Source: Patescibacteria group bacterium
GTDB taxonomy: Bacteria; Patescibacteriota; Microgenomatia; Levybacterales; UBA12049
Assembly: GCA_038063415.1 (NCBI GenBank)
Contig: JBBTVD010000006.1
Coordinates: 221,882-285,881 of the forward strand
DNA: 64,000 bases
Reading direction: 5' to 3'
This document shows positions 1 to 64,000 of the stretch, one piece after another (positions within the stretch are counted from its first letter, which is position 1; each line of letters starts with the position of its first letter). The notes below the pieces were generated by a model. That model was not told where the DNA came from, did no database searches, and saw only the letters and a program-made list of their open reading frames with translations. The position numbers and the translations under genes were made by a program.

Positions 1-2132
1 TTGTAGGCAAATTCCTGCAGCGGGAACTCTTTCTGCACACTACCATCTGCCACATCAAAAATAACGGTGAAATATTCAAGATCGCCACTGGACGTGGGGT
101 CAGCAATCACTTCTCGAGGATTAACGGTGAGGTAGCCACCATTGCCATTAGAAATATTTGGATAGGCATAGCTTGCGGCAATTGAACCGTCAGTATTCAT
201 GACCACAATCCGACCACTTTGCTCCCCAGCATAGGTGTCAGGATAGTATTGGCTGACAACAAACTTTTGAGAGAGTGGCAGAAGATCCATCTCGGCAAAA
301 CCCCGGCAGTTGCCTACTTGCTGTCCAAAAATATTTGCGCTTTGTGGACAGGTACTCGCTCCAAGCGCTCCTGTAGCATTTATTTGATTGGCAGATTTTG
401 AAAGTGTCGAGTTATAGCCAAGTTCTCCATTGTTTACATCCAAATAACCGAGTGTCGGATACTCCCCATTCGCCGCAATATCCCAGCCATGATAGGAAAC
501 CGCAGAGATAAAAGCGATACGAGTTTGTCCATCAACTGATACTGGCAAAAGCGTATCAACACTTGCACCACCCACCGTATAAAACGGATTGGTCACCGAT
601 TGAGCCCCTGTTGAGGTCGGGATAATGAGATTTCTGAAGGAATTTTCGACAGAATTAAAGATACCGACCGCCATATGATCAGCGGTTGCATAGGCTTGGT
701 TATCTGTTTGCGGATTAGTTCCAAGCACTATTTCACCATTTGGAGCAAGCGCGGAGAAAAATTCAGACTGTCCTGAAGTGAATCCCCACCCATCGACACC
801 TACTGTTTGTACCCCCTGCCCTGAAGGTAATGTCGTACCCAAATTACCAAATGTCCCTGCTTTTCCATATAAGGTTGCGACAGATGCTGCTGGGGTTGGA
901 GAAATGCTAGGGATTGCTGTTGGAGCAGTCGTCGGAGTAGCAGTTGGTAATGGGGGTGCTGTCGGAGTTGGCGTCGCCGTGACTGTATAGACTTCAGCTT
1001 TGTCTACCACAAAAACATATCCTGTTGACGCGGAATTCTTGCTAGAAGTAATAGTCATGGTCAGTGTATGATCCCCAGCAGAAAGAACAGGAGAGGTATA
1101 GATGAGTCCTTGTGTTTTTGTAGCCGCATAGGTATCAACGTTTACCGGAGTACCGTTATCGATTTTAAATGAGATTATTCCTCCCGGCTTCTCTTTGACA
1201 CCATAGAACTTTACTTGTGAGCCGTTAAAGCGAAATGTGACAGAGTTGCCTTGCGTATAGGAATATTGGGTTGTATTATTACCGCCAGTAACACATCCTC
1301 CACAGTTTACCCACGTACCAGTATATTGAAATTGATTATTGCCAGTACCTTTTACTGTATCCTCAACAGTAGTGCTTAATTGCACAACTGCATTTTGCTC
1401 AGGAACTGTTGTGGGGGTTGCTGTTGGAATAACGGTTGGCGTTGGAGTCATAGTAGCAGTTGGTGCGACCGTTGGAATTGCCGTGGGTGCTGCAGTTGGT
1501 GTTGGGGTTGCTGTCGGTGTGGCCGTTGGTTGTGGAGTTACGGTAGGTACAGGGACAACGGTTGGAGCCACTGTTGGGGTTGGCTCACCTACGGTTTCCA
1601 GAACTTCTACTTTATCAAGAGAAAAAACATTTCCTGTTGAGGCGACATTTTTCTGATTAGTATTGGTTATCGTAATCGTATGGTTTCCCGATGAAAGTGT
1701 CGGACTAGTATAGACAAGGGCTGCTACTTTAGTCGCAGCATACGTATCAACTGAAACCGCGGTTCCACCATCAATACTTACTGACACAATACCACCTAGA
1801 TTTTCTTTTACTGCATATACTTTAGCTTGATTACCGGTAAACCGAAGTACGACTTTGTTCCCAGAAGTATAGTTGTAATGGAAACTAGCATTAGACGTCG
1901 CAGGTTGACAGCCACCACATCTTACCCATGTTCCGACATATTCAAACTGATTTGTCCCTGTGCCTTTTGTCGTATCCTCAACAGTAGTTGTCGTCGTCGC
2001 AGCAAGAACAAAAGTTTTTTGAAGAGGTCTTACTACTTGCAGTAATACTAAAAAGGCAAAAAATACTATTGCGCTTGGAAGAAGAAGCGACCTGGGGGTT
2101 TTGGTTAATTTCTTCAATGATGTAAGCTTCAT
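1..2132 (-). CDS. Large secreted/cell-surface repeat protein; its C-terminus continues past the window start. It has an N-terminal signal/TM segment, two tandem ~130-aa beta-sandwich (CBM-like) repeats separated by Pro/Thr-rich linkers, then a Gly/Ser/Thr/Asn-rich C-terminal domain.
   Basis: I hand-translated the minus strand from the ATG at 2132 (an in-frame TAG lies 12 nt upstream) and found no stop down to position 1. Reading 5'->3', the protein starts MKLTSLKKLTKTPRSLLLPSAIVFFAFLVLL. It then has repeat 1 (TTVEDTTKGTGTNQFEYVGTWVRCGGC...GNHTITITNTNQKNVASTGNVFSLDKVEV), a PTPT linker, repeat 2 (TTVEDTVKGTGNNQFQYTGTWVNCGGC...GDHTLTMTITSSKNSASTGYVFVVDKAEV), another PT linker and a third domain. 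The ORF track omits it because it runs off the edge. The plus-strand GVAVG ORFs are the antisense of the PT linkers. Confidence 0.6.
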   Translation of the reverse strand, partial: MKLTSLKKLTKTPRSLLLPSAIVFFAFLVLLQVVRPLQKTFVLAATTTTTVEDTTKGTGTNQFEYVGTWVRCGGCQPATSNASFHYNYTSGNKVVLRFTGNQAKVYAVKENLGGIVSVSIDGGTAVSVDTYAATKVAALVYTSPTLSSGNHTITITNTNQKNVASTGNVFSLDKVEVLETVGEPTPTVAPTVVPVPTVTPQPTATPTATPTPTAAPTAIPTVAPTATMTPTPTVIPTATPTTVPEQNAVVQLSTTVEDTVKGTGNNQFQYTGTWVNCGGCVTGGNNTTQYSYTQGNSVTFRFNGSQVKFYGVKEKPGGIISFKIDNGTPVNVDTYAATKTQGLIYTSPVLSAGDHTLTMTITSSKNSASTGYVFVVDKAEVYTVTATPTPTAPPLPTATPTTAPTAIPSISPTPAASVATLYGKAGTFGNLGTTLPSGQGVQTVGVDGWGFTSGQSEFFSALAPNGEIVLGTNPQTDNQAYATADHMAVGIFNSVENSFRNLIIPTSTGAQSVTNPFYTVGGASVDTLLPVSVDGQTRIAFISAVSYHGWDIAANGEYPTLGYLDVNNGELGYNSTLSKSANQINATGALGASTCPQSANIFGQQVGNCRGFAEMDLLPLSQKFVVSQYYPDTYAGEQSGRIVVMNTDGSIAASYAYPNISNGNGGYLTVNPREVIADPTSSGDLEYFTVIFDVADGSVQKEFPLQEFAY

Positions 2133-2316
2133 AAAAATTATCTACAGTCTGTAGAACTCGTGCCCGAAAGATACCATCATTTGACACGTTTGTCAATCAT
2201 TAAATTATTACTATTGGATTAAATTGATGGGATGAAATAGTTTTAGAGCAAGAAAAGTTATAAAAGAGGTTGAATTTATAACACAACTAACAGTAGTGAT
2301 TTCGCGACAAGTAAAC

Positions 2317-3594
2317 TTAGCTAATACTATGTTCGGGGTATACAGCGCGGAATTCTCGAATTGCTGTTACTTTTACTTCTCCAGGGACGGCAAGAGAACG
2401 ACTTACTTCTTCTTGAATCTTTCGTGCAAGGACTACTGTCTGATTATCATCAAGGCTCCCAGGTTTGATAATCACACGAAGTTCTCTCCCTGCTTCAAAG
2501 GCATACGCATCGTCAACTCCCTCATAATTCTTGGCGATTTTCTCCATCTCTTGCAGCCGAACACCATATTTTTCAAGATCCTCATACCTGGCGCCAGGAC
2601 GTGCTGCAGAAATCGCATCAGCGATGTGGACAATAATTGACTCAACAGAAGAAAACGGCTTATCTTCATGATGTTCTCCAACTGCATTAATGATAGGATC
2701 TGGGAAATTGTATCGCTTCAGGAGATCAACACCGAGCTTAACATGACTGCCATCTCCTTCTAGAATCTTTCCAATATCATGGAAAAGGCAACCCAAGCGA
2801 ACAACATCCACATTGGCACCAATTTCTTGTGCAATATGAATACCTATCTTTGTTTCTTCAAGGGTGTGTACCAGCAAATTCTGACCATAAGAGGTGCGGA
2901 ATTTCATCCGTCCAAGTAGCGGATAGAGGTCTGCTGGGAGATTGTAGACACTGACTTCGGCCGCTAGCTTTTCTCCCTCTTCGGCCATGATTTTCTCCAT
3001 TTCTTTTTTGGTTTGCGCAACAACTTCTTCAATACGGAATGGTTGGATGCGGCTGTCTTTCAGGAGAACCTCAAGTGCACGTCTTGCAATTTCACGTCGA
3101 ACCTGATCAAAAGAAGAGAGACGGATAATTCCCTCTTCATCAAGGTCAACATCAACGCCAGTTGCTTGTTCAAATGCTCGAATATTGCGACCTTCTCTTC
3201 CAATGATCCGACCCTTTACTTCTTCATCTGCGACCTTAATTACTGAGACGGTATATTCTGGAATAAACTTAAGGGCACCGTGTTTGATACTATCAAGAAT
3301 AATTTCTTGTGCACGTTTGTCAGCGGTACTTTTGGCGGTTTCTTCTTGCTGTTTGATAATCTTGGCAAGCATCGCAGCGGCATCTTTTTCTGCCTCTTCA
3401 AGAAGTATTTTACGAGCTTCGTCAACGGTAAGACTTGATACATTTTCTAATTTTGCAGTATATTCTCGACGTTTTTTATCAAGCTGCTCTTTTTCTTTTT
3501 CTATTTCCTCTTGTTTTGCCTCGAGCTTTTCCTGGCGTTCAAGAAGCTTTTTTTCAAGGATAATTAAATCTTGTGATGATGTTTGGTTTGACAT
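2317..3594 (-). CDS. rny: Ribonuclease Y (KH + HD domains), with no N-terminal transmembrane anchor
   Basis: N-terminal coiled-coil region, a KH domain (GREGRNIRAFEQATGVDVDLDEEGIIRLSSFD) and an HD domain (GVDLLKRYNFPDPIINAVGEHHED...). 425 aa. Confidence 0.9.
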   Translation of the reverse strand: MSNQTSSQDLIILEKKLLERQEKLEAKQEEIEKEKEQLDKKRREYTAKLENVSSLTVDEARKILLEEAEKDAAAMLAKIIKQQEETAKSTADKRAQEIILDSIKHGALKFIPEYTVSVIKVADEEVKGRIIGREGRNIRAFEQATGVDVDLDEEGIIRLSSFDQVRREIARRALEVLLKDSRIQPFRIEEVVAQTKKEMEKIMAEEGEKLAAEVSVYNLPADLYPLLGRMKFRTSYGQNLLVHTLEETKIGIHIAQEIGANVDVVRLGCLFHDIGKILEGDGSHVKLGVDLLKRYNFPDPIINAVGEHHEDKPFSSVESIIVHIADAISAARPGARYEDLEKYGVRLQEMEKIAKNYEGVDDAYAFEAGRELRVIIKPGSLDDNQTVVLARKIQEEVSRSLAVPGEVKVTAIREFRAVYPEHSIS

Positions 3595-3617
3595 ACTACT
3601 GTGTTTGAGGCAAAAGC

Positions 3618-3636
3618 AAGTAACAACGTGTTACTT
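3618..3636 (-). terminator. Perfect 8-bp hairpin (AAGTAACA-ACG-TGTTACTT) followed by a U-rich tract on the minus strand, between the RodZ-like gene and rny; possible weak terminator or attenuator.
   Basis: Inverted repeat seen directly at 3618-3625 / 3629-3636. The minus-strand downstream sequence is GCUUUUGCC. The stem is AU-rich. Confidence 0.3.
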
Positions 3637-3726
3637 AGCAGTGTGCTATGAAGGTGTTTACTTTTTGCTTCATAATGCTTTCGCTGTGCTTATTATACTC
3701 TAAGTATTCCTTATTATGCAACTAGA

Positions 3727-4377
3727 CTATTCCACTACGTTTATTTCTCGACGCTCGACGGTTTCCTTACCCATTCTATTTTTGGCCTTAATGGTAATAA
3801 TCGATTTACCAGGAAACACAATCATCGTTTTGGAAAAAGTCCCATCAGAAGTAATAGCCACCGATTGATTATTAATTGATACGGTAGCATTGGGATCAGA
3901 TTTGCCAGAGACAGTGATCGTTGTTGCATCTAATTGTTCCTCTTTTGGGGTATCTATGGTGAGCGATGGTGGTAGTACAAGATATCGGTACTGAAATGCA
4001 AGGTATGCTGCAATTGCCACAAGTATAAGGATAACTACCATGAGTGACTGTTGCATACGTATTTTTGGTGAACTAAATGTTTTTGGTTTAGCTAAACTAT
4101 CGGGTAATACCCTGTAGGCTTTGCGGCCATCATATTCTCGTCTAAATAATGCAAGTGACTCTGTCGTGGGCAAACCTAGATATGCTGCGTAGTTTTTAAC
4201 AAACCCTTGTGCATAAGCAGGAGAAGGCAACTTTGCATATTCCCCTTTTTCTATGGCAGATAAGAATTGAGATTTTATTTTTGTTGCACGAGCTACTTCT
4301 TCAAGGGTTAACTCTTTTTGTAATCTTGCTTCATGTAGTCGTTGACCAAGCCGTACCATAATACTTTTGCGTACCAC
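3727..4377 (-). CDS. RodZ-like membrane protein with an N-terminal XRE-type HTH
   Basis: HTH segment LGQRLHEARLQKELTLEEVARATKIKSQFLSAIEKGEY, a single TM helix (MVVILILVAIAAYLAF) and a C-terminal extracytoplasmic domain. This is the RodZ architecture. Confidence 0.65.
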   Translation of the reverse strand: MVRKSIMVRLGQRLHEARLQKELTLEEVARATKIKSQFLSAIEKGEYAKLPSPAYAQGFVKNYAAYLGLPTTESLALFRREYDGRKAYRVLPDSLAKPKTFSSPKIRMQQSLMVVILILVAIAAYLAFQYRYLVLPPSLTIDTPKEEQLDATTITVSGKSDPNATVSINNQSVAITSDGTFSKTMIVFPGKSIITIKAKNRMGKETVERREINVVE

Positions 4378-4379
4378 GC

Positions 4380-6575
4380 TTATTGTTCTTGATTCTGAGA
4401 TGCAAGGAATTCTTCAGCATTTCTGACCAGTACTTCTCGTGGCTTTGCCCCATCCGCAGGACTGACAATCCCCATTTCTTCCAATTGATCAAGCATTCGA
4501 GCAGCTCTTGCGTAACCAACAGACATTTTGCGCTGGAGGAATGAAGCAGAAGCTGTATTAAATTGGCAAACGAGACGAATTGCTTCCTCGAGTTGCCCAT
4601 CTTTGCCATCTGCTCCAGTAGATGATGAACCTGCCCCTGCACCTTTTTTCAACGGAAGTGGTTGGTTTATCACTTCCTCCGTGTACTCCACAGGATAACT
4701 CCTCGACTTTAAGAAGTCAACCAGCTTATGCACTTCTTTCTCTGAGACAAAACTACCTTGGATACGGGTCGGTTTGGCTTGGTCTGGAGGAATATAGAGC
4801 ATATCTCCCCGACCGAGTAATTTCTCAGCTCCAGCAGAATCAATAATAACCCTGGAATCAATCATTGAAGATACGTTAAAGGCAATACGACAAGGGATGT
4901 TTGCCTTAATAAGCCCAGTAATAACATTAACGGATGGACGCTGGGTTGCGATTACCAAATGAATACCCGTTGCACGAGCCATTTGTGCAAGTCGGGCAAT
5001 CGCGTCTTCAACCTCAACTGGAGCAAACATCATGAGGTCTGCCAACTCATCAATAAAGATAACAATATAAGGCAATGCCTGAAAGCCAGATAATTCGTTG
5101 TATGAATCAATATTGCGGACTCCTCGTTCGGCAAAAATCTTGTAACGTTTGTCCATCTCATGCATCGCCCACTTGAGTGCTGACAATATCTTATCAGGCT
5201 CAACAATAACTGGTGTAAGGAGATGTGGAATACCATTATACGCTGAGAATTCGACACGCTTTGGATCAATAAGAATGAGGCGCACTTCCTGCGGAGATGC
5301 ACGGAAAAGTAAGGTGGCAATAAAGGAATTAATCAGCACTGATTTACCAGAACCTGTCGTACCAGCAACGAGAGAATGGGGTGTTTTTGCAATATCAATT
5401 GCCACGGGTGAGCCTGAAACATCCAGTCCCAAGGAGACAGTGAGTTTTGATTTGGCTTTTTGCATAACGGGAGAAGCAAGCATCGTACGGAGAGAAACCA
5501 GCTCAAGTGATCGGTTAGGAATTTCGATACCAATAAGATTACGTCCAGGGATAGGAGCTTCAATTCTGATTTGTCCGGTAGGAGCTTCGGTCGCGAGTGC
5601 CAAATCATTGGCAAGTGAGGTGATCTTTGAGACTTTGGTACCAAGAGCAATCTCAAGTGCATACTGAGTAACCGCTGGACCCAGATTTACTTCAGCAACT
5701 CGTGCTTCAATACCAAAACTCTGAAGCGTTTTCTCGATAATATTTGCTATCTTTTTGATGTCCCCCCGCTCTGCTTTTTTATTCATTGAATCTTCAAGTA
5801 TGGATAACGAAGGGTATTCCCACACACCTGTTCCTGAAGTTCCAGCGAGCATATTGGTAACGAGCTTCTCGGGAAGAAGCTCTGTCCCTTTCTTTTCTTT
5901 TTCTTCAGACTGTGACTGTTGCTGGACTGCCTTTGCGGGAGTAATAGCTTTTCTATCATCTTCCTTCTGTCCTCCCTTGATCTGAATTGGTTTATTTCGA
6001 TTAAATGCTGGCTTCTCACGTTTGAAAGAAGCAAAAAGTTGCCTCGGGATAAGTTTGTTGAGCGCTTTTCCAATAGCCATGAGGCCATGGAGTACTTCAT
6101 CAAGTGAGGTATCAAAAAGGACAATCAGGCCAACAGCAAGCCCTCCCAAAAGAATGATATCTGCTCCTGCAGTGGTCAGTATTTCTTCAAGGACTCCAAA
6201 CATTCTATCGCCAACGCTTCCCGATCGGGTGATACCAACGAGTGAAATGAAAAAAAGGAGATATCCCATACTTACGTTGAGACGAGAGAGGTACATTTTC
6301 ATATGGAGAAAGAGAAAACCAAAGAGGATAAAAATAAATGGGAAAAAGATCGTCACTCCACCAAATCGCTCGACAAGCAGACTATTTAGGTTTACTGATG
6401 AAGGACCTTGATTAACAAACGAAAGCAGACACAAGATACCGGCAATAAAAAAAGCTATCCCAAAAAGAGAATAGATAGTTTTTTTCTTGAGTTTGAGTTT
6501 AAATGGCTTTTTGCGACCACCACCACGACGAGCAGGCATAAAATCTATTATATACCTTTCGCCCCTAGACCTCAA
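4380..6575 (-). CDS. ftsK: DNA translocase FtsK/SpoIIIE
   Basis: N-terminal TM helices, Walker A GTTGSGKSV, the FtsK motor domain and a C-terminal gamma domain (ASFLQRKMSVGYARAARMLDQLEEMGIV). Confidence 0.9.
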   Translation of the reverse strand: MRSRGERYIIDFMPARRGGGRKKPFKLKLKKKTIYSLFGIAFFIAGILCLLSFVNQGPSSVNLNSLLVERFGGVTIFFPFIFILFGFLFLHMKMYLSRLNVSMGYLLFFISLVGITRSGSVGDRMFGVLEEILTTAGADIILLGGLAVGLIVLFDTSLDEVLHGLMAIGKALNKLIPRQLFASFKREKPAFNRNKPIQIKGGQKEDDRKAITPAKAVQQQSQSEEKEKKGTELLPEKLVTNMLAGTSGTGVWEYPSLSILEDSMNKKAERGDIKKIANIIEKTLQSFGIEARVAEVNLGPAVTQYALEIALGTKVSKITSLANDLALATEAPTGQIRIEAPIPGRNLIGIEIPNRSLELVSLRTMLASPVMQKAKSKLTVSLGLDVSGSPVAIDIAKTPHSLVAGTTGSGKSVLINSFIATLLFRASPQEVRLILIDPKRVEFSAYNGIPHLLTPVIVEPDKILSALKWAMHEMDKRYKIFAERGVRNIDSYNELSGFQALPYIVIFIDELADLMMFAPVEVEDAIARLAQMARATGIHLVIATQRPSVNVITGLIKANIPCRIAFNVSSMIDSRVIIDSAGAEKLLGRGDMLYIPPDQAKPTRIQGSFVSEKEVHKLVDFLKSRSYPVEYTEEVINQPLPLKKGAGAGSSSTGADGKDGQLEEAIRLVCQFNTASASFLQRKMSVGYARAARMLDQLEEMGIVSPADGAKPREVLVRNAEEFLASQNQEQ

Positions 6576-8274
6576 TCACTACAGGGAGCAGCAGTGGACG
6601 AGTGCGGAATTTCCTAGCGAGGTGTTTTCCGGCAGTTTCGGCAATAAGTCGTCTGATATGCGTCCAGTTGGTAACTTGTTCTTTCTTTCGTGACAATACC
6701 TGTTCTAATTCTTGTACAAGCGCACCAGAGAATCCTTGGACGTCGCCAAGCGATGAACCACGTAGAATGATTTCAGGCTTTGCCGCGAGTTGCCCGTCTT
6801 CAGTCTTAATCTCAGCAAGGATAACCACAATCCCCTCTCGGGAGAGACGCTCACGGTCTCGAACGACGAAGTGCTCTACTGCTTCCCCCGAAACTTCATC
6901 AACGTAAATATTGCGTACCGTTACTCGCTTCCCAGGGCGCATAGAGGTTGGTGTAAAGATCATTTCTTGCCCGTTTTCGACAAGCGCAATCTCGTTTGGC
7001 TTGTAGCCCATTTGTCCTGAGAACTCACGATAGGCAACCATATCCCGGTACGTACCACTAATAGGAAGTAAAAATTTGGGCTGGGCAAGCGCAATAAGTA
7101 ACATATGATCACCTGAGGATCCGTGTCCTGATACATGGAACGTACCGGTCAACTCTGAACGAGCAATACGTGCGCCTCGCTTGACTAAGGTGTCCAGAAG
7201 CGTATTTACCGCGATTTCGTTACCAGGGATAACATCTGAAGAGAACACTACGACATCCCCCTTTTCTAGTTTTATCTCCCGATGTTCACCATTTGCAATA
7301 CGGCTGAGCGCTGAGTTTTCTTGTCCCTGACTACCAGCAACAAGGAGGACAATCTTATTGCCAGGATAATTTTTCACGGCATCAATCGAGATTTCCGTAT
7401 CACTTTTTATATGCAGATAGCCTAATTGTTGCCCAATTTCTTTGACTTTGATCACTGATCTTCCAACAAAACAGACTTTTCTTCCCATTTTTTCGGCAGC
7501 CTCAACCACTTGGTTTACCCGCGAGATGTTTGAGGAGTAAGTTGTGAGGATAAATTTACCAGGACAATCACGCATTTCGTCAGCAAAGTTTTTGCCAAGC
7601 GTTTGTTCAGAAGGAGTATGCCCACTTTTATGTGCCCCAAGACAATCAGACATGAGCGCAAGCACTCCGGCTTGGGAAGCTTCAAGGATTTTATGGAACT
7701 CAGTTCGTTTGCCATCAGCGGGTGTGAGATCAAATTTATAATCACTCCCATGAAAAAAATTCCCGACTGGCGTCTTGATAAAAATGTTTGCACTATCAGG
7801 GACTGAGTGAGTTACTCTGATAAAAGAAATCGTAAAATCACCAAGCCGAATCTCTTTATCACCAAAGTTAACAATATTTATGGCCCTGGGTAGCTGGAAT
7901 TCAGCAAGTTTTTCATTGGCTAGCGCAGTTGTTAAGGGCGAGGCATAGAGAGGAAAAGGAATCTTTTTATCAGCAGTCAGCAGCTGTGGAAGGATAAATG
8001 GCAATCCTCCGATATGATCTTCATGACCATGTGTAAAGAGCATACCGACAATTTTCTTCCCTGCTTTGAGACGTTCTTGTAGTGGTGAGATATCAGGAAG
8101 CAACAGATCAACCCCAAGCATCGTTTCATCAGGGAACCCAAGACCACAATCAACAATCAAGATCTGATTGTTGTACTCATAGAGATACATATTACGGGTT
8201 ACTTCTTCTTCTCCACCGAGGGAGAGAAAAGAAACGGAGCCTTGAGGAAAATTTACTTGTTTCACTTCATTCAT
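6565..8274 (-). CDS. rnj: Ribonuclease J (metallo-beta-lactamase / beta-CASP / RMMBL)
   Basis: Motif LFTHGHEDHIGGLPF with the beta-CASP and C-terminal domains; 569 aa. Overlaps ftsK by 11 nt. Confidence 0.9.
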   Translation of the reverse strand: MNEVKQVNFPQGSVSFLSLGGEEEVTRNMYLYEYNNQILIVDCGLGFPDETMLGVDLLLPDISPLQERLKAGKKIVGMLFTHGHEDHIGGLPFILPQLLTADKKIPFPLYASPLTTALANEKLAEFQLPRAINIVNFGDKEIRLGDFTISFIRVTHSVPDSANIFIKTPVGNFFHGSDYKFDLTPADGKRTEFHKILEASQAGVLALMSDCLGAHKSGHTPSEQTLGKNFADEMRDCPGKFILTTYSSNISRVNQVVEAAEKMGRKVCFVGRSVIKVKEIGQQLGYLHIKSDTEISIDAVKNYPGNKIVLLVAGSQGQENSALSRIANGEHREIKLEKGDVVVFSSDVIPGNEIAVNTLLDTLVKRGARIARSELTGTFHVSGHGSSGDHMLLIALAQPKFLLPISGTYRDMVAYREFSGQMGYKPNEIALVENGQEMIFTPTSMRPGKRVTVRNIYVDEVSGEAVEHFVVRDRERLSREGIVVILAEIKTEDGQLAAKPEIILRGSSLGDVQGFSGALVQELEQVLSRKKEQVTNWTHIRRLIAETAGKHLARKFRTRPLLLPVVIEV

Positions 8275-8323
8275 GTAGTACAGCTAGTATACTCGTTTGC
8301 TTTCTTTTTTTCAATTTATCACT

Positions 8324-9670
8324 TTACCACTGTGGCATAAATTCTTTGAGATTTGCGTCAGTAATTTTGACTGTCTCTGCTTGCCCTGAGATAATAACAG
8401 TTGCGGCCTTTCTGCACATAGCGGTAATAATTCTGTCGAGACCTCGAACTCCAGGATCGTATCCAAGCGGTCTGATTAGTGGCTCCCAGACACTATCATC
8501 AATAATAAGTTGGTTGGGAAGTAGCCCTGTTTGCTGCATCGTCTTTGGAAGTACATGATCCTTGCCAATGACGGTCTTCTCGGTATCATTATAGGAAGGC
8601 ATGTGGACAATCTCAAGACGATCGAGTACCGCAGTTGCAACACTATTGACGTTGTTGGCCGTCGCGATAAAGATTACATCTTGCAAGTTAAATGGATAAT
8701 CAATGTAATGATCAGTAAATCGTGCATTCTGCTCAGGATCAAGAATTTCAATCAGCACACCCATAATGTCTGCACGAGCTGAATCAGTCACACGATCAAG
8801 CTCATCAAGCAGAATTACCGGATTTTTGGTCTTGGCATTCGCAAGACGCTTGATTATCTGTCCGGGCTCAGCATCAGGAAAATAGCGAGATTGTCCTCGA
8901 AGCACCCGAGAATCTGCCATGCCTCCAAAAGGAATACGTTCAAACTTCCGGCCTAAAGCATCAGCAAGAGACTTGGCAAAGGTCGTCTTACCGGTACCGG
9001 CAAGGCCAAGCAAACAAAGAATTGGCGCTTTAATGACATTTTCTTTACCACCATAGTTCTTGATATTCAACATAATAGACGCAATATACTCAAGCACTCT
9101 TTGCTTGAGGGGCTCAAGACCATAATGGTTTTTATCCATGAGCTGTTTGGCTTTTGCGAGATCCAATTGATCTTTACTTTTACTCTCCCAAGGAAGTGCA
9201 ACAACCCAATCAACAAACTTCTCCGTTGACTCGTATTCCATAATGTAGGTAGAACTCAAAAAGCCAGAACTGGAACGAATCATAGCGAGTCGTGAGATAC
9301 GTTCAAGGAGTTCTTCTTTGAAGTCGGCCGGAATCTTTGCCTGTTCAATTTGTTCACCGAGTCTTCTAATTTGATCTGATGATTTTCCATGGTCGGAAAC
9401 TCCGACGGTTCCTGTGGCTGTTGCTCCAATACTTACTCCACTCACTTCTTGGGCTGTTGTATCGTTATTAACCATTTGTGCGCTGGCAACGTTTTGCATT
9501 TTTTGCATAGCTTCACTTTCTTGCATCGCTGTCGCGGTGAGGCTATTATCAATGACTTGAGGAATATCTCCTCGTTGCATAGCAGCTTTATCTTCAGCGC
9601 TAGGTGCAGGAGGTTGTTGTGGAGATGGTATAGCCGATTGATCGGCTGGTTTCTGGGCAGATGGATCCAT
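8324..9670 (-). CDS. Lon-family AAA+ ATPase module with no S16 protease domain and no LON N-terminal domain; the N-terminus is a Q/P/A/T-rich low-complexity region.
   Basis: It aligns by eye to E. coli Lon residues ~260-600. Shared features are LPWESKS, HYGLEPLKQRVLEYIA, Walker A GLAGTGKTT, Walker B ILLDELDR, LDPEQNARFTDHY, sensor ATAN and the arginine region DPGVRGLDR. The protein ends where the protease domain would begin. The first ~200 aa are low complexity. Confidence 0.75.
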   Translation of the reverse strand: MDPSAQKPADQSAIPSPQQPPAPSAEDKAAMQRGDIPQVIDNSLTATAMQESEAMQKMQNVASAQMVNNDTTAQEVSGVSIGATATGTVGVSDHGKSSDQIRRLGEQIEQAKIPADFKEELLERISRLAMIRSSSGFLSSTYIMEYESTEKFVDWVVALPWESKSKDQLDLAKAKQLMDKNHYGLEPLKQRVLEYIASIMLNIKNYGGKENVIKAPILCLLGLAGTGKTTFAKSLADALGRKFERIPFGGMADSRVLRGQSRYFPDAEPGQIIKRLANAKTKNPVILLDELDRVTDSARADIMGVLIEILDPEQNARFTDHYIDYPFNLQDVIFIATANNVNSVATAVLDRLEIVHMPSYNDTEKTVIGKDHVLPKTMQQTGLLPNQLIIDDSVWEPLIRPLGYDPGVRGLDRIITAMCRKAATVIISGQAETVKITDANLKEFMPQW

Positions 9671-9838
9671 ATCTCTATATTACACCACGCGTTCTTCTTC
9701 ACGCAAGGATTTAAGTTTCTATTGCAGCTTGGCAAGTACCATTTATGGCATATATCCCCCCACGTCATGTTAGATAAGTTAAATCTTTTTAATGTAGTTT
9801 ACAGGCGGAAATTTCTTCTTTTGTAAAACCAAGAGTAA

Positions 9839-10039
9839 TTATCTGCTTATAATATTTTCTGCAATAATGGGATCATAGTCAGATTTACCTTGTAAGAGTG
9901 TTATAAATGGTCTTTTTCCTTTTTCGACAGAGCGAGGAGATGAATACTTGAGATGCCTTGATCCTGTCTGTGGTTCTTCTTTGAAACCCAAACAAAGAAG
10001 ACAAGCAACAAGCTCTCTTGAGCCAAATGATTGGCTCAT
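9839..10039 (-). CDS. hicA: HicA-like mRNA interferase toxin (YcfA family)
   Basis: 66 aa. Pattern LLCLGFKEEPQTGSRHLKY...GKRPFITLLQGKSDYDPIIAENII fits the HicA fold motif (GSHxxxxHP ... KDL..GTL..IL). Start overlaps the stop of the upstream partner (ATGA). Confidence 0.55.
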   Translation of the reverse strand: MSQSFGSRELVACLLCLGFKEEPQTGSRHLKYSSPRSVEKGKRPFITLLQGKSDYDPIIAENIISR

Positions 10040-10368
10040 TGGCCTATACTTCTATGCAAATTTCCTGCGTAGAAAGTATTTACTTTAAATTGACTTAGAT
10101 TGTTTGTCTTCTCTTCCCTAGAAATAGTCACCAATTCTTGTATCGTTTGGTCACTCGGTATAAATCTTACTTGGTCATGATATTTTTTAGGAATATCAAA
10201 GAATGTGTAAATAAGATCATTTACATTAATAAATAACTCGTTTAAATCATTCGCTTCTGTAAAAATGTCGAGCTCTGGTAAATCGGCTATTAAAATTCCT
10301 GTAGTACTCTTCTTTACATCTACTTTAATATATTGGGGTAATTTTGGTAAATCATTCTTTGCTTCCAT
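10036..10368 (-). CDS. hicB: HicB-like antitoxin (N-terminal RNase-H-like HicB fold only)
   Basis: YIKVDVKKSTTGILIADLPELDIFTEANDLNELFINVNDLIYTFF matches the HicB N-terminal pattern (Y.V..EK...G...A..PELPG..T.G.TLEEA..N..EAI). It is translationally coupled to hicA. Confidence 0.45.
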   Translation of the reverse strand: MEAKNDLPKLPQYIKVDVKKSTTGILIADLPELDIFTEANDLNELFINVNDLIYTFFDIPKKYHDQVRFIPSDQTIQELVTISREEKTNNLSQFKVNTFYAGNLHRSIGQ

Positions 10369-10686
10369 ATTATATCCTTCCTATCGGCATTATCTCTTTT
10401 TAGCCTCAATTTGTCAAGATAACATATTATGTCAAAGAACAACATTTAAAGGTATACTAAAACCGTTAATCTTTCTTCCATCACGTTTTCCAATAAGAAC
10501 TCTTTTGTTTTGCCATTCTCCATGCAGCTTTGTAAGTCACTCCTAACAATCTCTAATACTACCACTGGTTGCAGTCAACTATGATATCCTCTATATGTTA
10601 ATAAAGAATAAATCACCTCTTCCACCACCCCCATCGCATTAATATATCAATCTAGAATGAAGTTGTTCAATTTAAGGAAGTATCAA

Positions 10687-11559
10687 CTACTCTTCTCTTC
10701 GGAGCGCTTCAAACAGTTCTTTTTGTCTTTTCGACAATTTCCGAGGAACTTGTATCACAATTTTGACATAATGATCACCTTTGCCAGAACCTTGGACATG
10801 TTTTACCCCTCTGCCACTGAGTCGGATAAGTGTCCCAGGTTGTGTCCCGGCAGGAATCCGAATCTTTACTGACCCATCAATCGTTTCTACATTAATTTCC
10901 TCTCCCAACGCCGCTTGAGCATAGGAAACTTCTTTCTCCGAAACAATATCATACCCTTGTCTCTGGAAACGTGTATCCTGCGCAACCTCTACGACAACGT
11001 CATATGCATCAAATCGAATACGAGAACCACTATCAACACCCGCCGGAATCTTGATTTTTTGTGTTTTATTGTCAATGGTTACTTGCTTTTCAGTACCATG
11101 CACGGCTTCATCAAAACTAATCGTTATGCGATAAGCTGGACGACGTTGTCGACTGCCAAAAGGAGATCCCCCACCGCCAAAAAATTGTTCAAAAATATCA
11201 AAGGGATCAGAAAAACCTCCAAAGTCCCCAGCGCCACCATTACCAGAATAGGTATAGGTAAAGGGACCATATTGTCCTCCCTGTTGTCCACCAAACCCTC
11301 CAAAGGGACCGCCTGCTCCACCAGCACCTCCTTGCTCAAAGGCAGCATGGCCGAACTGATCATAGCTTTTTCTCTTCTCTTCATTGGAGAGCACTTCGTA
11401 GGCTTTGGTTACTTCTTTAAATTGTGCTTCCCCTTCTTTGGTTTTGTTATGATCGGGGTGGTACTTGAGGGCAAGTTTTCGATACGCTTTTTTGATCTCA
11501 TCATGTGAGGAGGTCTTTGTAACACCTAATATTTCATAATAATCTTTGTTCTCTGCCAT
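10687..11559 (-). CDS. dnaJ: DnaJ-family co-chaperone (type II/CbpA-like; J domain, G/F region and C-terminal domains, but no CxxCxGxG zinc finger)
   Basis: J domain KDYYEILGV...KKAYRKLALKYHPD, a Gly-rich region and the C-terminal substrate-binding domains. The start is moved from the ORF-track M1 (11580) to MAENKDYYEILGV (11559), which matches canonical DnaJ N-termini. Confidence 0.85.
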   Translation of the reverse strand: MAENKDYYEILGVTKTSSHDEIKKAYRKLALKYHPDHNKTKEGEAQFKEVTKAYEVLSNEEKRKSYDQFGHAAFEQGGAGGAGGPFGGFGGQQGGQYGPFTYTYSGNGGAGDFGGFSDPFDIFEQFFGGGGSPFGSRQRRPAYRITISFDEAVHGTEKQVTIDNKTQKIKIPAGVDSGSRIRFDAYDVVVEVAQDTRFQRQGYDIVSEKEVSYAQAALGEEINVETIDGSVKIRIPAGTQPGTLIRLSGRGVKHVQGSGKGDHYVKIVIQVPRKLSKRQKELFEALRREE

Positions 11560-11569
11560 ATATACTAAA

Positions 11570-11590
11570 AAGGGCGCCATCGCGCCTCAA
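11570..11590 (-). terminator. Intrinsic terminator/attenuator hairpin between dnaK and dnaJ (GGCGC-GAUG-GCGCC followed by CUUUUU on the minus strand)
   Basis: Seen directly: plus strand 11573-11577 ggcgc / 11582-11586 gcgcc, with an A5 run upstream on plus (U5 downstream on the transcribed strand). Partial termination between dnaK and dnaJ is common. Confidence 0.45.
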
Positions 11591-11605
11591 AATGCTATGA
11601 GTTAT

Positions 11606-11676
11606 TTTGTCATTCTGGCTTGTCCAGAATCAGAAACCTCTGATCCTGGATGCGCTCCGCTTACCAGGATGACGCT
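11606..11676. repeat. Structured palindromic intergenic repeat, copy 1 of 3, in the dnaK-dnaJ spacer
   Basis: gtcattctggcttgtccagaatc...gatcctggatgcgctccgcttaccaggatgacg contains hairpin ATTCTGG/CCAGAAT, hairpin ATCCTGG/CCAGGAT and an outer pair GTCAT/ATGAC. It is near-identical to 29531-29601 and to the reverse complement of 46703-46760. Confidence 0.6.
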
Positions 11677-11681
11677 ACATT

Positions 11682-13613
11682 TTACTCTACAACTTCGCCT
11701 TCGATAGGTTTCTCTTTGTCTTTTTTGTCTTTCTCTGCTTCTTTGCCATCCTCTTTTTTATCGTCAGTTTTAGTCTCAGATTCTTCGGTTTGACCAGCTG
11801 GTTGATCAGAAGGAGGTGTCTGAGCATAGGCTGCTTGCCCTATTTTTTGCAAACTATCTGACAATTCCTGTGTCTTTGCCTGAATGTCTTCTTTACTTCC
11901 TGAATCAAGAATATCTTTAAGCCCCTTTGCTTTTTCTTCAACTTCTTTTTTGACATCTTCTGCAATCTTATTCTCTTTATCCTCACGGATAGTTTTTTCT
12001 GCGGTAAAGATCAATGCATCTGCTTGATTGCGTACTTCAATCTTTTCTTTTTTCTCTTCGTCTTCTTTGGCATGCATTTCTGCTTCTTTAGTCATCTTTT
12101 CAACTTCTTCTTTGGAGAGACCTGTTGATCCCGTAATCTTAATGCTTTGCTCCTTGCCACTTGCCTTATCCTTTGCCGTAACGTTCAGGATGCCACTGGC
12201 ATCGATATCAAAGATTACTTCTACTTGCGGAACACCTCGAGGAGCTGGAGGAATACCATCAAGAACGAATTTCCCAAGAGATTTATTATCAGCAGCCATT
12301 GGACGCTCTCCTTGAAGAATGTTAATTTCAACCTGTGTTTGATTGTCACCAGCGGTTGAAAATACTTGCGATTTGGAAGTCGGGATTGTGGTGTTACGGG
12401 TAATAAGTGGTGTTGAGACACTCCCTAGGGTTTCGATACCAAGAGTCAATGGCGTTACATCAAGGAGTAAGACATCTTTCACTTCTCCACCAAGCACACC
12501 TGCTTGTACTGCCGCACCTACAGCGACTACTTCATCAGGATTAACCCCACGGTTAGGTTCTTTACCAAAGAACTTAGTTACTGCTTCAACCACTTTTGGC
12601 ATGCGGGTCATGCCACCCACCATAATAACTTCATCAATGTTTGCACTCTGCAATTTTGCATCCTCAAGTGATTTCTTCACTGGCTCCAGTGTCTTTTGAA
12701 TCAGTTCATCAACAATTTGCTCGAGCTTTGCTCGAGTCAAGGTCATAGTCAAATGGAGTGGACCATCTTTGCCTTGCGTGATAAACGGTTGATTAATGGA
12801 CGCTTCTTGACTGCTAGAAAGTTCAATCTTTGCCTTTTCTGCTGATTCTTTGAGTCTTTGCAATGCCTGTGGATCTTTACGCAGATCAACCCCATGCTCT
12901 TTTTGGAACTCATCAGCAAGGTAATCAATAATCTTCTGATCAAAATCATCACCACCAAGATGCGTATCACCATTGGTTGCTTTTACTTCATAAACACCAT
13001 CTCCGAGTTCAAGAACAGAGATATCAAAGGTTCCTCCTCCTAAATCATAGACAGCAATCGTGTGCGCATTTTTCTTATCAAGACCGTAGGCGAGAGCTGC
13101 TGCTGTTGGTTCATTGATAATACGAAGTACTTCAAGACCAGCAATTTCTCCAGCTTGCTTGGTGGCTTGGCGCTCACTATCATCAAAGTATGCAGGAACG
13201 GTAATAACAGCCTGAGTAACTTTTTCTCCAAGATAGGATTCTGCATCTGTTTTGATCTTCTGCAAAATCATTGCGGAGATCTCTTGTGGAGTAAAGGTCT
13301 TGCCATCGACTTCAACAACAGCCATATCATCGCGTCCTGCCTTGACTGAATAGGCAAGGAACTTCAGGTCATATTGTACCGATTTGTCAGAAAACTTCCT
13401 CCCCATCAAACGCTTAACTGAAGCAATCGTTTGCTTAGGTTTAAGAGCCATCTGTCGCTTTGCGACGTCTCCAACAATATGTGCTATCGGATCAACCACA
13501 GATGGGATAACATTGCGGCCTTCGGCAGAGTGAATTACTTTGGGAGATCCTCCCTCCATTACAGCTACACATGAATTTGTTGTTCCTAAATCAATTCCTA
13601 TTATTTTAGCCAT
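11682..13613 (-). CDS. dnaK: Molecular chaperone DnaK (Hsp70)
   Basis: [30 protein letters not shown] and a C-terminal acidic EVVE tail; 643 aa. Confidence 0.97.
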
Positions 13614-13614
13614 A

Positions 13615-14229
13615 TTAGTTTCCTTTCTTTCCGACTATTACTTGTGCTGCCCGGAGCACTTTATCATGCAACTGATAGCCTGCCCGAACTTCTTCTAGTA
13701 CTTTATTCTCTTCTCCTTCGGCAACTGTCAAACATTCCATCAGGTGTGGGTTAAACTCCTGACCAATTGTCTCAATTTTGGTGACTCCTTCAGATTTGAG
13801 TACATCCAAAAATTGATTAATCATTACTGTAACTTCCTGACCCTGCCTGCCGGCAGGCAGGTCTTGAATATGATTACTTGCTAGCATTAGTGTATCTAAA
13901 ACTGGCAATAATCGCAAGAGTATATCTTTATTTCCTGACCGTATCCATTCACTTCGTTCATCCTGTACGCGGCGCTGCAAATTTTGATAATCCGCAAGAG
14001 CCCTTTTATATTTTTGTTCACTCTCTTCAAGTTTTGTATCTAACTCAATTATGAGCTTTTCTTCTTTAGATACTGACTTCTTTTCTGTTTGTTTTTGAGC
14101 TTCAACAACATCCTCTAAATCTGCCATCTCTTCCTCTTTTTTTACATTCTTATCGTCATTTTTCATCTTCTTTATTGTAATTTCTTCGTAATAAATTTTC
14201 AACCCCGATCTGACCAAATCTTTTACCAA
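13615..14229 (-). CDS. grpE: Nucleotide exchange factor GrpE
   Basis: [42 protein letters not shown] is the GrpE signature. The true start may be an internal Met. Confidence 0.9.
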
Positions 14230-14954
14230 CCCTTCGCGCTTTCTTCAATAAGATCGCCAAAGTATCTCACCGTCGGAATAACAGTCATGTAATTAAGACG
14301 AGCTGGACCAATAACCCCGATTCGTCCGTGAACAGCCATAGGCGTGACATAATCAGTAAAGATAAAGCCGTATGGACCCCGTAGCTTTGCTCCAAGTTCA
14401 TCTTCAATTAAGATATGGATATCTTCATCTGGTTGTACGTTGGAGAAAATATTTTGAAAACAATCGTATTCATCAAGTGCGGAAAGGAGCGTTTTGGTCA
14501 CATCAATATCAAGAAACTCTGGCATCTCAAGGATATTGGCATATCCTGAAGCATAGAGATCTCCTTCATTGGTAGTCGCAATAGCAAGCGTATGCGTTTT
14601 CCCAGCAAGAGACCTCGTAACCTCCTTAAGGAATCGCTGCATTGTCTCACGATAATCCCACACTTTTTCTTTGAGAGCCACTTCTTCAACCGTTGAAAGT
14701 TCTTTTTCTTTCATCAGTTCACGCACATAGAATTTGAGGCCTTTTGCAGTCGGGATACGACCAGCAGAAGAATGTGGTTTTTTGAGATACCCATAGTCAG
14801 AAAGCTTTACCATTTCGTTACGAATGGTTGCCGGAGAAGCACTGAGATTATGTTTTTTTTCAATGGTTTCAGAGCCCACAGGTTCAGCAGAATTAATGTA
14901 TTCTTCAATGACACTTCGAAGAATATCTATTTGTCGCTGGGTCAAGTTATGCAT
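14223..14954 (-). CDS. hrcA: Heat-inducible transcription repressor HrcA
   Basis: MHNLTQRQIDILRSVIEEYINSAEPVGSETIEKK...ATIRNEMVKLSDYGYLKKPHSSAGRIPT aligns with the HrcA N-terminus. The start is set at MHNL (14954) rather than the ORF-track 15005, because a promoter and a CIRCE-like site occupy 14956-14992. Confidence 0.85.
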   Translation of the reverse strand: MHNLTQRQIDILRSVIEEYINSAEPVGSETIEKKHNLSASPATIRNEMVKLSDYGYLKKPHSSAGRIPTAKGLKFYVRELMKEKELSTVEEVALKEKVWDYRETMQRFLKEVTRSLAGKTHTLAIATTNEGDLYASGYANILEMPEFLDIDVTKTLLSALDEYDCFQNIFSNVQPDEDIHILIEDELGAKLRGPYGFIFTDYVTPMAVHGRIGVIGPARLNYMTVIPTVRYFGDLIEESAKGW

Positions 14955-14955
14955 A

Positions 14956-14982
14956 TTAGCACTAATATAACATGACTGCCAA
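14956..14982. promoter_or_regulatory. CIRCE-like inverted repeat (HrcA operator), TTAGCACTA-N9-GACTGCCAA, immediately upstream of hrcA
   Basis: 15 of 18 positions match the CIRCE consensus TTAGCACTC-N9-GAGTGCTAA. It lies directly in front of hrcA, which is the canonical position. Confidence 0.55.
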
Positions 14983-14992
14983 GCCATGTCAA
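14964..14992 (-). promoter_or_regulatory. Sigma-70-like promoter TTGACA-N17-TATATT for the hrcA-grpE-dnaK-dnaJ operon. It overlaps the CIRCE-like site, and the -10 ends 9 nt before the hrcA ATG, so the transcript is near-leaderless.
   Basis: On the minus strand, TTGACA is at 14992-14987, a 17-nt spacer follows, and TATATT is at 14969-14964. The hrcA ATG is at 14954. Confidence 0.5.
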
Positions 14993-15034
14993 GAGAACCT
15001 TGCAAAAATAATCGTAAAAAGCTATTCTACGATT

Positions 15035-15523
15035 ATGAGTTTTGGATCAAGTTCTGGTTTTTCACGCTTCGGAGGGATAGCCCAACATCATGATGAAAAA
15101 CGGTATGTTCTCAAAAAAATGGAGGCTGAAGGCAAAATTAAATTTTATGATGATGAAAAAAAAGAAACTGGAAAAGTAGAGATTATCGCAGAGAAGGGCA
15201 AAGTTGTATTTTATAAAGATTACCTGCCTTCCCCGGCTGGAGTCGGTTTTCTTGAACGGATTAAAAAGATTGATATTTTTTCAAGCGATGATGAGCTTCG
15301 AGATACCCTTTTTGTTATCACTGATGATAAGACAATGATGCATCCTATTTATCAATTTTCTCAAGGGAATATGGTACTTGGGAGAGGCAAAGGAGATATC
15401 GTTATGGCAATTGCCTATCATTTGCTTGGCGATGTTATTGATTCTCGTTTTATTCTTGGCTCAGCGGTTGATGAAGAAGTACTGACGACTATTAAGAAAT
15501 TGATTGAAGGGAAGACTATATAA
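15035..15523 (+). CDS. Hypothetical protein (no recognisable domain), divergent from hrcA
   Basis: ORF with a plausible start at MSFGSSSG (15035). ORF-track start is 14972. No motif recognised. Confidence 0.4.
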   Translation: MSFGSSSGFSRFGGIAQHHDEKRYVLKKMEAEGKIKFYDDEKKETGKVEIIAEKGKVVFYKDYLPSPAGVGFLERIKKIDIFSSDDELRDTLFVITDDKTMMHPIYQFSQGNMVLGRGKGDIVMAIAYHLLGDVIDSRFILGSAVDEEVLTTIKKLIEGKTI

Positions 15524-15547
15524 AAACTAAAACGGGCTACTGTCTAG

Positions 15548-15640
15548 ATCTTTATCGATATTACTACTGCTACTGCTTTGTTCCTTATGCTTGAAGCTAT
15601 TGGTGTTGTTATCCTCAAAATATCTGGCTGGACTTATTAA
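15548..15640 (+). pseudogene. Orphan 3' gene fragment (~30 codons) homologous to the C-terminus of the downstream 493-aa surface-protein gene, followed by a small hairpin
   Basis: In-frame translation *IFIDITTATALFLMLEAIGVVILKISGWTY* versus the downstream gene end AAIVGALFLTASFLMLEVIGIDILKIPGWTL*. About 80% nucleotide identity over the last ~57 nt. The hairpin TTGAGT-ATTTAG-ACTCAA at 15646-15663 follows its stop. Confidence 0.5.
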
Positions 15641-15680
15641 TAGAGTTGAGTATTTAGACTCAATATGACAAAATAAAAAG

Positions 15681-17162
15681 GTGCTAGATAGAAAGACTAA
15701 AAATAAAAAGAAGTGTTTTTTATACTTTTTCCTCTACGCTTTTCTGTTCCTTTTTTTTATTCCTTTTACTATCCCTGTTTATGCGGCAGGAGAAACTTAT
15801 ACATGGGTAAATGGTTCCATTCAACTTAGTGGCGGTGATGTTACAACTCAAAAAACTCTCACTGGTTCAGAAATTGCATCAGGAGGACAAACACAATATG
15901 GACCTGAATTTATGAGGATTAGTCCTGCAGGAGGAGAATGCGATATTAACATTGCTGTACGAGTGCCAACGGGAAATACTGCAACTGGGGTACTGACGGC
16001 CACATCGGGAATAAGTCAACCCAATAATATGGGCTGCAATCAAGATATTGTTAACACCTATAACGGAAAATCAGTCACAATTGGTGGCAATCAAGCAGAA
16101 GGACGAGAAGAAACCGCGGCAGAGAGAATTGTTACCCTGCTCCTCATCTCCCCTGAGACCGATACTGCACCAGCATCCATAACTATTACCGTTAATAATG
16201 TTGTTGACGGGGTTCCTCGTTCTGGATCATTTACCGCAAATAAGGAGATTAAAGAAACTCGCAGTGGTAATGGAATCGATAGTGCCTATTATACTTTTCA
16301 ATATACTATTAGTCCTGGAGAAATGCAGATATGTGCAGATGCCATTATAGAATGTGAAACAGCTACAAAACTTAAATATACTCCCTTATTTATCTCTTTT
16401 GGTCAAACAAAAGAGCAGAGAATGATCAATGTAACAGTTGAAGCAATTATTACTCATTTTATTTCACAGTCTTGCCAATCAAATGGCTTAACAGTTGAAC
16501 TTAAGCAAAACAATGAGGTCAAACAAACCGTCCAAACTGACCCTATAGAAATCACAGCAGATACAGAAAATACAGAATTTGGTGGAGAGGGTGCATTGTC
16601 GGAGACAACCAAATCTCTCAAAGTTACCTTTGAAAATGTCGATCCTGGAACATATCAAGTTTGTATTGCTGGCACAACTGATTGTCAGGGGGTGATACTT
16701 GTAGAGGGGCAATTACCAGCAAATGGACATACGGCAACAGTGCAGACACGAATTGAAAATGGAGCAGATATTTGTGAAGCACCGGGAGGAAGTGTTTTTG
16801 AAAAAAAAGAGAACATAATCCCACCCCCACCACCCTGTGCAGACCTCCGAGATGGTAAATGCTGGGCAGTTGCTACATCTTTCTTCGGTCTTGATGTTGA
16901 GGGTCTCTTTTACACTGACCCCGAAGAACTTATTGTTCAAGTTTTTAGTATTCTCTTGAGTATCTCTGGAGGTCTTTGTCTGCTTATTCTTATTATTGGT
17001 TTCTACCGCGTCATTATCTCTCGTGGCAAACCGGAAGCCCTTAAGGCTGCTCAAGAACAAATCCAAGCTGCTATTGTCGGAGCCCTCTTCCTTACGGCAT
17101 CTTTTCTTATGCTTGAGGTTATTGGTATTGATATTCTCAAAATCCCCGGCTGGACTTTGTAG
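15681..17162 (+). CDS. Secreted, Cys-containing surface protein with an N-terminal signal peptide and a C-terminal two-helix membrane hairpin (VirB2/TrbC-pilin-like topology, speculative)
   Basis: GTG start. Signal peptide ...FIPFTIPVYA|AGE, an extracellular region with several Cys and a PPPPP segment, and a C-terminal LLSISGGLCLLILIIGFYRVIISRGKPEALKAAQEQIQAAIVGALFLTASFLMLEVIGIDIL. Confidence 0.55.
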   Translation: MLDRKTKNKKKCFLYFFLYAFLFLFFIPFTIPVYAAGETYTWVNGSIQLSGGDVTTQKTLTGSEIASGGQTQYGPEFMRISPAGGECDINIAVRVPTGNTATGVLTATSGISQPNNMGCNQDIVNTYNGKSVTIGGNQAEGREETAAERIVTLLLISPETDTAPASITITVNNVVDGVPRSGSFTANKEIKETRSGNGIDSAYYTFQYTISPGEMQICADAIIECETATKLKYTPLFISFGQTKEQRMINVTVEAIITHFISQSCQSNGLTVELKQNNEVKQTVQTDPIEITADTENTEFGGEGALSETTKSLKVTFENVDPGTYQVCIAGTTDCQGVILVEGQLPANGHTATVQTRIENGADICEAPGGSVFEKKENIIPPPPPCADLRDGKCWAVATSFFGLDVEGLFYTDPEELIVQVFSILLSISGGLCLLILIIGFYRVIISRGKPEALKAAQEQIQAAIVGALFLTASFLMLEVIGIDILKIPGWTL

Positions 17163-17190
17163 TAATTTACGATTATCCTAATAAAATAGC

Positions 17191-17517
17191 ATGCAACACA
17201 AAAAATATCTTTTTTTGGGAGCTTGTTCCCTTATTGGATTAACAATAATAACTTTCTTTTTTTCACCAGGAAACGCATTTACGATTGCTTCCCTTTCTGT
17301 CCCGCTTATTTTCTTTTTCTTTCTCTGTATGTTTAATCTCCTTTTTTCTTTCTTAACGATGCTCTTTAAACGAAAAATCTATGGATTTCTTATCGCTGCA
17401 AGTGTCTTGATCGCACTAACGTTCTTGATGAATGGGCTCACGCATCCAATATTTTTTATCCTGCTCTTTGGCGTACTATGCCTCCTTCTTTTCTTTGTCA
17501 GTTACCAAAAAGAGTAG
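17191..17517 (+). CDS. Small polytopic membrane protein, hypothetical
   Basis: 108 aa with three hydrophobic helices. No motif recognised. Confidence 0.4.
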   Translation: MQHKKYLFLGACSLIGLTIITFFFSPGNAFTIASLSVPLIFFFFLCMFNLLFSFLTMLFKRKIYGFLIAASVLIALTFLMNGLTHPIFFILLFGVLCLLLFFVSYQKE

Positions 17518-17544
17518 GTTTGCCTTGTGCCTAAAGCGCTTGTC

Positions 17545-17553
17545 TGGTACAAT
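17545..17553 (+). promoter_or_regulatory. Extended -10 element TGGTACAAT 6 nt upstream of the metG ATG; possible leaderless metG transcript
   Basis: TGn-TACAAT at 17545-17553, ATG at 17560. No Shine-Dalgarno sequence in between. Confidence 0.3.
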
Positions 17554-17559
17554 TTGAGC

Positions 17560-18996
17560 ATGGCAAAATTTTATATCACTAATGCTATCCCTTATGTCAA
17601 TGCTAAGCCACATATTGGCCACGCCCTTGAATTTATCCAATCAGATACCGTAGCACGATATCATAAACTTATTGGCGATGACGTAAAGCTTCTCTGTGGT
17701 GGGGATGAAAACGCAATCAAAAATGTGCAAGCTGCAGAAAAAGCAGGTGAACCTGTTCAAGCATTTGTCGATCAAAATACGCAGCTCTTTGCTGATTTAG
17801 CACAAGCCTTAACTATCCATTTTGATGTCTGGCAAAAAGGCAGTAGCACCGACCATTTTACTGCTTCTCAAAAACTATGGGGGCTATGTGCTGACAATGG
17901 AGATATCTATAAAAAGTCCTATACTGGACTCTATTGTGTTGGCTGCGAGCTTTTTTATGAACGGGATGAGTTAAATGAAAACGGTGAATGTTTCGAGCAT
18001 CCTGGCAAAAAACTCGAAGAAGTATCTGAAGAAAACTACTTTTTTAAACTCTCAAAGTACCAACAACAAATTGAAGAGTTAATTAGCTCAGAGCAAATCG
18101 CTATTATCCCTGCATTCCGCAAAAACGAAATGTTGGCATTTCTTAAGCAAGGTCTCAAGGATATCAGTATTTCTCGCTCAAACGAACGAGCAAAAAACTG
18201 GGGGGTGCCAGTGCCAGGAGACAATACCCAACGGATGTATGTTTGGTTTGATGCGCTTAATATTTATCAAAGTGGCATTGGATTCGCGTCAAATGAAGAA
18301 ACGTATAAAAAATGGTGGCCAGCTGATGTCCATATGATCGGCAAAGGTATCTTGCGTTTTCATGCGATCTATTGGCCCGCTTTTTTACTTTCAGCGAAAC
18401 TTGCATTACCCAAAAAAGTCTTTGCTCACGGTTATTTAACCGTCAATGGGCAAAAAATGAGCAAAACTTTGGGCAATGTTGTCGATCCCGTGGACATGCT
18501 TAATAAATACGGCTCAGACGCTATCCGATACTATTTATTAAAAGAAATCTCCCCAACAGGTGATGGAGATTTCTCAGAGGAAAAGCTGAAAGCGGTTTAT
18601 AATGCGGATCTGGCAAATGGTTTAGGAAATGCTGTCTCCAGAATTGCCAAGCTAGCAGAAAAATCTGAGATCGATTTTACAGACACAAAGGCAGCTAAAG
18701 AACCTTATACACAGGAACTAAAAGATGCTTTTGAAGAATTTAGGTTTAACGATGTTTTACAAAACCTTTGGAATGTCCGTCTAAGAGCTATTGATCAGCA
18801 CATTAATCAAGAAAGTCCATGGGTCATAAGGGATAAAGAAAAACTCACAAGAATATTACAAGAAGAAATTGATATGTTAAGAGAGTTCGCTCGACAAATT
18901 GAACCATTTATGCCAGAAACGACAAAAAAAATCCTTGAGCAATTTAAGGGATCAAAAATTACTAGCCAAAAACCACTTTTCCCAAGAATGATATAA
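17560..18996 (+). CDS. metG: Methionyl-tRNA synthetase (core enzyme without the C-terminal tRNA-binding extension)
   Basis: HIGH motif PHIGHA, KMSKS motif KMSKTLGNVVDP, and MetRS-like N-terminal YITNAIPYVNAKPHIGHALEFIQSDTVARY. Start set at MAKFYIT. Confidence 0.85.
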   Translation: MAKFYITNAIPYVNAKPHIGHALEFIQSDTVARYHKLIGDDVKLLCGGDENAIKNVQAAEKAGEPVQAFVDQNTQLFADLAQALTIHFDVWQKGSSTDHFTASQKLWGLCADNGDIYKKSYTGLYCVGCELFYERDELNENGECFEHPGKKLEEVSEENYFFKLSKYQQQIEELISSEQIAIIPAFRKNEMLAFLKQGLKDISISRSNERAKNWGVPVPGDNTQRMYVWFDALNIYQSGIGFASNEETYKKWWPADVHMIGKGILRFHAIYWPAFLLSAKLALPKKVFAHGYLTVNGQKMSKTLGNVVDPVDMLNKYGSDAIRYYLLKEISPTGDGDFSEEKLKAVYNADLANGLGNAVSRIAKLAEKSEIDFTDTKAAKEPYTQELKDAFEEFRFNDVLQNLWNVRLRAIDQHINQESPWVIRDKEKLTRILQEEIDMLREFARQIEPFMPETTKKILEQFKGSKITSQKPLFPRMI

Positions 18997-19012
18997 GTAA
19001 AGATTTCTCACT

Positions 19013-19819
19013 ATGATTGATACGCATTGCCACTTACAATTTCAAGCCTTTGAACAGGACTATGATGCTGTTATCAAACGAGCACGAGAGGCTGGGGTTA
19101 CTACTATCATTAATGCAGGCACACAAGTAAGTTCAAGTAAAAATGGCGTAGTCTTTGCCGAAAAATATCCTGAACTGTATGCTGTGGTAGCTGTTCATCC
19201 CCATCATGCAGACAAAATTGAACCTCATTGGATTACTGAACTGGAGAAACTAACCAAGCATCCAAAAGTGGTCGGGATTGGTGAATGCGGCCTTGACTAC
19301 TTCAGTTATGCGTCAAATGGTATTGTCGATCCCAAAAAGCAAAAAGAGGTCTTTGAAGCTCAAATTGTTCTTGCTCATAAGGCAAAACTTCCCTTACAAA
19401 TTCATAATAGGCATGCTGGCAAAGACGTTCTTGAAATGCTCCGACACCATAAAAACCTATTACAATTGACACCTGGGATGTTCCATTGTTTTGCGGGAGA
19501 CATGGATGTTCTTAAAGGGGCACTCGATCTCGGCTTTGCAATCGGCATTGATGGAAATAGCACCTATAAAGGACTTGCTCCAGGAGAGACAGTCGAGTTA
19601 CGAGACATTATCAAAGCTACACCTCTTGATCGTATTGTTATTGAGACCGATAGTCCCTATCTCACACCTATCCCGCACCGAGGCGAACGGAATGAGCCTG
19701 CATATGCTATAATTACAGCACAATTTATTGCGGACGTGAAACAGACCTCTCTTGAAAAGCTCATAGAACAAACTGACAAAAATGTATATACTATATTTAC
19801 GAAACTTAAAATCTTTTAG
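19013..19819 (+). CDS. tatD: TatD-family metal-dependent DNase/hydrolase
   Basis: MIDTHCHLQF..., conserved His/Asp/Glu pattern; 268 aa. Confidence 0.9.
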   Translation: MIDTHCHLQFQAFEQDYDAVIKRAREAGVTTIINAGTQVSSSKNGVVFAEKYPELYAVVAVHPHHADKIEPHWITELEKLTKHPKVVGIGECGLDYFSYASNGIVDPKKQKEVFEAQIVLAHKAKLPLQIHNRHAGKDVLEMLRHHKNLLQLTPGMFHCFAGDMDVLKGALDLGFAIGIDGNSTYKGLAPGETVELRDIIKATPLDRIVIETDSPYLTPIPHRGERNEPAYAIITAQFIADVKQTSLEKLIEQTDKNVYTIFTKLKIF

Positions 19820-19827
19820 ATTTACTC

Positions 19828-21321
19828 ATGACAAGTTTTTTTAACAAAATCTTTACACGGTATCCGATAAAAACCCGTCGAGCACTTGAGCTACTACCGG
19901 GAGCTCTTGCCTGGACAGTTATTTTGGCACCCGTATGGGGCTCTCTTTTTATCCCAACAGCGCTTGCATACTTCATTCTCTTTTTTGATATTTACTGGCT
20001 ATACAAATCAGTCAAGCTTGTTATAACTAACTACCAGGCATCCCAAAAGATTAAAGAAGCAGAACAGACAGATTGGTATGCCAAGGCCAAGAAATTAGCT
20101 GATGTTGAGAAAGTACATCATGTGCTGGTTATCCTTAACTATAAGGAAAGTGTTGAAAAAATGAGAAAAACAATACAAGTACTTGCTCAGCAAACGTTTC
20201 CCCATAAACAGCTTCATATCGTTCTTGCGATGGAAGAACGAGAAGAAGAAGCAAAAGAACGTGCCAGAATTATTACCCATGAATTTAAAGATGAATTTGG
20301 AAGCATTTTTGCAACCTATCATCCTGATATTGAAGGAGAAGTCAAAGGGAAGTCTTCCAATGAAGCGTACGCCGGGAGAGTTGCGTATAAGAAGCTCTTT
20401 GCAGATGGTCCGTATGACATCAATTTTGCAACGATTTCTTCGATTGATGCTGATTCACTTTTTGATAAAGAATATTTTGCTTATCTTGGTTATGCATTTC
20501 TTAAAGATCCGAAACGACATAATAAATTCTGGCAGTCAGCCAATGTCTACCACAATAATCTCTGGGAAGTGCCTGCTCCGACCCGCATCCTCTCTTTCTT
20601 CGGCAGTTTGTGGAGGACTGCCCTCCTTGTCCAGGGCGATAGACTCATTACGAATGCAACATACTCACTTTCATTCAAACTGCTAAAAGATATTGATTTT
20701 TGGGATGTAGATGTTATTCCTGAAGACTATCGTATTTTCTTTAAAGCGTTCTTTAAGAAAAAAGGTGAGGTATGGGTTGAACCTATTTTTCTGAAGACCT
20801 CAATGGATGCTGCTCAATCAGTGGGATATATCAATAGTCTCAAAAATAAATATACCCAAGAAAGACGCTGGTCGTGGGGTGTATCAGATAATCCCCTTTT
20901 TATTACCTGGTGGTTTACCGTTCCTGGAGTCCCGTTTTTCCGAAAAACAACATTAGTCTACCATGTCCTCCTGGATCACGTTATGTGGCCAACCAATTGG
21001 TTTATTATTACCATTGCAGCCAACATCATGGCGGTCATTAATCCAGTTTATGCCAGGACAGCCTTAGGCTACAGTCTTCCACAGCTCGCAGGTATGATTC
21101 TTAATATCAGTCTGTTTGCACTCCTCGCGATGTTATATCTTGAGTATAAAAATAGACCTGAAAACAAAAAATTACCACTTCGAAGGCGATTACTTTTCCC
21201 TTTTGAATTTTTGCTTATGCCCATTATTGGTTTTTTCTTGTCTGCACTCCCTGCACTTATTTCGCATACACAGCTCATGTTTGGCAAAAGAATGGAGTAC
21301 AAGGTGACAGAAAAGGTGTAA
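19828..21321 (+). CDS. Membrane-embedded GT2-family glycosyltransferase, processive synthase type (DxD and QxxRW motifs)
   Basis: N- and C-terminal TM helices, a cytoplasmic GT-A domain with VLVILNYKE, SIDADS and QERRWSWG (the QxxRW motif of cellulose/chitin-synthase-like enzymes). Confidence 0.7.
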   Translation: MTSFFNKIFTRYPIKTRRALELLPGALAWTVILAPVWGSLFIPTALAYFILFFDIYWLYKSVKLVITNYQASQKIKEAEQTDWYAKAKKLADVEKVHHVLVILNYKESVEKMRKTIQVLAQQTFPHKQLHIVLAMEEREEEAKERARIITHEFKDEFGSIFATYHPDIEGEVKGKSSNEAYAGRVAYKKLFADGPYDINFATISSIDADSLFDKEYFAYLGYAFLKDPKRHNKFWQSANVYHNNLWEVPAPTRILSFFGSLWRTALLVQGDRLITNATYSLSFKLLKDIDFWDVDVIPEDYRIFFKAFFKKKGEVWVEPIFLKTSMDAAQSVGYINSLKNKYTQERRWSWGVSDNPLFITWWFTVPGVPFFRKTTLVYHVLLDHVMWPTNWFIITIAANIMAVINPVYARTALGYSLPQLAGMILNISLFALLAMLYLEYKNRPENKKLPLRRRLLFPFEFLLMPIIGFFLSALPALISHTQLMFGKRMEYKVTEKV

Positions 21322-21346
21322 CTTTCCTTATGGTTGGTCAATCAAC

Positions 21347-22837
21347 ATGAAAAACATTATACGTTTTATCGATCGGATCGAACATAGTAAGATTTTCTGG
21401 ACACTTCTTGGGATAAGTGTCCTCTTTTTCCTCCTCAGGCTTCCTTCGTTAATCGAACCTCATTGGTACGGAGACGAAGGTATTTATCAAGTAATTGGGA
21501 TGAAGTTACATCAAGGGAGTTTACTGTATGCCGATATTTGGGACAATAAACCACCCCTTTTATATCTTGTCTATGCATTCTTCAATGGAGAACAACACCA
21601 GGTTCGCCTCTTTTCACTTTTGATTGGGCTACTCACAACAATTTCTTTTTTCTTTCTTTCCAAAGCTCTTTTTCGTTCTTTTGGTGCAAGTGTACTTAGT
21701 ACAAGCATCTTTTGTCTTCTGTTGGCAACTCCTACCCTCGAAGGGAATATTGCCAATGCTGAAAACTTTATGCTTCTTCCAACGATTCTTTCAGCATTAC
21801 TTATTTACCAAGCAGCATTGACAACAACCAGGCACAGCAAAAAATATGGATTACTGTTTGCAGGAGTATTACTTGGCATTTCATTTCTTTTTAAAGCAGT
21901 GGCAATTTTTGACCTTGCCGCATTTTTACTTTTCTTTACTCTCTCTACAATGTCCAAAAAACACCCTTTTAAAAAAATGCTCCATTCATTGCTGTTCTTA
22001 GTGGGTGGATTTCTCATTCCATTTACGATAACGCTTCTCTTCTTTGCTGGACATAATGCACTGCCAGCATTCTTTGTCTCAGTATTTAGAGATACGGCAA
22101 CGTATGTTACCGGACAAGCAAATGATTTTCTCTTCCCCAATGGACTTCTTATTGCTAAAATGGTACTGCTGCTTGGAGCACTAGCAATTATCCTATGGAA
22201 ACGAAGTTATTTTACACAAAAGACACTTTTTATTAGCGTATGGACTGTGTTTGCCTTGTTTAGTACCTTTTTTTCCCAACTTCCCTATACACATTATCTT
22301 CTGCTTCTATTACCAAGTTTTTGTCTACTTGTAGGCCTCATCTTAACTCTGTCAACAAAAAAATCTATGATTTTTCTTTGGAGTGGCACGCTGTTGTTGG
22401 GAGCTTTTGTAACACAGCAAATTCCGATCTATCAACCGATAAAAACGATTGCCTATTACGACAATGCGATGCAATTTGTCACCGCAGGAAAATCAGTTGG
22501 TGCGTATCAGAGCTTCTTTGACTTACGAACGAAGCGCGATTATGAAATCGCCTCATTTATCAAATATCATATTCCTTCTGATAAATCACTTTTTATCTGG
22601 GGAGATTCTCCGCAAGTTTATGTACTCGCTGATAGATTGCCTGAGCAAAAATATATAGTAGCATATCATATTTTAGGTAAAGAAGACCGCGTACATGAAA
22701 TACAAAAGCAGCTAAAAGAACAATCGCCAGACTATATTGTTATTTTAGAAGAAGCTCCCTTCTTGCCATTTCAGTCATCTTTCTATAAAGTGAAATATTT
22801 ATTACAAGGAGCAACCGTCTATGAAAAAACTTTTTAA
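21347..22837 (+). CDS. GT-C-fold glycosyltransferase (ArnT/PMT-like, GT39/GT83 family), which uses a polyprenyl-phosphate-sugar donor
   Basis: About 11 TM helices, the first extracytoplasmic loop HWYGDEGIYQVIGMKL...DNKPPLLYLVYAFF (the DE motif region of the ArnT/PMT family) and a C-terminal soluble domain. Confidence 0.7.
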   Translation: MKNIIRFIDRIEHSKIFWTLLGISVLFFLLRLPSLIEPHWYGDEGIYQVIGMKLHQGSLLYADIWDNKPPLLYLVYAFFNGEQHQVRLFSLLIGLLTTISFFFLSKALFRSFGASVLSTSIFCLLLATPTLEGNIANAENFMLLPTILSALLIYQAALTTTRHSKKYGLLFAGVLLGISFLFKAVAIFDLAAFLLFFTLSTMSKKHPFKKMLHSLLFLVGGFLIPFTITLLFFAGHNALPAFFVSVFRDTATYVTGQANDFLFPNGLLIAKMVLLLGALAIILWKRSYFTQKTLFISVWTVFALFSTFFSQLPYTHYLLLLLPSFCLLVGLILTLSTKKSMIFLWSGTLLLGAFVTQQIPIYQPIKTIAYYDNAMQFVTAGKSVGAYQSFFDLRTKRDYEIASFIKYHIPSDKSLFIWGDSPQVYVLADRLPEQKYIVAYHILGKEDRVHEIQKQLKEQSPDYIVILEEAPFLPFQSSFYKVKYLLQGATVYEKTF

Positions 22838-23174
22838 ACATGTCTGGGATGACAAGATTATTAAATGGGGAATGGGTAGTGCAGCTATCGTCTTCTTCTT
22901 TTCCCTTATTATTCTTGCTATTTTTTATTGGAATCTTCCACCATACCTTCCTGTCTATAACCAAATGCCGTGGGGAGAAGAACGTCTTGCCACCAAGTAT
23001 GAGATTATTCTTCCACAACTCATTGCGTTTTCCTTCTTTGTTCTAAATTTCTCTTTATCAAGAAAATTGTATGACAAAATGCCGTTAATCTCCCGCATGC
23101 TTAGTATTACTACCTTACTGACAATGCTGCTTTCCTTTGTCTTTTTGGTTCGAACATTATTATTATTGTTGTAA
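22821..23174 (+). CDS. Small membrane protein, hypothetical; overlaps the end of the GT-C gene
   Basis: 117 aa with 3 predicted TM helices. No motif. Confidence 0.35.
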   Translation: MKKLFKHVWDDKIIKWGMGSAAIVFFFSLIILAIFYWNLPPYLPVYNQMPWGEERLATKYEIILPQLIAFSFFVLNFSLSRKLYDKMPLISRMLSITTLLTMLLSFVFLVRTLLLLL

Positions 23175-24262
23175 TGAATATACCATTTTATATTATTTTT
23201 TTACCGATTGTGGCTGCTCTTATTATCACCGCAATCGCCACACCTCTTAGTCTTAGGTGGATTAAAAAAGCAGGACTTGTTGATGACCCGCAAAAGCACA
23301 AGCATCCAGCAATCATTCATAAAAGAATTGTCCCAAGAGGGGGTGGATTACCTCTTTTTATCGGCACCTGGTTTACCATTCCATTTTTTCTTCCGATAAC
23401 ACCACAAATTATTGCCATATTTACTGCTTGTACCCTACTCTTGATTGTTGGGCTTATTGACGACAAGCAAAATAGTCGCGCAAAAGATTTCTCACCATAT
23501 AGTCGTTTTATTGTTACCGTTCTTAGCGCTATTATTGTTGTGGCAAGCGGCATTAGCATCCAATTTATTACCAATCCTTTTGGAGAAGGGGTGCTTGCGT
23601 TAAACACTATCCTTATACCCTTCTTTTTCTTTGCACTTCCCCTTTCTGATATTTTTTCTGTTTTGTGGCTTATCTGGATTATGAACATGATCAACTGGAG
23701 TAAAGGAGTAGACGGACAGATGCCTGGAATCGTTGCAATATCTGCCATTGTCATCGGGTTATTAAGCCTTCGAATCAATGGTGGAATACCACTAGCCCTT
23801 GATGCAACAATTTCCTTTATTATTGCGGGAAGTGCTATTGGGTTTTTATTTTATAACTTTTATCCCGCAAAGATATTTCCCGGTTGGAGTGCAACTTCGC
23901 TCTATCTTCTTTTAGGAGTTGTCTCTATTTTATCAAGCGCAAAATTAGCAACCGCTATTCTGGTCATGGGAGTACCAGCAGTCGATGCTCTTTTTACTAT
24001 TATAAGACGGCTACTCAATAAACGTTCTCCATTCCAAGGAGACAGAAAGCATTTACATCATCTCTTACTCTCACTAGGCTATGGACAGAGAAAAATTGCA
24101 TTGTTTTATTGGCTACTCTCTGCTATATTAGGGATACTTGCCCTCCAGCTTGAGAATAAAAGCAAATTTTTTGCTATTATTATGGTAGTAGTAGTTACGG
24201 TTGGCGCATTGCTTTTCTTGCATGCGGTAACAAAACATAAGGATGAAAAAAAAGCTTCTTAA
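23174..24262 (+). CDS. Polyprenyl-phosphate N-acetylhexosamine-1-phosphate transferase (GT4 MraY/WecA/TagO family)
   Basis: Polytopic protein with LVDDPQKHKHPAIIHKRIVPRGGGLPL (the WecA/TagO N-terminal cytoplasmic-loop motif) and later MNMINWSKGVDG. Confidence 0.8.
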   Translation: MNIPFYIIFLPIVAALIITAIATPLSLRWIKKAGLVDDPQKHKHPAIIHKRIVPRGGGLPLFIGTWFTIPFFLPITPQIIAIFTACTLLLIVGLIDDKQNSRAKDFSPYSRFIVTVLSAIIVVASGISIQFITNPFGEGVLALNTILIPFFFFALPLSDIFSVLWLIWIMNMINWSKGVDGQMPGIVAISAIVIGLLSLRINGGIPLALDATISFIIAGSAIGFLFYNFYPAKIFPGWSATSLYLLLGVVSILSSAKLATAILVMGVPAVDALFTIIRRLLNKRSPFQGDRKHLHHLLLSLGYGQRKIALFYWLLSAILGILALQLENKSKFFAIIMVVVVTVGALLFLHAVTKHKDEKKAS

Positions 24263-25184
24263 TATTCTTCGGCTGCTTCGGCCGCGGCAATGGAGTAAAA
24301 ATATTGCCGTTTTCGCCGCCATTACCTTTAGTGGAAGACTCTTTGAACTCGATCTTTTTCTCACTGTTTGTTATGCCATGCTTATTTTTTGTGCAATTTC
24401 AAGCGCAATTTATGTCATTAATGATTTATTTGATATTAAAAAAGACAAGCTCCATCCTTTTAAACGATTTAGACCTCTTGCCCATGGTGATGTCTCCAAA
24501 TCTGAGGCAATAGTCATAGCGACGATACTTATTGTTGTTGGATTAACAGCAAGTTATTTCATCAACCTCTCATTTTTCTTTATTGCACTTATTTACTTGT
24601 TTCTTCAATTGTCTTATACGTTATCGTTCAAACACATTACGGTTCTTGACGTCCTTGCGCTTGCCGGTGGATATATTCTTCGTGTCTATGCAGGAGAAGT
24701 TGTCAGCGAATTTCATATTTCTGTTTGGCTTCTCTTGACTACTATTTCTCTTTCTCTTTTTTTGGTAGTTGCAAAAAGAAGATCAGAGCTAACCCTTATC
24801 TCTCAATACACGAGTGCACAAATTGCCGCAACACGAAAAACCTTGTCACACTATTCAGAAAGATTACTTGATGTGTATGCGGCGATGTTTGCAACATCAA
24901 CATTTCTTTCCTACGCGCTTTTTACGTTTCTTGTCGATCCAAAGAATACCAATCCTGGCAGCGGAGAATTGATAAACACTCTCTTTCAAATTAATCTCGA
25001 TAAGAAATGGCTTATGTTGACCATTGTTCCGGTTGTCTATGGACTGATGCGATATTTACAAGATGTCTATGAAAAACATGAGGGAGAGAGTCCTGAACGA
25101 GTTGTTCTTTCAGATAAACCTCTCCTTGCAGCAGTTATCCTGTGGGGAGTACTGGTTGTGACAATTATTTACTTTGTTAACTAG
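24243..25184 (+). CDS. UbiA-family decaprenyl-phosphate phosphoribosyltransferase-like enzyme (DPPR synthase, Rv3806c-like)
   Basis: LRPRQWSKNIAVFAA and YVINDLFDIKKDKLHPFKRFRPLAHG are very close to the mycobacterial DPPR synthase motifs IRPRQWVKN and YLVNDVRDVEADREHPTKRFRPIAAG. Confidence 0.8.
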   Translation: MKKKLLNILRLLRPRQWSKNIAVFAAITFSGRLFELDLFLTVCYAMLIFCAISSAIYVINDLFDIKKDKLHPFKRFRPLAHGDVSKSEAIVIATILIVVGLTASYFINLSFFFIALIYLFLQLSYTLSFKHITVLDVLALAGGYILRVYAGEVVSEFHISVWLLLTTISLSLFLVVAKRRSELTLISQYTSAQIAATRKTLSHYSERLLDVYAAMFATSTFLSYALFTFLVDPKNTNPGSGELINTLFQINLDKKWLMLTIVPVVYGLMRYLQDVYEKHEGESPERVVLSDKPLLAAVILWGVLVVTIIYFVN

Positions 25185-25197
25185 TTCTCAATTAAGA

Positions 25198-26055
25198 TTA
25201 TTCCTCTGCTTTCTTTGCGTATTGACTACTAATCCAGCCTTCTACACCATCTGGCAAGGTGATCTTGAACCAACCAGCTTTTTCTTCAACCAGATCATAT
25301 GATTCACCAGGAGTAACTTGACCAATTTCTGAAGCTCCAACAGAGCTTTCTGCTCGAACTCGGAGAAACCCAGTAGGAGTATCGAGAATAAGTATCTTTG
25401 TCACGGCAACTGCCGGCGATGGACTAAGCGTAGCCGAAGGAGAAGCAGATCTTGATGCCTCTTGCGGTGCTTCAAGACTCGTACTCAGATATGCTGCAAC
25501 GGTTAGCTTATACCCCAATGGCGTTCTGATACGAATGGTCTTTTCTTTATATCCATCTTTTTTTACCTTCAAGACATGATCTGATTCTGTTGGATCCTTG
25601 TGGAGGACTGGTGTGTCACCAATGGAACTATTATCAAGAAGCACCATCGACCCTCGAGGGAAAGAGACGACAAGGAGTTCCGCCTTTGTTTTATCAGAAA
25701 GAGCAGTTAGAGAAATCACACTTCCTTCAGAAAGAGAGTCTTCGCCAAACTTCCGATCGACAACGGTTAATACTCCAGAGGCAATAGTTATCTTCTCTTG
25801 GAACTCTTGCATTTTTTTATCAAGTGGTTCAAGGCGAATCGTATAATCTCCCGCTTGGAGCATATCGGTTGCATCACATTCACAGAGAGGGGTTTGTCCA
25901 ATATAAGTATCGTCTAAATACACTTTACTCTCAGGACTAGAGGTTACTTGTAATGCTCCTTTTTGCCCCTGTCCTTTATACACATACTGTAAAACAAAGA
26001 AAATAAGTGACGCAAGGATAAGTGAAGGGATAATAATAAAGAACAATTTTCTCAT
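25198..26055 (-). CDS. Membrane-anchored protein with two PEGA domains and a C-terminal SH3b-like domain
   Basis: N-terminal TM, PEGA-like segments (VTSSPESKVYLDDTYIGQTP; VVSFPRGSMVLLDNSSIGDTP) and a C-terminal GWFKITLPDGVEGWISSQY (SH3b-like). Confidence 0.6.
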   Translation of the reverse strand: MRKLFFIIIPSLILASLIFFVLQYVYKGQGQKGALQVTSSPESKVYLDDTYIGQTPLCECDATDMLQAGDYTIRLEPLDKKMQEFQEKITIASGVLTVVDRKFGEDSLSEGSVISLTALSDKTKAELLVVSFPRGSMVLLDNSSIGDTPVLHKDPTESDHVLKVKKDGYKEKTIRIRTPLGYKLTVAAYLSTSLEAPQEASRSASPSATLSPSPAVAVTKILILDTPTGFLRVRAESSVGASEIGQVTPGESYDLVEEKAGWFKITLPDGVEGWISSQYAKKAEE

Positions 26056-26115
26056 AACGTATTGATTTGCAGGATATACTAACTATAGCATAGAAAGAGG
26101 GGCTCGTTAAGGGAA

Positions 26116-28407
26116 TTATCTAGTTACTAAGCCAAATTCGAGAACTTCTCCACCACAATAGGTGGTAATAAGATCACAAGATTCTTGCAAAGATTTACGT
26201 ACCTGCTCTGGCGTTATCTCATCAATGCCATCTACATTAAGATAGATATTTTTTGTTTGCTCTGTTACCGCTGTTCTCTGGGAATCTCGGAAATTGAAAT
26301 CAATATTGTATCCTCCTTGCTGATCAAAATAGGAAAGTTCTGTTTCCTTGTACTTTGTAGATTCAGTATCGCCAAGTAATAAAATCTCCTCCCCAGCTTT
26401 TGCAAAGCGAAGTTCAGTCGGGAACTGCAGAGTATCTAGATCAAATGCGCCAATCGAGATACGATGCCTCATTACAACTAGATTATATGCATCTACACAA
26501 GTATTGATTGTATATAAATCTTTTCCTTGAGCAACCCGTCGAAGTAACGCTTCAGGGCTGGGTCTGCGTGAATGCCAATCAATCCCCATTGCTTTATAGA
26601 GTTTTCGATAACTTAAGACTTCAAGATATTCTCCAATTTTTTCTGTCGTTAGTCCTTTTAAAGAATCCAACAATTTTTCCTTCTCTTTTTCAAGTTCTGG
26701 GTTTGTTTTACTAATAGTAACTCCCTTAATGACGGCAATACCAATGGAGATTGAAGGATGTTTTTCTTTGACGTTTTTATCTATTGAAAAAATGTTTGAG
26801 GAAATACCAGTCATTCTGGCAAGCGGAGCGCGTCCAGAATCTTTATTTTCGATTCTGGAGTCCTCGCTTTCGCTCGTCCCCAGAATGACGTCATTAAACC
26901 TCTTTTGTACAAAATCTTTCTCAAGAGAGAGGATAAACCAAGCAGCTTTTGGTCCATGGTCTTTGCCAATGAGGGACTGGTAGATTGCTGAAAAAGTTTG
27001 TTTACCATTGAGTCCCAAGGGCTTCCCTAATTCATAAATCTGTGTCTGTAAATCATCAGCATTCCACTCTTTATCTAACTCTGCAACTATTTTTTGTAAA
27101 AGTTCTTTTTGTTCAGCAGAGAGATGTTTTGCTCCCTCTGGCGTATCTTTCTGAACCAAGAATTTTGCAGAATCTGGCGCATACTTTTCTATCCACACTC
27201 TCGCATATTTCGCCCATTCCTCAAGTCCTTCCTCTTTAATTTTGTCTTGCATGTTCGGCATCTGCACCCACTGTGCAAGTACAGAGAAACGAATACTTGG
27301 CGGTTTGACTATATCACCAATTTGTGAGAGTTCAAAAGTACGAGCAAGATCTTCATCCGTTTTATCAAAATATGCTGCTGCTGCTTTTTGATACGCATCA
27401 AATAAATTTGGAATAGTATCTTTCTCCGTTGGATCAAAGTTTGTTTGCTGTTTTATATCCATTTTTACAATCAAAAAACGAACTAACTCTGCCGGTAAAA
27501 TAGAAAGCATATCTCCAGCTGAAAAACCTCTTCCTTTTGAAGAAGACATTTTTTTCCCACCAATCAACATAAATTCATAACTAACAGGATATGGCACAGG
27601 ATAATCAAGCACTTTCTTAGCAATAAGCGAGGTGAGGTCATGCGACCCACCCTTACTCATATGATCCTTTCCAGCACCCTCTACGGTCACACCAATCGCT
27701 TGCCATTTGCAAGCCCATTCTATTTTCCACGGCATTTTTCCTTTAATACCGTTTTCATCACTAAATGGAGAAGTTTTTCCTTCATGTCCACACCCTTTTG
27801 TCCATTCAGTGGCATCAACTGGGCAACGGTAGTGAACAAATTCTCCATCCCAGTCATAGACGCGAGTTGTTGAAACCTTGCCACAGGATTCACAGTAAAC
27901 CTGGAAAGGATACCAGTCAGCAGGCATTTCTTTTTTATACATTTGTTGATAAATACTTCGTATTTCGGAAGCGTTATCCAATGCTTTTTTAACCCCAGTA
28001 TTCATTTTGCCACTCGTATATAAGTCTTTCGTCCAGATGATTTCAGGATATGATCCGATTTGGTTAAAAGCTTTTTTGAATTCTAATGCATAATACTCAG
28101 CATAATCTTTGTAACCCTCAAGAGGTGAAGGAACTCTAAAAAGTGGCATACCAAGATACTTCTCAAATTTCTCTCGAGGGAGATAAGAAGGTATATCATC
28201 CATTGGGTCATGGTTTTCAAATACATAGGTATACTTTGCCGCTACACCTTGATCTTTTAATGCTCGGTAAACCAAATCATGGAAAACCACCCCAAAAAGT
28301 GAACCTACATGAATACGACCCGATGGTGTCTTCATATCGTCAACCCAATAAGGTGTATATTTACCTGAATCAATAATTTCTTTTGCTACTTTATCTGCCC
28401 AGAACAT
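26116..28407 (-). CDS. lysK: Class I lysyl-tRNA synthetase fused to a ~250-aa C-terminal extension carrying a B3/4 (PheT-type) domain
   Basis: The N-terminal 510 aa align to archaeal-type LysRS-I (MFWADKVAKEII..., TPSGRIHVGS, EGAGKDH, KMSSSKG, AWFILSLEKDFVQKRF). The C-terminal part contains NTCVDAYNLVVMRHRISIGAFDLDTLQ, matching the B3/4 core (vDitNyv...g.P.HaFDld). Confidence 0.8.
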   Translation of the reverse strand: MFWADKVAKEIIDSGKYTPYWVDDMKTPSGRIHVGSLFGVVFHDLVYRALKDQGVAAKYTYVFENHDPMDDIPSYLPREKFEKYLGMPLFRVPSPLEGYKDYAEYYALEFKKAFNQIGSYPEIIWTKDLYTSGKMNTGVKKALDNASEIRSIYQQMYKKEMPADWYPFQVYCESCGKVSTTRVYDWDGEFVHYRCPVDATEWTKGCGHEGKTSPFSDENGIKGKMPWKIEWACKWQAIGVTVEGAGKDHMSKGGSHDLTSLIAKKVLDYPVPYPVSYEFMLIGGKKMSSSKGRGFSAGDMLSILPAELVRFLIVKMDIKQQTNFDPTEKDTIPNLFDAYQKAAAAYFDKTDEDLARTFELSQIGDIVKPPSIRFSVLAQWVQMPNMQDKIKEEGLEEWAKYARVWIEKYAPDSAKFLVQKDTPEGAKHLSAEQKELLQKIVAELDKEWNADDLQTQIYELGKPLGLNGKQTFSAIYQSLIGKDHGPKAAWFILSLEKDFVQKRFNDVILGTSESEDSRIENKDSGRAPLARMTGISSNIFSIDKNVKEKHPSISIGIAVIKGVTISKTNPELEKEKEKLLDSLKGLTTEKIGEYLEVLSYRKLYKAMGIDWHSRRPSPEALLRRVAQGKDLYTINTCVDAYNLVVMRHRISIGAFDLDTLQFPTELRFAKAGEEILLLGDTESTKYKETELSYFDQQGGYNIDFNFRDSQRTAVTEQTKNIYLNVDGIDEITPEQVRKSLQESCDLITTYCGGEVLEFGLVTR

Positions 28408-28420
28408 AGTTAGTATTGTA

Positions 28421-29527
28421 TCATGCGATATAGCCTTTTTTCACCAGTAACTCTGCTGCCAGTATCGCTCCTCCAGCAGCGCCACGAATGGTATTGTGAG
28501 AAAGCGCAATAAACGAATAATCAAAATGTGTGTCCTCTCGAAGTCTCCCCATGGTAATCCCCATCCCATTTCCATAATCACGATCAAGCTTCGTTTGTGG
28601 TCTATTCTCTTCTGCAAAATACTTAATAAGTTTTGTGGGGGAAGAAGGCAAGTCAAGAGAAACGAGTGCATGGTTTTTATTAAAATTTTCTATCGCTTGC
28701 AGTAATTGCTCTTTGGTTGGTCTTTTGGCAAAAGAGACAGAGACACTTGCCATATGCCCATCTGCAACTGGTACTCGAATACAAGTTGCTGAAATCGATG
28801 GTTGGATTGCAGAAACTAATACATCTTCTTTAATTGTTCCCCAAATCTTCATGGGCTCTTTTTCTGACTTTTCTTCTTCTCCTCCGATAAGTGGGATCAC
28901 GTTATCAATCATTTCTGGCCAAGTTTCAAAATTCTTTCCCGCACCTGAAATTGCTTGGAGACTGGTCACCTGAACTTGTTTTGGTTGAAACTCTCGTAAT
29001 GCTGTCAAAATAATACTGTACGATTGGATCGAGCAGTTAGGTTTGACTGCAATAAAACCCTTTTTCCATCCTCTCTTTTTTTGCTGTACGGGGATAAGGT
29101 CTGCATGATGAGCATTTACTTCGGGTATAAACATTGGGATATCCTCAGTCCAACGATGTGCTGAGTTATTGGAGACAACTGGGACACCACGTGCCGCATA
29201 GGATTCTTCAATCTTTTGAATAGTCTCTTTATCAAGATCAAGCGCACAAAAAACAAAATCAACTGATTCTGTAATTTTCTCTTTATCATCAACTACCGAT
29301 TGTACAATAAGGTTACCTAAGCTGGTCGGAATTTTTTCTTGCATTTTCCAAGTCCCACTCACTGCTTCTCCATACTCTTTTCCAGCAGATCGAGGAGAAG
29401 CAGCAACAACAACCACTTTAAACCATGGATGATTCTCAAGAAGGGCAATGAATCGCTGTCCGACCATCCCAGTTGCGCCTAAGATACCTACTTTATATTT
29501 TTTTCTTTTCATAGTTTTTATTGTCAT
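28421..29527 (-). CDS. asd: Aspartate-semialdehyde dehydrogenase
   Basis: KVGILGATGMVGQRF NAD(P)-binding start, catalytic Cys region and the C-terminal dimerisation domain; 368 aa. Confidence 0.9.
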   Translation of the reverse strand: MTIKTMKRKKYKVGILGATGMVGQRFIALLENHPWFKVVVVAASPRSAGKEYGEAVSGTWKMQEKIPTSLGNLIVQSVVDDKEKITESVDFVFCALDLDKETIQKIEESYAARGVPVVSNNSAHRWTEDIPMFIPEVNAHHADLIPVQQKKRGWKKGFIAVKPNCSIQSYSIILTALREFQPKQVQVTSLQAISGAGKNFETWPEMIDNVIPLIGGEEEKSEKEPMKIWGTIKEDVLVSAIQPSISATCIRVPVADGHMASVSVSFAKRPTKEQLLQAIENFNKNHALVSLDLPSSPTKLIKYFAEENRPQTKLDRDYGNGMGITMGRLREDTHFDYSFIALSHNTIRGAAGGAILAAELLVKKGYIA

Positions 29528-29530
29528 CTT

Positions 29531-29601
29531 TCGTCATTCTGGCCGAGTCCAGAATCCGTTTCTATTAAGATCCTGGATGCGCTGCGGCTCACCAGGATGA
29601 C
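29531..29601. repeat. Structured palindromic intergenic repeat, copy 2 of 3, in the dapA-asd spacer
   Basis: cgtcattctggccgagtccagaatc...gatcctggatgcgctgcggctcaccaggatgacg. Same element as 11606-11676. Confidence 0.6.
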
Positions 29602-29625
29602 GGTTAGGTAAGGCAATTTATACTT

Positions 29626-30510
29626 CTAGATTAGTTCCATATTCTTTAATACTTTTTTCAACTCTTCTTTATTTTTCTTTTCCATTTGAACGAGCGGCAA
29701 GCGGAAAACTTCCTCGACCTTTCCCATCAGAGCAAGTGCCGTTTTAACTGGCTGGGGATTCGTCTCAATAAAATTAACATCCATGAGATCCAATAGCTGA
29801 TAATGCATCTTTTTTGCTTTCTCCCATTCTCCCGCAAGGGCGTGTTGAACAAGTTGGGTAAAGGCTTTCGGAGTTTCGTTTGCAACAACCGAAATGGCAC
29901 CCATTCCTCCAATTGCAATGATTGGCAAGGTGAAGTTGTCATCGCCAGAAAGAAGGGAGAAGTTTTTTGGAGCACTTCTGATAATCTCCATCATCTGGGG
30001 AAGATTCGCAGATGATTCTTTGATACCAATCACTTGTGGAATCTCTTGTGCTATACGTAGCGTCGTTGCCGCAGTCATATTACTCCCCGTTCTTCCCGGG
30101 ACATTATAAAGTAAAAACGGTAAGTCTACCGTTGCAGCAATCGCTTTATAGTGTGCAAGAAGACCAGCTGGTGTTGGTTTGTTGTAGTAGGGATTTACAT
30201 GCAGTAAAATATCCGCACCAGATTTTTTTGCAAGTTGCGATAAATGAATTGACTTATGCGTATCATTACTTACAGCACCAGCAATCACAGGAATACGTCC
30301 AGCTACCGTATCAACCACCGTTTTGATCACGAGTGAGTACTCTTCAAAACTCAGGGTTGCTGCCTCTCCAGTTGACCCACATGCTACGATACCATTGATA
30401 CCTTCTTTTATTTGAAAGGCAACGAGTTTTTGTAGCGTTGGCACGTCAACATTTCCCTTTTTATCAAAAGGAGTCACAAGCGCAGTGATGGCACCAGTCA
30501 GTTGTTTCAT
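29626..30510 (-). CDS. dapA: 4-hydroxy-tetrahydrodipicolinate synthase
   Basis: LTGAITALVTPF... TIM-barrel DapA/NAL family; 294 aa. Sits in the lysine operon. Confidence 0.9.
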   Translation of the reverse strand: MKQLTGAITALVTPFDKKGNVDVPTLQKLVAFQIKEGINGIVACGSTGEAATLSFEEYSLVIKTVVDTVAGRIPVIAGAVSNDTHKSIHLSQLAKKSGADILLHVNPYYNKPTPAGLLAHYKAIAATVDLPFLLYNVPGRTGSNMTAATTLRIAQEIPQVIGIKESSANLPQMMEIIRSAPKNFSLLSGDDNFTLPIIAIGGMGAISVVANETPKAFTQLVQHALAGEWEKAKKMHYQLLDLMDVNFIETNPQPVKTALALMGKVEEVFRLPLVQMEKKNKEELKKVLKNMELI

Positions 30511-31241
30511 ACGATGAGCTCCTCAAACACATCATCAAAAGAATAAAAGCCTTTTTTGTTATGAATAAATCTGGCCGCAACAAGCGCACCCTCAGCAAAG
30601 CCACGTCCACCGCGAGATTGATGAGTAAGAGAAATCTCATCAGCAATACTATCAAAGGTCACTTCATGTCTGCCACGATTATGCCCTCCTCTGAGGGAAG
30701 CAAAATGTAACTCTTCTTTTTTGATTGGCCGATCAATGGCATCGGTCTGGACAACTTTTTTTGCCGGAAAGCTCTCAAGAATGATACTCGTTAGTTTTTT
30801 TGCAGTTCCACTTGGACTATCTTTTTTAGCCGTGTGATGGACCTCAAATCCATACACATCATATGCTTCAAACTTCTGTGCTAGTTTACTGGCATAACCT
30901 GTTAGTTTATAGAAAATGTTAACCCCAATGGAAAAATTTGGACCATAGACAAATGCACCATTTTCTTTTTTTATCATATCTTTTACTTGATCCAAGTTGT
31001 CATACCAACCAGTTGTCCCGATAACCAATGGTTTTTTAAGTTCGAGAATTTTTGGAATGTTTTCAAGAACAATAGCTGCTGAGGTAAAATCTATCACCAC
31101 ATCTGCTTCTTGGATACCTATGATGTCCAGCTCTTTTTGCTCACCATACGAAACAGATACGATTTTATCCGTTGTTGACTGCTCAACAATACTTGCAATT
31201 TCACGTCCAACTTTACCAAATCCAACAAGTGCGATATTCAT
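30507..31241 (-). CDS. dapB: 4-hydroxy-tetrahydrodipicolinate reductase
   Basis: MNIALVGFGKVGREI Rossmann start and the DapB C-terminal domain (HHTAKKDSPSGTA); 244 aa. Confidence 0.9.
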   Translation of the reverse strand: MNIALVGFGKVGREIASIVEQSTTDKIVSVSYGEQKELDIIGIQEADVVIDFTSAAIVLENIPKILELKKPLVIGTTGWYDNLDQVKDMIKKENGAFVYGPNFSIGVNIFYKLTGYASKLAQKFEAYDVYGFEVHHTAKKDSPSGTAKKLTSIILESFPAKKVVQTDAIDRPIKKEELHFASLRGGHNRGRHEVTFDSIADEISLTHQSRGGRGFAEGALVAARFIHNKKGFYSFDDVFEELIV

Positions 31242-32578
31242 TTTGCTCCTTTCTGGTTAATTAACCTTGCATGCAATAATACAACTGCGGTATCAATCTG
31301 CTCAGAAGGAATAACCAAACTGATATTAATATTTGCCGTACTCTGAGAAATCATTTGTGTGACAATATTGTTACTTTCAAATGTTGAAAAAACGGTATGC
31401 ATGATGTGACCAACACTTCCGACGCCTTCGCCAATTAATGCAATCATACCACAACTTTCAGATCGTGTAACGGTACCGATCGCCTTAAGATCAGCCATTG
31501 CGGCAGAAAGATGTTCATCATTTTCTAGAGAAATAGACACACTGACCTCAGACACACTGACTAAATCAACAGAAATATGGTGCTTGGTGAAAAGGGCAAA
31601 AACTTCTGCCAAAAACCCTTTCTTAAAAAGCATCTCTGTTGAATAAATAGTCACGAGTGTTATGTGTTTTTTAGTAGCGATAGCAGCAATACGTTTCTCA
31701 ACAGCAATATCTTTGGTTATAATGGTTCCTTCGTTTGTCGGATTAAGCGTATTACAAACTCGTACAGGAATGTTTTTCTGCATTGCCGGACGAATGGTAC
31801 GAGGATGCAGTACTTTTGCTCCAAAGGCAGCAAGCTCGGCTGCTTCTCGATAGGAAACTTGTGGCAACAGTTTTGCGTCTTTAATAAAACGTGGATCGGC
31901 ACTATAAATACCATCAACATCAGTCCAAATCTGAATTTCTTCTGCAGAAAGCGCGTAGCCAATGATTGCTGCGCTATAGTCAGAACCACCACGGCCAAGC
32001 GTCGTCACTTTTCCGTTGCTAGTTGATCCAATAAACCCAGTAATAACAGGAACGATACCTTCTTTAAGCAATGGATCAAGTATCGCTTTTGTTTTTGCTG
32101 TTGTTTCTTTTGGCAAGAACTCTGCTGAACCAAATTCATTGTCTGTCACAATAAGTTCTGTTGCTTTTATTGCTTTTGCGCTTATTCCAAAGTGGTCCAT
32201 AACTGTAGCAATAAGATAAGAAGACATAATTTCTCCATACGATACTATTGCATCGGATAATTCGCTGTTCTTTTTTTTACTTGCAAGTATTTTTTGTATT
32301 TCTTGCTCGCATTGCTCAAGAAAAGGAAGTACCTGATCTTGGAGAGAAGAGTCGTACTGATCAAGTAATTTACCATGTAAGCCTCGTATTTGGACAAAAA
32401 TACTTTTTCGTTCGTTAACAGAAGCTGAAGGAAGCGAGAGTAATAAATCTGTCACGCCACGAATTGCAGAGACTACAACCACTGGCTGTCGTTCCTTCTC
32501 CTCCTGGACAATAGTACAGATTGTCTCAAGTCTTTCGTGGGTACTGACAGATGTTCCGCCAAATTTTAAAATAATCAT
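31238..32578 (-). CDS. lysC: Aspartate kinase
   Basis: MIILKFGGTSV, an amino-acid kinase fold, and C-terminal ACT domains; 446 aa. Confidence 0.9.
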   Translation of the reverse strand: MIILKFGGTSVSTHERLETICTIVQEEKERQPVVVVSAIRGVTDLLLSLPSASVNERKSIFVQIRGLHGKLLDQYDSSLQDQVLPFLEQCEQEIQKILASKKKNSELSDAIVSYGEIMSSYLIATVMDHFGISAKAIKATELIVTDNEFGSAEFLPKETTAKTKAILDPLLKEGIVPVITGFIGSTSNGKVTTLGRGGSDYSAAIIGYALSAEEIQIWTDVDGIYSADPRFIKDAKLLPQVSYREAAELAAFGAKVLHPRTIRPAMQKNIPVRVCNTLNPTNEGTIITKDIAVEKRIAAIATKKHITLVTIYSTEMLFKKGFLAEVFALFTKHHISVDLVSVSEVSVSISLENDEHLSAAMADLKAIGTVTRSESCGMIALIGEGVGSVGHIMHTVFSTFESNNIVTQMISQSTANINISLVIPSEQIDTAVVLLHARLINQKGAK

Positions 32579-32594
32579 ACAAGTGCTCCTTTCA

Positions 32595-33929
32595 TCAAAA
32601 CTGATTCTCCTTTGGTAGTATTTGTTTTTTGAGAAATGTTTTTGGATGTTCTGATTTTCTTATGACGAAGAATTTTCCATTGTTCACAAGTACTTCGGAG
32701 GCAGTATGCATACTCATAAAATAAGGCATTGCCTCACTCCATCCATAGGCTCCCGCAACAAAAACGCCAATCAGATCTCCTCGTTTGGTATCTTTTGGCA
32801 AAGAGACATCTTTTCGCAAAAAATCTATCGGAGAACACAATGATCCTCCAATATCCATTGTTTCACCTTCCTCTGAATCTAAACGACTGAGGTTGTATGC
32901 TGGATGTGTACTGGCAGTGTCTACCAAACTCGGCCGTAATAAATGATGCACTCCACCATCGACCAGAACTATCTTCTTGCCATAAGACTCTTTTACTGAA
33001 TCTACTCGAGCAATATAAATGCCACTCTGTCCAACAATATATCTGCCTGGTTCAACAGAAAGTGCTACCTTATTTTCTTGCAAAAAAGGGAACGCAGCCA
33101 GCACATCACCAAGTTTCTTTGAGATAGTTGCAAGCTGTAATGGTTGCTCTGACTCAGCATAAGGAATACCCAATCCTCCACCAAAATCAATCGATCGAAT
33201 TGGGAAATATTTATTGAGTTTTTGAGCAACTCGACAAATATTTGTGACATTCGTTAAAAAAGTTTCTGTGTTGAGCATATTTGCTGCATAGACATGCATA
33301 CCAACAAGTTCACTATGTGGTAATTGTTGCACCCTTTGGATAAAGTCTTTGGTAACTATCGCTTCATCGATGCCAAATTTGGATACACCCCCAGCCATTA
33401 TTTGATGTGCTGCATGCTCTGTTGGTTGTTCGATGTTTATCCGAAGTGCAATTCGTTGCCGTACTCCTTTTGCTTTTGCGATAGTATTGATTCGCTCTAT
33501 TTCTTCTTCACCTTCTACATTGATGACATCAATACCATAGGAGATAGCAAACGCAAGTGCTTCATCAGTTTTTACTGGCCCAGCAAAAGAAACTTTTTTT
33601 GGATCTGCTCCAATTTTTTGTGCAACGAGTAATTCACCAAGAGATGCAACATCAAGTCCTGCACCTAATTTGTATAAACCATCGACAATCGCAAGTGCGG
33701 TGTTTGGTTTGACTGCATAATAGATAGAAATCCCATATGGAGCAAGTGCATCACGCAGTCCTTCATACTGTCTTTTGATTGTTGCAGCATCATAGACATA
33801 GAAAGGTGGAGGGACTTTGGCTACAATTTCTTCAAGAGAAACACCACTAATAAAAAAGCTCTCTTTTCCCTGATGTTTTTCCGTCGCAAAACTTTCACTT
33901 ATCCAACTTGTTTTATTTTTTACTGCCAT
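32595..33929 (-). CDS. lysA: Diaminopimelate decarboxylase (PLP-dependent Orn/DAP/Arg decarboxylase family)
   Basis: YYAVKPNTALAIVDGLYKLGAGLDVASLGEL, the PLP-binding Lys region, and a C-terminal beta-sandwich. Confidence 0.88.
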   Translation of the reverse strand: MAVKNKTSWISESFATEKHQGKESFFISGVSLEEIVAKVPPPFYVYDAATIKRQYEGLRDALAPYGISIYYAVKPNTALAIVDGLYKLGAGLDVASLGELLVAQKIGADPKKVSFAGPVKTDEALAFAISYGIDVINVEGEEEIERINTIAKAKGVRQRIALRINIEQPTEHAAHQIMAGGVSKFGIDEAIVTKDFIQRVQQLPHSELVGMHVYAANMLNTETFLTNVTNICRVAQKLNKYFPIRSIDFGGGLGIPYAESEQPLQLATISKKLGDVLAAFPFLQENKVALSVEPGRYIVGQSGIYIARVDSVKESYGKKIVLVDGGVHHLLRPSLVDTASTHPAYNLSRLDSEEGETMDIGGSLCSPIDFLRKDVSLPKDTKRGDLIGVFVAGAYGWSEAMPYFMSMHTASEVLVNNGKFFVIRKSEHPKTFLKKQILPKENQF

Positions 33930-35086
33930 TTTGAAAAAACTCCTTTCATTCGTTCCAGTCCTTCTGTTATTTCCTCTTCCGATGCTGCATACGAAAGTCT
34001 GATAAAATTTCTCCCAGCAGATCCAAAAGCAAGCCCTGGAACTGTTACCACATTTGCTTCCTCAATTAACTTTTTGGCAATATGCATGCCATCACCAAAT
34101 CTTGATACGTCAACAAAATAATAAAATGCCCCATGCGATTCTTGAACACTAAGTCCATTAATTCCTTTGAGGAGTTTCCCCATTAGCTTCCTTCGAGTAG
34201 CAAGTTGCTCATGATAAAAAATAAGTTCTTCTTCACATGCTCCTTGCACCACAGGAAGTGCCGCATATTGCGAATCAGTTGGGGCACACACATACGCTGC
34301 CTGCTGGGATTTGACCGCATCTTTGATAAAAAAATCAGGACCGACTAACCAACCAAGTCTTTTCCCTGTTTGACTTGCTTGCTTTGATAACCCATCTATA
34401 ATAATTGCACGGTCTGTATACTCAGCAATTGAATGATGCTTTGCTCCGTCAAAAATACAGGTAGAATAAATCTCATCTGAGAGAAAGAATAATGATGGAT
34501 GATCTGTTGTTTCTTTTGCTAGTATTTTTAATACGTTTTCTGAGGCGACTTGTCCTGTTGGATTAGAAGGAGAGTTAATAACGATAATTTTTGTCTGAGG
34601 AGTTATTTTTTTCAAAAGATCAGCTACATCAACATCAAACCTGTCGGTTAGTGCATAAGTAATTACTTTTGCTCCCCATTTTCCAGGAAGGGTTTTATAG
34701 AGAGGATAAAAAAGTGCAGGAATTAATACTTCATCCCCAGGATTAAGCATTGTTTCAAAGGTAATAAAAAGCCCACCTGTTGAGCCGGAAGTAATAATAA
34801 CGTTCTCACGATTTGCTTCAAAAGAAAACGTGTTTTTGTAATTGCTAGCAATAGCATCACGCAACGCTGGTAAACCCGCATTTGGCGTATAGCCAGTTTT
34901 CCCTTCAGTAATTGCCCGACGATTTGCTTCTTGTGCTTTTTGCGGCATAGGAAACGGTAGCTCCCCTAATCCCAGACTAACTCTGGATAATGTTCCGGTA
35001 TAGGGTGTTTCCATAATTGAACGAATGAGCGATATTGCTGTTTGTGCAATTCGTTCATTCGGTTGGTAATAGTGCTGCATGCTCAT
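33920..35086 (-). CDS. dapC: Class I (AspC-like) aminotransferase, probably N-succinyl-diaminopimelate aminotransferase
   Basis: Fold-type I aminotransferase motifs (NSPSNPTG, the PLP Lys region SKQASQTGKRLG). The assignment as dapC is inferred from its position between dapD and lysA. Confidence 0.65.
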   Translation of the reverse strand: MSMQHYYQPNERIAQTAISLIRSIMETPYTGTLSRVSLGLGELPFPMPQKAQEANRRAITEGKTGYTPNAGLPALRDAIASNYKNTFSFEANRENVIITSGSTGGLFITFETMLNPGDEVLIPALFYPLYKTLPGKWGAKVITYALTDRFDVDVADLLKKITPQTKIIVINSPSNPTGQVASENVLKILAKETTDHPSLFFLSDEIYSTCIFDGAKHHSIAEYTDRAIIIDGLSKQASQTGKRLGWLVGPDFFIKDAVKSQQAAYVCAPTDSQYAALPVVQGACEEELIFYHEQLATRRKLMGKLLKGINGLSVQESHGAFYYFVDVSRFGDGMHIAKKLIEEANVVTVPGLAFGSAGRNFIRLSYAASEEEITEGLERMKGVFSKWQ

Positions 35087-35970
35087 CGCAAAGCCTCCTC
35101 AAGTAGTGTTTTGAGAGCAGTTTTTTCATCTCGATATTTGATAATAACTGGCACTTGGATATGAATACCTTGTGCATCAGCAAATGCATTCTCACCTTTT
35201 GGCCGTGTCCCATTCACAACAACTGCTCCTTCTGGGATTTCAAGAGGCGTACTCCTTGTTGCTCTATACACTTTTTCCTTAACTAAATCATATACAGGTG
35301 TTGCCGAGGTAATATTGACGCCAGGTGTCAGAACAACCCGAGAATGAAGAATAACTCCTTCTGCAATTGAGGTATTAATACCCATAAGCACCTCATCCTC
35401 AACAATACAAGGATTTGCATTTACTGGCTCAAGCACTCCTCCAACTTGCGCACCTGCTGAGATGTGGCATCGCTCCCCAACCTGTGCACAACTTCCAACA
35501 AGCGCATGCGAATCAATCATCGTACCGCTCCCAATGTAGGAGCCAATAGCAATATAACTTGGCGGCATGACAATCACATTTTTGCCAAAATAAACGCCAT
35601 CCCGAACACTCGTCCCACCAGGCACAATACGCAAGTTATCACCAGCAAAATCAAACGAGCGCAACGGTAATGTATCCTTATCTGAAAATTGAAGTGTTTC
35701 TTTTTTGTGAGACATCCTTGTGAGTTCTCCCAAACGCATACAGACCAAGATGCCTTCTTTCACCCAGGCATTTGCTTGCCAGATTCCTTTTGTATTTTTT
35801 TCAGCCGAACGAAGAGATCCCTCGTTGAGCGCTTGAAGAAAGGCTACAACAACAGCGTGAGCAGCAGCAGTACGACGCAATTCTTCGACTGAAAGTGTTG
35901 CTAACGCTATCATTTTTTTGTGTAATTGTTCTTTTCTCATAGTATTAGTATAAACAGACAGCTTCAACAA
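35083..35970 (-). CDS. dapD: Tetrahydrodipicolinate N-succinyltransferase (hexapeptide-repeat)
   Basis: GSLRSAEKNTKGIWQANAWVKEGILVCMR and TMIDSHALVGSCAQVGERCHISAGAQVGGVLEPVNANPCIVED match E. coli DapD closely ([63 protein letters not shown]). Confidence 0.88.
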   Translation of the reverse strand: MLKLSVYTNTMRKEQLHKKMIALATLSVEELRRTAAAHAVVVAFLQALNEGSLRSAEKNTKGIWQANAWVKEGILVCMRLGELTRMSHKKETLQFSDKDTLPLRSFDFAGDNLRIVPGGTSVRDGVYFGKNVIVMPPSYIAIGSYIGSGTMIDSHALVGSCAQVGERCHISAGAQVGGVLEPVNANPCIVEDEVLMGINTSIAEGVILHSRVVLTPGVNITSATPVYDLVKEKVYRATRSTPLEIPEGAVVVNGTRPKGENAFADAQGIHIQVPVIIKYRDEKTALKTLLEEALR

Positions 35971-37005
35971 TAGCCACCTGTTTTTCTAAATCTGCAACGG
36001 CAATTGATTCATGAGTACTATGTGAATCGTTTGTCCCATCGCCGATATTAACTACCTGAAGTCCTTTTTGATTAAAGTAATTCGCATCCGAAACGCTCCA
36101 ACTTTGAGTATATACTGGATTAATTTTCTGCTGTCGCATAACTTCGGCGATCGATTGTACCCATGGATCATTCTCGGCAAAACGGTACACTCGTTGCTCA
36201 AGTTGTGCTGTTGTCTGTGCTTTAAGTTGATACTTCGTTGCAATCGACTCTACTTGGGTAAACACTTTTTGTGTATAGGTGTGCAAACGTTCTTCATCAA
36301 AACCACGCATATCTCCTTGAAGGATCCCTTCACCAGGTACAGTATTGCGAGTAGAACCAAACTTACCGACACCGATATTAAAGGTTGTCTGATTGTCAAG
36401 ATGTCCTGTTTTTACTGAAGTTAATAATTCTCCAAGTGCAGGGATTATGCTTTTTGCTCTTTCAGGGAAAGATGAGTGACCGCTTTTCCCAATCAAGGAG
36501 ATATCAATACGCATATATGCTGCTGAACCCAGCACTATAGTTCCAACTGGTAAAGCAATATCACAAATAAGTCCCTTGGTTGCGGTAAGTTTTTTGTAAT
36601 TAAATCCCAAAGCACCTGTATTGGTTGACTCTTCATCAACAGTAAACAGTATTTCGAGTGGGCGATGTTCTTTCTCTTTAATTCGTTCGATCACTTCCAG
36701 GATAACGGCAATCATAACTTTATTATCTGCTCCAAGGATAGTATCTCCTTGCGATCTGATTACGCCATCCTCAATGAGAGGAACGATACCGCGCCCTGGT
36801 TCAACGGTATCCATATGTGCGGATAGAAAGAGCGGTTCGCCCTTGCCAGATATACGTACAAAAACATTGCCTATCGTATCTTTCTCAACAAAAATATTTC
36901 TTTGTGCAAAATGAGACATAAGATACGCAGCCATTTTTTCTTCATGACCGGTTGGACTGTCGATTTGTACCAATTTTATAAAAGTATCTATTAGACTATT
37001 CATAT
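35945..37005 (-). CDS. dapE: M20-family metallopeptidase, probably succinyl-diaminopimelate desuccinylase
   Basis: M20 motifs (SAHMDTVEPG, GKSGHSS). Start set at MNSLIDT (37005), which is preceded by AGGAGA. The ORF-track start (37030) would run through the terminator hairpin. Confidence 0.7.
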
Positions 37006-37015
37006 TTCTCCTCAT

Positions 37016-37155
37016 AAAAAAACCCCTCATCGGAGGGGTACTTCTTCTGCGTCAGCAAAAATTCCCCTCTTACGAGAAGCGCTTCTTGCCGATTAATTTC
37101 ACAGATGCTATAGTCATATAAGACCTATATTAACAGAGAGTAATCAAAATAACAA
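37016..37155 (-). promoter_or_regulatory. Putative promoter plus attenuator leader for the lysine operon: TTGTTA-N17-TAATAT, a 15-aa leader ORF (MTIASVKLIGKKRFS) and mutually exclusive antiterminator/terminator hairpins (GAGGGG ... CCCCUC ... GAGGGG-U7)
   Basis: On the minus strand, -35 is at 37155-37150 and -10 at 37132-37127. The leader ORF runs 37117-37070 and contains AAA and AAG-AAG Lys codons. Segment 1 GAGGGG (37069-37064) directly abuts the stop codon. The terminator is CCCCUC-CGAU-GAGGGG (37038-37023) followed by U7 (37022-37016). Confidence 0.4.
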
Positions 37156-37165
37156 GAGGATAAAG

Positions 37166-37660
37166 ATGGCAAAGACAATAAAACACACTACAGGAAATAA
37201 CATTGCTATTACTGCGCTTATTATTTCTATCCTTAGTTTATTACTTAATTTTTATTTCTCTTTTGATACGACAAACTTTGAACGAGTATCCAGAAGCCAA
37301 GAACTTGTGGATGCAAATTATGAGCTTTTGTATGATGGTGGCACCAATCAGAAGATTATGCATGCCATAAAAAATGGAGAAGATATTACTCCTCTTTTTT
37401 CAAAAGAAGAGATTAATCAGTATATTGACGTATTTGAAGGATTAGGTGCATATTATTGCCAAGGTGATGTCTATAAAAAAAGTCTTACGAATACGTTTTA
37501 TAACTCACTACAATACTATTGTGAAGATCCGTATATCTTCCAAAACTTTAAAGGGAAAAAGAATGGCTCAGCAACGCTTTGTGCGGCATTTTTTCCAAAC
37601 TCAAAATTTGCTCAGACAGTTGATACAACAAATCTCAATACCTGTCATTTTAGGAACTAA
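37166..37660 (+). CDS. Hypothetical membrane-anchored protein (N-terminal TM helix); no recognisable domain
   Basis: Good RBS AGAGGA 8 nt upstream of the ATG. 164 aa with an N-terminal hydrophobic helix (IAITALIISILSLLLNFYF). Convergent 4-nt overlap with murB. Confidence 0.5.
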   Translation: MAKTIKHTTGNNIAITALIISILSLLLNFYFSFDTTNFERVSRSQELVDANYELLYDGGTNQKIMHAIKNGEDITPLFSKEEINQYIDVFEGLGAYYCQGDVYKKSLTNTFYNSLQYYCEDPYIFQNFKGKKNGSATLCAAFFPNSKFAQTVDTTNLNTCHFRN

Positions 37661-38667
37661 TGCACAATCTCCACCTCAACCTCAGGCATAAAACCAAAGG
37701 TTTCTGAAACCTTTTCTTGGATATGTCCGATAATCGTTAAGACATCCGCGGCTTTCCCCTCACCAAGATTAATAATGAAATTGGAGTGTTTGGTAGAGAC
37801 TTCCATATTGCCAATGCGATAGCCTGAAAAGCCTAAGCGTTTAATAATATACCCCATTGATACCTTCCCATGCCAGCGATCGGTGATAAACTCCTGTGTG
37901 TCCGGCCAAATGGTCAAGACTTTCTGGACATTTTTTTGATCACGAATGTTCTTAAAGACGGAACCACAAGTAGGGTATTCAATGGGATGATGCTCTTTTC
38001 GATATAAGATATTCTTGGCAGCTACTTCTTGTGCCTGATCGAACTCGGTGTCATTTGCTGCATGCATGCCAAAGAGTGCGGACATCACCAGTAATTTTTT
38101 TTCTTGCTTGATCGAGCTCTCTCGGTAGGCAAAGTGTAATTGCTCATTGGTTAGTCGGGAAAAGTGAAACCCTTCTTCCCGCAGATCAAGGACTTCAGCA
38201 CTCACCAAACGATCTTTGATTTCCCCCCCAAATGCCCCAACGTTCCCCCGTACCCCAGCACCCACCGTCCCGGGAAGTCCACCTGCCCATTCAAGTCCAG
38301 TTAGTTTTTGGGTAAAAGAATAGGTGATCAGATCATCGAGAATCACTCCAGAGAAAGCCTCAATCATATTGTCAGGCTTCACGACCATACCATCTGTTGC
38401 ATGTTTTGGTGACGCAATTTGGAGTACTGCTCCATCAAAGTACTCATCAGGCATAATGAGGTTGGAGCCAAGCCCACAGACAAAAAGACGCTTGGGCTTT
38501 TCTTTGTTGATAAAATCAAGGGATCTGAGGAGACCTTCGCGGTTTTCGGCCAAGAGAAAATGGCGTGCAACACCCCCAACCTTATACCAGGTTATTTTTG
38601 AAAGAGGGAAGTCAGAAAAAACATGCATATGCAGCTTCATTCTAGTCAATTTTGTAAGAATACGCAA
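37657..38667 (-). CDS. murB: UDP-N-acetylenolpyruvoylglucosamine reductase
   Basis: FAD-binding PCMH domain (ITWYKVGGVARHFLLAENREGLL...LFVCGLGSNLI) and the MurB C-terminal domain; 336 aa. Confidence 0.88.
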   Translation of the reverse strand: MRILTKLTRMKLHMHVFSDFPLSKITWYKVGGVARHFLLAENREGLLRSLDFINKEKPKRLFVCGLGSNLIMPDEYFDGAVLQIASPKHATDGMVVKPDNMIEAFSGVILDDLITYSFTQKLTGLEWAGGLPGTVGAGVRGNVGAFGGEIKDRLVSAEVLDLREEGFHFSRLTNEQLHFAYRESSIKQEKKLLVMSALFGMHAANDTEFDQAQEVAAKNILYRKEHHPIEYPTCGSVFKNIRDQKNVQKVLTIWPDTQEFITDRWHGKVSMGYIIKRLGFSGYRIGNMEVSTKHSNFIINLGEGKAADVLTIIGHIQEKVSETFGFMPEVEVEIVH

Positions 38668-38988
38668 TGACCTGGTAAATGACGGTTCGAATCTGTGTAC
38701 CCTATCGCCTCAGAAATTGTTCTCTAAGCTAGAATGTAGGATACCATTCCATAATTAAACTGCTTTATTACGATGCATGGAAAAGAATCTACGCCACGCC
38801 AAGACAATCTTGCTACATTACCTGAAAGAAAACAAGCCGAAGCATTAGCCAGAGCCAATTTAGGACTTTATCGTCCCGACAATTTAGTAGTATCCCTCAG
38901 ACGGATAGCACAAAAGACAGATGCTTCGATGTGGACAAATAGACTTACTCAAGGAGATGATGTTGAGACAGCTGCTTATTTTTTAGTA

Positions 38989-40788
38989 CTAGGACTGTAT
39001 TTCGGCTTCAGAAACCAGATTCTCAGGTAAACGGAAAATCCCTTCATCAAGCCTTTTTTGATCAAGGAAATGAGAGATAAACCCAACAGAGCGGGAAAGC
39101 ACAAAAAGAGCGTTAAAGAATTCACTTGCCACCAGTCGCTTCAGTTCACGATCAGAGACTCCTTCTTTTTCTGACAAAAGGTCCAGAAGCACCGCAGCAA
39201 TCGCGCCATCAACATTAAGGATGAGATTACCTTTTTTTGCTGTAGTAATCTTTTCAACAGAGAGTGCAAAGTGAGTAAAGCGTTTATGTGTTAACGATTT
39301 GGCAAACTGTTCGATTTCTTTGACCCGTGGATCGGGAGCGTCACTACGATACTTTTTGTGACCAATACCGGAGATGTATTGTCTTTTACTTGCAAACTCC
39401 TCGACAAAATTAGCAGGGTCTTTTTCTGAGCTAACACCTGTCAGCCAATTGGCTGCAGCTTGGTTAATTGCTCCACCAAATCGTGGCCCAATAGTAAGCA
39501 GTCCAGCAGAAAGTGAGGAAACCAGATCGCGTCCTGCTCTTGCCGTCACAATCGTATTCATCGCTCCAGAAACGTACGGCCCATGATCAGCAAGAAGCCG
39601 TAGAACAAAATCCGTAAAGTTCTCGAGTTCTTTGGAATGGATCTTCTTGCCCAAGAACATCGACATGACCAGGGTTGCAAACGACTCTTGTTTAACAATG
39701 GTCAATAAATCTTCTCCCAAGAGTTGCGGTTGTCCGTTCTTCACTCCAGAAATACTGGTGGTGATAAGCGCCCGTTGACGATTAATAAGGCTGTCGATAT
39801 CAAAGGTATAAGCTAACCCTTCAGGCACAAAGTCTTCAGGAATTGCTTGAATTTGACTCAGAAACTCAGCGTATGAATCAGCAACCTGTGCTCCTGATTG
39901 ACGAAGCATGATTCGTTTCCCGCGAGCACTTTCTTCTTGCTTTGATGCCATAGCTTTTGCATGACCAAACTGCGGGGGAGTGACAAACATTTCAGCAACG
40001 GTTCCAGCGATATAACAAATAACTTTCTTCGTTATTTTTTTTGCTTTAAGTAGATCAGCAAGTAGCGCTTCATCCGTCCCTCCGAGTTCACCAAAATACA
40101 CGATTGTCTTGGTCTGTGGGTCTTTTTCTGCTGCCAGAAAAGCCATCTCAGGCGTCGTCATCGGGAAGCGCTCACCACCAAATGACAATGAGAAAGAAAT
40201 TCGCTTGCCATAATGGGTAACCGTATTAATAATTTCATTGGTCATTCCACCAGATGAAGATAACACCGCCACTGATCCTGGAGTAAAAAGATGTGCAGTT
40301 GTTAGTTGTCGCACGTCTACCCCACCAATGGCTCCAAGCTTCATTACCGAGGGAAGAATAATACCGATACTCGCAGGCCCAGTCAGAAAGATTTTTTTCT
40401 TTTGCGCTTGCGCGTAGAGTGCAATAGCATGTTGTTCTGGGACATTTTCGGCGAAAACAATCCCACCAATCAAAGAGGGAAGAGTAGTAAGTGCTTCTTC
40501 CGTTGAGGAAAAGGTTCTTCTCCCCGATGAGAGATTAATAAAAAAGTTTGCTTCCTCTCGAATCTTTTTGGGGACATCACTGACTGATGGGAAGACAGGG
40601 ATGAGCACTTCACGCTTTCCCCAGAAGTATCGTTCGTAATTGCGTCCTGCTGCGATAATTGCTCTGATACTTGGTTCCTTTTTCCCGGATACATAATCAA
40701 AATCAAGCATTGACTGCATGATTGCAGGATAGCTACCAAGAGCAATTACTTGCACCTGTGTTTTTCGTAATGTTTGAATGTCTAACAT
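38989..40788 (-). CDS. aclA: ATP-citrate lyase alpha-type subunit (CoA-binding plus CoA-ligase domains, fused to a citrate-synthase-like C-terminal domain)
   Basis: Phospho-His region PPQFGHAKAMAS. C-terminal segments HGPYVSGAMNTIVTARAGRDLVSSLSAGLLTIGPRFGGA, IGHKKYRSDAPDPRV, LILNVDG and GFISHFLDQKRLDEGIFRLP mirror the ACLY citrate-synthase-like domain. The start is set at MLDIQ (40788), 1 nt after the aclB stop. ORF-track start is 40920. Confidence 0.85.
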   Translation of the reverse strand: MLDIQTLRKTQVQVIALGSYPAIMQSMLDFDYVSGKKEPSIRAIIAAGRNYERYFWGKREVLIPVFPSVSDVPKKIREEANFFINLSSGRRTFSSTEEALTTLPSLIGGIVFAENVPEQHAIALYAQAQKKKIFLTGPASIGIILPSVMKLGAIGGVDVRQLTTAHLFTPGSVAVLSSSGGMTNEIINTVTHYGKRISFSLSFGGERFPMTTPEMAFLAAEKDPQTKTIVYFGELGGTDEALLADLLKAKKITKKVICYIAGTVAEMFVTPPQFGHAKAMASKQEESARGKRIMLRQSGAQVADSYAEFLSQIQAIPEDFVPEGLAYTFDIDSLINRQRALITTSISGVKNGQPQLLGEDLLTIVKQESFATLVMSMFLGKKIHSKELENFTDFVLRLLADHGPYVSGAMNTIVTARAGRDLVSSLSAGLLTIGPRFGGAINQAAANWLTGVSSEKDPANFVEEFASKRQYISGIGHKKYRSDAPDPRVKEIEQFAKSLTHKRFTHFALSVEKITTAKKGNLILNVDGAIAAVLLDLLSEKEGVSDRELKRLVASEFFNALFVLSRSVGFISHFLDQKRLDEGIFRLPENLVSEAEIQS

Positions 40789-40789
40789 A

Positions 40790-42025
40790 TTAGATTGTTT
40801 TAATTGCTTTACCAATAATGTCTGGCAGGGGAGTGGTCTGGTCTCCAACAAACCCCAATAGTTTTTCTTTTTCAAGAAATGCTTCCATCTGGGCAAGTCC
40901 TTCTTCTTGATGTGGTCCACCTCGTCTGACGAATACTTGAATATGCTGCTTATGCAATGCTCCTGCTACTTCTTGTAATGCTCGTATCAGTCCACTAAAG
41001 GTAATTCGAACATCTGAAAAATTGGCAACGCCTCCAGCAATGATGAGTACTTTCTTTTTTGCTTTTGATCTCAAAAGGAGACTTACCAAATTTTTGGTAT
41101 ATAAATATACTTCTTCAGCATTGGGGTTACCACTGTATTCCCCATAGTTGGCAAGTTGTTTACCATAACCCAAATTATATCCTTCATCAGCAAGCACAAT
41201 ACTTGCCCCTCCACCGGAAAGAAGCATAAAGATGCCGCCATCCAAGTTGAGCATCTCAAGACTAAATGACGCTTGGCTTTTTTCGGACAATGCGTCTATG
41301 TTGTTTTCTTCTGTCGTTTTCTCTCTGGTCTGCGCTGCTCGGAAATCTGTTTCTGTCCAGGCATGGTGGACAAAAAAGAGTCCCGAACTATCAACTTCAG
41401 CCGCAACATCAAGCAGTGAGATGTTAGTTCCTTCCACTACCAATGGATTTATTTCAAAAAAAGAGAAATGATACTCATTAAAGGTAGAAATAAGTTTTTT
41501 TAAAAATTCTTTTGGCAAATTTAAAGCCTTTATAACTTTGTCATTCTCGCGAAGGCGGGAATCCAGCCCTGCTAAAGCACGATCCATAGATTCCGGCTCG
41601 GAGGCCGGAATGACAGGAATAAGCAGTTGATTAATTGAATTCCGATTCTCTTCAATATCGATCCCTCCCTTTACTGAAAATAACACTTCGATACCTTCAC
41701 GCGTCCGAGAAAGTGAAAGATACTTTTCTGATTCTTGTGAATGGGGGAGAAATGCTTCAATAATGACATGCGAGTATCCCTTGGCAAACAGTTTCTTTGC
41801 TTCCTTCTCTACATCAATTGACGAAACCTTCAGCGCGACAAGCCCTTGTTTCATGCGCTTTTTGACTCCTTCATCGACTTTTACGACATACGTCTGTTTC
41901 GGATCAAGTTTTTCAAGTATTTTTCTATCATCAGTTTTTGTAAAACTAATCCCCTGGTAGGGGAGACCGAGTTCTTTTGTGAGGATTCCTTTTGCACTGT
42001 ATTCACTTATTTTTTTTCGTGCCAT
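40790..42025 (-). CDS. aclB: ATP-citrate lyase beta-type subunit (ATP-grasp, SucC-like, corresponding to the ACLY N-terminal half)
   Basis: [41 protein letters not shown] and [15 protein letters not shown] correspond to the ACLY motifs [41 protein letters not shown] and IFVRRGGPNYQEGL. Confidence 0.85.
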   Translation of the reverse strand: [411 protein letters not shown]

Positions 42026-42052
42026 GAGGTAATTATACCATGAGTTAAGGAG

Positions 42053-43810
42053 TTAATACTCTTCAAGAGTTGAGGTGTCTCCAACTTCTTGTCCGAGCTC
42101 TTTTGCTTTAAGGATTCTCCGCATAATCTTTCCCGAACGAGTCTTGGGGAGCTTGTCAATAAAAGCAATCTCTCGAGGATAGGCATGCCCTGCAAGATGT
42201 TTTTTGACATGTATCTTAAGTTTTTCTTTCAGTTCATCGTTTTGTTCAACACCTGGTTTTATGACAACAAATGCTTTGATAATCTCCCCTCTGACTGGAT
42301 CTGGCTTGCCAATAACTCCTGCTTCAACCACGTCAGGATATTCCACAAGGGCACTCTCCACTTCAAATGGTCCGACTCGCTCCCCGGCGGTATTGATCAC
42401 ATCATCAGCTCTCCCGATAAACCAGAAGTAGCCATCTTTATCTTGGTATGCCTTATCACCCGAAAGATACCATTGACCATTAAAGTAAGAATCAAACTTT
42501 GCTTTATTGTGCCAGATTGTTTTCATGAGAGAAGAAACAGTGCTTGCTTTGAGTGCCAGATGCCCTTCCTCCCCTACTGGTACTTCCTTACCCTCATCAT
42601 CGATAATAGCAGCTTTTATTCCTGGTAACGGTTTCCCCATTGAACCAGGCTTTATGTCCAGAGCAGGATAGTTGGTAATACTAATCCCCCCCAGTTCTGT
42701 CTGCCACCACGTATCATGAAATGCTAGCCCGTACGTCTCAAGACCCCACCAGATGGCTTCAGGATTGAGTGGCTCCCCCACACTGCAAAGATGTCGCAAA
42801 GAAGAAAGGTTAAACCCTTTGACATCAACCGTTGCTCCCATGAGCAGTCGAATTGCTGTGGGAGCGGTATACCAGACGGTTACTTTGTATTCTGCAAGAA
42901 GCGTATGCCAATTCTCAGGATTAAACCTTCCTTCATAAAGAACGGATGTGCTTCCAAGCCCCATGGGGCCAAGCACGCCGTACACAACCCCTGTTACCCA
43001 GCCAAGATCTGCCGTACACCAATACACGTCATCTTCATGGAGATCGAGCACATATTTGGTTGTTACCATAGCTTGCAGAACATCATAATGACTGTGGACA
43101 ACTCCTTTTGGCTTGCCTGTTGTTCCTGAAGTATAAAGCATGTACGAGTAGTCTTCTTTTTGCATATGGGCGATTGCAAAGTTGTCGCTAGCTTTTTTCA
43201 TCTCTTCTTCGTAAGAAATGATGTTCTCTCCTACCGGCTTAGTTACTGACCCCCGACCAATAATAATCACTTTCTCAAGATGAGGCAGGTCTTTCCAGAT
43301 CTTTTCGATTCGAGGATAAAGAGAAGCTGTTGTTATCACGACTTTGGCTTCACTATCGGAAAGTCGGTCGGAAAGCGCCATCTCCTGAAATGCGGAGAAA
43401 AGTACTCCCGCAATCGCTCCTACTTTGAGCGTCCCGAGGAAGGCAACTACACGCTCTGGAATCGCTGGAACAAAGAGAAAGACTCTATCGCCTTTGTGGA
43501 CATCATACGAGGTAAGTACATTGGCAAACTTGTCCGTTAGTTTCTTAAGCTTTGCATACGAATATACTTCTTTGTCACCATCTGCACTTTCAAAAAGTAT
43601 TGCAGCTTTATTTTTGTTCTTTCCTTTGGCATGTCGATCAACACAATTGTACGCGATGTTTAGTGTCCCATCAGGAAAGAACTCTATCAGCTCTTTCTCT
43701 GCTTTTTGCCACGTAAACACTTTATATGTTTTTGTGTAAGTAGTTATATTTGGCGCTACAGGAACATTCTGTATCGCTTTTTTAATGATAGTTCCTTTCT
43801 GTGTGTTCAT
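42053..43810 (-). CDS. acs: AMP-forming acetyl-CoA synthetase family (acetate-CoA ligase-like)
   Basis: AMP-binding motif YTSGTTGKPKGVVHSH, then WWQTELGG, YLSGDKAYQDKDGYFWFIGRADDVIN and the C-terminal lysine region. 585 aa. Its start abuts the xfp stop. Confidence 0.8.
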   Translation of the reverse strand: MNTQKGTIIKKAIQNVPVAPNITTYTKTYKVFTWQKAEKELIEFFPDGTLNIAYNCVDRHAKGKNKNKAAILFESADGDKEVYSYAKLKKLTDKFANVLTSYDVHKGDRVFLFVPAIPERVVAFLGTLKVGAIAGVLFSAFQEMALSDRLSDSEAKVVITTASLYPRIEKIWKDLPHLEKVIIIGRGSVTKPVGENIISYEEEMKKASDNFAIAHMQKEDYSYMLYTSGTTGKPKGVVHSHYDVLQAMVTTKYVLDLHEDDVYWCTADLGWVTGVVYGVLGPMGLGSTSVLYEGRFNPENWHTLLAEYKVTVWYTAPTAIRLLMGATVDVKGFNLSSLRHLCSVGEPLNPEAIWWGLETYGLAFHDTWWQTELGGISITNYPALDIKPGSMGKPLPGIKAAIIDDEGKEVPVGEEGHLALKASTVSSLMKTIWHNKAKFDSYFNGQWYLSGDKAYQDKDGYFWFIGRADDVINTAGERVGPFEVESALVEYPDVVEAGVIGKPDPVRGEIIKAFVVIKPGVEQNDELKEKLKIHVKKHLAGHAYPREIAFIDKLPKTRSGKIMRRILKAKELGQEVGDTSTLEEY

Positions 43811-46603
43811 TTATTTCTCCTCTTTTTTCATTTCTTTGTATGCATCCATAATACAAAAATTGGTGACTAGTGACAAACCATAATCCTGTGCAAACGCTAC
43901 GGCCTCTGGGCTACTCACGCCATCTTGCAGCCACACCATACGGATATCCCCTCGTTCGACCACTTCCTGCAAATGGGGAATTACTTCTGTCGGCCTGCGA
44001 AAGATGTCAACGATATCTATGGGAATTTCTTTGGGTATAGCTTGTAATGTTGCATAAGACTTCTCACCAAGGATAGTAGTAAGTTTTGGGTTCACTGGAA
44101 TGATTCTATAGCCTTTTCCCTGGAAATATTTTGCGACTCGATAACTGTGTCTTTCAGGATTATCCGACAAACCAATCACCGCAATGGTACGAGCATACTT
44201 CAATACATCCTCATAATTCACATCACTTCCGATTTCTTTCATTGAACGTTTTCCTGCCCATTGCCAGTTCTCAATCGCGCCAGGATCTGCTCCAACTTTG
44301 GTGATGTAAATAAAGTGATCCTTGAGAGCTTTCTTATACTTTTTAATCAGTGTCGCAGCTTTTGATGGCATGATTGCATGTTCATGCACAGCTTTTTCAA
44401 GTGTTTCTATCGCAAGGTGATACCTGTCTGTTTCGTTACGAACCTGCATATCAAAGGGCGTGGTCGTTCCTCCTTCTTCACGATAGCCATGGATACTAAA
44501 CCGTTCAGGGTGCTTCACCGTAAAGAGCATACTTTTAAGTACTTCAGGATATCCATGGAAGGTCACAATGACGGACTTATCAACCGTCAAGTATTTCTCT
44601 GCATCAGGAATTTGTGGCTGGAAATGATCGGTTAGCGCTGATGCAGCTTGGAGTCGAAGCATATTGACGAAACGAATACGTACTTCTGGAGCATCTTGTT
44701 TGACCAGTTCAATCGCAGCAAGAGCCTCTTTGGTAACATAATCACCAATGCCCACAAGCACCACATGCGGATTATCATCACTGGCAAAGTCCCACGTTGC
44801 AATCCCTTTTTTGAGCGCCTGTTTTGCTTGAGGATACGTTAACCAACGAGGTTCAGGAGTTTTGCCAGCAACAACAATATTCATTTGATTTTTAGACGCC
44901 ATTGTCTCATCAAGGGTAGCCAGCATACTATTGTCATCAACGGGGAAATATACCTTGATAAAATCATTTTGTTTTTCAAGCATGCCAGAGATAAAACTAG
45001 GGTTTTGGTGGGAGTACCCATTGTGCTCCTGTCGCCAGGCTGTTGAGGTCAAAAAATAATTAATCGAAGGGATGTCTTCTCGCCAAGGCATCTTGCGGAC
45101 ATATTTCAAAAACTTCTGATACATATGACTCATACTTGAGAAAATCTGGGAGAAAGCTTCATACGTCGTAAAGACCGCATGACGACCAGTTAAGACATAC
45201 CCCTGGGCAAGTCCATGCATCGTGTGTTCTGAAAGCATTTCCATCACACGACCATCGGTAGTGATATCTTTGTCTCCTGGATCATGCGGCCAGACAAATC
45301 CCCGCGCTGTTTCTGTAAACACAGCATCAAGCCGATTAGAATAGGTTTCATCAGGAGACATAAGACGGAAGTTCTTTTGTTTTTTGTTGAGGGCAAAGAT
45401 TTCTTTGAGATATGTTCCTGCCATACGCATTGCATTTGAGTGAATCTCACCGGGTGTTTCAAGTGGCTTTGCGAGCTTCTTGCCATCAGGTAAGGTAAGT
45501 GGTGTATAATTTTTGCCAAACATGTGCGGATTATCTCCCAATCGGAGATCCCCTGTTGGAATGCTATCCGTTACTTCTTTTGCAAAACCTTTTGTACGAT
45601 CAAAGAGTTCTTCAAAATGGTACGAGCGCAACCACTCTTCCAAGGCCTGCAGTTCTTGCTCATCACCTCGAACATTGGGCATAACCACTTGATGGGCTTG
45701 TATTGTTCCCTCAATGGCTTTCCCTCGAAGCTTTTTGATCGTCGTCCAGCCTTTGGGAGTCTGAAGAATAATCATTGGGAATCGAGGTCTGACGGCATCT
45801 TTTTTCTTGGCTGACTCCTGAATTGCACGAATACGCTGATAACACGTCTCCATCGTCTCTGCCATTTCTTCATAAATATTTTCTCCTCCGACAAAAAATG
45901 GTTCGTACCCATAGCCAGTGAAGAGTGCTTTTAGTTCTGTTTTACTCATCCGACCAAAGATTGTTGGACCTGAAATTTTGTAGCCATTGACATGCAGGAT
46001 TGGAAGGACTGCTCCATTGGTTGCTGGATTAATGAGTTTATTGGTATGCCATGCAGCGGCAATCGCGCCAGTCTCAGCTTCTCCATCGCCAATCAAGCAA
46101 ACTGCCAGAAGATCAGGATTATCAAGCACTGCTCCGTAGGCTGAAGCAAGTGAATAGCCAAGTTCTCCACCTTCAAGAATTAACCCAGGAGTTTCGGGAC
46201 TACAATGACTGGAAAAGCCATACGGCCAGGCAAACATTTTGGAAACGTATTTGATACCTTTCTCGTCAAGCGTTGCCTGTGGGTAGTATTTTTTAAGCGT
46301 ACCTTCAAGAAATAAATTTGCCTGGAGACCCGGCATCCCATGCCCTGGACCAAGGACAAAAACTGATGACTGATTGTGTCTTTTGACAAGCGCATTGGTG
46401 TGAGCATAGACAAAGTTTATTCCAGGACAAGTTCCCCAATGACCAAAAAGTTTTGGTTTGATATCAGATGACTTAAGCGGACGCTCGAGAAGAACGTTCT
46501 CCTGAAGATAGATTTGGGTAACCGTCAAATAGTTTGCGGCTCGTACATATGTTTTGATTTGCTCGATAGTTGTGTTCATAAGTAGTATAGATTTACTTCC
46601 CAA
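43811..46603 (-). CDS. xfp: Xylulose-5-P/fructose-6-P phosphoketolase fused to a C-terminal CoA-binding domain (YccU/PF13380-like)
   Basis: Xfp motifs GHWGTCPGINFVYAH, GPGHGMPG and TPP-binding GGELGYSLASAYGAVLDNPDLLAVCLIGDGEAETG. The extra ~140 aa at the C-terminus are ARTIAVIGLSDNPERHSYRVAKYFQGKGYRIIPVNPK...DIVDIFRRPTEVIPHLQEVVERGDIRMVWLQDGV, which is the CoA-binding Rossmann-like domain pattern. Confidence 0.85.
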   Translation of the reverse strand: MGSKSILLMNTTIEQIKTYVRAANYLTVTQIYLQENVLLERPLKSSDIKPKLFGHWGTCPGINFVYAHTNALVKRHNQSSVFVLGPGHGMPGLQANLFLEGTLKKYYPQATLDEKGIKYVSKMFAWPYGFSSHCSPETPGLILEGGELGYSLASAYGAVLDNPDLLAVCLIGDGEAETGAIAAAWHTNKLINPATNGAVLPILHVNGYKISGPTIFGRMSKTELKALFTGYGYEPFFVGGENIYEEMAETMETCYQRIRAIQESAKKKDAVRPRFPMIILQTPKGWTTIKKLRGKAIEGTIQAHQVVMPNVRGDEQELQALEEWLRSYHFEELFDRTKGFAKEVTDSIPTGDLRLGDNPHMFGKNYTPLTLPDGKKLAKPLETPGEIHSNAMRMAGTYLKEIFALNKKQKNFRLMSPDETYSNRLDAVFTETARGFVWPHDPGDKDITTDGRVMEMLSEHTMHGLAQGYVLTGRHAVFTTYEAFSQIFSSMSHMYQKFLKYVRKMPWREDIPSINYFLTSTAWRQEHNGYSHQNPSFISGMLEKQNDFIKVYFPVDDNSMLATLDETMASKNQMNIVVAGKTPEPRWLTYPQAKQALKKGIATWDFASDDNPHVVLVGIGDYVTKEALAAIELVKQDAPEVRIRFVNMLRLQAASALTDHFQPQIPDAEKYLTVDKSVIVTFHGYPEVLKSMLFTVKHPERFSIHGYREEGGTTTPFDMQVRNETDRYHLAIETLEKAVHEHAIMPSKAATLIKKYKKALKDHFIYITKVGADPGAIENWQWAGKRSMKEIGSDVNYEDVLKYARTIAVIGLSDNPERHSYRVAKYFQGKGYRIIPVNPKLTTILGEKSYATLQAIPKEIPIDIVDIFRRPTEVIPHLQEVVERGDIRMVWLQDGVSSPEAVAFAQDYGLSLVTNFCIMDAYKEMKKEEK

Positions 46604-46702
46604 GCTAAGGGGAACATTCCTCCTTGCCTGCTCTCTTAATCAATACGCTACTGCTCAGACAAGACGATACACAATCATCCGTCTAAACTATTCTCTTTCG
46701 GC

Positions 46703-46760
46703 CGTCATCCTGGTAAACGAAGTGCATCCAGGATCGATTCTGGACAAGCCAGAATGACGG
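46703..46760. repeat. Structured palindromic intergenic repeat, copy 3 of 3, inverted orientation and lacking the 10-nt internal spacer, in the greA-xfp spacer
   Basis: The reverse complement reads ccgtcattctggcttgtccagaatcgatcctggatgcacttcgtttaccaggatgacgg. Same element as 11606-11676 and 29531-29601. Confidence 0.6.
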
Positions 46761-46762
46761 TG

Positions 46763-47236
46763 TCAACCAATAGACACGACTCTATACATAACTGTTCCTG
46801 CTGGGGCTTCAACAGCAACCTCATCACCAACGGTTTTTCCAAGTAATGCTTTCCCAAGTGGTGATTCATGGGAAATTTTCTTTTGCTCAGGATCTGCCTC
46901 CCATTCACCAACAACATGAAAGACTGCTTCACGTGAGTTAATCTTGACCGTCACTTGTGAACCAAGCTCAACCATATTTGATGTATGATTACTATCATCG
47001 ATCAAAACAACTTGTTTCAGTAATAATTCAAGTTCTTCAATGCGTCCATCGATAAACGCGAGTTCTTCTTTTGCTGCAATATATTCTGCATTTTCTGAAA
47101 GATCTCCTTGATCGCGTGCTTCAGAAAGTCGTGCAACAATAGCCGGACGTTTCGTATTAAGGAGTTCGTTATATTCTTTTTTAAGGTCGTCAAGACCCTG
47201 TTTGGTGAGATACATTTTTTTGCTGTTTGGATTCAT
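46763..47236 (-). CDS. greA: Transcription elongation factor GreA
   Basis: N-terminal coiled-coil (YLTKQGLDDLKKEYNELLNTKRPAIVARLSEARDQGDLSENAEY) and a C-terminal FKBP-like domain; 157 aa. Confidence 0.9.
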   Translation of the reverse strand: MNPNSKKMYLTKQGLDDLKKEYNELLNTKRPAIVARLSEARDQGDLSENAEYIAAKEELAFIDGRIEELELLLKQVVLIDDSNHTSNMVELGSQVTVKINSREAVFHVVGEWEADPEQKKISHESPLGKALLGKTVGDEVAVEAPAGTVMYRVVSIG

Positions 47237-47278
47237 AAGATGATTTGTTTAGTAAATCTGAGCCAGTATATGTAATAT

Positions 47279-48211
47279 TCAAAACTTTGTCAATAAGCCT
47301 ACTTTTTCGCATTTCTCCCTGAAATTACGCAAAATATGCGTCTCATAATTATATGGGTGAAAAGCAAGTTTATGTTTTGTCACAATTTCATGCGTGTGAT
47401 GCTTACGAATGGTACGTAATTGTAACGCTTTGGAAACGTTGATAATAAGACCCTTACTGAGCAATGACTGCAGGACGTGTAAGACGAGATACTCCCGGCG
47501 CCATATCCGGCCAACAATGGGTAATAACTCCTGCGTGCTATTGGGTAAAAAAGTATGTATCCAGTCGTTTGCCGCAAGAAATCGTCTAAAGATATTCTCC
47601 CGTTCAAATAATGGCCGAACTTGTGCAATTTCATGCGCTGTATAGAGATTTTGTTTTGCTTTTTCCCAGTGAAGATGTGTTTCATCAATAAGTAAATTGA
47701 CACACACTTTATCAGGAGCAGTCTGCTCCCCTGCACGACGACGAAGGCCATATGCCTCAAGTAAAGACAAAATAATAAGTCGAGTACTATACAGTGTTTC
47801 TTTTTTGGTGATGATAAAAAAATCAATATCATCTTGTGGACGGGCATCTCCAACAGCAAGACTACCACTCACGCCAATAAAAAGTATTGTCGGGATATAC
47901 GAAAGCTTCTGAGCGATGGTATTGGCAGCATGCATTTTCTGCAGAAAAAGCTCGCGATGCTCCTCTCTTTTGGAAAGAGAAGCTTCACTGCCTGATAAGC
48001 AATACAAGCCATCTTTGGTGATAACATGTGGGATACCATCTTGTAATACTTTTTCAAACCCCTTTTTGCTTAGTGGTCGACGGGTAATCAAAAACTTCCA
48101 TAGCTCTTCTTTTGCCAAGGGAAAGGCAAAGAGATCACTATAGAGTACGGTTCTAAGGATTGCTTGTTGCTGATATGTCATATTTCTGTAAAGTTTGGGC
48201 AACTCCTCCAT
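47279..48211 (-). CDS. Predicted nucleotidyltransferase-fold protein (Pol-beta-like GS...DxD motif); function unknown
   Basis: GVSGSLAVGDARPQDDIDFFII (GS-x10-DxD), and a later acidic residue in LLIDE. The N- and C-terminal regions are unassigned. Confidence 0.45.
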   Translation of the reverse strand: MEELPKLYRNMTYQQQAILRTVLYSDLFAFPLAKEELWKFLITRRPLSKKGFEKVLQDGIPHVITKDGLYCLSGSEASLSKREEHRELFLQKMHAANTIAQKLSYIPTILFIGVSGSLAVGDARPQDDIDFFIITKKETLYSTRLIILSLLEAYGLRRRAGEQTAPDKVCVNLLIDETHLHWEKAKQNLYTAHEIAQVRPLFERENIFRRFLAANDWIHTFLPNSTQELLPIVGRIWRREYLVLHVLQSLLSKGLIINVSKALQLRTIRKHHTHEIVTKHKLAFHPYNYETHILRNFREKCEKVGLLTKF

Positions 48212-49727
48212 TGAATGAAGTCATTACTGATTTCGGACTTGTCCCGTCATTAACGATAGCATTCACGGCATCTCCCAAATAGGTATTGGCAAGAGAATTA
48301 AGTCCTCCTTCACCATCCTGTGTGTCGCTGACAAAAAAAGACGAGTCCGCAGTCTCCATTTGTGCGACAAAAGGAGCAACAATTTTATTGTCTTTTACTG
48401 AATCTGCTAAATCAATCCGTGCAGGAGGCTCTCCAAATCCTCGAGCTTTCGCTGCTTCACTATAAAATTTTTGTGCAGTTTCTTTTTTGGCAAGATATTG
48501 CATAAAGAGCAGCGCTTCTTTTTGGTTTGCGCTTCTTGCTGAAACTCCTTCAACCCAATAACTAGCAATCGTTGTGTTTTTCCCGTACAGGCCAGGAACA
48601 GGATGTACAGCAAAAGGTAAGTTTGCATTGAGTCGTTGCAAACGAAAAACATCCCAAGAATACCCAAAGTACATAGCGACAGTTCCTTTGCTAAAAGCAA
48701 GTAATGACTCATCAAGACGACTATCCCACACACGCTGATCGTCAGCTCCGAATCCTGTATAGAACGTAAGTGCCTCAATTTCTGCATCAAGAGACGTATC
48801 CAAATCTAACAAATTAATACCTTGCTGTTTGAACAGTACAGAAATGATATCGGGAGCATGGGTAATATTGCCATAGACACCGATCGCCGCACCAGAAGTT
48901 TTAATCTCGCCCTGCTCATCTTTAACCGTCATTTTTTTGGCAGCTTTGGTAAAATCATCCCAATTGGTTGGTGGAGGGACACCTGCTGATTCAAGAAGCT
49001 CGGTGTTTACAAAGAGTGCAAGACTATCCGTACCAAGTGGAATACCATAAATTGCACCCTTACGAACAAGATCATCCTGCATCACCGGGTAATACGTCTT
49101 TTTAAAATCTGCCGCACTTATGACATCTGAAGATAATGGTACAAGCATATCTTGCATTATCGGAAGCCAGGTGTTATGAAAACGGAAAATATCTGGGCCA
49201 GTATCATTATTAATTCGACTGATAAGACGGTCACGATACTGTTTGGGATCTTGTTTGATATATTCGACTAGAATAGTCGGATTTTCTTTTTCAAAATCGC
49301 TAATAAGCGCCTGCATCGTTGCGTTTTCTTCCCATAATCCCCACCATACAAGCTTCACATTTTTTGATGTTTCTTTTTTGGGCAGAAAAAGAAAGATGAG
49401 CAAAATAATAACTGCAAGGATACCTACCCCAATAAGAATCTTTTTAAGTAATCCATTCCCTCCTGCCGATTGTGACGCAGGTTCTTCTGGAACAGTATCG
49501 TCAGGTGGAGGGCTCTCTGTTCCAACACCACCAGTATCTCCTGTCGTGCTTGTCGCATCCGCAGTAGGTTGTTCACCTACTGCTGCAGGAGTACCTGTGG
49601 GAGACTGCGGATTTGCCTGATCCTGCTGCTCTTGATCTGTACTATTTCCATTAAAAACAACATTTCCATCCATAATAATAAGCCAAGTATAGTATAATAC
49701 GAGAGGGATACGCATAGCAATGCTCAC
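48153..49727 (-). CDS. Extracellular solute-binding protein (ABC-type, family 1 sugar-binding-like), anchored by an N-terminal TM helix and preceded by a long low-complexity segment; no cognate permease is adjacent.
   Basis: A Gly/Thr/Pro/Glu-rich N-terminus, then a TM helix (ILIGVGILAVIILLIFLFL), then the SBP fold (LVWWGLWEENATMQALISDFEKENPTILVEY...). Confidence 0.65.
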   Translation of the reverse strand: MSIAMRIPLVLYYTWLIIMDGNVVFNGNSTDQEQQDQANPQSPTGTPAAVGEQPTADATSTTGDTGGVGTESPPPDDTVPEEPASQSAGGNGLLKKILIGVGILAVIILLIFLFLPKKETSKNVKLVWWGLWEENATMQALISDFEKENPTILVEYIKQDPKQYRDRLISRINNDTGPDIFRFHNTWLPIMQDMLVPLSSDVISAADFKKTYYPVMQDDLVRKGAIYGIPLGTDSLALFVNTELLESAGVPPPTNWDDFTKAAKKMTVKDEQGEIKTSGAAIGVYGNITHAPDIISVLFKQQGINLLDLDTSLDAEIEALTFYTGFGADDQRVWDSRLDESLLAFSKGTVAMYFGYSWDVFRLQRLNANLPFAVHPVPGLYGKNTTIASYWVEGVSARSANQKEALLFMQYLAKKETAQKFYSEAAKARGFGEPPARIDLADSVKDNKIVAPFVAQMETADSSFFVSDTQDGEGGLNSLANTYLGDAVNAIVNDGTSPKSVMTSFNGGVAQTLQKYDISATSNP

Positions 49728-51165
49728 ACAGATACGGGAATCAACAAAAAAATTACACCCTCACCACCCCAAACATGTTGGTATAAAGGTGATAAAGGCA
49801 AGCATTTGGTTTTCTTTGGGAGCTATACTTGGCTTATTCTTTTTTACCAGCTTTCTCTATATTGGATACAAACAATGGTATAGCGACCGAGTCTATCTCG
49901 GAGTTACTGTCGATGGTATTAACTTCAGTGGGAAAACACAAGAGGAAGTGCGTCATTATTTTGCGCAAAAAAATAAGATCCTTCAACAAAGTAGCGTTAC
50001 CTTGCACTATGCAGACACCACAGCAACCATTGCAGCAAAGCAAATTGGCTTTGGGTATGATGAAAACTTACTCGCTGAACAAGCCGTTGACATTGGCAAA
50101 TCAGGCACAACACTTTCTGATATGAGTATTATCACGCAAGCATATATGGATGGGATAAGACTTCCCGGCACCTTCCATTATGATGATAAAAAACTCCAGA
50201 AATTACTCTTACCGCTACAAAAAAAGCTTGATAAGAGACCAATCGATCCTCTCTTTACTGTCACCAACGATAAAGTGGTTACCTTTAGACTGGCAACAAA
50301 TGGACAAGCAGTTGATGTAGCAAAGATTAAAGAAATACTTTTTGAGAAGTTTAAAGAAACTGCTCGAGACAACACCTCCAGTCAAATAACCATGCCTGTA
50401 CCAATTACGGTGGTTACACCTGCTATAGCTGATCAGGCCACAGATCTAGGAATCAAAGAATTGATTGCTCAGGGAAGTTCTTTATTTCAAGGATCAATTG
50501 AAAACCGAATATTCAATATCGGACTTGCGGCATCGAGGCTTAACGGGATTGTTATCAAGCCAGAAGAAGTTTTTTCCTTTAATGAGCATGTCGGAGATAT
50601 TTCCAAGCTAAGTGGATTTAGACAAGCCTATGTTATTGAAAATGGCAAAACCGTTCTGGGCGACGGAGGAGGAGTTTGCCAGGTATCAACCACACTCTTT
50701 CGAGCTGCTCTTAAAGCAGGATTACCCATTATCGAAAGAAACCAACATGCGTATCGGGTGGGGTATTATGAACAAGATGCAGGACCAGGCGTTGATGCTG
50801 CAATCTACTCACCTACTGTTGATCTTAAATTTAAAAATAATACAGGGTACCACATTCTTATTCAGACATATTTTGATCCTACCGTACAAAGCCTGACCTT
50901 TAGCTTGTATGGTACCGATGATGGACGGGAAGTGATCGTTAACGACCCTATCATTCTTTCACAAAGCCCAGCTCCTGAGCCTCGTTATCAAGACGATCCG
51001 AATCTTCCCAAAGATCAAATTCGACAAGTTGATTTTGCAGCCCCCGGAGCGAAAGTTGCCTTTACTCGTGTCGTAAAAAAAGATGATAAAATAATTCTCT
51101 CTGATAAATTTGCTTCAAATTATCGTCCCTGGCAGGCTGTTTATCTCCGGGGGACAAAAGAGTGA
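49720..51165 (+). CDS. VanW-domain protein with an N-terminal TM anchor
   Basis: GGGVCQVSTTLFRAALKAGLPIIERNQHAY is the VanW core, and there is an N-terminal TM helix. 481 aa. Confidence 0.7.
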   Translation: MLTQIRESTKKLHPHHPKHVGIKVIKASIWFSLGAILGLFFFTSFLYIGYKQWYSDRVYLGVTVDGINFSGKTQEEVRHYFAQKNKILQQSSVTLHYADTTATIAAKQIGFGYDENLLAEQAVDIGKSGTTLSDMSIITQAYMDGIRLPGTFHYDDKKLQKLLLPLQKKLDKRPIDPLFTVTNDKVVTFRLATNGQAVDVAKIKEILFEKFKETARDNTSSQITMPVPITVVTPAIADQATDLGIKELIAQGSSLFQGSIENRIFNIGLAASRLNGIVIKPEEVFSFNEHVGDISKLSGFRQAYVIENGKTVLGDGGGVCQVSTTLFRAALKAGLPIIERNQHAYRVGYYEQDAGPGVDAAIYSPTVDLKFKNNTGYHILIQTYFDPTVQSLTFSLYGTDDGREVIVNDPIILSQSPAPEPRYQDDPNLPKDQIRQVDFAAPGAKVAFTRVVKKDDKIILSDKFASNYRPWQAVYLRGTKE

Positions 51166-51175
51166 TCTATAGAAA

Positions 51176-51667
51176 ATGGAAAAGAGTATAAAAAAAATTT
51201 TATCAGTAGACCAAGCTGCTCAAAGAGCAGTAGATCTACAGAAAAAAAACAAAACGATAGTTCTAGCGGGAGGATGTTTTGACGTTCTCCATCGTGGGCA
51301 TGTTGCCTTTCTCCAAAAAGCAAAAGAGCAAGGAGATATCCTACTCGTGCTCCTTGAACATGATGACCGGATCAAAAAGTGGAAAGGGCCGACAAGGCCA
51401 GTTAATAACCAACAGGATCGAGCATATATTTTGGCACATATGACTCCTGTTGATTATGTCGTTCTCCTTCCTGCAGTAATGGACAATAAGGCCTATGATA
51501 CACTGGTAAATCAGCTAAAACCTGCTATAATCGCTACAACGGCAGGAGACAGGAATCGAGGCCACAAAGAAAGACAGGCCAAACAAATCGGTGCGCGCGT
51601 AATAGATGTTACGCCAATGATTGAAAATCAATCGACGACGAATGTCCTTGCTATCTTACAAGATTAA
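51176..51667 (+). CDS. Cytidylyltransferase-like nucleotidyltransferase (HxGH family; RfaE domain II / TagD-like)
   Basis: IVLAGGCFDVLHRGHVAFLQKAKEQGDILLVLLEHDDRI...TRPVNNQQDRAYILAHMTPVDYVVLL shows the HxGH motif and the RfaE-II-like pattern. Confidence 0.65.
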   Translation: MEKSIKKILSVDQAAQRAVDLQKKNKTIVLAGGCFDVLHRGHVAFLQKAKEQGDILLVLLEHDDRIKKWKGPTRPVNNQQDRAYILAHMTPVDYVVLLPAVMDNKAYDTLVNQLKPAIIATTAGDRNRGHKERQAKQIGARVIDVTPMIENQSTTNVLAILQD

Positions 51668-51670
51668 CGT

Positions 51671-52135
51671 ATGAATCTTAACGGTGTTATTATTATCTTT
51701 GTCATTGTTCTTGCGGTCTTCTTTGGTGTTATCTTTACGCAATTTAATCAAGGAAGCAAAAAACTTGAGGCAACGAAAGTAACGATTAATGAAGCTACTT
51801 ATACTGCTGAGATTGCCCAAACCGACGAACAAAAAGAAATTGGCTTATCCGGTCGGGATTCGATAGCTGATGATCGTGCGATGCTTTTTGTCTTTGAAAA
51901 GCCAGGAACCTATCAATTCTGGATGAAGGATATGAAGTTCCCTATTGATATCATCTTTATCAATGGCGATAAGATTGTCTCTTTTGTTGAGAATACCCAA
52001 CCTTCACCAAATAATGATAATTTGCAACGATATGCTCCAGAAGGGACCATTGATAAAGCACTTGAAGTCAAAGCCGGAACCGTACAAAAAAGTGGCTTTA
52101 AAAAAGGTGATACGGTAACAATTGAAAAGAAATAG
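51671..52135 (+). CDS. DUF192 (COG1430) family secreted protein
   Basis: N-terminal TM/signal, then EIGLSGRDSIADDRAMLFVFEKPGTYQFWMKDMKFPIDIIFI, the typical DUF192 core. Confidence 0.6.
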   Translation: MNLNGVIIIFVIVLAVFFGVIFTQFNQGSKKLEATKVTINEATYTAEIAQTDEQKEIGLSGRDSIADDRAMLFVFEKPGTYQFWMKDMKFPIDIIFINGDKIVSFVENTQPSPNNDNLQRYAPEGTIDKALEVKAGTVQKSGFKKGDTVTIEKK

Positions 52136-52147
52136 CAAAAGACTATT

Positions 52148-53227
52148 ATGGTTATCCTCGGTATAGAAACCTCATGTGACGAAACAGCAGCAGCAGTTGT
52201 TGAAAAGAAAGAAGATAGAGCTGTATTGCGTTCAACTTCTGTCGCATCCTCTTTAAAACTTCATGCAGAGACGGGAGGAATTATCCCTGAAATTGCCGCA
52301 CGAAAACAAATAGAATATATGCTGCCTGTGATCAAACAAGCAGTAAAAGAAGCAGCTATTGATCTGTCAAAAGATATTGATGCAATCGCCGTGACCTATG
52401 GACCAGGACTTATTGGCTCACTCCTTGTTGGTGTAGAAACAGCAAAGACACTTGCGTACGTCTTGAATAAGCCAATTATTCCGGTGAATCATATGCTCGG
52501 ACATATATATGCGAATTGGATCATCCCCGACAAAAACCCTCCAACACTCCCGGCCCTTGCAATGGTAGTATCGGGAGGACATACCGATTTATTGCTTCTA
52601 AAAAAACATGGTGAGATACAACTACTGGGAGGAACTCGTGATGATGCTGCAGGAGAATGTTTTGACAAATGCGCAAGGCTGCTTGGCTATGCATACCCTG
52701 GAGGACCAAAGATTGCACTCCTCGCAAAAAAAGGCAACCCTGATGCCTTTAACTTCCCTCGCCCAATGATTGGGAGTCATGATTATGATTTTTCCTTTTC
52801 CGGATTAAAGACAGCATTCCTGAATACAACAAAAAAACTTTTCCCGATTCTTCGCTCTTCAGATACAAAAATCGGCTGGCAACAAATTGATCTTGAGACG
52901 CAACTTGCCGATACACAAAAACAAACACTCTATGACCTTTGTGCATCGCTTGAGAAAGCTATTGTTCAAGTACTTGTCAGAAAGGCCATGAAAGCAATCG
53001 AACAACACAACGTTCATTCGTTTCTCCTCTCAGGAGGCGCTGCTGCCAATGAAAGTTTACGTGATTTATTTACCAGCAAATGTGAACAAGCAGACATCGA
53101 TTTTTTTGTCCCGAACATCCACTTGTGTACAGATAATGCAGCTATGATTGCTGCTGCTGCTGCGTATAACTATCATCCAGTTCCTTGGAAAGAAGTTACG
53201 GCTGATCCACAACTCTATTTTAGCTAA
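52148..53227 (+). CDS. tsaD: tRNA N6-adenosine threonylcarbamoyltransferase TsaD (Kae1/YgjD family)
   Basis: MVILGIETSCDETAAAVV, the HMLGHIYAN metal-binding motif and VSGGAAANESLR; 359 aa. Confidence 0.9.
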   Translation: MVILGIETSCDETAAAVVEKKEDRAVLRSTSVASSLKLHAETGGIIPEIAARKQIEYMLPVIKQAVKEAAIDLSKDIDAIAVTYGPGLIGSLLVGVETAKTLAYVLNKPIIPVNHMLGHIYANWIIPDKNPPTLPALAMVVSGGHTDLLLLKKHGEIQLLGGTRDDAAGECFDKCARLLGYAYPGGPKIALLAKKGNPDAFNFPRPMIGSHDYDFSFSGLKTAFLNTTKKLFPILRSSDTKIGWQQIDLETQLADTQKQTLYDLCASLEKAIVQVLVRKAMKAIEQHNVHSFLLSGGAAANESLRDLFTSKCEQADIDFFVPNIHLCTDNAAMIAAAAAYNYHPVPWKEVTADPQLYFS

Positions 53228-53273
53228 TATTCTTACCAACTTTTCCATAGATTCTTGCTAGTATAGATAAATT

Positions 53274-53813
53274 ATGTGGAAATTCTTCTTTAGCCTTTCT
53301 TTTCTCTGTTTCCTTGCTTCTCTGCTTCTCGTTACCCAAGTACTTGCTGCAAATCCTCAATCCTGGACATGGCATAACTCCACCGTACAAGCATTGATCA
53401 AGGCAATCACTCCTACCCCTACTGCGCGAGTCTTAGGCGTCCAAACACCGAAAAAAGTTCCAACGACTGATCACTCATTATTTCTCGCAGAAATTAATGC
53501 CTATCGGGCAAAATATAACTTAACTCCTGTCCAAGCAAGTAACCAAACCTGTGCTTTTGCTAAGACACGAGCACAAGAAATTGTCAGTGATTTTTCTCAC
53601 AGAGGATTTCGAAGCAGGATAAATGCCAAAACGCTTCCCTATACACAATGGTCATCAGCGACCGAGAATATCGCTATGACAACAAAATCTGAAGAAGTAG
53701 TAAGCCTCTGGATCAATTCTCCTGCTCATGCAGCAAATATGAGGAAGGATACCCCTTTTGTCTGTGTACAAAAATATGGAGACAATTATGCGTATGAGGG
53801 GATGAAGCTGTAA
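53274..53813 (+). CDS. Secreted CAP/SCP/PR1-like domain protein
   Basis: Signal peptide, then NAYRAKYNLTPVQ...CAFAKTRAQEI...HRGF...ENIAM...WINSPAHAANM (CAP signature segments). Confidence 0.75.
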   Translation: MWKFFFSLSFLCFLASLLLVTQVLAANPQSWTWHNSTVQALIKAITPTPTARVLGVQTPKKVPTTDHSLFLAEINAYRAKYNLTPVQASNQTCAFAKTRAQEIVSDFSHRGFRSRINAKTLPYTQWSSATENIAMTTKSEEVVSLWINSPAHAANMRKDTPFVCVQKYGDNYAYEGMKL

Positions 53814-53932
53814 GAGAATTAATTTCCATTTGACAAGTACTATTTCTCATTTTATATTTGACTAACTAAGAACGACAACGCGACAGCTGTCTTTAAGGAG
53901 AAAATGGAAGACGAAAAATGGAAAATAAAGTA

Positions 53933-55075
53933 TTAATAGTTTTCCCCAGCATTGGTAATGAGGATATCATGAGGATGACTCTCGGTAAGTGATGCCTGGG
54001 TTATTTGCATAAACTTTGCTTTCTCCCATAATTCAGTAATAGTCTTTGTCCCAAGATAATACATGCCTGATTTAATCCCGCCAATGGCCTGATCAACAAG
54101 ATCCGATACGCTTCCTTTTACGGGGACATATCCTTCAACGCCTTCTGCAACCAAGACGCGGTCTTTATAACTCTTGCCATGATATTCATCTTCAGATTTT
54201 ATCTTTGCCCCTTGCTCCATAGCACCTTGAGAACCCATGCCACGATAGGTCTTGAATTGATACATCTCCACATCAGGTCGTAAAATACTCTTGAATCGAT
54301 GCGGTACTTGCTCCCTGGGCAATTCGACAACCTCACCAGCTGATTCGCGAGTACTTGCAAAATAGCCACCCATCATTACGTTTGAGGCACCAGCTGCAAG
54401 AGCTTTGACCATATCTCCTGAATATTTGATAGCTCCATCAGCAATAACCGGAACACCATGCCGCTTTCCAGCCTTTGCTGCTTCAAGAATAGCGGTCAGC
54501 TGCGGGACACCCATCCCGGAAATAATCCGTGTCGTACAAATAGCTCCTCCTCCCATCCCCACCCGAATACCATCAGCACCAGCTGCAATCATCGCTTGTG
54601 CGCCTGCTTCAGTCGCCACATTGCCACCAACTACTTCCATCTGTGGATATGTCTTTTTGATAAATCTGATTGCTTCAATAATCCCTGTCGCAAATCCATG
54701 GGCTGAATCGACAAGCAAAACCGATACTCCTGCCTTTATAAGTGCTGCAACTCGATCTTCAAATCCTTTGCTTGCACCAACGGCAGCCCCGACCAAGAGC
54801 TTTTTATCGCTGACTTTTTTGACTTGATCTGCCTGATCGTCAATGGCGAGATTACGATGCAAAATACCAATACCACCTATTTCGGCAAGGGCGATAGCCA
54901 GATTTGCTTCAGTGACGGTATCCATGGGAGAGGAAACGAGTGGGATCTTGAGGGTTATCTTTTTGGTCAGTTGAGTGGAGAGATTAATATCCTGACGCTT
55001 AAAATCAGCATAATCTGGGATAAGCAGTACGTCATCAAAGCTGAGACCGAGGGGGGGAATATTTTTAGCGTCCAT
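53933..55075 (-). CDS. guaB: IMP dehydrogenase family enzyme without a CBS subdomain (IMPDH/GMP-reductase-like)
   Basis: TIM-barrel IMPDH motifs: catalytic GGGAICTTR, GIGILHRN, VLLVDSAHGF and the flap YRGMGS. 380 aa, with no CBS pair. Confidence 0.72.
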   Translation of the reverse strand: MDAKNIPPLGLSFDDVLLIPDYADFKRQDINLSTQLTKKITLKIPLVSSPMDTVTEANLAIALAEIGGIGILHRNLAIDDQADQVKKVSDKKLLVGAAVGASKGFEDRVAALIKAGVSVLLVDSAHGFATGIIEAIRFIKKTYPQMEVVGGNVATEAGAQAMIAAGADGIRVGMGGGAICTTRIISGMGVPQLTAILEAAKAGKRHGVPVIADGAIKYSGDMVKALAAGASNVMMGGYFASTRESAGEVVELPREQVPHRFKSILRPDVEMYQFKTYRGMGSQGAMEQGAKIKSEDEYHGKSYKDRVLVAEGVEGYVPVKGSVSDLVDQAIGGIKSGMYYLGTKTITELWEKAKFMQITQASLTESHPHDILITNAGENY

Positions 55076-55112
55076 AATGCATATTATACTACATTAGGAA
55101 TTCTGTCAAGCA

Positions 55113-55583
55113 TTAACGCTTTGGAGATTGTTTTTCGCGTCGTGCTTTACCACCGGTTCCAACATTTCGTCGTTGGCGAACGCGAGCGTCCCGAGTAAGA
55201 AATCCTTTTTTCTTAAGAATTGGACGGAATTGCTCCCGATCAACTTTATTTAATGCATTAGAAATTGCTGCGATAACTGCATCGAGTTGCCCAGCAGTAC
55301 CACCACCGGTTACACGAATAGTAAAAGCGTAATGCTTCTGGTGCGCATTGGTTATACGGATAGGTTCTGTATAGAGTTGGCGTTCGCGCTCACTTGGGAA
55401 ATATTCTGCGATAAGTTTTCCATTAACGAGGATATCTCCTTTGCCAACAGGAGTCTCTCCCCATGCCAAGTCAGCAGGGACTGTTTGATAGAGCCTTGCT
55501 CGAGCAGAAGCTTCTTTGCGTCTTCCAACGGCAAAGATATAGTCTCTCTTTTGTTTTTTTGATGGTATTGTTTTGTCTGCCAT
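55113..55583 (-). CDS. rpsI: 30S ribosomal protein S9
   Basis: YFAVGRRKEASARARL...GGGTAGQLDAVIAAISNAL...RRNVGTGGKARR. Confidence 0.95.
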   Translation of the reverse strand: MADKTIPSKKQKRDYIFAVGRRKEASARARLYQTVPADLAWGETPVGKGDILVNGKLIAEYFPSERERQLYTEPIRITNAHQKHYAFTIRVTGGGTAGQLDAVIAAISNALNKVDREQFRPILKKKGFLTRDARVRQRRNVGTGGKARREKQSPKR

Positions 55584-55598
55584 AGATTTATATAAGCA

Positions 55599-56033
55599 TT
55601 ACGATTTAAGTGCTAATTTATCTTGATATTTGTGCTCTTCTCCTTCAAAAACAAACAGTCTCTTGAGTAATCGATCTCGCAATTTGTTTTGTGGCAGCAT
55701 GCCTTTAACTGCATGCGTAATGATTTCAGCTGGTTTTCGTATGCGTAACTCTTTTAGGGTTTCTACTTTAAAACCACCTGGATAGCCAGAATGACGATAA
55801 TATTTCTTTTGTTCTTCTTTGTTACCGGTTACGGCAACATCTTTCGCATTTATGATAACCACATAGTCACCACAGTCAAGATTTCGAACAAAGTATGACT
55901 TACTTTTACCCATTAAGAGATGTGCAATTTCAGTTGAGATTCTCCCAAGTGGCTTATCTTTCACATCAATGAGATGCCATGCCCGCTTAATATCTGCTGC
56001 TTTTGTCGGTTGTGTTGCTACTGTATAATTCAT
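55599..56033 (-). CDS. rplM: 50S ribosomal protein L13
   Basis: KRAWHLIDVKDKPLGRISTEIAHLLMGK... Confidence 0.95.
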   Translation of the reverse strand: MNYTVATQPTKAADIKRAWHLIDVKDKPLGRISTEIAHLLMGKSKSYFVRNLDCGDYVVIINAKDVAVTGNKEEQKKYYRHSGYPGGFKVETLKELRIRKPAEIITHAVKGMLPQNKLRDRLLKRLFVFEGEEHKYQDKLALKS

Positions 56034-56038
56034 ATTTT

Positions 56039-56563
56039 TTAGAGACCACTCCTTACTCTACTTCGAGCTTGCTTTTGTACTGCTTCTTTCCCTGCTTTTG
56101 CTTCTTTTTTCGCAGTCAATTTTACTTGTGATGGAACATCTTTCTTCTCAACCTTTTCTTCTTTTGTTTCTTTGGTTGCCTTTACCTTAGTACTTGCTGT
56201 TTGTTTGACAGTTTTTTCAGTCCATTCAAGATAGACCATTGGCGCATTATCTGCAACTCGGTGACTATCTCTGATAATGCGAGTGTAGCCACCTTGGCGA
56301 TTAGTAAAGAGTGGCGCAAGTGATTCAATTAGCTTCGTTACTGCTGGCTGGTTTACTTTGGGATGTAATGCTCGAGTAGCACTTGTTCCACCCTTTTTTG
56401 CCTTGGTGATCAGATTATCTGCTGCGCCTTTAATAGCCTTTGCTTTGGCTTCTGTTGTTCTGATTCGTTCGTGCAAGACAAGAGAAGTCAGCAAGTTCTT
56501 AAATAACGCTTTTCTCTCATTTGCATCTCTCTTAAATTGTCTTCCAAAAACATTTTTCTTCAT
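56039..56563 (-). CDS. rplQ: 50S ribosomal protein L17 with a Lys/Glu/Ala-rich C-terminal extension
   Basis: FGRQFKRDANERKALFKNLLTSLVLHERIRTTEAKAKAI...GGYTRII, followed by a ~60-aa KEA-rich tail. Confidence 0.9.
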   Translation of the reverse strand: MKKNVFGRQFKRDANERKALFKNLLTSLVLHERIRTTEAKAKAIKGAADNLITKAKKGGTSATRALHPKVNQPAVTKLIESLAPLFTNRQGGYTRIIRDSHRVADNAPMVYLEWTEKTVKQTASTKVKATKETKEEKVEKKDVPSQVKLTAKKEAKAGKEAVQKQARSRVRSGL

Positions 56564-56570
56564 AAACCAA

Positions 56571-56697
56571 AAAAAATCGAATCTCGAAAAACGAAACTCG
56601 AAACAATGAAAAATACAAACTTTCGAAACTCAAAACATTACTTTAGCATTTTGAACGTTCGAATTTGTTTCGGATTTCGAATTTCGATATTCGAATT
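56571..56697. repeat. AT-rich palindromic array of degenerate TCGAAAC / GTTTCGA heptamers (about 9 units) between rpoA and rplQ
   Basis: Left arm aaatcgaatctcgaaaaacgaaactcgaaac. The reverse complement of the right arm is aaattcgaatatcgaaattcgaaatccgaaac. TTCGAA-type cores recur every 7-9 nt. Confidence 0.5.
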
Positions 56698-56704
56698 TAG
56701 GTCC

Positions 56705-57631
56705 TTATATATTTAAACTAACACCTTTTTCTTGCAGTTTCTCTTCAATAATTGAGATTGACTTACCACCCATATTTCTCATTGAAATGAGTTCTTTTCG
56801 TGGGGTAGCAAGAAGCTGCTCGATGTTTTCAATGCCACCATTTCTCAAACTATTATAGATTCTTGTTGGAAGATCAAGTTCATCAATCGTCATCTGTAAG
56901 ACTGCTTGTGAGATAGACGCAGTTGCTGCTGGAACTTCGTCAGTCGTTTCGACTGCTGATGGTTCATAAATCTGTCGGAAAGAATTCGTTAAGATCTTTG
57001 CTGCTTGATTAAGACTTTCTCGAGGTGAAACAGTCCCGTTTGTCCAAATCTTAAGTACTAGTTTATCAAGATCAGTTCGGCGACCAACGCGAGTTGAAGA
57101 AATAGTGTAGGTAACTCGGCGAACTGGAGTAAATACTGCATCAGTTGTCATAGAACCAAGCTCTTCACCCTTTCGCTCTTCAGCAAGTGAATAACCATAT
57201 CCTTTTTCAACGACGAGTTCCATCTCAAACTTTGACTTTTCCCCTGAGAGAGAACCAATGTAGTGATCTTTGTTTAAGATTTCAACACCATCTGGTAATT
57301 GCAAATCTGCTGCGGTAATTTCCTTTGTTCCTTTTACAGAAACTTTCACGATGACACTCTCTTTGCCATCTGCCAACTTAAAGTTAAGTTCTTTAATGTT
57401 AAGCAGTAAATCAATAATATTTTCTTTGAGACCTTGCAGTGTTGAGAATTTGTGTTTGACACCAGCAATCTTTACTGAGGTAACAGCTGATCCTGGGATA
57501 GATCCGTAGAGTACTCGTCGGATAGCATTTCCAAGAGTGTGTCCGTAACCTGATTCAAGTGGTTCAAGGACGAACTCACCAAAGTCTGGTGACGCGGTTA
57601 CTTCTTTGACTGTAAAGTGTAAATCTTGCAT
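56705..57631 (-). CDS. rpoA: DNA-directed RNA polymerase subunit alpha
   Basis: N-terminal dimerisation domain and C-terminal alpha-CTD (IDELDLPTRIYNSLRNGGIENIEQLL); 308 aa. Confidence 0.95.
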   Translation of the reverse strand: MQDLHFTVKEVTASPDFGEFVLEPLESGYGHTLGNAIRRVLYGSIPGSAVTSVKIAGVKHKFSTLQGLKENIIDLLLNIKELNFKLADGKESVIVKVSVKGTKEITAADLQLPDGVEILNKDHYIGSLSGEKSKFEMELVVEKGYGYSLAEERKGEELGSMTTDAVFTPVRRVTYTISSTRVGRRTDLDKLVLKIWTNGTVSPRESLNQAAKILTNSFRQIYEPSAVETTDEVPAATASISQAVLQMTIDELDLPTRIYNSLRNGGIENIEQLLATPRKELISMRNMGGKSISIIEEKLQEKGVSLNI

Positions 57632-57649
57632 AAGATGTATATTATATCA

Positions 57650-58252
57650 CTATCTTGAATAATATTCAATGATCATTCTTGTATTAAAAGGTGCCTGGAT
57701 ATCTGCTGCTTTTGGCATACGAGCAAACTTTCCTACAGGTCCTTTCTTATCCAAAAATGCTGCGATTTCCTTTATTTCGACAAGTTCTTTTGCAACATCT
57801 GGATTCTTTTGCATTGCTGCATCAATGGTAATAACATCACCTTCATTAACGACGTATGAAGGAATACTCATTTTTTTATCATTTACCATAACATGTCCAT
57901 GAGAAACCATTTGCCTTGCCATCATACGAGATTTTGCAAAACCTAATCGATACACAACATTGTCGAGTCTTCTTTCCAAGAATGCTAAGAGTAATTCTTC
58001 GGTATCTCCTTGCTGTGCTCGGGCGGTATTCACCAATTTTTTGAATTGCTTCTCGTACAAACCATACATTACCTTTGCTTTTTGTTTTTCACGAAGCTGT
58101 AATCCAAATTCAGATGGACGACGCTTTCCTTTACGTGCATGTACGCCTGGTGGGACATTGAGTCTTCGTAGAAGACTTGCAGATGTTTTTTCAAGAAGAT
58201 TAACTCCTTCACGTCTAGCAAGTCTATGTTTTGGTCCAGTATATCTTCCCAT
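57650..58252 (-). CDS. rpsD: 30S ribosomal protein S4
   Basis: MGRYTGPKHRLARREGVNL..., S4 domain. Confidence 0.95.
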   Translation of the reverse strand: MGRYTGPKHRLARREGVNLLEKTSASLLRRLNVPPGVHARKGKRRPSEFGLQLREKQKAKVMYGLYEKQFKKLVNTARAQQGDTEELLLAFLERRLDNVVYRLGFAKSRMMARQMVSHGHVMVNDKKMSIPSYVVNEGDVITIDAAMQKNPDVAKELVEIKEIAAFLDKKGPVGKFARMPKAADIQAPFNTRMIIEYYSR

Positions 58253-58659
58253 TACACTCTCCTCCTGTTCTTTGGTCGAGGTCCATTATGTGGCATCGGG
58301 GTAATATCTGCAATAGAAAGAATTGATGCACCTGCGCTTTTAATACCACGAAGGGATGAGTCACGACCTGCTCCAGGTCCTTTGACAAAAACATCAACTG
58401 TTTTAAGTCCTTTAGCAACGATTTGCTTCACAATATCCTCAACAGCCATACTTGCTGCATACGGGGTTGATTTTCGTGTTCCTTTAAATCCTTTAGCACC
58501 AGATGAACTCCAACCAAGTGTATCACCTTTATCATTGGTAACGGTGACCAACGTATTATTAAAGGTAGAAGTAATATATACACGTCCGTGATCAGTCACA
58601 TCTGCTGCATTTTTCTTCTTTGTTTTCTTTACTGCTGTTTTTTTCGTTATTTTTGCCAT
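58252..58659 (-). CDS. rpsK: 30S ribosomal protein S11
   Basis: GRVYITSTFNNTLVTVTNDKGDTLGWSSSG...KGTRKSTPYAA... Confidence 0.95.
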   Translation of the reverse strand: MAKITKKTAVKKTKKKNAADVTDHGRVYITSTFNNTLVTVTNDKGDTLGWSSSGAKGFKGTRKSTPYAASMAVEDIVKQIVAKGLKTVDVFVKGPGAGRDSSLRGIKSAGASILSIADITPMPHNGPRPKNRRRV

Positions 58660-58672
58660 AGGTTATTTATAG

Positions 58673-59080
58673 TTACTTTCCTTTTGCTTTTTGAGCTGCT
58701 TCCATCTTTGCCATCACTTCTTTTTTGATAGCTCCGATAGTAACACGCTTACCTCGCTTGGTACGAGCATTTGACCTAGTTCTCTGACCACGACTTGGTA
58801 ACCCTCGTGTATGCCTAAGACCACGATAACTTCCGATATCTCGCAATCGTCGGACATTGGATGCAACATCTGCTTTGAGATCTCCTTCAACTTTATATGC
58901 TTCAAGAACCTTTGTGATACGCTTTACTTCGTCTTCAGTTAATGTCTTCGTACGCTTGGCTGGGTCAATCTCAGCTTTCTCAAGAACTGGAATAACATTT
59001 TTTCTTCCAATGCCATAAATATAGCTTAGTGCTATATCAATTCTCTTTTCATCTGGTATATTTACTCCAACAATACGCAT
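58673..59080 (-). CDS. rpsM: 30S ribosomal protein S13
   Basis: MRIVGVNIPDEKRIDIALSYIYGIG... Confidence 0.95.
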   Translation of the reverse strand: MRIVGVNIPDEKRIDIALSYIYGIGRKNVIPVLEKAEIDPAKRTKTLTEDEVKRITKVLEAYKVEGDLKADVASNVRRLRDIGSYRGLRHTRGLPSRGQRTRSNARTKRGKRVTIGAIKKEVMAKMEAAQKAKGK

Positions 59081-59088
59081 ATCAATTT

Positions 59089-59202
59089 TTATCCCTGTCT
59101 TTGTTTATGACGAGGGTTCTCGCACGTCACTCGCACCACGCCACGGCGGCGGATAATTTTACATTTAAGGCATCGCTTTTTAACACTTGCTTGTACTTTC
59201 AT
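59089..59202 (-). CDS. rpmJ: 50S ribosomal protein L36 (37 aa). It is not in the ORF track because it is below the size cut-off.
   Basis: Hand translation of the minus strand gives [37 protein letters not shown], with the classic Cx2Cx12Cx4H zinc ribbon. Confidence 0.85.
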
Positions 59203-59204
59203 AG

Positions 59205-59423
59205 TTACTTATATCGATAGATAATTCGGCCTCGAGCAACATCATAAGGTGTCATTTCAATACGAACCTTATCTCCAGGAAGAATTTTGATAAAATTCAC
59301 ACGCATTTTCCCGGAAAGATGACAAAGGACTAATGATCCATCAGAAAGCTCCACCCGAAAGAGCGTGTTGGGCAGCGCCGCTCTAACGACACCATCTTTT
59401 TCAAATGCTCCTTGGTGAGCCAT
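59205..59423 (-). CDS. infA: Translation initiation factor IF-1
   Basis: [31 protein letters not shown]...[26 protein letters not shown]. Confidence 0.95.
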
Positions 59424-59485
59424 TGGAGCATTATAGCAAAGCTAGCCTACATTTTCAATGCCGATTTAATCGGATTAAAAATCAG

Positions 59486-60259
59486 CTAGGTTAATAGCAT
59501 AGTTCCCTGCTTAGTTATGGCAATGGTACGCTCAAAAAGCCCGGCAAGACTAGCATCTTCACTTCGAATTGTCCACCCATCGTGGTCAAGAACGACTTCT
59601 GCTCCACCCATATTGTAAATCACTTCAACAGCAATTGTCATCCCCTCCCGTAACAGGGGAGTATTTTCAATTTTGCCAACGAGATATCCTGGAACTTCAG
59701 GCGCTTCATGCAGCTCTCGTCCCACACCATGGCCAATCAGACTTCGTACAATTGAATAGCCACCTTTTTTTTGGACAATATCTTGAATGGTCTTTGAGAT
59801 ATCTCCAATATGATTACCAATAGTAGCCACCTTTATTGCTTCATCCAAGGCCTGCTTGCCAAGATTGAGAAACTTGACGGAACTTTCTGCTGGAATAAAG
59901 CCTTCATCTGGCACGATGGTGGACTCGGACATATCGGTATGGAATCCTTTATAGTAAACACCACAGTCAATTCCAACGATGTCCCCAGGCTTAAAAGCAT
60001 AATTCCCCGGGATACCATGAACAACGACATCATTGGTTGAGATACAGATAGTATAGGTGTAGCCTTCTACCCGCTTGAACCCGGGTTCGCCTCCTTGTGC
60101 ACGGATCAATTTCTCAGCTAATTGATCAATTGCAAGCTCTGTGACACCTGGTTTTACCGCGGCAATAAGCTGTCCCATGACATTTGCTAAAATCTTTCCC
60201 CCATGATGCATGATAGCTACTTGCTCTGGTGTTTTAATAGCAATTTTTTCTCTTTTCAT
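59486..60259 (-). CDS. map: Methionine aminopeptidase, type I
   Basis: Pita-bread fold motifs (IKTPEQVAIMHHGGKIL; HGIPG; GHGVGRELHEAP). Start set at MKREKIAIKTPEQ (60259), 1 nt after the cmk stop. ORF-track start is 60331. Confidence 0.88.
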   Translation of the reverse strand: MKREKIAIKTPEQVAIMHHGGKILANVMGQLIAAVKPGVTELAIDQLAEKLIRAQGGEPGFKRVEGYTYTICISTNDVVVHGIPGNYAFKPGDIVGIDCGVYYKGFHTDMSESTIVPDEGFIPAESSVKFLNLGKQALDEAIKVATIGNHIGDISKTIQDIVQKKGGYSIVRSLIGHGVGRELHEAPEVPGYLVGKIENTPLLREGMTIAVEVIYNMGGAEVVLDHDGWTIRSEDASLAGLFERTIAITKQGTMLLT

Positions 60260-60260
60260 A

Positions 60261-60944
60261 TTAGTTTCTTTTCCTCCATTCAACGATAATACTTTCGACT
60301 GTTTGTTCTTCTGATAAGGTTGAATCATCAATTATAACATACCCTGCTGCAACTGGATCACTTACCAACGGATCTGTCTCTCGATGTTGATCACGATAAT
60401 CCCGTTCTTTAATATCTATAATCAACGCATCCAGCGAAACTGGCTCTCCTTGTGCTTGTAATTGAGCAAGCCGACGTTTTGCCCGAACTTCCTGACTTGC
60501 AGTAAGGAATATCTTGAGCGTTGCCTGCGGGAAAACAATGGTTCCCACGTCCCTTCCTTCAGCAATGACAATATGCCCTTGTGTTATTTGCTCATTACCA
60601 ATCCGCTGTTGCTCGGCCACCATATAGGAACGAACCTCCTTTATCGCCGCGACGACTGAGGAACCTTTGGCAGGCTCTGGTGCAGTGATGAGTTCTGTGA
60701 CGTCTTCGTCATGCAGAAAAACATGATTTCCCACAAATGTAACCGTAACGTCAGGGAGTGTCTCAATAACAGCTGCAGTATCATGCAGGTCAATTCCTTT
60801 CCGCAGACAAACTAAAGCAAGGCTCCGATACATAGATCCTGTATACAGATAGAATCCTCCAAGTCCTTTTGCGAGCAATCGTGCAATGGTTCCCTTACCT
60901 GCTGCCACAGGACCATCGATCGCAATAATGCCTCCCTTTATCAT
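60261..60944 (-). CDS. cmk: Cytidylate kinase, embedded in the ribosomal/secY operon
   Basis: IIAIDGPVAAGKGTIARLLAKGLGGFYLYTGSMYR (P-loop plus the Cmk N-terminal signature). Confidence 0.85.
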   Translation of the reverse strand: MIKGGIIAIDGPVAAGKGTIARLLAKGLGGFYLYTGSMYRSLALVCLRKGIDLHDTAAVIETLPDVTVTFVGNHVFLHDEDVTELITAPEPAKGSSVVAAIKEVRSYMVAEQQRIGNEQITQGHIVIAEGRDVGTIVFPQATLKIFLTASQEVRAKRRLAQLQAQGEPVSLDALIIDIKERDYRDQHRETDPLVSDPVAAGYVIIDDSTLSEEQTVESIIVEWRKRN

Positions 60945-60946
60945 GA

Positions 60947-61492
60947 TTATTTCTTCTTCGCAATTTTCTTGAGTATTTCAGCATGAATCGTGTCAATGTC
61001 TTGTTCTCCGTCAATTTCTACTAATTGCCCTTTCTTTTTGTAATATTCAATAACTGGATCGGTAAATTCATGAAAGAGCCGAATACGTTTATGAATTGCC
61101 TTGAGTGTTTCATCCTCACGGCTTTCGTCCTCACGAAATGACAAACGCCACAGTGCTTCCTTATCCGAGACTTTTAAATACACAACCTTGTCAATCCCAT
61201 TTGCAAAGGATTCTGCCTGTGTTACTGTACGGGGGAAGCCATCAAGGATATAGCCCTTGTTGTACGTTGGACGACCGAGGTATTCTGAAACGATTTCAAG
61301 CGTCTTGTCATCAGGAATAAGATATCCAGCATTCATGGTTTCTTTGATATAGCGACCCAAAGGAGTCCTCTCTTTGGCAATGGTTCTAAAAATATGTCCT
61401 GTCGAAAGATAAGAGACATCAAGTATTTTGTGTAATAGATTCCCCTGTGTTGACTTGCCTGATCCTTGAATACCAATAAGAATAAGTTTCAT
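60947..61492 (-). CDS. adk: Adenylate kinase (short form with no zinc lid)
   Basis: MKLILIGIQGSGKSTQG, and the LID/NMP regions. Start set at MKLIL (61492), 1 nt after the secY stop. Confidence 0.9.
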   Translation of the reverse strand: MKLILIGIQGSGKSTQGNLLHKILDVSYLSTGHIFRTIAKERTPLGRYIKETMNAGYLIPDDKTLEIVSEYLGRPTYNKGYILDGFPRTVTQAESFANGIDKVVYLKVSDKEALWRLSFREDESREDETLKAIHKRIRLFHEFTDPVIEYYKKKGQLVEIDGEQDIDTIHAEILKKIAKKK

Positions 61493-61493
61493 A

Positions 61494-62795
61494 TTATTTT
61501 GTTGTTGGTGTGACAAAACTTTCATAATTCCTCATTACCAACTGTGAGGAAATCGAACGGTACGTTTCAAGCACCACGCTAACGACAATCAAAATACTTG
61601 TCCCTCCAATAAGTAAACTCTGTACACCTGTCAGTGCTCGAGCAATCTCGGGTAAGATAGCAATCAAGCCCAAGAAACAGGCACCCACTAAAGTAATACG
61701 GAGAAGAATATAGGTCAAATATTTCTCCGTGGGTTTACCAGGACGAATGCCAGGGATAAAACCACCATATTTCTGAATATCTTCAGCAATCTTTTTGGGA
61801 TTAAAGACGATGGCAGTATAGAAGAAAGTGAATCCAACAACGAGTAAGAAATAGAAAACATTATAGGCAATACCTGTTGGAGCAAACCATAGGTTTATTT
61901 GTTCAGCAATGCCTCGAGCAGCAGCGTTCTGAGAGGCAAGAAGCATATTGGCAATAAGTGAAGGAAGGAGCACGAGTGACACCGCAAAAATAATTGGAAT
62001 CACTCCAGCCTGATTAAGCCTTAATGGCAGATGGGTTGTCTGGCCTCCTCCTTGGACTTTATTTCCACGAGATCGGCGTGCATAATATACCGTAATTTTT
62101 CGAGTAGCTTCATTTACCAAGATAACGCCTGCAATAACCAAAATACCGAGTGCAGTAATGCTGGCAACGTTGATAAGATTTTGTGAGTCTGTGGTCGTGA
62201 ACGTTCTTCCAAGCAGTACGGGCAGTTGCCCGACGATACCTGCAAAAATAAGTAACGAAATCCCATTACCAACACCACGCTCGCTAATCAGTTCTCCGAG
62301 CCAAACCAGGAACATTGCCCCGGCAACCAACGTCACTATAAAGGAGATAAAACCGAGTGGAGGCAAGACAGAGATAATCTCCTGACTACGAAGTAAAGCA
62401 TACATACCCATTGCTTGCAGACACGCTAGTGGAAGGGTCAAGAGGCGAGTGTACTGCATAAATTTTTTACGACCTGCCTCACTTTCTTTTTGGAGTGCTT
62501 CAAGCTTAGGGAATACCATAGTTAAAAGTTGCATAATAATTGAGGCATTAATATATGGGTTAAGACCAAGTGCCATTATCGAAAAATTGGTCAACGTACC
62601 ACCAGAAAAAATATCAAGAAGCCCGAGGAATTGATTGCCTGCAAATAAGTTACGAAGCTGGACAAGGTCGACACCTGCTACCGGAATGTGAGCAAAAAAA
62701 CGAAAGACAAAAATGATACCAAGAGTAAAGAGGATTTTTTTTCGCACCTCAGGAGATTTGAAACTATTACGAAGGGTACTAAAAATATTGTTCAT
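61494..62795 (-). CDS. secY: Preprotein translocase subunit SecY
   Basis: 10-TM SecY with conserved plug/hinge segments ([15 protein letters not shown]; [10 protein letters not shown]); 433 aa. Confidence 0.95.
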
Positions 62796-62804
62796 CTTCC
62801 CTTA

Positions 62805-63242
62805 TTATTCTACACTACCACCAGCTTGTTGTATCTTTTCTGCCGCGCTTTTTGAGACTGCAACCTTAACGGTTAAGGCAATTGAGAGGTCGCCATCACC
62901 AAGAATTTTAACACCATTTTGCTTTGCCTGAGCAGCATCAACTAAATTATGGGCTACCAAGGTCTCGATGTCTACGGTTGTTTTTGCTGGAAGTTTTGCA
63001 AGAGCACTTACATTAAGGACGACTGGAGCTGGTTTCATAGGTTTATTTTTGCCTTTACCACGAAGATATGGCATGCGTTTAATAAGTGGAAGTGCTCCTC
63101 CCTCAAAATCTAACGGGACACTTGTTCGTGCTTTTTGTCCTTTTTGGCCACGTCCGGCTGTTTTACCACGACCAGATCCATGGCCTTGACCGACACGCTT
63201 TTTACTTTTTTTGACAATACTTCCAAGTGATCCTATGTTCAT
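62805..63242 (-). CDS. rplO: 50S ribosomal protein L15
   Basis: GQGHGSGRGKTAGRGQKGQKARTSVPLDFEGGALPL... Confidence 0.9.
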   Translation of the reverse strand: MNIGSLGSIVKKSKKRVGQGHGSGRGKTAGRGQKGQKARTSVPLDFEGGALPLIKRMPYLRGKGKNKPMKPAPVVLNVSALAKLPAKTTVDIETLVAHNLVDAAQAKQNGVKILGDGDLSIALTVKVAVSKSAAEKIQQAGGSVE

Positions 63243-63757
63243 GCTATTTTTTCACTCCTTTGCTTTTTTCGATCTACTTGATCACTTACACGCTTGAGTG
63301 CTTCAAGAGTCGCATAAATATTACTTAGTTTGTTTTCGGTACCAAGTACCTTTGAAGAGATATTTTGGATACCAGCGGCTGATACAACAGCACGAACTGC
63401 TCCACCAGCAATAATACCACTTCCTGGAGGTGCTGGCTTAAGCATCACTTTAGCTGCTCCTAGTTTGATATCAATTCGGAAAGGAATAGTACCGTGTTGC
63501 AATGGAACGACGATCAGATGTTTTTTTGCCGTACTTATCCCTTTACGAATAGCTGACGCGACATCTGGTGCTTTACCAAGTCCGACTCCTACACGACCCT
63601 TTTTGTCACCGACAACGGTCAGAGCTGAAAAACCAACTTTGTTTCCTCCCTTAGTTTTTTTGGAGACTCTGTTTACCTGCACTACTTGCTCCTCAAACTC
63701 GCTTGGTGTAGCGTCAAATCTGTTTCTTTGATTGTTTTGCATATTTCGATGATACAT
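63239..63757 (-). CDS. rpsE: 30S ribosomal protein S5
   Basis: VNRVSKKTKGGNKVGFSALTVVGD...GAAKVMLKPAPPGSGIIAGGAVRAVV. The start is moved to an internal Met (63757) to avoid a 38-nt overlap with L18. ORF-track start is 63796. Confidence 0.9.
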   Translation of the reverse strand: MYHRNMQNNQRNRFDATPSEFEEQVVQVNRVSKKTKGGNKVGFSALTVVGDKKGRVGVGLGKAPDVASAIRKGISTAKKHLIVVPLQHGTIPFRIDIKLGAAKVMLKPAPPGSGIIAGGAVRAVVSAAGIQNISSKVLGTENKLSNIYATLEALKRVSDQVDRKKQRSEKIA

Positions 63758-63758
63758 A

Positions 63759-64000
63759 TTAGAACTGTAACCCTCCTTCTCGTGCACCTTCGGCAAGTGC
63801 TTTTACTCGACCATGATACGCAAATCTTCCTTTATCAAAAACAACTTCCTTGATCTTTTTTTCAATTGCTAGTTTTGCTATCATTTGGCCAACTGCTTTT
63901 GCTCCATCAAGAGGAGATTTTTTCTCCTTTGTCTGAATCGTTTTTTCAGAGATACCCACAACGGTATTACCGGTAACATCAATAATTTGCGCATAACAAT
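63759..64000 (-). CDS. rplR: 50S ribosomal protein L18; its N-terminus lies beyond the window end
   Basis: The minus-strand translation continues past 64000: ...CYAQIIDVTGNTVVGISEKTIQTKEKKSPLDGAKAVGQMIAKLAIEKKIKEVVFDKGRFAYHGRVKALAEGAREGGLQF* (L18 C-terminal half). Confidence 0.85.
   Translation of the reverse strand, partial: CYAQIIDVTGNTVVGISEKTIQTKEKKSPLDGAKAVGQMIAKLAIEKKIKEVVFDKGRFAYHGRVKALAEGAREGGLQF

Follow-up and report, generated by a model that had tools for sequence, protein, structure and literature searches.

Four consecutive genes on the minus strand, xfp, acs, aclB and aclA, lie between greA and murB in the 64-kb stretch of DNA analysed here (the window; Table 1). They encode a phosphoketolase (Xfp) that carries a C-terminal CoA-binding domain, an AMP-forming acetate-CoA ligase (Acs) and the two predicted subunits of an ATP-citrate lyase (ACL). 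The source organism is a Levybacteria-like Patescibacteria/CPR bacterium from Hainich groundwater, the nearest named homologues of AclA and Xfp being those of Levybacteria and Patescibacteria and the sample having come from Hainich groundwater. The upstream backbone gene, greA, encodes a transcript cleavage factor and stands outside the metabolic modules. Beyond murB lies a gene set leading from aspartate to diaminopimelate and lysine (asd, dapA, dapB, lysC, lysA, an aminotransferase, dapD and dapE), of which the window dapA and dapD exceed their NCBIfam cut-offs, while the aminotransferase is closest among the named NCBIfam models to GntC, aminotransferase A and then aspartate aminotransferase, all under their cut-offs. 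The remainder of the window is made up of housekeeping genes. Misbinning or contamination was considered as a source of the row and rejected, because the genes sit inside a syntenic CPR backbone common to many genomes and a relative is encoded by 312 species-level genomes.

Table 1 Features of the locus, in window coordinates
Feature	Coordinates	Strand	Evidence
greA	46763..47236	-	Pfam GreA_GreB_N, GreA_GreB; NCBIfam NF001263, 177 bits vs cut-off 145
xfp	43811..46579 (stop codon 43811-43813)	-	XFP_N, XFP, XFP_C, CoA_binding_2; GenBank MEK7571112.1
CoA_binding_2 (PF13380) domain of the xfp fusion	43847..44191 (residues ~797-911)	-	Pfam, E 3e-36
acs	42053..43810	-	AMP-binding and AMP-binding_C; NF003313
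-10-like box TGGTATAAT (candidate promoter element)	42032..42040	-	Sequence, within the acs-aclB spacer
aclB	40790..42025	-	ATP-grasp and Citrate_bind (E 6e-49), Citrate_synth_N
aclA	38989..40788	-	Ligase_CoA and Citrate_synt; GenBank MEK7571109.1
murB	37657..38667	-	NCBIfam TIGR00179, 173 bits vs cut-off 144.5
Aspartate-to-diaminopimelate/lysine gene set	28421..37030	-	Pfam annotation of the same genes in two related loci (L002, L083)

All four genes are present and intact in the order that an earlier note on this DNA had proposed, and the identities it gave them are correct by Pfam domains and NCBIfam scores. Their tight spacing is borne out by the junction sequences, with 0, 27 and 1 nt between successive genes: the xfp stop codon TAA is followed directly by the acs ATG, with GAGGAG lying within the 3' end of xfp, a 27-nt spacer separates acs from aclB, and aclB runs into aclA through TAA-T-ATG. 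The aclA start that the note assumed, ATG 40788 (599 aa), is right, as against the GTG at 40920 that opens the longest reading frame. Its xfp reading frame is real and intact, but the start is most likely ATG 46579 rather than TTG 46603, at which the longest frame (43811-46603) begins; homologues and gene callers begin at ATG 46579, which gives a protein of 922 aa.

Xfp scores 913 bits against NCBIfam NF003616 (cut-off 777), and its core is full length, with phosphoketolases from the PDB, 9cd3 included, aligning over residues 4-774 (E 1e-219). The GDGE motif at 164-167 and H47, H80, H125, H296 and H524 show no variation across 120 members; these histidines are taken to correspond to the catalytic histidines of the Bifidobacterium enzyme. 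Canonical single-function Xfp proteins comprise about 790-830 aa and no further domain; the window protein, with its 922 aa and a C-terminal PF13380 domain, is therefore filed as a variant architecture. This variant is not confined to the window, as PF13380 is present in all of the best 120 Xfp matches (69-75% identity), and 120 fusion proteins all keep G803, S805, N830, P831, D855, D858, F860 and R861. In an AF2 model of the fusion both parts are confident and the linker between them is disordered (pLDDT <50 at residues 777-787, compared with 80-93 for the CoA-binding domain); the linker is also poorly conserved among fusions.

By sequence, the fused domain belongs to the same fold family as YccU (E. 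coli), TT1466 (T. thermophilus), PH1109 (P. horikoshii) and PF13380 generally. It matches the stand-alone structures 2duw, 1iuk (TT1466) and 2d59 (PH1109) with E values of 4e-24 to 7e-20, and, akin to domain 1 of ADP-forming acyl-CoA synthetases, it weakly matches the corresponding CoA-binding domain in ADP-forming acetate-CoA ligases. What sets it apart from the stand-alone PF13380 proteins is its attachment to a ThDP enzyme whose product is an acyl-phosphate. As a set, the fused domains make up a subgroup of their own, to which even the best stand-alone representatives show no more than 49% identity, apart from two short matches (181 and 265 aa; 64-73% identity), probably pieces of fusion proteins; this search covered 50%-identity representatives and listed no full-length fusions, which are probably clustered under unfused Xfp representatives. 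Our literature searches found no paper describing a phosphoketolase-CoA-binding fusion, and no function assigned to the YccU-type stand-alone CoA-binding proteins.

The conserved unit, which was overlooked in the earlier note, is the Xfp-CoA-binding fusion together with Acs. Acs scores 812 bits against the NCBIfam acetate--CoA ligase equivalog NF003313 (cut-off 729), and its translation contains PKTRSGKIMRR, the C-terminal motif of the catalytic/acetylated lysine. The gene partners fused xfp in the window and at loci L085, L165-L168 and L172, the last of which lies on a 1.9-Mb contig in a quite different gene context and has xfp and acs overlapping by 4 nt, so that the pair is found in two widely differing genome surroundings. 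Among the fused loci with usable flanks, which number only nine and include four (L165-L168) from one clade, acs adjoins xfp in 7 of the 9 informative cases, compared with 0 of the 75 unfused loci among the matches listed (Fisher p = 8e-9). For ackA the association runs the other way: among the matches listed, it lies immediately downstream of the unfused Xfp relatives (52-61% identity) in 50 of 75 loci, and it adjoins xfp in 0 of 8 informative fused loci (Fisher p = 3.5e-4). The unfused control set consists of 75 of the 80 metagenome loci among the matches listed, the other 5 being short fused loci. Genes for users of acetyl-CoA also adjoin the xfp-acs pair, namely a small hexapeptide transferase (L166, L167) and a GlmU-like gene (L089).

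A phosphoketolase fermentation module of the Xfp-AckA kind (bifid shunt/heterolactic type) has been reported in Saccharibacteria (PMC6031116). The window Xfp shares the full-length core with that module but adds the C-terminal CoA-binding domain, and its fixed neighbour is the AMP-forming Acs, never AckA. The fusion with its fixed acs partner is widespread, occurring in soil and groundwater lineages, and seems to be undescribed.

By every sequence criterion tested, aclB and aclA encode an ATP-citrate lyase, for which citrate cleavage is predicted. AclB matches the N-terminal half of human ACLY (residues 52-392, E 4e-60) and Methanothrix ACLY-A (4e-55), and contains the small-subunit domains PF24948 and PF16114 (E 6e-49). 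With EYSG, ANFS and VRRGG aligned, it keeps the equivalents of human G309, N346 and R379 and replaces T348 with a conservative serine; these residues are the ones that bind citrate in the human ACLY structures. AclA, the large subunit, matches human ACLY (E 1.5e-106), Methanothrix ACLY-B (5e-104) and Chlorobium AclA (3e-70), its scores being 360 and 352 bits for the eukaryote/Methanothrix type compared with 241 for Chlorobium. The equivalents of human E599, H760, H900, H975 and D1026 are all kept: the phospho-histidine loop reads QFGHAKA where human ACLY has QFGHAGA, the E599 region FAENVPE aligns with IAEGIPE, and the citryl-CoA lyase motifs ADHGP, GIGH and LNVDG are aligned and conserved. 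H276, the phospho-histidine of AclA, does not vary among 27 clade members, and the catalytic H402, H477 and D527 of the citrate-synthase-like lyase domain are likewise invariant in the clade. In GenBank the protein (MEK7571109.1) bears the name 'citrate/2-methylcitrate synthase'.

The closest solved relatives of the window AclAB are human ACLY (6hxh, 6uuz) and Methanothrix ACLY-A/B (6hxi, 6znw). It has the same domain order as ACLY, split over two genes, together with the catalytic and citrate residues, and resembles the eukaryote/Methanothrix type far more than it does Chlorobium AclAB. It differs in its setting, lying in a CPR genome beside murB and housekeeping genes, with no rTCA genes nearby. 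In the literature that we found, aclAB in CPR receives only passing mention (PMC12577380; bioRxiv 10.1101/2022.10.25.513756). A role for this ACL in rTCA carbon fixation was set aside as unlikely: 2-oxoglutarate:ferredoxin oxidoreductase, fumarate reductase and other rTCA enzymes were found neither in the 64-kb window nor among the frequent neighbours at 80 loci, and CPR physiology speaks against it.

Inside the 27-nt spacer between acs and aclB lies an extended -10 box, TGGTATAAT, that ends 6 nt before the aclB ATG. It is a candidate for a promoter of aclBA's own, one that would give a leaderless mRNA or one with a very short leader. In 52 of 78 related loci the end of a -10-like hexamer lies 4-12 nt ahead of aclB, compared with 10/78 in a control window and 9/79 before aclA (Fisher p = 4e-12), and SD-like motifs precede aclB in only 6 of the 78. 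In relatives, xfp is likewise preceded by a promoter-like sequence of its own, TTGACC-17-TATAAT. The row resembles a single operon in its common strand, its short spacers and the lack of terminator-like sites, none of which was found at the four-gene junctions, but it departs from one in its internal promoter-like box before aclB and in an order that is not conserved in relatives. Because aclB and xfp have separate promoter signals, the row makes better sense as two neighbouring units, xfp-acs and aclB-aclA; transcription may run on from acs into aclB, since no terminator stands between them.

The proposal in the earlier note that the row is one conserved four-gene operon fails by that note's own test, the linkage of these genes in related genomes: xfp was found within 9-10 kb of aclBA at 0 of 83 other ACL loci, and aclBA at 0 of 7 other fused-xfp loci with a usable flank. 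Among the loci compared, the row xfp-acs-aclB-aclA is unique to this genome, and the same count of 0/83 upholds the note's remark that xfp beside ACL is unusual. aclB and aclA are themselves paired in 77 of 80 loci, where their neighbours are murB (35, downstream of aclA and the commonest), EF-G (27), greA (12), glmS (6) and ddl (4), with no TCA genes among the neighbours at these 80 loci. The backbone VanW(-)-SBP-NTase-greA...murB...lysRS is common to the window and its relatives. In a neighbour-joining tree of AclA, the window falls among six genomes with the order greA-tdh-kbl-aclB-aclA-murB, in which NCBIfam scores just short of the equivalog cut-offs identify tdh and kbl, and this nesting shows that xfp-acs replaced tdh-kbl. 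The kbl-tdh threonine cleavage operon, absent from the window, occupies the same position in the closest relatives and likewise yields acetyl-CoA, but its threonine substrate and its chemistry differ from those of xfp-acs.

Other arrangements were greA-acs-aclBA (L009), aclBA-acs (L034) and aclBA-tdh-kbl (L020, L075), and at L165-L168 the same backbone holds xfp-CoA...acs between greA and murB with no aclBA there. The common theme of acetyl-phosphate, acetate and acetyl-CoA that had been noticed in the window is real, and the comparison strengthens it: the site adjoining aclBA in the Levybacteria clade repeatedly holds tdh-kbl, acs, or xfp-CoA plus acs. The greA-murB interval in relatives also carries toxin-antitoxin, NUDIX, HAD, glyoxalase and DUF3182 genes, and the pattern may in part be a recombination hot spot effect.

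We favour, with a probability of roughly 0.55, a reading in which the locus supplies acetyl-CoA by means of two modules joined by recombination at the variable greA-murB locus. Recombination would have set xfp-acs and aclBA side by side between greA and murB, xfp-acs taking the place of the tdh-kbl pair (predicted to convert threonine to glycine and acetyl-CoA) that sister genomes keep there. The phosphoketolase would split xylulose-5-phosphate or fructose-6-phosphate into an acetyl unit and glyceraldehyde-3-phosphate or erythrose-4-phosphate, and the acetyl unit from the fused enzyme, instead of being routed to acetate kinase for ATP, would join scavenged acetate, activated by Acs, in the acetyl-CoA pool. 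The -10 box next to the aclB start codon would drive separate expression of aclBA, and we infer that the two-subunit ACL of eukaryote/Methanothrix type most likely cleaves scavenged citrate to acetyl-CoA and oxaloacetate. The acetyl-CoA from the locus would then serve, for example, GlmU-type enzymes and further acetyltransferases that act in the making of cell-wall precursors. The oxaloacetate from ACL may feed aspartate and from there diaminopimelate and lysine, whose genes lie just downstream, a link drawn from the proximity of the dap genes only.

Such a supply would suit the organism, which probably neither oxidises pyruvate nor runs a TCA cycle. The earlier suggestion that it may lack a full TCA cycle agrees with Patescibacteria MAGs from the same Hainich aquifer, which have no complete TCA cycle, ackA in only 6% and the pyruvate-to-acetyl-CoA step in only 14% (PMC8672522); Saccharibacteria are without PDH and PFOR (PMC6031116).

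The route from sugar phosphates to citrate or oxaloacetate that the earlier note envisaged represents just one of the possible directions, and we do not favour it. Co-located acetyl-CoA producers fit a producer-consumer logic, with ACL as the consumer, at least as well: the upstream module (xfp-CoA/acs in the window, tdh-kbl or acs in relatives) would make acetyl-CoA, and ACL would work backwards as a citrate synthase that conserves ATP (acetyl-CoA + oxaloacetate + ADP + Pi -> citrate + CoA + ATP), the outlet being a short oxidative branch to 2-oxoglutarate/glutamate or ATP by substrate-level phosphorylation. The ACL reaction is close to equilibrium, and different acetyl-CoA-producing modules stand directly beside aclBA in at least five arrangements, the usual pattern of supplier and user. 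The window ACL is moreover of the eukaryote/Methanothrix type and not the Chlorobium rTCA type; a literature search on ACL as a citrate synthase in Methanothrix found nothing informative. With ackA rare in Hainich Patescibacteria (PMC8672522), another way to conserve thioester energy would be useful. We nevertheless think it unlikely that ACL works in this direction, as stoichiometric oxaloacetate would be required and no source of it is visible, aclBA has its own promoter-like box, and no aconitase, isocitrate dehydrogenase, oxaloacetate-forming enzyme or citrate exporter was found beside aclBA (80 loci) or in the window. Genomes with the same backbone also carry either module at the locus without the other, so that interchangeable suppliers fit better than an obligate supplier-user pair. 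It is similarly doubtful that xfp-acs and aclBA are accidental neighbours, functionally independent cargo of a greA-murB hot spot whose adjacency has no pathway meaning. Such a history would accord with a row that occurs in this genome only (0/83 and 0/7, as above), with the unrelated cargo (toxin-antitoxin, NUDIX, HAD, glyoxalase, DUF3182) in the same interval of relatives and with the separate promoter-like signals of the two modules, but it sits poorly with the content of the interval in about 20 related genomes, where most of the non-backbone genes belong to four acetyl-CoA-making or acetyl-CoA-using enzyme systems. Nor would it predict that tdh-kbl stands on either side of aclBA, also in more distant subclades (L024, L027, L075), or that acs and aclB are 27 nt apart with no terminator.

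What the CoA-binding domain contributes to the fusion is a sub-question of its own. It could well be a regulatory sensor that tunes the phosphoketolase to free CoA or acetyl-CoA and is not catalytic, an option that we place somewhat short of an even chance; acetyl-phosphate would then be handled by Pta, AckA or an acylphosphatase encoded elsewhere, and Acs would merely recapture acetate. Phosphoketolases are allosterically regulated by metabolites, and the domain, which is homologous to small stand-alone CoA-binding proteins without known catalytic residues, sits on a flexible, poorly conserved linker, all of which suits a sensor. Regulation alone, however, does not explain why the fused enzymes have lost ackA as a neighbour and gained acs. 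The fusion might instead hand the acetyl unit directly to CoA and so make acetyl-CoA from sugar phosphates without phosphotransacetylase, which we regard as improbable. In that event the tethered domain would hold CoA so as to capture acetyl-phosphate or acetyl-ThDP at the active site, and Acs would top up the pool from acetate or run backwards, yielding ATP from AMP and PPi. Direct transfer, if true, would for the first time hint at what the small CoA-binding proteins of the uncharacterised YccU/TT1466 family do, and a fusion that makes acetyl-CoA directly would be of interest to designers of carbon-conserving phosphoketolase pathways, which currently require a separate Pta.

CPR bacteria are thought to be almost without acetyl-CoA metabolism, yet acetyl-CoA is required for cell-wall precursors. 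Under the favoured reading, that of a locus supplying acetyl-CoA, the window and its sister variants point to interchangeable sources of acetyl-CoA at one chromosomal site near cell-wall genes, namely citrate (ACL), threonine (Tdh/Kbl), acetate (Acs) and sugar phosphates (the modified phosphoketolase). The locus thereby gives testable predictions on what episymbionts take from their hosts or surroundings. The presence of aclAB in such genomes is also a warning against scoring these genes as evidence of rTCA carbon fixation, as automated pipelines do.

The structured repeat that the earlier note placed upstream of the row is indeed there, at 46702-46760 on the minus strand, directly behind the greA stop codon. 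Pattern searches, both exact and degenerate, together with folding and alignment, located two further intergenic copies at ~11.62-11.68 kb and ~29.57-29.60 kb, making three in the window. Identity with a known RNA was considered and rejected, as the repeat has no Rfam match. It is specific to this genome, occurring among 173 fetched loci only in L001, which is from the same organism. The orientation of the repeat relative to the flanking minus-strand genes varies among its copies, and it is therefore unlikely to be a dedicated regulator of the cluster.

Sequence analysis of the xfp-acs-aclB-aclA row bore out the gene order and junctions described in the earlier note: all four ORFs are intact and lie on the minus strand, the TAA of xfp is followed without a gap by the ATG of acs, 27 nt separate acs from aclB, and 1 nt separates aclB from aclA. 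In homologues and in the calls of gene finders, xfp starts at ATG 46579 (922 aa), and the TTG at 46603 that opens the longest ORF is not used; aclA starts at ATG 40788 (599 aa).

Coordinates of the gene row, greA and the structured repeat in the window
Feature	Position	Strand	Remarks
xfp (longest ORF)	43811-46603	minus	Pfam XFP_N/XFP/XFP_C + CoA_binding_2
acs	42053-43810	minus	Pfam AMP-binding domains; NCBIfam acetate--CoA ligase equivalog, above cut-off
aclB	40790-42025	minus	Pfam ATP-grasp + ACL citrate-binding domain
aclA	38989-40788	minus	Pfam CoA-ligase + citrate-synthase-like domain
greA	46763-47236		upstream of xfp
structured intergenic repeat, ~60 nt	46702-46760	minus	copy 1 of three in window
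structured repeat, further copies	~11620-11680 and ~29569-29603	plus	intergenic

Over its full length, AclA aligns with human ACLY (E 1.5e-106) and Methanothrix ACLY-B (E 5e-104), and Chlorobium AclA is a weaker match (3e-70) than either. AclA retains its phospho-histidine motif as well as residues equivalent to human E599, H900, H975 and D1026, and AclB aligns with the N-terminal half of human ACLY with its citrate-binding residues kept. GenBank names the window AclA 'citrate/2-methylcitrate synthase'; mis-annotation of CPR citrate-cleavage enzymes as succinyl-CoA synthetase or citrate synthase has been described (bioRxiv 10.1101/2022.10.25.513756). The Xfp protein scores above the NCBIfam phosphoketolase subfamily cut-off and its core (residues 4-774) aligns end to end with solved phosphoketolases, while its C-terminal ~135 residues match the stand-alone CoA-binding proteins 2duw, TT1466 and PH1109; an AF2 model of the fusion is confident in both parts, with a disordered linker at 777-787. 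All protein families in the row are already known, as is aclAB in CPR, which is mentioned in passing in the literature and reported to be enriched in Saccharimonadia (PMC12577380).

To place the row among relatives, we scanned one genome per species, found 312 with an AclA relative, and fetched the best 80, all CPR-like, which were searched with the window proteins by tblastn. The aclB-aclA pair is present in 77 of these 80 loci; murB follows in 35, greA precedes in 12, and acs adjoins aclBA in two (L009, L034). No xfp lies within 10 kb in any of the 80, so the reading of the four genes as a conserved operon fails. Clustering of all neighbours in the same loci returned EF-G, murB, greA, glmS, ddl and similar genes, and no TCA genes. 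All three closest AclA relatives (69-71% identity) share the order greA-tdh-kbl-aclB-aclA-murB, where tdh and kbl were named via NCBIfam with scores just under the equivalog cut-offs. In a neighbour-joining tree, the window AclA falls inside this group, and xfp-acs therefore replaced tdh-kbl in this lineage. The tdh-kbl pair also follows aclA in L020 and L075 (as kbl does in L048) and precedes aclBA in L024 and L027, which are more distant. One close relative (L170, 6642-7805) has a DUF3182 protein of 387 aa between kbl and aclB. An in-frame fusion of the GreA N-terminal domain to tdh (L024, 6377-7591) and the splitting of murB into two ORFs on the window organism's ENA contig (L001, 13398-14398) look like assembly or frameshift artefacts.

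The CoA-binding domain is present in all 120 best matches to the window Xfp (69-75% identity), among which the named sources are Levybacteria, Saccharimonadia, Dormibacteraeota and Limnocylindrales. For comparison, at least 75 unfused Xfp relatives (52-61% identity) were available among the metagenome matches listed. Acs adjoins xfp in 7/9 informative fused loci versus 0/75 unfused (p = 8e-9), and ackA is next to xfp in 0/8 informative fused loci versus 50/75 of the unfused loci listed (p = 3.5e-4), being directly downstream in 46. This fixed Acs partner differs from the known Xfp-AckA arrangement of Saccharibacteria (PMC6031116), and our literature search found no paper on a phosphoketolase-CoA-binding fusion; the fused architecture with its Acs partner is new here. 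A 1.9-Mb contig (L172/L173, 9001-17764) whose gene context is unrelated to that of the window has a 4-nt overlap between fused xfp and acs. After this pair come a gene of the phosphoglucomutase family (PGM/PMM), an ORF lacking annotation, a PEP carboxylase of archaeal type (PEPcase_2) and a thiamine pyrophosphokinase, which is a sugar-phosphate, ThDP and oxaloacetate context.

Within the 27-nt acs-aclB spacer, which lacks a Shine-Dalgarno motif, TGGTATAAT (window 42032-42040) ends 6 nt upstream of the ATG of aclB. Among upstream regions from the window, L003-L082 and L169-L171, a TATAAT-like -10 hexamer ends 4-12 nt before aclB in 52/78 related CPR loci, 25 of these 52 with a TG extension, compared with 10/78 in a control window and 9/79 before aclA, and SD-like motifs precede aclB in only 6/78. 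From these counts, aclBA is very probably transcribed from a promoter of its own, as an mRNA with little or no leader, and the pattern points to leaderless or very-short-leader aclBA transcription across the radiation; this putative conserved promoter at the aclB start is also new. In relatives, TTGACC-17-TATAAT precedes xfp. There is no terminator-like site between acs and aclB, so read-through may still occur. Two adjacent units, xfp-acs and aclB-aclA, describe the row best.

In this Levybacteria clade, the greA-murB interval holds varying sets of aclBA, tdh-kbl, acs, and xfp-CoA with acs, all four of which make or use acetyl-CoA. In four genomes with the window backbone VanW-SBP-NTase-greA...murB, the greA-murB interval contains xfp-CoA and acs and no aclBA. 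The presence of either main module at the site without the other suggests that they are interchangeable suppliers of one product, and such module swapping beside aclBA is a further new feature. In MAGs from the same site the TCA cycle is not complete, and ackA and the enzymes that turn pyruvate into acetyl-CoA are mostly missing (PMC8672522); Saccharibacteria lack PDH and PFOR (PMC6031116). Given this background and the module exchange, we favour a locus for acetyl-CoA supply, in which ACL would cleave scavenged citrate and thereby also yield oxaloacetate. Likely clients of the locus would be the flanking cell-wall genes (murB here, glmS/ddl elsewhere), together with the DAP/lysine genes that follow closely.

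The interpretation in the earlier note is supported in part: the acetyl-unit theme holds for the interval, and the specific sugar-to-citrate route is not supported. A related alternative, in which ACL consumes acetyl-CoA made upstream and acts as an ATP-conserving citrate synthase, is less likely, set beside genomes that carry one module at the site without the other. A third and similarly less likely reading is that the interval is no more than a hot spot; the unrelated cargo that has also been inserted there speaks for it, and the modules listed, all acetyl-CoA-linked, speak against it.

Hainich groundwater contigs (ENA ERZ1292660) and a GenBank contig of 380 kb from a 'Patescibacteria group bacterium' encode proteins identical to the window's, and the nearest named AclA homologues come from Candidatus Levybacteria/Levyibacteriota. 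Many TPA MAG records (L004, L006, L007 and ~40 others) are titled 'uncultured Gammaproteobacteria bacterium'; their genes and synteny are Levybacteria/Saccharimonadia-like, and the titles are apparently placeholders or taxonomically wrong. The remaining window genes are housekeeping genes and an aspartate-to-DAP/lysine set, with no pta, ackA or TCA genes within the 64 kb. DapD (35083-35970, minus) scores 273 bits on the tetrahydrodipicolinate N-succinyltransferase model NF008808 (cut-off 204) and far lower on the acetyl-type model; a TCA cycle to supply succinyl-CoA is probably lacking in this organism. Small hexapeptide-repeat (LbH) transferases between acs and murB in two Levybacteria (L166, 12553-13005; L167, 12533-12982) and a GlmU-like NTP_transferase+Hexapep gene adjoining fused xfp in L089 (2797-4041) are possible acetyl-CoA users. 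The class I lysyl-tRNA synthetase (26116-28407, minus; 763 aa) has an extra C-terminal B3_4 domain, common to several relatives (L166, L171) and absent in L170 (510 aa).

GC3 is 0.34-0.39 in xfp, acs, aclB and aclA and 0.45 in murB, and lower (0.26-0.32) in the flanking greA, SBP, dapE, dapD, aminotransferase, lysA, lysC and lysRS; the raised GC3 at 38989-46579 is compatible with foreign origin or with a difference in codon selection. Two assemblies annotate an 85-aa ORF (38773-39030, plus) antisense to the aclA 3' end as a gene; it matches no family and is probably spurious. The structured repeat noted ahead of the row is present, with two more intergenic copies; it has no match in Rfam and is confined to this organism among the 173 loci searched. 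Its outer stem is CCGTCAT.CTGG...CCAGGATGACGG with inner hairpins inside, and its orientation relative to flanking genes varies among the three window copies.

What the first reader, a model, noticed from the sequence alone, without database searches (positions are those of the whole stretch)
43811..46603. Phosphoketolase with a C-terminal CoA-binding (YccU/PF13380-like) domain fusion
The first ~790 aa are a canonical Xfp phosphoketolase (GHWGTCPGINFVYAH, GPGHGMPG, TPP motif GDGEAETG). An additional ~140 aa at the C-terminus (encoded 43811-~44230) matches the stand-alone CoA-binding Rossmann domain (TIAVIGLSDNPERHSYRVAKYFQGKGYRIIPVNPK...IVDIFRRP...RMVWLQDGV). I am not aware of this architecture being described. 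Phosphoketolase releases acetyl-phosphate. A covalently attached CoA-binding module suggests substrate channelling of the acetyl unit toward CoA (a Pta-like role), or regulation by the CoA/acetyl-CoA pool. No pta or ackA gene is present in the window.
Basis: partly seen in the sequence, partly recalled or inferred. Interest (0 to 1): 0.7.

Follow-up and report, generated by a model that had tools for sequence, protein, structure and literature searches.

The report
Phosphoketolase fused to CoA-binding domain
A sugar-splitting enzyme (phosphoketolase) of an ultra-small Patescibacteria bacterium carries a tethered coenzyme-A-binding domain and is always encoded next to acetyl-CoA synthetase instead of the usual acetate kinase. 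This points to an undescribed route from sugar phosphates to acetyl-CoA.

Summary
ORF 43811-46603 (-) encodes XFP_N-XFP-XFP_C plus a C-terminal CoA_binding_2 (PF13380) domain (E 3e-36). It is not a frameshift artefact. More than 120 full-length protein clusters (69-100% identical) and 49 independent loci carry the same fusion. The CoA domain is as conserved as the enzyme (72% vs 73% pairwise identity). The linker is variable in sequence, constant in length and predicted disordered. The phosphoketolase active site is canonical.

The stop codon abuts the start of an AMP-forming acetate--CoA ligase (acs), followed by ATP-citrate-lyase genes. Acs is linked in all 23 fused loci with adequate flanks (35 of 49 overall). 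Acetate kinase is never present (0 of 49). Unfused relatives have ackA directly downstream in 4 of 5 cases. Close stand-alone copies of the domain sit directly after acs in four loci.

My best reading is that the tethered domain presents CoA so that the acetyl unit is passed to CoA, substituting for Pta (about 0.35). CoA/acetyl-CoA sensing is nearly as likely (about 0.3). I found no paper describing the fusion. I rate it a new variant of a known kind, interest about 0.6.

The parts
43811..46603 (-). Fusion gene xfp-CoAbd. It is 930 aa from the TTG at 46603, but the probable true start is the ATG at 46579, giving 922 aa. The stop is TAA at 43813-43811.
   Evidence: ORF list. The identical 922-aa protein P0121 is called on three contigs. 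The start region was read.
45515..46576 (-). XFP_N domain (residues 10-363). It contains His55, His88, His133 and Gly146 (equivalent to Bifidobacterium His64, His97, His142 and Gly155) and the ThDP motif GDGEAETG...N starting at residue 172.
   Evidence: Pfam PF09364 at 466 bits. Residue mapping comes from the 8IO6 alignment. These residues are invariant in 121 fused sequences.
44897..45421 (-). XFP middle (Pyr) domain (residues 395-569). It contains Glu419, Ser422, Glu459, Tyr481 and WRQEHNGYSHQ (Gln525, His527, Asn528, His532).
   Evidence: Pfam PF03894 at 226 bits.
44258..44863 (-). XFP_C domain (residues 581-782), ending in the conserved IENWQW.
   Evidence: Pfam PF09363 at 185 bits; conservation.
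44192..44257 (-). Linker (residues 783-804). Its sequence varies (31% mean pairwise identity) but its length is constant, and it is predicted to be disordered.
   Evidence: gap fraction 0.003. AlphaFold2 gives pLDDT below 50 for residues 785-795, the only such segment.
43847..44191 (-). CoA_binding_2 (PF13380, YccU-type Rossmann) domain, residues 805-919. Invariant family residues are G811, S813, S820, P836, N838, P839, D863, D866, F868, R869, W891, G895, N915 and C917; R818 (98%) and H819 (97%) are nearly invariant.
   Evidence: Pfam at 124.8 bits. PDB homologues 2DUW, 1IUK and 2D59. Conservation. pLDDT is 89-95 over residues 801-860.
43853..43855 (-). Codon of Cys917 (N-x-C-I motif). The equivalent Cys126 of B. 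subtilis YneT forms a mixed disulfide with CoA.
   Evidence: The Cys is invariant in 47 of 47 fused and 91 of 91 ungapped stand-alone homologues (88 generic, 3 acs-adjacent). YneT CoAlation is reported in PMC8127865.
43817..43822 (-). GAGGAG Shine-Dalgarno sequence for acs. It lies inside the last codons of the fusion gene, 6 nt before the acs ATG, which suggests translational coupling.
   Evidence: Sequence read.
42053..43810 (-). acs: AMP-forming acetate--CoA ligase, 585 aa, with the catalytic/acetylatable lysine motif PKTRSGKIMRR.
   Evidence: NCBIfam NF003313 at 812 bits against a cutoff of 729, plus Pfam AMP-binding and AMP-binding_C. Linkage to the fusion gene across loci is shown.
38989..42025 (-). 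Two-subunit ATP-citrate-lyase-like genes. The aclB-like gene is 40790-42025. The aclA-like gene is 38989-40788 (599 aa, as called on L001); its ORF runs up to a GTG at 40920 (643 aa). They are part of the same gene string in this genome only.
   Evidence: Pfam Citrate_bind, Citrate_synth_N and ATP-grasp_2 for one; Ligase_CoA, Succ_CoA_lig and Citrate_synt for the other. They were found only in the window, L001 and L002 among all loci.

Best explanation
SHOWN. This is a real, vertically conserved gene fusion found in a tight clade of Patescibacteria, mostly Saccharimonadia-type genomes. A phosphoketolase with a fully canonical ThDP active site carries a folded YccU-type CoA-binding Rossmann domain on a disordered tether of about 20 residues and fixed length. 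The gene is linked, often by translational coupling, to an AMP-forming acetate--CoA ligase. Unfused xfp genes are instead followed by acetate kinase.

INFERRED, favoured mechanism. The tethered domain holds CoA, with its thiol next to the invariant Cys917, close to the enzyme that releases acetyl-phosphate. The acetyl group of acetyl-phosphate (or of the 2-acetyl-ThDP intermediate) is then passed to CoA. [quoted passage not shown] The fusion would thereby substitute for Pta and yield acetyl-CoA in organisms reported to lack PDH and PFOR. The co-transcribed Acs then interconverts acetyl-CoA and acetate. It could run in reverse (acetyl-CoA + AMP + PPi -> acetate + ATP, taking over the energy-conserving role of the lost Ack), or forward to salvage acetate.
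For: 1. The fusion is real and under selection. All 120 best hits are 915-949 aa and carry PF13380 plus the XFP domains. The domain is 72% identical pairwise against 73% for the enzyme body, and the linker is 31% identical with constant length.
2. The context switches with the fusion. Acs lies on the same strand within 2.5 kb in 35 of 49 fused loci, and in 23 of 23 loci with at least 2 kb on both sides. AckA is present in 0 of 49. AckA lies directly downstream of unfused xfp in 4 of 5 sampled relatives.
3. The partner is kept by function, not by orthology. Some loci have the PRK04319-type Acs and others the TIGR02188 AcsA type.
4. Close stand-alone copies of the domain (59-71% identical) follow acs within 3-16 nt in L132, L134, L135 and L140. 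The three with enough sequence for the tree (L134, L135, L140) nest with the fused domains in a neighbour-joining tree. In contrast, 77 generic YccU loci show no acs, xfp or ack linkage.
5. The Cys adjacent to the CoA thiol is invariant and is the CoAlated residue in YneT (PMC8127865).
6. The disordered tether (pLDDT below 50 for residues 785-795) fits a swinging module.
7. NCBIfam aligns the domain to domain 1 of the ACD alpha subunit (TIGR02717 positions 5-83).
8. Saccharibacteria are reported to lack PDH and PFOR (PMC6031116).
Against: No catalytic activity is known for any PF13380 protein. From general knowledge, E. coli has YccU, yet pta mutants are not rescued, so the stand-alone domain is not an efficient Pta.

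All Xfp active-site residues are canonical in the window protein, including those implicated in acceptor binding. There is therefore no sequence sign of a changed acceptor here.

I could not get coordinates of the model, so I do not know whether the tether lets CoA reach the active-site funnel.

I could not test whether pta or ackA is absent elsewhere in these genomes. Comparing contig lengths of AckA and fused-Xfp clusters was inconclusive. GNAT genes near two loci fit a regulatory reading better.
Confidence: 0.35

Rival explanations
1. Ligand sensor. The tethered domain binds CoA and/or acetyl-CoA and tunes phosphoketolase activity to the state of the CoA pool, either by end-product feedback or by cosubstrate feed-forward. 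Acetyl-phosphate is still the only product and reaches acetyl-CoA through acetate (via an Ack or hydrolase encoded elsewhere) and the adjacent Acs.
For: The Xfp active site is canonical. The ACD-like N-terminal region of Pat/PatZ acetyltransferases, which contains PF13380, is regarded as regulatory and controls Acs (general knowledge; reviewed in PMC8556138, listed but not read). GNAT genes lie next to the stand-alone domain in L140 and between xfp-CoAbd and acs in L096. No catalysis is known for PF13380. Phosphoketolases are known to be allosterically regulated; for example, the cyanobacterial enzyme has been solved with AMPPNP bound (8IO8).
Against: It does not explain why ackA is absent from all 49 fused loci while acs is always linked; an extra unlinked enzyme must be assumed. 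A disordered, sequence-variable tether is not typical of a rigid allosteric module. Family-wide invariance of a Cys next to the ligand thiol suggests thiol chemistry rather than mere binding.
Confidence: 0.3
2. The module works with Acs, not with Xfp. It would act as a CoA-donating or regulatory partner of Acs, a 'mini-Pat' when combined with a GNAT. Its fusion to xfp would only secure co-expression and stoichiometry within the xfp-acs operon.
For: Acs is the constant partner. Stand-alone copies of the domain follow acs directly, with no xfp in view, in L132 and L140. In L140 the next gene is a weak GNAT hit at 23.3 bits against a gathering score of 20.7. The window Acs has the acetylatable PKTRSGK lysine motif.
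Against: Across 121 sequences the domain stays fused to Xfp with a constant linker length. A purely Acs-directed protein would be expected to fuse to Acs or stay free. Only short contigs show the stand-alone form, so an xfp nearby cannot be excluded. A GNAT is seen in only 2 loci.
Confidence: 0.15
3. Redox or CoAlation switch. The invariant Cys917 forms a mixed disulfide with CoA under oxidising conditions, and this switches or protects the enzyme.
For: B. subtilis YneT is CoAlated at the homologous Cys (PMC8127865). The Cys is invariant in all homologues examined.
Against: This does not explain the specific acs/ackA context switch. The Cys is a family-wide feature and not specific to the fusion.
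Confidence: 0.08
4. Artefact. A sequencing frameshift or assembly chimera joined two separate genes.
For: None found. Three of the 49 loci (L110, L122, L127) show frameshifts, but these lie inside the Xfp body and not at the junction.
Against: The identical protein occurs on 3-4 independently assembled contigs. There are 120 full-length clusters from NCBI, JGI, ENA and Logan, and 42 metagenome loci with a complete in-frame junction.
Confidence: 0.01

Closest known systems
Canonical Xfp phosphoketolases (Bifidobacterium 3AI7/3AHC/8IO6, Synechococcus 8IO8, 'Ca. Saccharibacterium' Pk 9CD3)
   Same: The three-domain ThDP enzyme is the same. It is 43-44% identical to 8IO8 and 9CD3, with TM-score 0.90-0.93 normalised to the target. 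All listed active-site residues are present.
   Different: All solved and characterised enzymes end after XFP_C, at about 790-825 aa. This one adds a linker of about 20 aa and a CoA-binding domain of about 115 aa. Its gene partner is acs instead of ackA or pta.
Stand-alone PF13380 CoA-binding proteins (E. coli YccU, B. subtilis YneT, T. thermophilus TT1466 1IUK, P. horikoshii PH1109 2D59/2D5A, Klebsiella 2DUW)
   Same: Same domain, with E 3e-24 to 1e-13. It has the same glycine-rich loop, the IPVNP, DxVDxFR and WxQxG motifs, and the invariant Cys.
   Different: Those are free proteins of about 140 aa with unknown function and no detectable linkage to acs, xfp or ack. Here the domain is fused to an enzyme, or in the closest relatives encoded right after acs.
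CoA-binding domain 1 of ADP-forming acetyl-CoA synthetase (ACD) and the succinyl-CoA synthetase alpha subunit
   Same: The Rossmann domain is homologous (TIGR02717 positions 5-83, NF045494; 2CSU). In those enzymes it positions CoA for the reaction acyl-phosphate + CoA <-> acyl-CoA + Pi, which is exactly the step needed after phosphoketolase.
   Different: The CoA-ligase/phosphohistidine domain and the ATP-grasp domain are absent. The acyl-phosphate would come from a ThDP enzyme instead.
Pat/PatZ-type protein acetyltransferases that regulate Acs
   Same: They contain PF13380 in an ACD-like region, are coupled to acetyl-CoA sensing, and act on Acs. Here the domain is always linked to acs, and a GNAT neighbours it in 2 loci.
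   Different: There is no GNAT, Succ_CoA_lig or ATP-grasp_5 domain in the protein. The fusion partner is a catabolic enzyme.
Classical phosphoketolase pathway modules xfp-ackA (and xfp + pta)
   Same: The first step is the same. Unfused relatives from Patescibacteria and other uncultured bacteria keep xfp-ackA operons, and one is described for a soil Saccharibacterium (PMC6031116).
   Different: In the fused clade ackA is absent from the neighbourhood, and acs is present in its place.

Membership tests
Phosphoketolase (Xfp, EC 4.1.2.9/4.1.2.22) | XFP_N, XFP and XFP_C domains all above the curated thresholds | tested here: met
   Pfam gives 466, 226 and 185 bits against gathering scores of about 22-24. 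NCBIfam NF003616 gives 913 bits against a cutoff of 777.
Phosphoketolase (Xfp, EC 4.1.2.9/4.1.2.22) | ThDP-binding motif and catalytic residues (Bifidobacterium His64, His97, His142, Gly155, His320, Gln321, Ser440, Glu479, Tyr501, Gln546, His548, Asn549, His553) | tested here: met
   All are present in the window protein as H55, H88, H133, G146, H304, Q305, S422, E459, Y481, Q525, H527, N528 and H532. The residue list comes from PMC10547157.
Phosphoketolase (Xfp, EC 4.1.2.9/4.1.2.22) | Fold like solved phosphoketolases | tested here: met
   AlphaFold2 model with pLDDT 88.6. Foldseek against 8IO8 gives E 1e-82 and TM 0.93 normalised to the target.
Phosphoketolase (Xfp, EC 4.1.2.9/4.1.2.22) | Phosphorolytic cleavage of X5P/F6P to acetyl-phosphate | not testable with these tools
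   This needs an enzyme assay.
CoA_binding_2 / YccU family (PF13380) | HMM match above the gathering score, and homology to solved CoA-binding proteins | tested here: met
   124.8 bits against 22.8. 2DUW at 3e-24, 1IUK at 5e-22, and 2D59 (whose CoA complexes are 2D5A and 2E6U) at 8e-20.
CoA_binding_2 / YccU family (PF13380) | Family signature residues, including the Cys next to the CoA thiol | tested here: met
   G811, S813, S820, N838-P839, D863, D866, F868, R869, W891, G895, N915 and C917 are 100% conserved in the fused clade; R818 is 98% conserved. The Cys is invariant in 138 of 138 ungapped homologues.
CoA_binding_2 / YccU family (PF13380) | Actual binding of CoA or acyl-CoA | not testable with these tools
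   This needs ITC, a thermal shift assay or a co-crystal.
Phosphotransacetylase (Pta, PF01515 PTA_PTB) | Homology to the PTA_PTB catalytic domain | tested here: not met
   No PTA_PTB match appears in the Pfam or NCBIfam scans of the protein. Any Pta-like role would be by analogy, not by membership.
NDP-forming acyl-CoA synthetase superfamily (ACD/SCS) | CoA-ligase domain with a phosphohistidine loop, plus an ATP-grasp domain | tested here: not met
   Only the domain-1 equivalent is present (TIGR02717 positions 5-83 of 447, at 33 bits against a cutoff of 567).
Pat/PatZ protein acetyltransferase | GNAT catalytic domain in the same protein | tested here: not met
   There is no Acetyltransf hit in the fusion protein. 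Separate GNAT genes are present in only 2 neighbourhoods.
Acetate--CoA ligase, AMP-forming (the partner gene 42053-43810) | Equivalog HMM above the cutoff, and the catalytic Lys motif | tested here: met
   NF003313 at 812 bits against 729. The PKTRSGK motif is in the translation.

The most novel reading that the evidence does not exclude
The fusion is a CoA-acetylating phosphoketolase. CoA held on the tethered domain, possibly through an S-acetyl intermediate on the invariant Cys917, takes the acetyl group from acetyl-phosphate or directly from 2-acetyl-ThDP. Sugar phosphates would then be converted to acetyl-CoA without Pta. By extension, the large orphan YccU/PF13380 family would be thiol-relay modules for acyl-phosphate-to-CoA transfer. 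Together with Acs running in reverse, this would be a previously unrecognised phosphoketolase pathway for both acetyl-CoA supply and ATP formation in Patescibacteria.
Probability: 0.2. Interest if true: 0.85.

Novelty: new variant of a known kind. Interest (0 to 1): 0.6.

Why it matters
Saccharibacteria and related Patescibacteria are reported to lack pyruvate dehydrogenase and PFOR (PMC6031116). Yet they need acetyl-CoA, for example for cell-wall precursor synthesis. Where it comes from is unclear.

A phosphoketolase physically and genetically coupled to CoA and to Acs offers a concrete, testable answer. It defines a clade-wide rewiring of the phosphoketolase pathway, from xfp-ackA to xfp::CoAbd-acs.

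If the domain really hands acetyl groups to CoA, it would assign a first function to the widespread orphan YccU/PF13380 family. It would also give a natural single-protein route from sugar phosphates, or from glycolaldehyde in synthetic C1 pathways such as the one in PMC11326285 that currently needs a separate Pta, to acetyl-CoA.

If it is a sensor, it would be a new type of allosteric control of phosphoketolase.

Tried and rejected
1. Frameshift or assembly artefact: rejected.

2. A search with only the C-terminal 351 aa returned only fragments of up to 615 aa and underestimated the family. The full-length query was needed.

3. The 50%-identity representative library listed no full-length fused representative among its best 150 (only a 265-aa fragment, P0022). 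The nearest full-length representative is an unfused 795-aa protein at 54% identity. This shows only that the fused clade is tight. It gave no count.

Only 3 fused loci came back, so no taxonomic census was possible. The 77 stand-alone loci did serve as a negative control for acs linkage.

5. I tried to test co-occurrence with ackA by comparing contig lengths of the top 120 AckA clusters with those of the fused-Xfp clusters. There was no overlap, but only 120 of 4381 hits are listed, so this is inconclusive. No Pta query was available.

6. The listing of cluster members added no taxon names.

7. I looked for clade-specific substitutions in the Xfp body against 16 unfused representatives and found 12 positions, for example M494 where unfused proteins have Gln in 16 of 16. 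These cannot be interpreted without coordinates.

8. The Foldseek search with the whole model matched only the Xfp body, and the tools return no coordinates. The position of the CoA domain relative to the active site could therefore not be measured.

9. Rfam on the window gave no hits. Promoter and terminator scans were at background level.

10. ACL as a conserved part of the module: rejected, because the ACL genes follow acs only in this genome.
Full report
**1. Observation**

The window contains one uninterrupted ORF at 43811..46603 on the minus strand, 930 aa from a TTG. The family consensus and the identical public protein (P0121 = MEK7571112.1, 'MAG: phosphoketolase [Patescibacteria group bacterium]', 922 aa) begin at the in-frame ATG at 46579.

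Pfam finds four domains:
- XFP_N, residues 10-363
- XFP, residues 395-569
- XFP_C, residues 581-782
- CoA_binding_2 (PF13380), residues 805-919, at 124.8 bits against a gathering score of 22.8, E 3e-36

NCBIfam places the first 785 residues in a phosphoketolase subfamily, at 913 bits against a cutoff of 777. The last 142 residues match solved stand-alone CoA-binding proteins by sequence: 2DUW 3e-24, 1IUK, and 2D59 with its CoA complexes.

**2. Not an artefact, and not rare**

With the full-length query, all 120 best protein clusters (69-100% identity, 915-949 aa, from NCBI, JGI, ENA and Logan) carry PF13380 together with the XFP domains. Where named, they are called simply 'phosphoketolase'. 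The taxon labels are Patescibacteria, Saccharimonadia/Saccharimonadales and Levyibacteriota, with a few bins labelled Dormibacteraeota or Limnocylindrales. A more divergent fused copy is in a Daviesbacteria bin (P0024).

I aligned 121 full-length sequences:
- The CoA domain is as conserved as the enzyme: 72% against 73% mean pairwise identity.
- The 22-residue linker is only 31% identical, but its length is essentially constant (gap fraction 0.003).

In the library clustered at 50% identity, no full-length fused representative appears among the best 150; only a 265-aa fragment covering the junction (P0022) is listed. The nearest full-length representative is an unfused 795-aa protein at 54% identity. 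The fused proteins therefore form one tight clade, probably from a single fusion event.

**3. The enzyme part is canonical**

I mapped the window protein onto the Bifidobacterium numbering through the 8IO6 alignment, using the active-site list of PMC10547157. His64, His97, His142, Gly155, His320, Gln321, Glu437, Ser440, Glu479, Tyr501, Gln546, His548, Asn549 and His553 are all present. Most are invariant in the 121 fused sequences.

AlphaFold2 gives mean pLDDT 88.6 and pTM 0.88. The only segment below pLDDT 50 is residues 785-795, which lies in the linker. The CoA domain is a confident alpha/beta domain. Foldseek matches the body to solved phosphoketolases, including the unfused 'Ca. Saccharibacterium' enzyme 9CD3. 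The anatomy is thus a normal phosphoketolase with a folded CoA-binding Rossmann domain on a flexible tether of fixed length.

**4.

The TAA of the fusion gene (43813-43811) is followed immediately by the ATG of a 585-aa gene (42053-43810). A GAGGAG sequence lies 6 nt upstream, inside the fusion ORF. That gene is an AMP-forming acetate--CoA ligase (NF003313, 812 bits against a cutoff of 729).

The next two genes are ATP-citrate-lyase-like subunits. Then come murB and a lysine/diaminopimelate gene string. None of the window ORFs of at least 150 aa that I annotated by Pfam (overlapping, evidently spurious ones excluded) is an acetate kinase or a phosphotransacetylase.

**5. Comparative context**

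I collected 49 independent fused loci: the window; L004 and L005 (from contigs of 1.14 and 1.9 Mb); L007-L009; L089; and 42 metagenome loci with a complete in-frame junction.

| Position of acs relative to the fused gene (same strand) | Loci |
|---|---|
| Directly downstream | 19 |
| Downstream, after 0.2-2.4 kb | 7 |
| Directly upstream | 7 |
| Upstream, 0.3-0.8 kb | 2 |
| Total within 2.5 kb | 35 of 49 |

- All 23 loci with at least 2 kb of sequence on both sides have acs.
- The 14 loci without acs all lack sequence on at least one flank.
- Acetate kinase is found in 0 of 49.

By contrast, the unfused relatives have acetate kinase directly downstream in 4 of 5 cases: P0241, P0243, P0245 and P0029, but not P0242. 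This matches the xfp-ack pair described for a soil Saccharibacterium (PMC6031116).

The Acs partner is of two different types. Some loci have the PRK04319 type and others the TIGR02188 AcsA type. It is therefore the activity that is retained, not one orthologue.

In four short loci (L132, L134, L135, L140) a stand-alone CoA_binding_2 gene follows acs within 3-16 nt. It is 59-71% identical to the fused domain. The three copies long enough for the tree (L134, L135, L140) group with the fused domains in a neighbour-joining tree. The 77 generic stand-alone YccU loci (39-54% identity) show no linkage to acs, xfp, ack or ACL. The ACL genes follow acs only in this genome.

**6. The domain itself**

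All family signature residues are kept. The Cys of the N-x-C-I motif (Cys917) is invariant in 47 of 47 fused copies and 91 of 91 ungapped stand-alone copies (88 generic, 3 acs-adjacent). In B. subtilis YneT the homologous Cys126 carries a CoA mixed disulfide (PMC8127865). This Cys therefore sits next to the thiol of bound CoA. No function is known for any stand-alone member.

**7. Mechanism**

What is shown: the fusion, its conservation, the flexible tether, the canonical active site, and the acs-for-ackA context switch.

What is inferred, and what I favour at 0.35: the domain presents CoA to capture the acetyl group made by the enzyme.
- It makes xfp::CoAbd plus acs a complete module without a missing enzyme. 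Acetyl-CoA could be used for biosynthesis. Acs could also run in reverse to make ATP from AMP + PPi (known for Syntrophus aciditrophicus; I cite this from general knowledge and did not read the paper), replacing Ack.

Evidence against:
- No catalysis is known for PF13380.
- E. coli YccU does not replace Pta (general knowledge).
- The window protein shows no change in the acceptor pocket.
- I could test neither the geometry nor the genome-wide absence of pta and ackA.

The main rival, at 0.3, is a CoA/acetyl-CoA sensor controlling Xfp. It is supported by the Pat/PatZ precedent and by GNAT genes in two neighbourhoods. It leaves the loss of ackA unexplained. Lesser rivals are a module that really serves Acs (0.15), a CoAlation redox switch (0.08), and an artefact (0.01 or less).

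**8. Comparison with known systems**

The protein is a member of the phosphoketolase family and of PF13380. Every sequence and fold criterion I could test was met. It is not a member of the Pta, ACD/SCS or Pat families, because their defining catalytic domains are absent. Any Pta-like behaviour would be analogous, not homologous.

**9. Novelty**

Six full-text searches combining phosphoketolase with CoA-binding terms or with Saccharibacteria, Patescibacteria or CPR found no paper that mentions the fusion. The paper behind 9CD3 used an unfused enzyme plus a separate Pta (PMC11326285). The architecture is visible in public annotations but appears unremarked. I rate it a new variant of a known kind.

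**10. Verdict**

The mechanism is unproven. Interest is 0.6. The most novel reading still allowed is a CoA-acetylating phosphoketolase in which the YccU domain acts as a thiol-relay module. I give that a probability of about 0.2, and it would deserve an interest of about 0.85 if true.

Noticed in passing
window 38989-42025 (-): There are two-subunit ATP-citrate-lyase-like genes in a Patescibacteria genome, directly after acs. The aclB-like gene has ATP-grasp and Citrate_bind domains; the aclA-like gene has CoA-ligase and citrate-synthase-like domains. They are followed by murB and an aspartate-to-DAP/lysine gene string, which suggests citrate could supply oxaloacetate plus acetyl-CoA. They are not conserved next to the fusion in other loci.
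   Followed up: partly
window 26116-28407 (-): A class I lysyl-tRNA synthetase (tRNA-synt_1f, residues 2-362) carries a C-terminal B3_4 domain (residues 600-752), the domain known from the PheRS beta subunit. This is an unusual architecture.
   Followed up: no
fused family, Bifidobacterium positions 548/549 (window H527/N528); e.g. P0142, P0157, P0188: A subclade of 25 of the 121 fused proteins has WRQERDG instead of WRQEHNG, that is His548Arg plus Asn549Asp in the pocket implicated in acceptor binding. Asn549 is conserved in 54 of 61 diverse unfused representatives. This may indicate altered acceptor use. The window protein is canonical.
   Followed up: partly
L140 260-3148; L132, L134, L135: In these loci acs is followed within 3-16 nt by a stand-alone CoA_binding_2 gene (133 aa in L140) that is closely related to the fused domain. 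In L140 the next gene is a weak GNAT acetyltransferase hit. Together this resembles a split, minimal Pat-like arrangement.
   Followed up: partly
L091 2224-2898, L095, L096, L124, L133; L090 5494-6468, L007 7106-8089, L137; L007 8040-8579, L133, L137: When xfp::CoAbd and acs are separated, the intervening genes recur and lie on the opposite strand. They are a HAD-family phosphatase, a PP2C-like phosphatase, and a zinc-ribbon NUDIX hydrolase (NudC-like). A plain NUDIX gene (172 aa) also lies downstream of the Daviesbacteria fusion in L089.
   Followed up: partly
L101 5660-7411, L119 987-2723, also L008, L113, L121: In these fused loci the linked Acs is the TIGR02188 AcsA type (40-44% identical to the window Acs) rather than the PRK04319 type. 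The partner has been replaced by a non-orthologous enzyme of the same activity.
   Followed up: yes
L108 3034-3333: A second, N-terminally truncated copy of the CoA-binding domain (99 aa, 68% identical) lies about 0.5 kb downstream of the fused gene.
   Followed up: no
L110, L122, L127: In these loci the Xfp body is split into two frames by a frameshift inside the enzyme, not at the junction. This is either an assembly error or a pseudogene.
   Followed up: no
window 35083-35970 (-): The DapD here scores as the N-succinyltransferase equivalog (NF008808, 273 bits against a cutoff of 204), so it would need succinyl-CoA. Saccharimonadia are reported to lack a TCA cycle, so the source of succinyl-CoA is unclear (PMC12592800).
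   Followed up: no
L005 (contig of 1.9 Mb) and names: One fused copy lies on a 1.9-Mb contig together with Crp, a PAS histidine kinase, a transposase and cellulase genes. Some family members are labelled Dormibacteraeota or Limnocylindrales. Either there are unusually large Saccharimonadia-type genomes, or bins were mislabelled, or the gene was transferred outside Patescibacteria.
   Followed up: no
window 46579-46603 (-): The mechanical ORF starts at TTG 46603. The in-frame ATG at 46579 fits the family N-terminus, and an AGGAGG sequence lies at 46626-46621. The annotated start is therefore probably 8 codons shorter than the finding's coordinates.
   Followed up: yes

Follow-up and report, generated by a model that had tools for sequence, protein, structure and literature searches.

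Several described systems resemble the spacer between rpoA and rplQ considered here. The E. coli rplL-rpoB attenuator is an intra-operon attenuator, and the cyanobacterial STRRs are heptamer repeats. At the same genomic position, a leader named L17-Actino-Proteobacteria has been predicted upstream of rplQ in Actinobacteria and Proteobacteria (Eckert & Weinberg 2020, PMC7247131), a small RNA of two hairpins (~50-60 nt) with a conserved GUACCUGAU-type loop (PMC7247131). Intergenic repeats of the heptamer TAACTGA are found in Beggiatoaceae, Cyanobacteria and Bacteroidetes (MacGregor 2015, PMC4679880). They are direct repeats of one fixed heptamer (inverted sets 1/170), often end beside a start codon that lacks a Shine-Dalgarno (SD) sequence and also occur in ribosomal-protein operons; their function is unknown, with Csp, S1 or CsrA suggested as binders and CspB reported to bind one heptamer per protein (PMC4679880). 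REP, REPIN and MITE elements (e.g. PMC3733652, PMC3116915) are intercistronic or extragenic imperfect palindromes with proposed effects on termination and mRNA stability. The first-pass annotation of this locus stated that nothing comparable had been described, which overlooks both the L17 leader (PMC7247131) and the heptamer repeats of ribosomal-protein operons (PMC4679880); in the literature that we searched, we found no description of such elements in Patescibacteria and none of palindromes whose arms are 7-nt tandem arrays. CPR/Patescibacteria are uncultured, their transcription punctuation and regulation are almost wholly unknown, and with the spacer described below they have a concrete candidate attenuator inside an operon, one that can be put to the test.

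We analysed a 64-kb stretch of DNA (the window) from a Candidatus Levyibacteriota (Patescibacteria/CPR) MAG, which carries on its minus strand the cluster secY-adk-cmk-map-infA-rpmJ-rpsM-rpsK-rpsD-rpoA-rplQ-rplM-rpsI-guaB; identical contigs come from Hainich groundwater. RpoA is a 100% match to the NCBI entry "DNA-directed RNA polymerase subunit alpha" and contains the Pfam domains RNA_pol_A_bac, RNA_pol_L and RNA_pol_A_CTD, and on the identical contigs the products of rplQ, rplM and rpsI contain Pfam Ribosomal_L17, L13 and S9. The rpoA-rplQ spacer occupies 141 nt (56564-56704, minus strand) and elsewhere in the window's cluster neighbouring genes are -1 to 18 nt apart, so that the spacer is indeed, as had been noted at first reading, unusually long for the cluster. 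The features of the region are as follows:

55113-55583, minus strand: rpsI, closely 3' of rplM
55599-56033, minus strand: rplM, tightly downstream of rplQ
56039..56563, minus strand: rplQ, L17, 174 aa, from the open reading frame list; ATG at 56563-56561
56564..56568, minus strand: GGUUU linker of 5 nt between the U-tract and the rplQ AUG
56569-56576, minus strand: U8 tract directly 3' of the stem, read from the sequence
56577..56606, minus strand: 3' arm of the hairpin, TTGTTTCG / AGTTTCG / TTTTTCG / AGATTCGA
56607..56664, minus strand: apical part, with inner helices of 6 and 8 bp, an 11-nt loop and a 15-nt asymmetric internal loop in the MFE structure
56665..56703, minus strand: 5' arm of the hairpin (RNA sense), heptamers TTCGAAT / ATCGAAA / TTCGAAA / TCCGAAA / CAAA
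56705..57631, minus strand: rpoA, RNA polymerase alpha, 308 aa, from the open reading frame list; TAA stop at 56705-56707
57641..57669, minus strand: candidate promoter TTGAAT-17-TATAAT (with TG) directly 5' of rpoA, a consensus match only (10/12)

In RNA sense the spacer begins GGACC UAAA (UUCGAAU AUCGAAA UUCGAAA UCCGAAA CAAA, continues through the apical part, and ends UUGUUUCG AGUUUCG UUUUUCG AGAUUCGA) UUUUUUUU GGUUU AUG.

The long AT-rich palindrome first reported between rpoA and rplQ is real: an inverted-repeat search of the spacer returned 34-nt arms (56573-56606 and 56665-56698) that are 82% complementary, and this is the longest and top-ranked inverted repeat in the window. Tandem Repeats Finder assigned period 7 to one arm (TTTCGAA x4.4) and period 14 to the other (x2.2). 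A search for other arrays across the 64-kb window, by pattern and inverted-repeat scans, placed 13 of 19 matches to a two-unit heptamer pattern within the spacer and found no similar copies elsewhere; TTTCGAA is depleted in the rest of the window (5 observed vs ~17 expected), and 4 of the window's 13 TTCGAA sites lie in the spacer. Folded as sense RNA the spacer reaches -38.8 kcal/mol (z = -3.2), an energy that none of 200 shuffles equalled, in line with the extended AU-rich hairpin that had been predicted for the transcribed strand; the antisense fold gives -31.4 kcal/mol, and the folds of both strands beat shuffles. The main stem (56577-56694) has ~40 bp, or 47 bp if the weak basal extensions to 56565-56703 are included, of which the one on the 5' arm begins 2 nt past the rpoA stop codon. 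It is imperfect and AU-rich (14 GC pairs of 47) and encloses an apical region that varies among relatives and is not conserved in alignments. Because TCGA is self-complementary, the 3' arm can also fold alone into a 10-bp hairpin adjoining the U-tract, and a terminator scan picked out this local hairpin (56601..56577, 4 GC) followed by T8. The first-pass annotation had missed the U8 tract, which is the key terminator-like feature of the spacer. The duplex as a whole has the length of an RNase III substrate, which is marked by some 20 bp or more of near-continuous pairing, but in the window's copy it is broken every 6-8 bp. We rejected the notion of a "segmented helix", in which a mismatch every 7 bp would evade RNase III or cruciform extrusion, as the lag-7 enrichment of unpaired positions was 1.08; mismatch spacing in the hairpins is generally not periodic.

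The rplQ gene has no Shine-Dalgarno sequence, and between the U-tract and its AUG there is no space for a promoter; a consensus scan for a promoter of rplQ inside the spacer found no promoter-like site on the minus strand. A leaderless rplQ start from a -10-like TATT was considered and rejected, the TATT lying only 0-1 nt from the ATG and hence too near. Many genes of the window are without a Shine-Dalgarno sequence, and many look leaderless or SD-less. The same consensus scan placed promoter-like boxes immediately 5' of rpoA, infA and guaB, which makes a transcriptional boundary after rpoA plausible, and the site at 57641..57669 is a candidate internal promoter for a unit of rpoA, hairpin and rplQ. 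Elsewhere in the window, between divergent genes, a gene for an M20 peptidase is preceded by a compact leader of the form GC hairpin-U7-AUG, where an upstream GAGGGG could compete for the CCCCUC arm; the organism thus tolerates a terminator-type hairpin that abuts a start codon.

RpoA scans of genomes and metagenomes yielded ~120 Levyibacteriota-level loci with RpoA identities of 61-81%, and besides these relatives the genome, metagenome and protein searches gave only distant non-CPR outgroups (Firmicutes and Planctomycetes in the RpoA scans); outgroup rpoA-rplQ spacers measure 21-53 nt. Among the Levyibacteriota loci, 100 of 114 have spacers of at least 60 nt, and in 97 of 114 the junction is occupied by a hairpin with a stem of 18 bp or more (85% occupancy); counting each distinct hairpin spacer once (86 in all), the median stem is 38 bp (range 18-60). 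From the rpoA stop codon to the start of the hairpin the median distance is 4 nt (0-9 nt), and at most loci 0-7 nt lie between the end of the U-run and the ATG. The closest relative found (L141, 81% RpoA identity) shares the layout of the window, with a hairpin right after the stop codon and then a U8 that abuts the AUG, and its hairpin is of the GTCAAAA type, not TTCGAAA. Basal lineages (L122, L133) have a GC-richer hairpin with a T-run, compact-spacer lineages (L124, L136) a short GC or UUCG-type hairpin with T6, and two loci (L109, L117) have the hairpin and T-run module twice, in tandem. Another ~12% of loci, from two clades, have no hairpin and C/T-rich spacers of 13-25 nt, pyrimidine-rich sequences that still end in TT before the ATG; the element is therefore dispensable. 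What is conserved at rpoA-rplQ is the architecture of a hairpin followed by a U-run, not the sequence: neither TTCGAA nor any other heptamer is held in common, and the heptamer conservation that one might have looked for from the window copy is replaced in relatives by TCTCAAA, GTCAAAA, CAGTTNT, GATATTA and AGGGTAA units.

About six families of arm sequence can be told apart, interchangeable with one another and for the most part with a 7-nt period: TCTCAAA (33 loci), GTCAAAA (16 loci), TTCGAAA (15 loci, the window included), CAGTTNT (12 loci, with the orientation of the A-rich and T-rich arms flipped), GATATTA (10 loci, period 8) and AGGGTAA (2 loci), besides a period-10 TCCGAATAGA type and others. 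Period 7 is found in the arms of 69 of the 97 rpoA-rplQ hairpins independently of the unit sequence, with periods 8 and 10 also occurring, and lag 7 is the best autocorrelation lag in ~30 of 38 spacers. Members of the TTCGAAA family differ hardly at all in the outer stem, of which the copy in the window resembles a unit-permuted version; only three pairs show compensatory changes in this family, and the covariation test is weak. The idea that the units might supply stops in all three frames (7 mod 3 = 1) suits many dispersed elements, which carry TAG or TAA in each unit, and does not suit the 5' arms of the TTCGAAA and TCTCAAA families, which lack them. Among the long SSRs of prokaryotes, those with heptanucleotide units are reported to be the commonest (Mrazek 2007, cited in PMC4679880). 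The 7-nt period looks mutational, because dispersed hairpins share it without signs of RNA-level selection, and it is probably a slippage by-product of stem growth, not a recognition code.

Each hairpin family is nevertheless well conserved across the phylum, and the families are interleaved on a neighbour-joining tree of RpoA, tree and motif-based typing both being rough. A common hairpin type is shared by 95% of pairs of loci with RpoA identities of at least 95%, by 21-36% of pairs at 85-95% identity and by 13-27% of pairs below 85%, where ~20% is expected at random. The families are thus replaced faster than ~90% RpoA identity while the architecture persists, and fast replacement of this kind is also expected of a mobile or selfish cassette. 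The same types recur at a second site: L028 has between map and infA a TTCGAAA-type hairpin and T-run very like the window's, the infA leader of L018 holds a GTCAAAA-type hairpin with a T-run, and in these two loci and L055 the module lies inside the infA 5' leader, in the interval from promoter to ATG. Copies in this position fit an attenuator and equally a leader-stability or translation element. The turnover suggests that a limited set of cassettes is exchanged or replaced at one favoured position, for which recombination via the highly conserved flanks and targeted insertion are possible routes.

With every junction from map to rpsI mapped in all loci, the rpoA-rplQ junction stands apart. 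Hairpins of the same style, with period-7 arms, are sporadic at other junctions (10-25% of loci). At rpoA-rplQ the hairpin is followed, towards the 3' end of the spacer, by a T-run of at least six in 69 of the 86 unique spacers; of 63 hairpins at the other junctions within the cluster, one has such a run (Fisher p~1e-24). An A-run upstream of the hairpin occurs in only 1 of 89. Where the hairpin is apart from the ATG (L016, L021, L026, L077), the T-run keeps to the hairpin, not to the ATG. Since differences between families could reflect replacement instead of covariation, we relied on a folding-independent comparison of mismatches, in which the 5' arm is aligned with the reverse-complemented 3' arm and wobble earns no bonus; a G.T mismatch is a wobble pair in the sense RNA, and A.C is a wobble only in the antisense. 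The rpoA-rplQ arms contain 162 G.T vs 84 A.C mismatches (p = 7e-7; 42 loci vs 11), and the map-infA hairpins 33 vs 12, whereas hairpins at other junctions, which are parts of these transcripts and thereby serve as a control for mutation bias linked to transcription, show no such excess (43 vs 59). The sense fold is also better than the antisense fold in 29 of 38 spacers (p~1e-4). This strand-specific mismatch signature indicates selection on the element as sense-strand RNA. In blastn comparisons the rpoA-rplQ families form clusters of 42, 10, 8 and 7 members, of which 3 members lie elsewhere; these are the 3 of 42 members of the largest cluster that lie away from rpoA-rplQ, so that over ~680 kb of related loci the families are essentially site-specific. 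Other junctions carry different families, and these behave as dispersed palindromic repeats: copies at several junctions of a single genome are 76-96% identical, with 22 such pairs between junctions of the same locus (L007 has copies at five junctions, and L011, L035, L015, L013 and L093 are further cases).

We propose that the spacer hairpin and U-tract may form an attenuator of the intrinsic-terminator type between rpoA and rplQ-rplM-rpsI, the reading that we favour and to which we give an even chance. A stable stem-loop lies 3' of the rpoA stop codon on the sense strand, with a U-tract directly 3' of the stem on that strand only; the short GC-rich stem of about 5-15 bp and the small loop typical of terminators are missing, the main stem having ~40 bp and the loop 11 nt. 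The element would work in cis as sense-strand RNA, the long imperfect hairpin forming just past the rpoA stop and being followed by the U-tract, so that a partial terminator would mark a transcriptional boundary after rpoA and would set, or let the cell modulate, the share of transcripts that reach rplQ-rplM-rpsI. We infer that termination must be partial, because no promoter or SD sequence fits before the AUG and L17, L13 and S9 are essential; strong termination would be impossible with no downstream promoter that fits. While it completes rpoA, a ribosome would sit over roughly the first 12 nt of the 5' arm and might keep the lower stem from closing; since a terminating ribosome would occlude the stem base, read-through may be coupled to rpoA translation. 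The earlier proposal of a processing or attenuation site that uncouples rplQ from rpoA comes close to the attenuator favoured here. Points against an attenuator are that the stems are AU-rich, 25-60 bp long and full of mismatches, unlike canonical short GC-rich terminators, and that it would give less mRNA for L17, L13 and S9 than for alpha, S13, S11 and S4, a direction opposite to what the ribosome-to-RNAP ratio would suggest.

The same parts could instead serve after transcription, as a hairpin and U-tract for processing, stability or translation with no terminator involved, which we consider unlikely but a serious possibility. An endonuclease (RNase E/Y-like or RNase III) might cut the U-run or the duplex, leaving the rpoA mRNA with a protective 3' hairpin and rplQ with a very short leader for SD-less, near-leaderless initiation; in another version the U-run would be an S1-type landing pad, and the hairpin would draw the rpoA stop near the rplQ start. 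Such roles sit well with an rplQ that lacks an SD sequence among many leaderless- or SD-less-looking genes, with a U-run so near the ATG, with a hairpin that closes the entire spacer from a few nucleotides after the stop, with modules inside infA leaders, with the pyrimidine-rich, TT-ending spacers kept by hairpin-less lineages, and with essential downstream genes that have no promoter of their own. They sit less well with the T-run staying at the hairpin in the four loci where the ATG is apart, and with genes after other junctions that manage without a U-run (1/63). The 7-nt units might also be bound by an OB-fold ssRNA binder (Csp, IF1 or S1-like, at ~7 nt per domain) or by a ribosomal protein, binding that would melt or lock the hairpin and result in regulated antitermination or L17 autoregulation. 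Period 7 in 69 of 97 hairpins whatever the unit sequence favours such titration, as does the ability of CspA-family proteins and IF1 to act as transcription antiterminators. It is also favoured by the proposal of Csp, S1 and CsrA as binders of intergenic heptamers adjacent to start codons, ribosomal-protein operons included (PMC4679880), but the units are wholly different between families, the arm orientation flips in the CAGTTNT type, periods 8 and 10 also occur, and dispersed hairpins share the period and show no RNA-level selection; among the small window ORFs tested, none was a Csp. Since units and arm orientation differ in this way, a sequence-specific binder or rRNA mimicry is unlikely, and the suggestion made at first reading of a binding-site array or a ribosomal-protein autoregulatory site loses ground, the unrelated units arguing against a sequence-specific array or mimicry of the L17 rRNA site. 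We regard protein titration as quite improbable.

A selfish or portable palindromic cassette (REP/MITE-like) at a permissive, perhaps targeted site would need no host function, the architecture persisting only because every incoming cassette is a palindrome. The interleaving of families on the RpoA tree, with type-sharing about random below 85% identity, would follow from it, as would the TTCGAAA- and GTCAAAA-type hairpins at map-infA (L028, L018) and the dispersed palindrome families of relatives with their 22 cross-junction pairs. It accounts poorly for families that are near site-specific (3/42), for an occupancy of 85% here vs 10-25% at other junctions, for the single copy in the 64-kb window, and for a site-specific U-tract (p~1e-24) and a G.U-over-A.C bias that truly dispersed elements lack, both of which imply selection on the transcript; we hold it to be doubtful. 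A DNA-level element, either a cruciform or a row of operators bound by a protein specific for TTCGAA palindromes, is very improbable: TTCGAA is palindromic and locally enriched (4/13) and folds of both strands beat shuffles, but the U-run lies only 3' on the sense strand, G.T exceeds A.C, and the TTCGAA motif is not conserved in relatives. The probability of a strain-specific microsatellite expansion or an assembly artefact is close to nil. The arms are tandem-repeat in nature and short contigs break at or near the element, but the spacer sequence is identical in three independent assemblies (L058-L060), with no visible polymorphism in repeat number, whose exact agreement means that the palindrome is not an artefact; strain-specific expansion, which would have robbed the element of its significance, is contradicted by relatives that carry a hairpin at the same junction (97/114).

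A more elaborate form of the attenuator would have Levyibacteriota keep a few interchangeable terminator cassettes, long heptamer-array hairpins that each bring a U-tract of their own, and exchange them horizontally at the fixed site after rpoA and now and then in the infA leader. The heptamer register would then be functional and would set the cooperative binding of an OB-fold RNA chaperone with a 7-nt footprint (Csp, IF1 or S1-like), by which the stem would be melted; we think this rather improbable. If true, L17, L13 and S9 would be balanced against RNA polymerase alpha by an attenuator under the control of a chaperone or of translation, in organisms that make little use of Shine-Dalgarno sequences, and such a regulatory RNA would belong to a class so far undescribed. 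The RNA signature is strand-specific and phylum-wide and marks one particular junction in the gene cluster that is best conserved among bacteria, as a case in which architecture is kept while sequence families are replaced very fast. Heptamer-array palindromes also populate other intercistronic spacers in the relatives. Such elements will escape annotation pipelines and terminator predictors that are set for short, GC-rich stems, and assemblies tend to break at them.

Set against the described systems, the Levyibacteriota element shares with the L17 leader its position, 3' of rpoA and 5' of rplQ, and the proposal of a cis-regulatory RNA, but it has no conserved loop or sequence and is structurally unrelated. 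The window as a whole gave no Rfam match at the gathering threshold; with the cut-off relaxed to E<=10 for the local region, only generic hairpins far below threshold appeared and no leader family; membership of the L17 leader was rejected given no Rfam match, no hairpin with a GUACCUGAU-like loop and published sequences that differ. The TAACTGA and LSSR heptamers are likewise 7-nt tandem units in intergenic positions, often next to an SD-less start; here two inverted, degenerate arrays form a long hairpin of family-specific units that is followed by a U-tract. With REP, REPIN and MITE elements the spacer shares an intercistronic imperfect palindrome, and relatives hold truly dispersed copies at other junctions; the rpoA-rplQ families differ from those elements in being essentially single-site, with one copy in the 64-kb window, and in the heptamer periodicity of their arms, and the many dispersed copies that mark a REP or MITE were not seen in the 64-kb window or in ~680 kb of related loci. 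Intrinsic terminators and the rplL-rpoB attenuator likewise have a stem-loop and then a U-tract on the sense transcript; like the latter, the element lies at a boundary of RNA-polymerase and ribosomal-protein genes within a long cluster, and the essential genes downstream imply partial read-through. The order is reversed here, with the RNA polymerase gene upstream and the ribosomal-protein genes downstream, the stems are AU-rich, mismatch-rich 7-nt-repeat structures of 25-60 bp where canonical ones are GC-rich with 5-15 bp, and the U-tract abuts the next start codon. What is unusual about the element is the heptamer-array build of its arms and its cassette-like turnover.

The spacer between rpoA and rplQ takes several forms among the related Levyibacteriota loci (designated by L numbers). 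In hairpin-less lineages (L017, L031, L098, L101, L103, L126, L127, L131, L135 and L138) it measures 13–25 nt and is strikingly C/T-rich (e.g., ACCTCCCCCCTTT), with TT as its last two bases ahead of the ATG; a pyrimidine tract preceding rplQ may itself be a conserved feature. In L118 and L120 the 5′ arm of the hairpin consists of four copies of AGGGTAA, generating G3 tracts with 4-nt spacing; this G-quadruplex-type motif lies on the sense strand and pairs with a C-rich 3′ arm followed by the T-run. In L016, L021 and L026 the T-run is separated from the rplQ ATG by a second, small hairpin (e.g., ATGACCC...GGGTCAT), and L109 and L117 carry a tandem pair of hairpin and T-run modules.

Two short assemblies of the same organism, L059 and L060, terminate within or beside the hairpin of the window (56564–56704); therefore, elements of this kind break up short-read assemblies. 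Many contigs whose RpoA is ~70% identical to that of Levyibacteriota were deposited under other names, including ‘uncultured Gammaproteobacteria’, ‘Candidatus Sulfotelmatobacter’, ‘Methylomirabilota’, ‘Lysobacterales’, ‘Limnocylindrales’ and others; mislabelling or misbinning of MAG contigs is the probable cause.

Across the whole window the heptamer TTTCGAA is depleted, with 5 copies observed vs ~17 expected from shuffles, and three of these five lie in the rpoA-rplQ spacer. Several palindromic hexamers (GGGCCC, TCCGGA and GGATCC) are likewise under-represented over the whole window, and avoidance of restriction sites may account for the depletion of both the heptamer and the hexamers.

Many genes in the window lack a Shine-Dalgarno sequence and carry a TATAAT-like box 6–11 nt 5′ of the ATG, examples of which, among other gene starts, are:

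59430–59458, promoter-like site upstream of infA
57641–57669, promoter-like site upstream of rpoA
55081–55109, promoter-like site upstream of guaB

These features suggest that the mRNAs are leaderless or have very short leaders, and that the ‘operon’ contains several internal promoters. The infA promoter (TTGCTC-17-TATAAT) is conserved among relatives. Two further features of the window concern gene order and a putative regulatory leader:

60261–60944, minus strand, cmk (cytidylate kinase), flanked by adk and map within the spc/alpha cluster
37013–37100, minus strand, M20-family peptidase leader, situated between divergently transcribed genes

The longest map ORF overlaps the 3′ end of cmk; the TTG at 60331 with which this ORF begins probably lies upstream of the true start. 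The peptidase leader, which has no Rfam match, contains two hairpins. The second has a canonical GC stem (CCCCUC/GAGGGG), after which a U7 tract runs right up to an AUG. A GAGGGG further upstream could act as a competing antiterminator. This leader is a candidate attenuator or riboregulator.

In the r-protein cluster of relatives, palindromic elements of 60–110 nt belonging to separate families occupy intercistronic junctions other than rpoA-rplQ. L007 carries them at infA-rpmJ, rpsM-rpsK, rpsK-rpsD, rplQ-rplM and rplM-rpsI, and further examples are found in L011, L035, L015, L013, L093 and L141 (4894–4970). The window itself has none of this dispersed type, and in relatives the elements have neither the U-tract nor the G.U bias, i.e., the excess of G.T over A.C arm mismatches at rpoA-rplQ hairpins. 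Their arms are also 7-nt periodic, copies within a genome share 76–96% identity, and they look like an undescribed class of dispersed repeat in Levyibacteriota.
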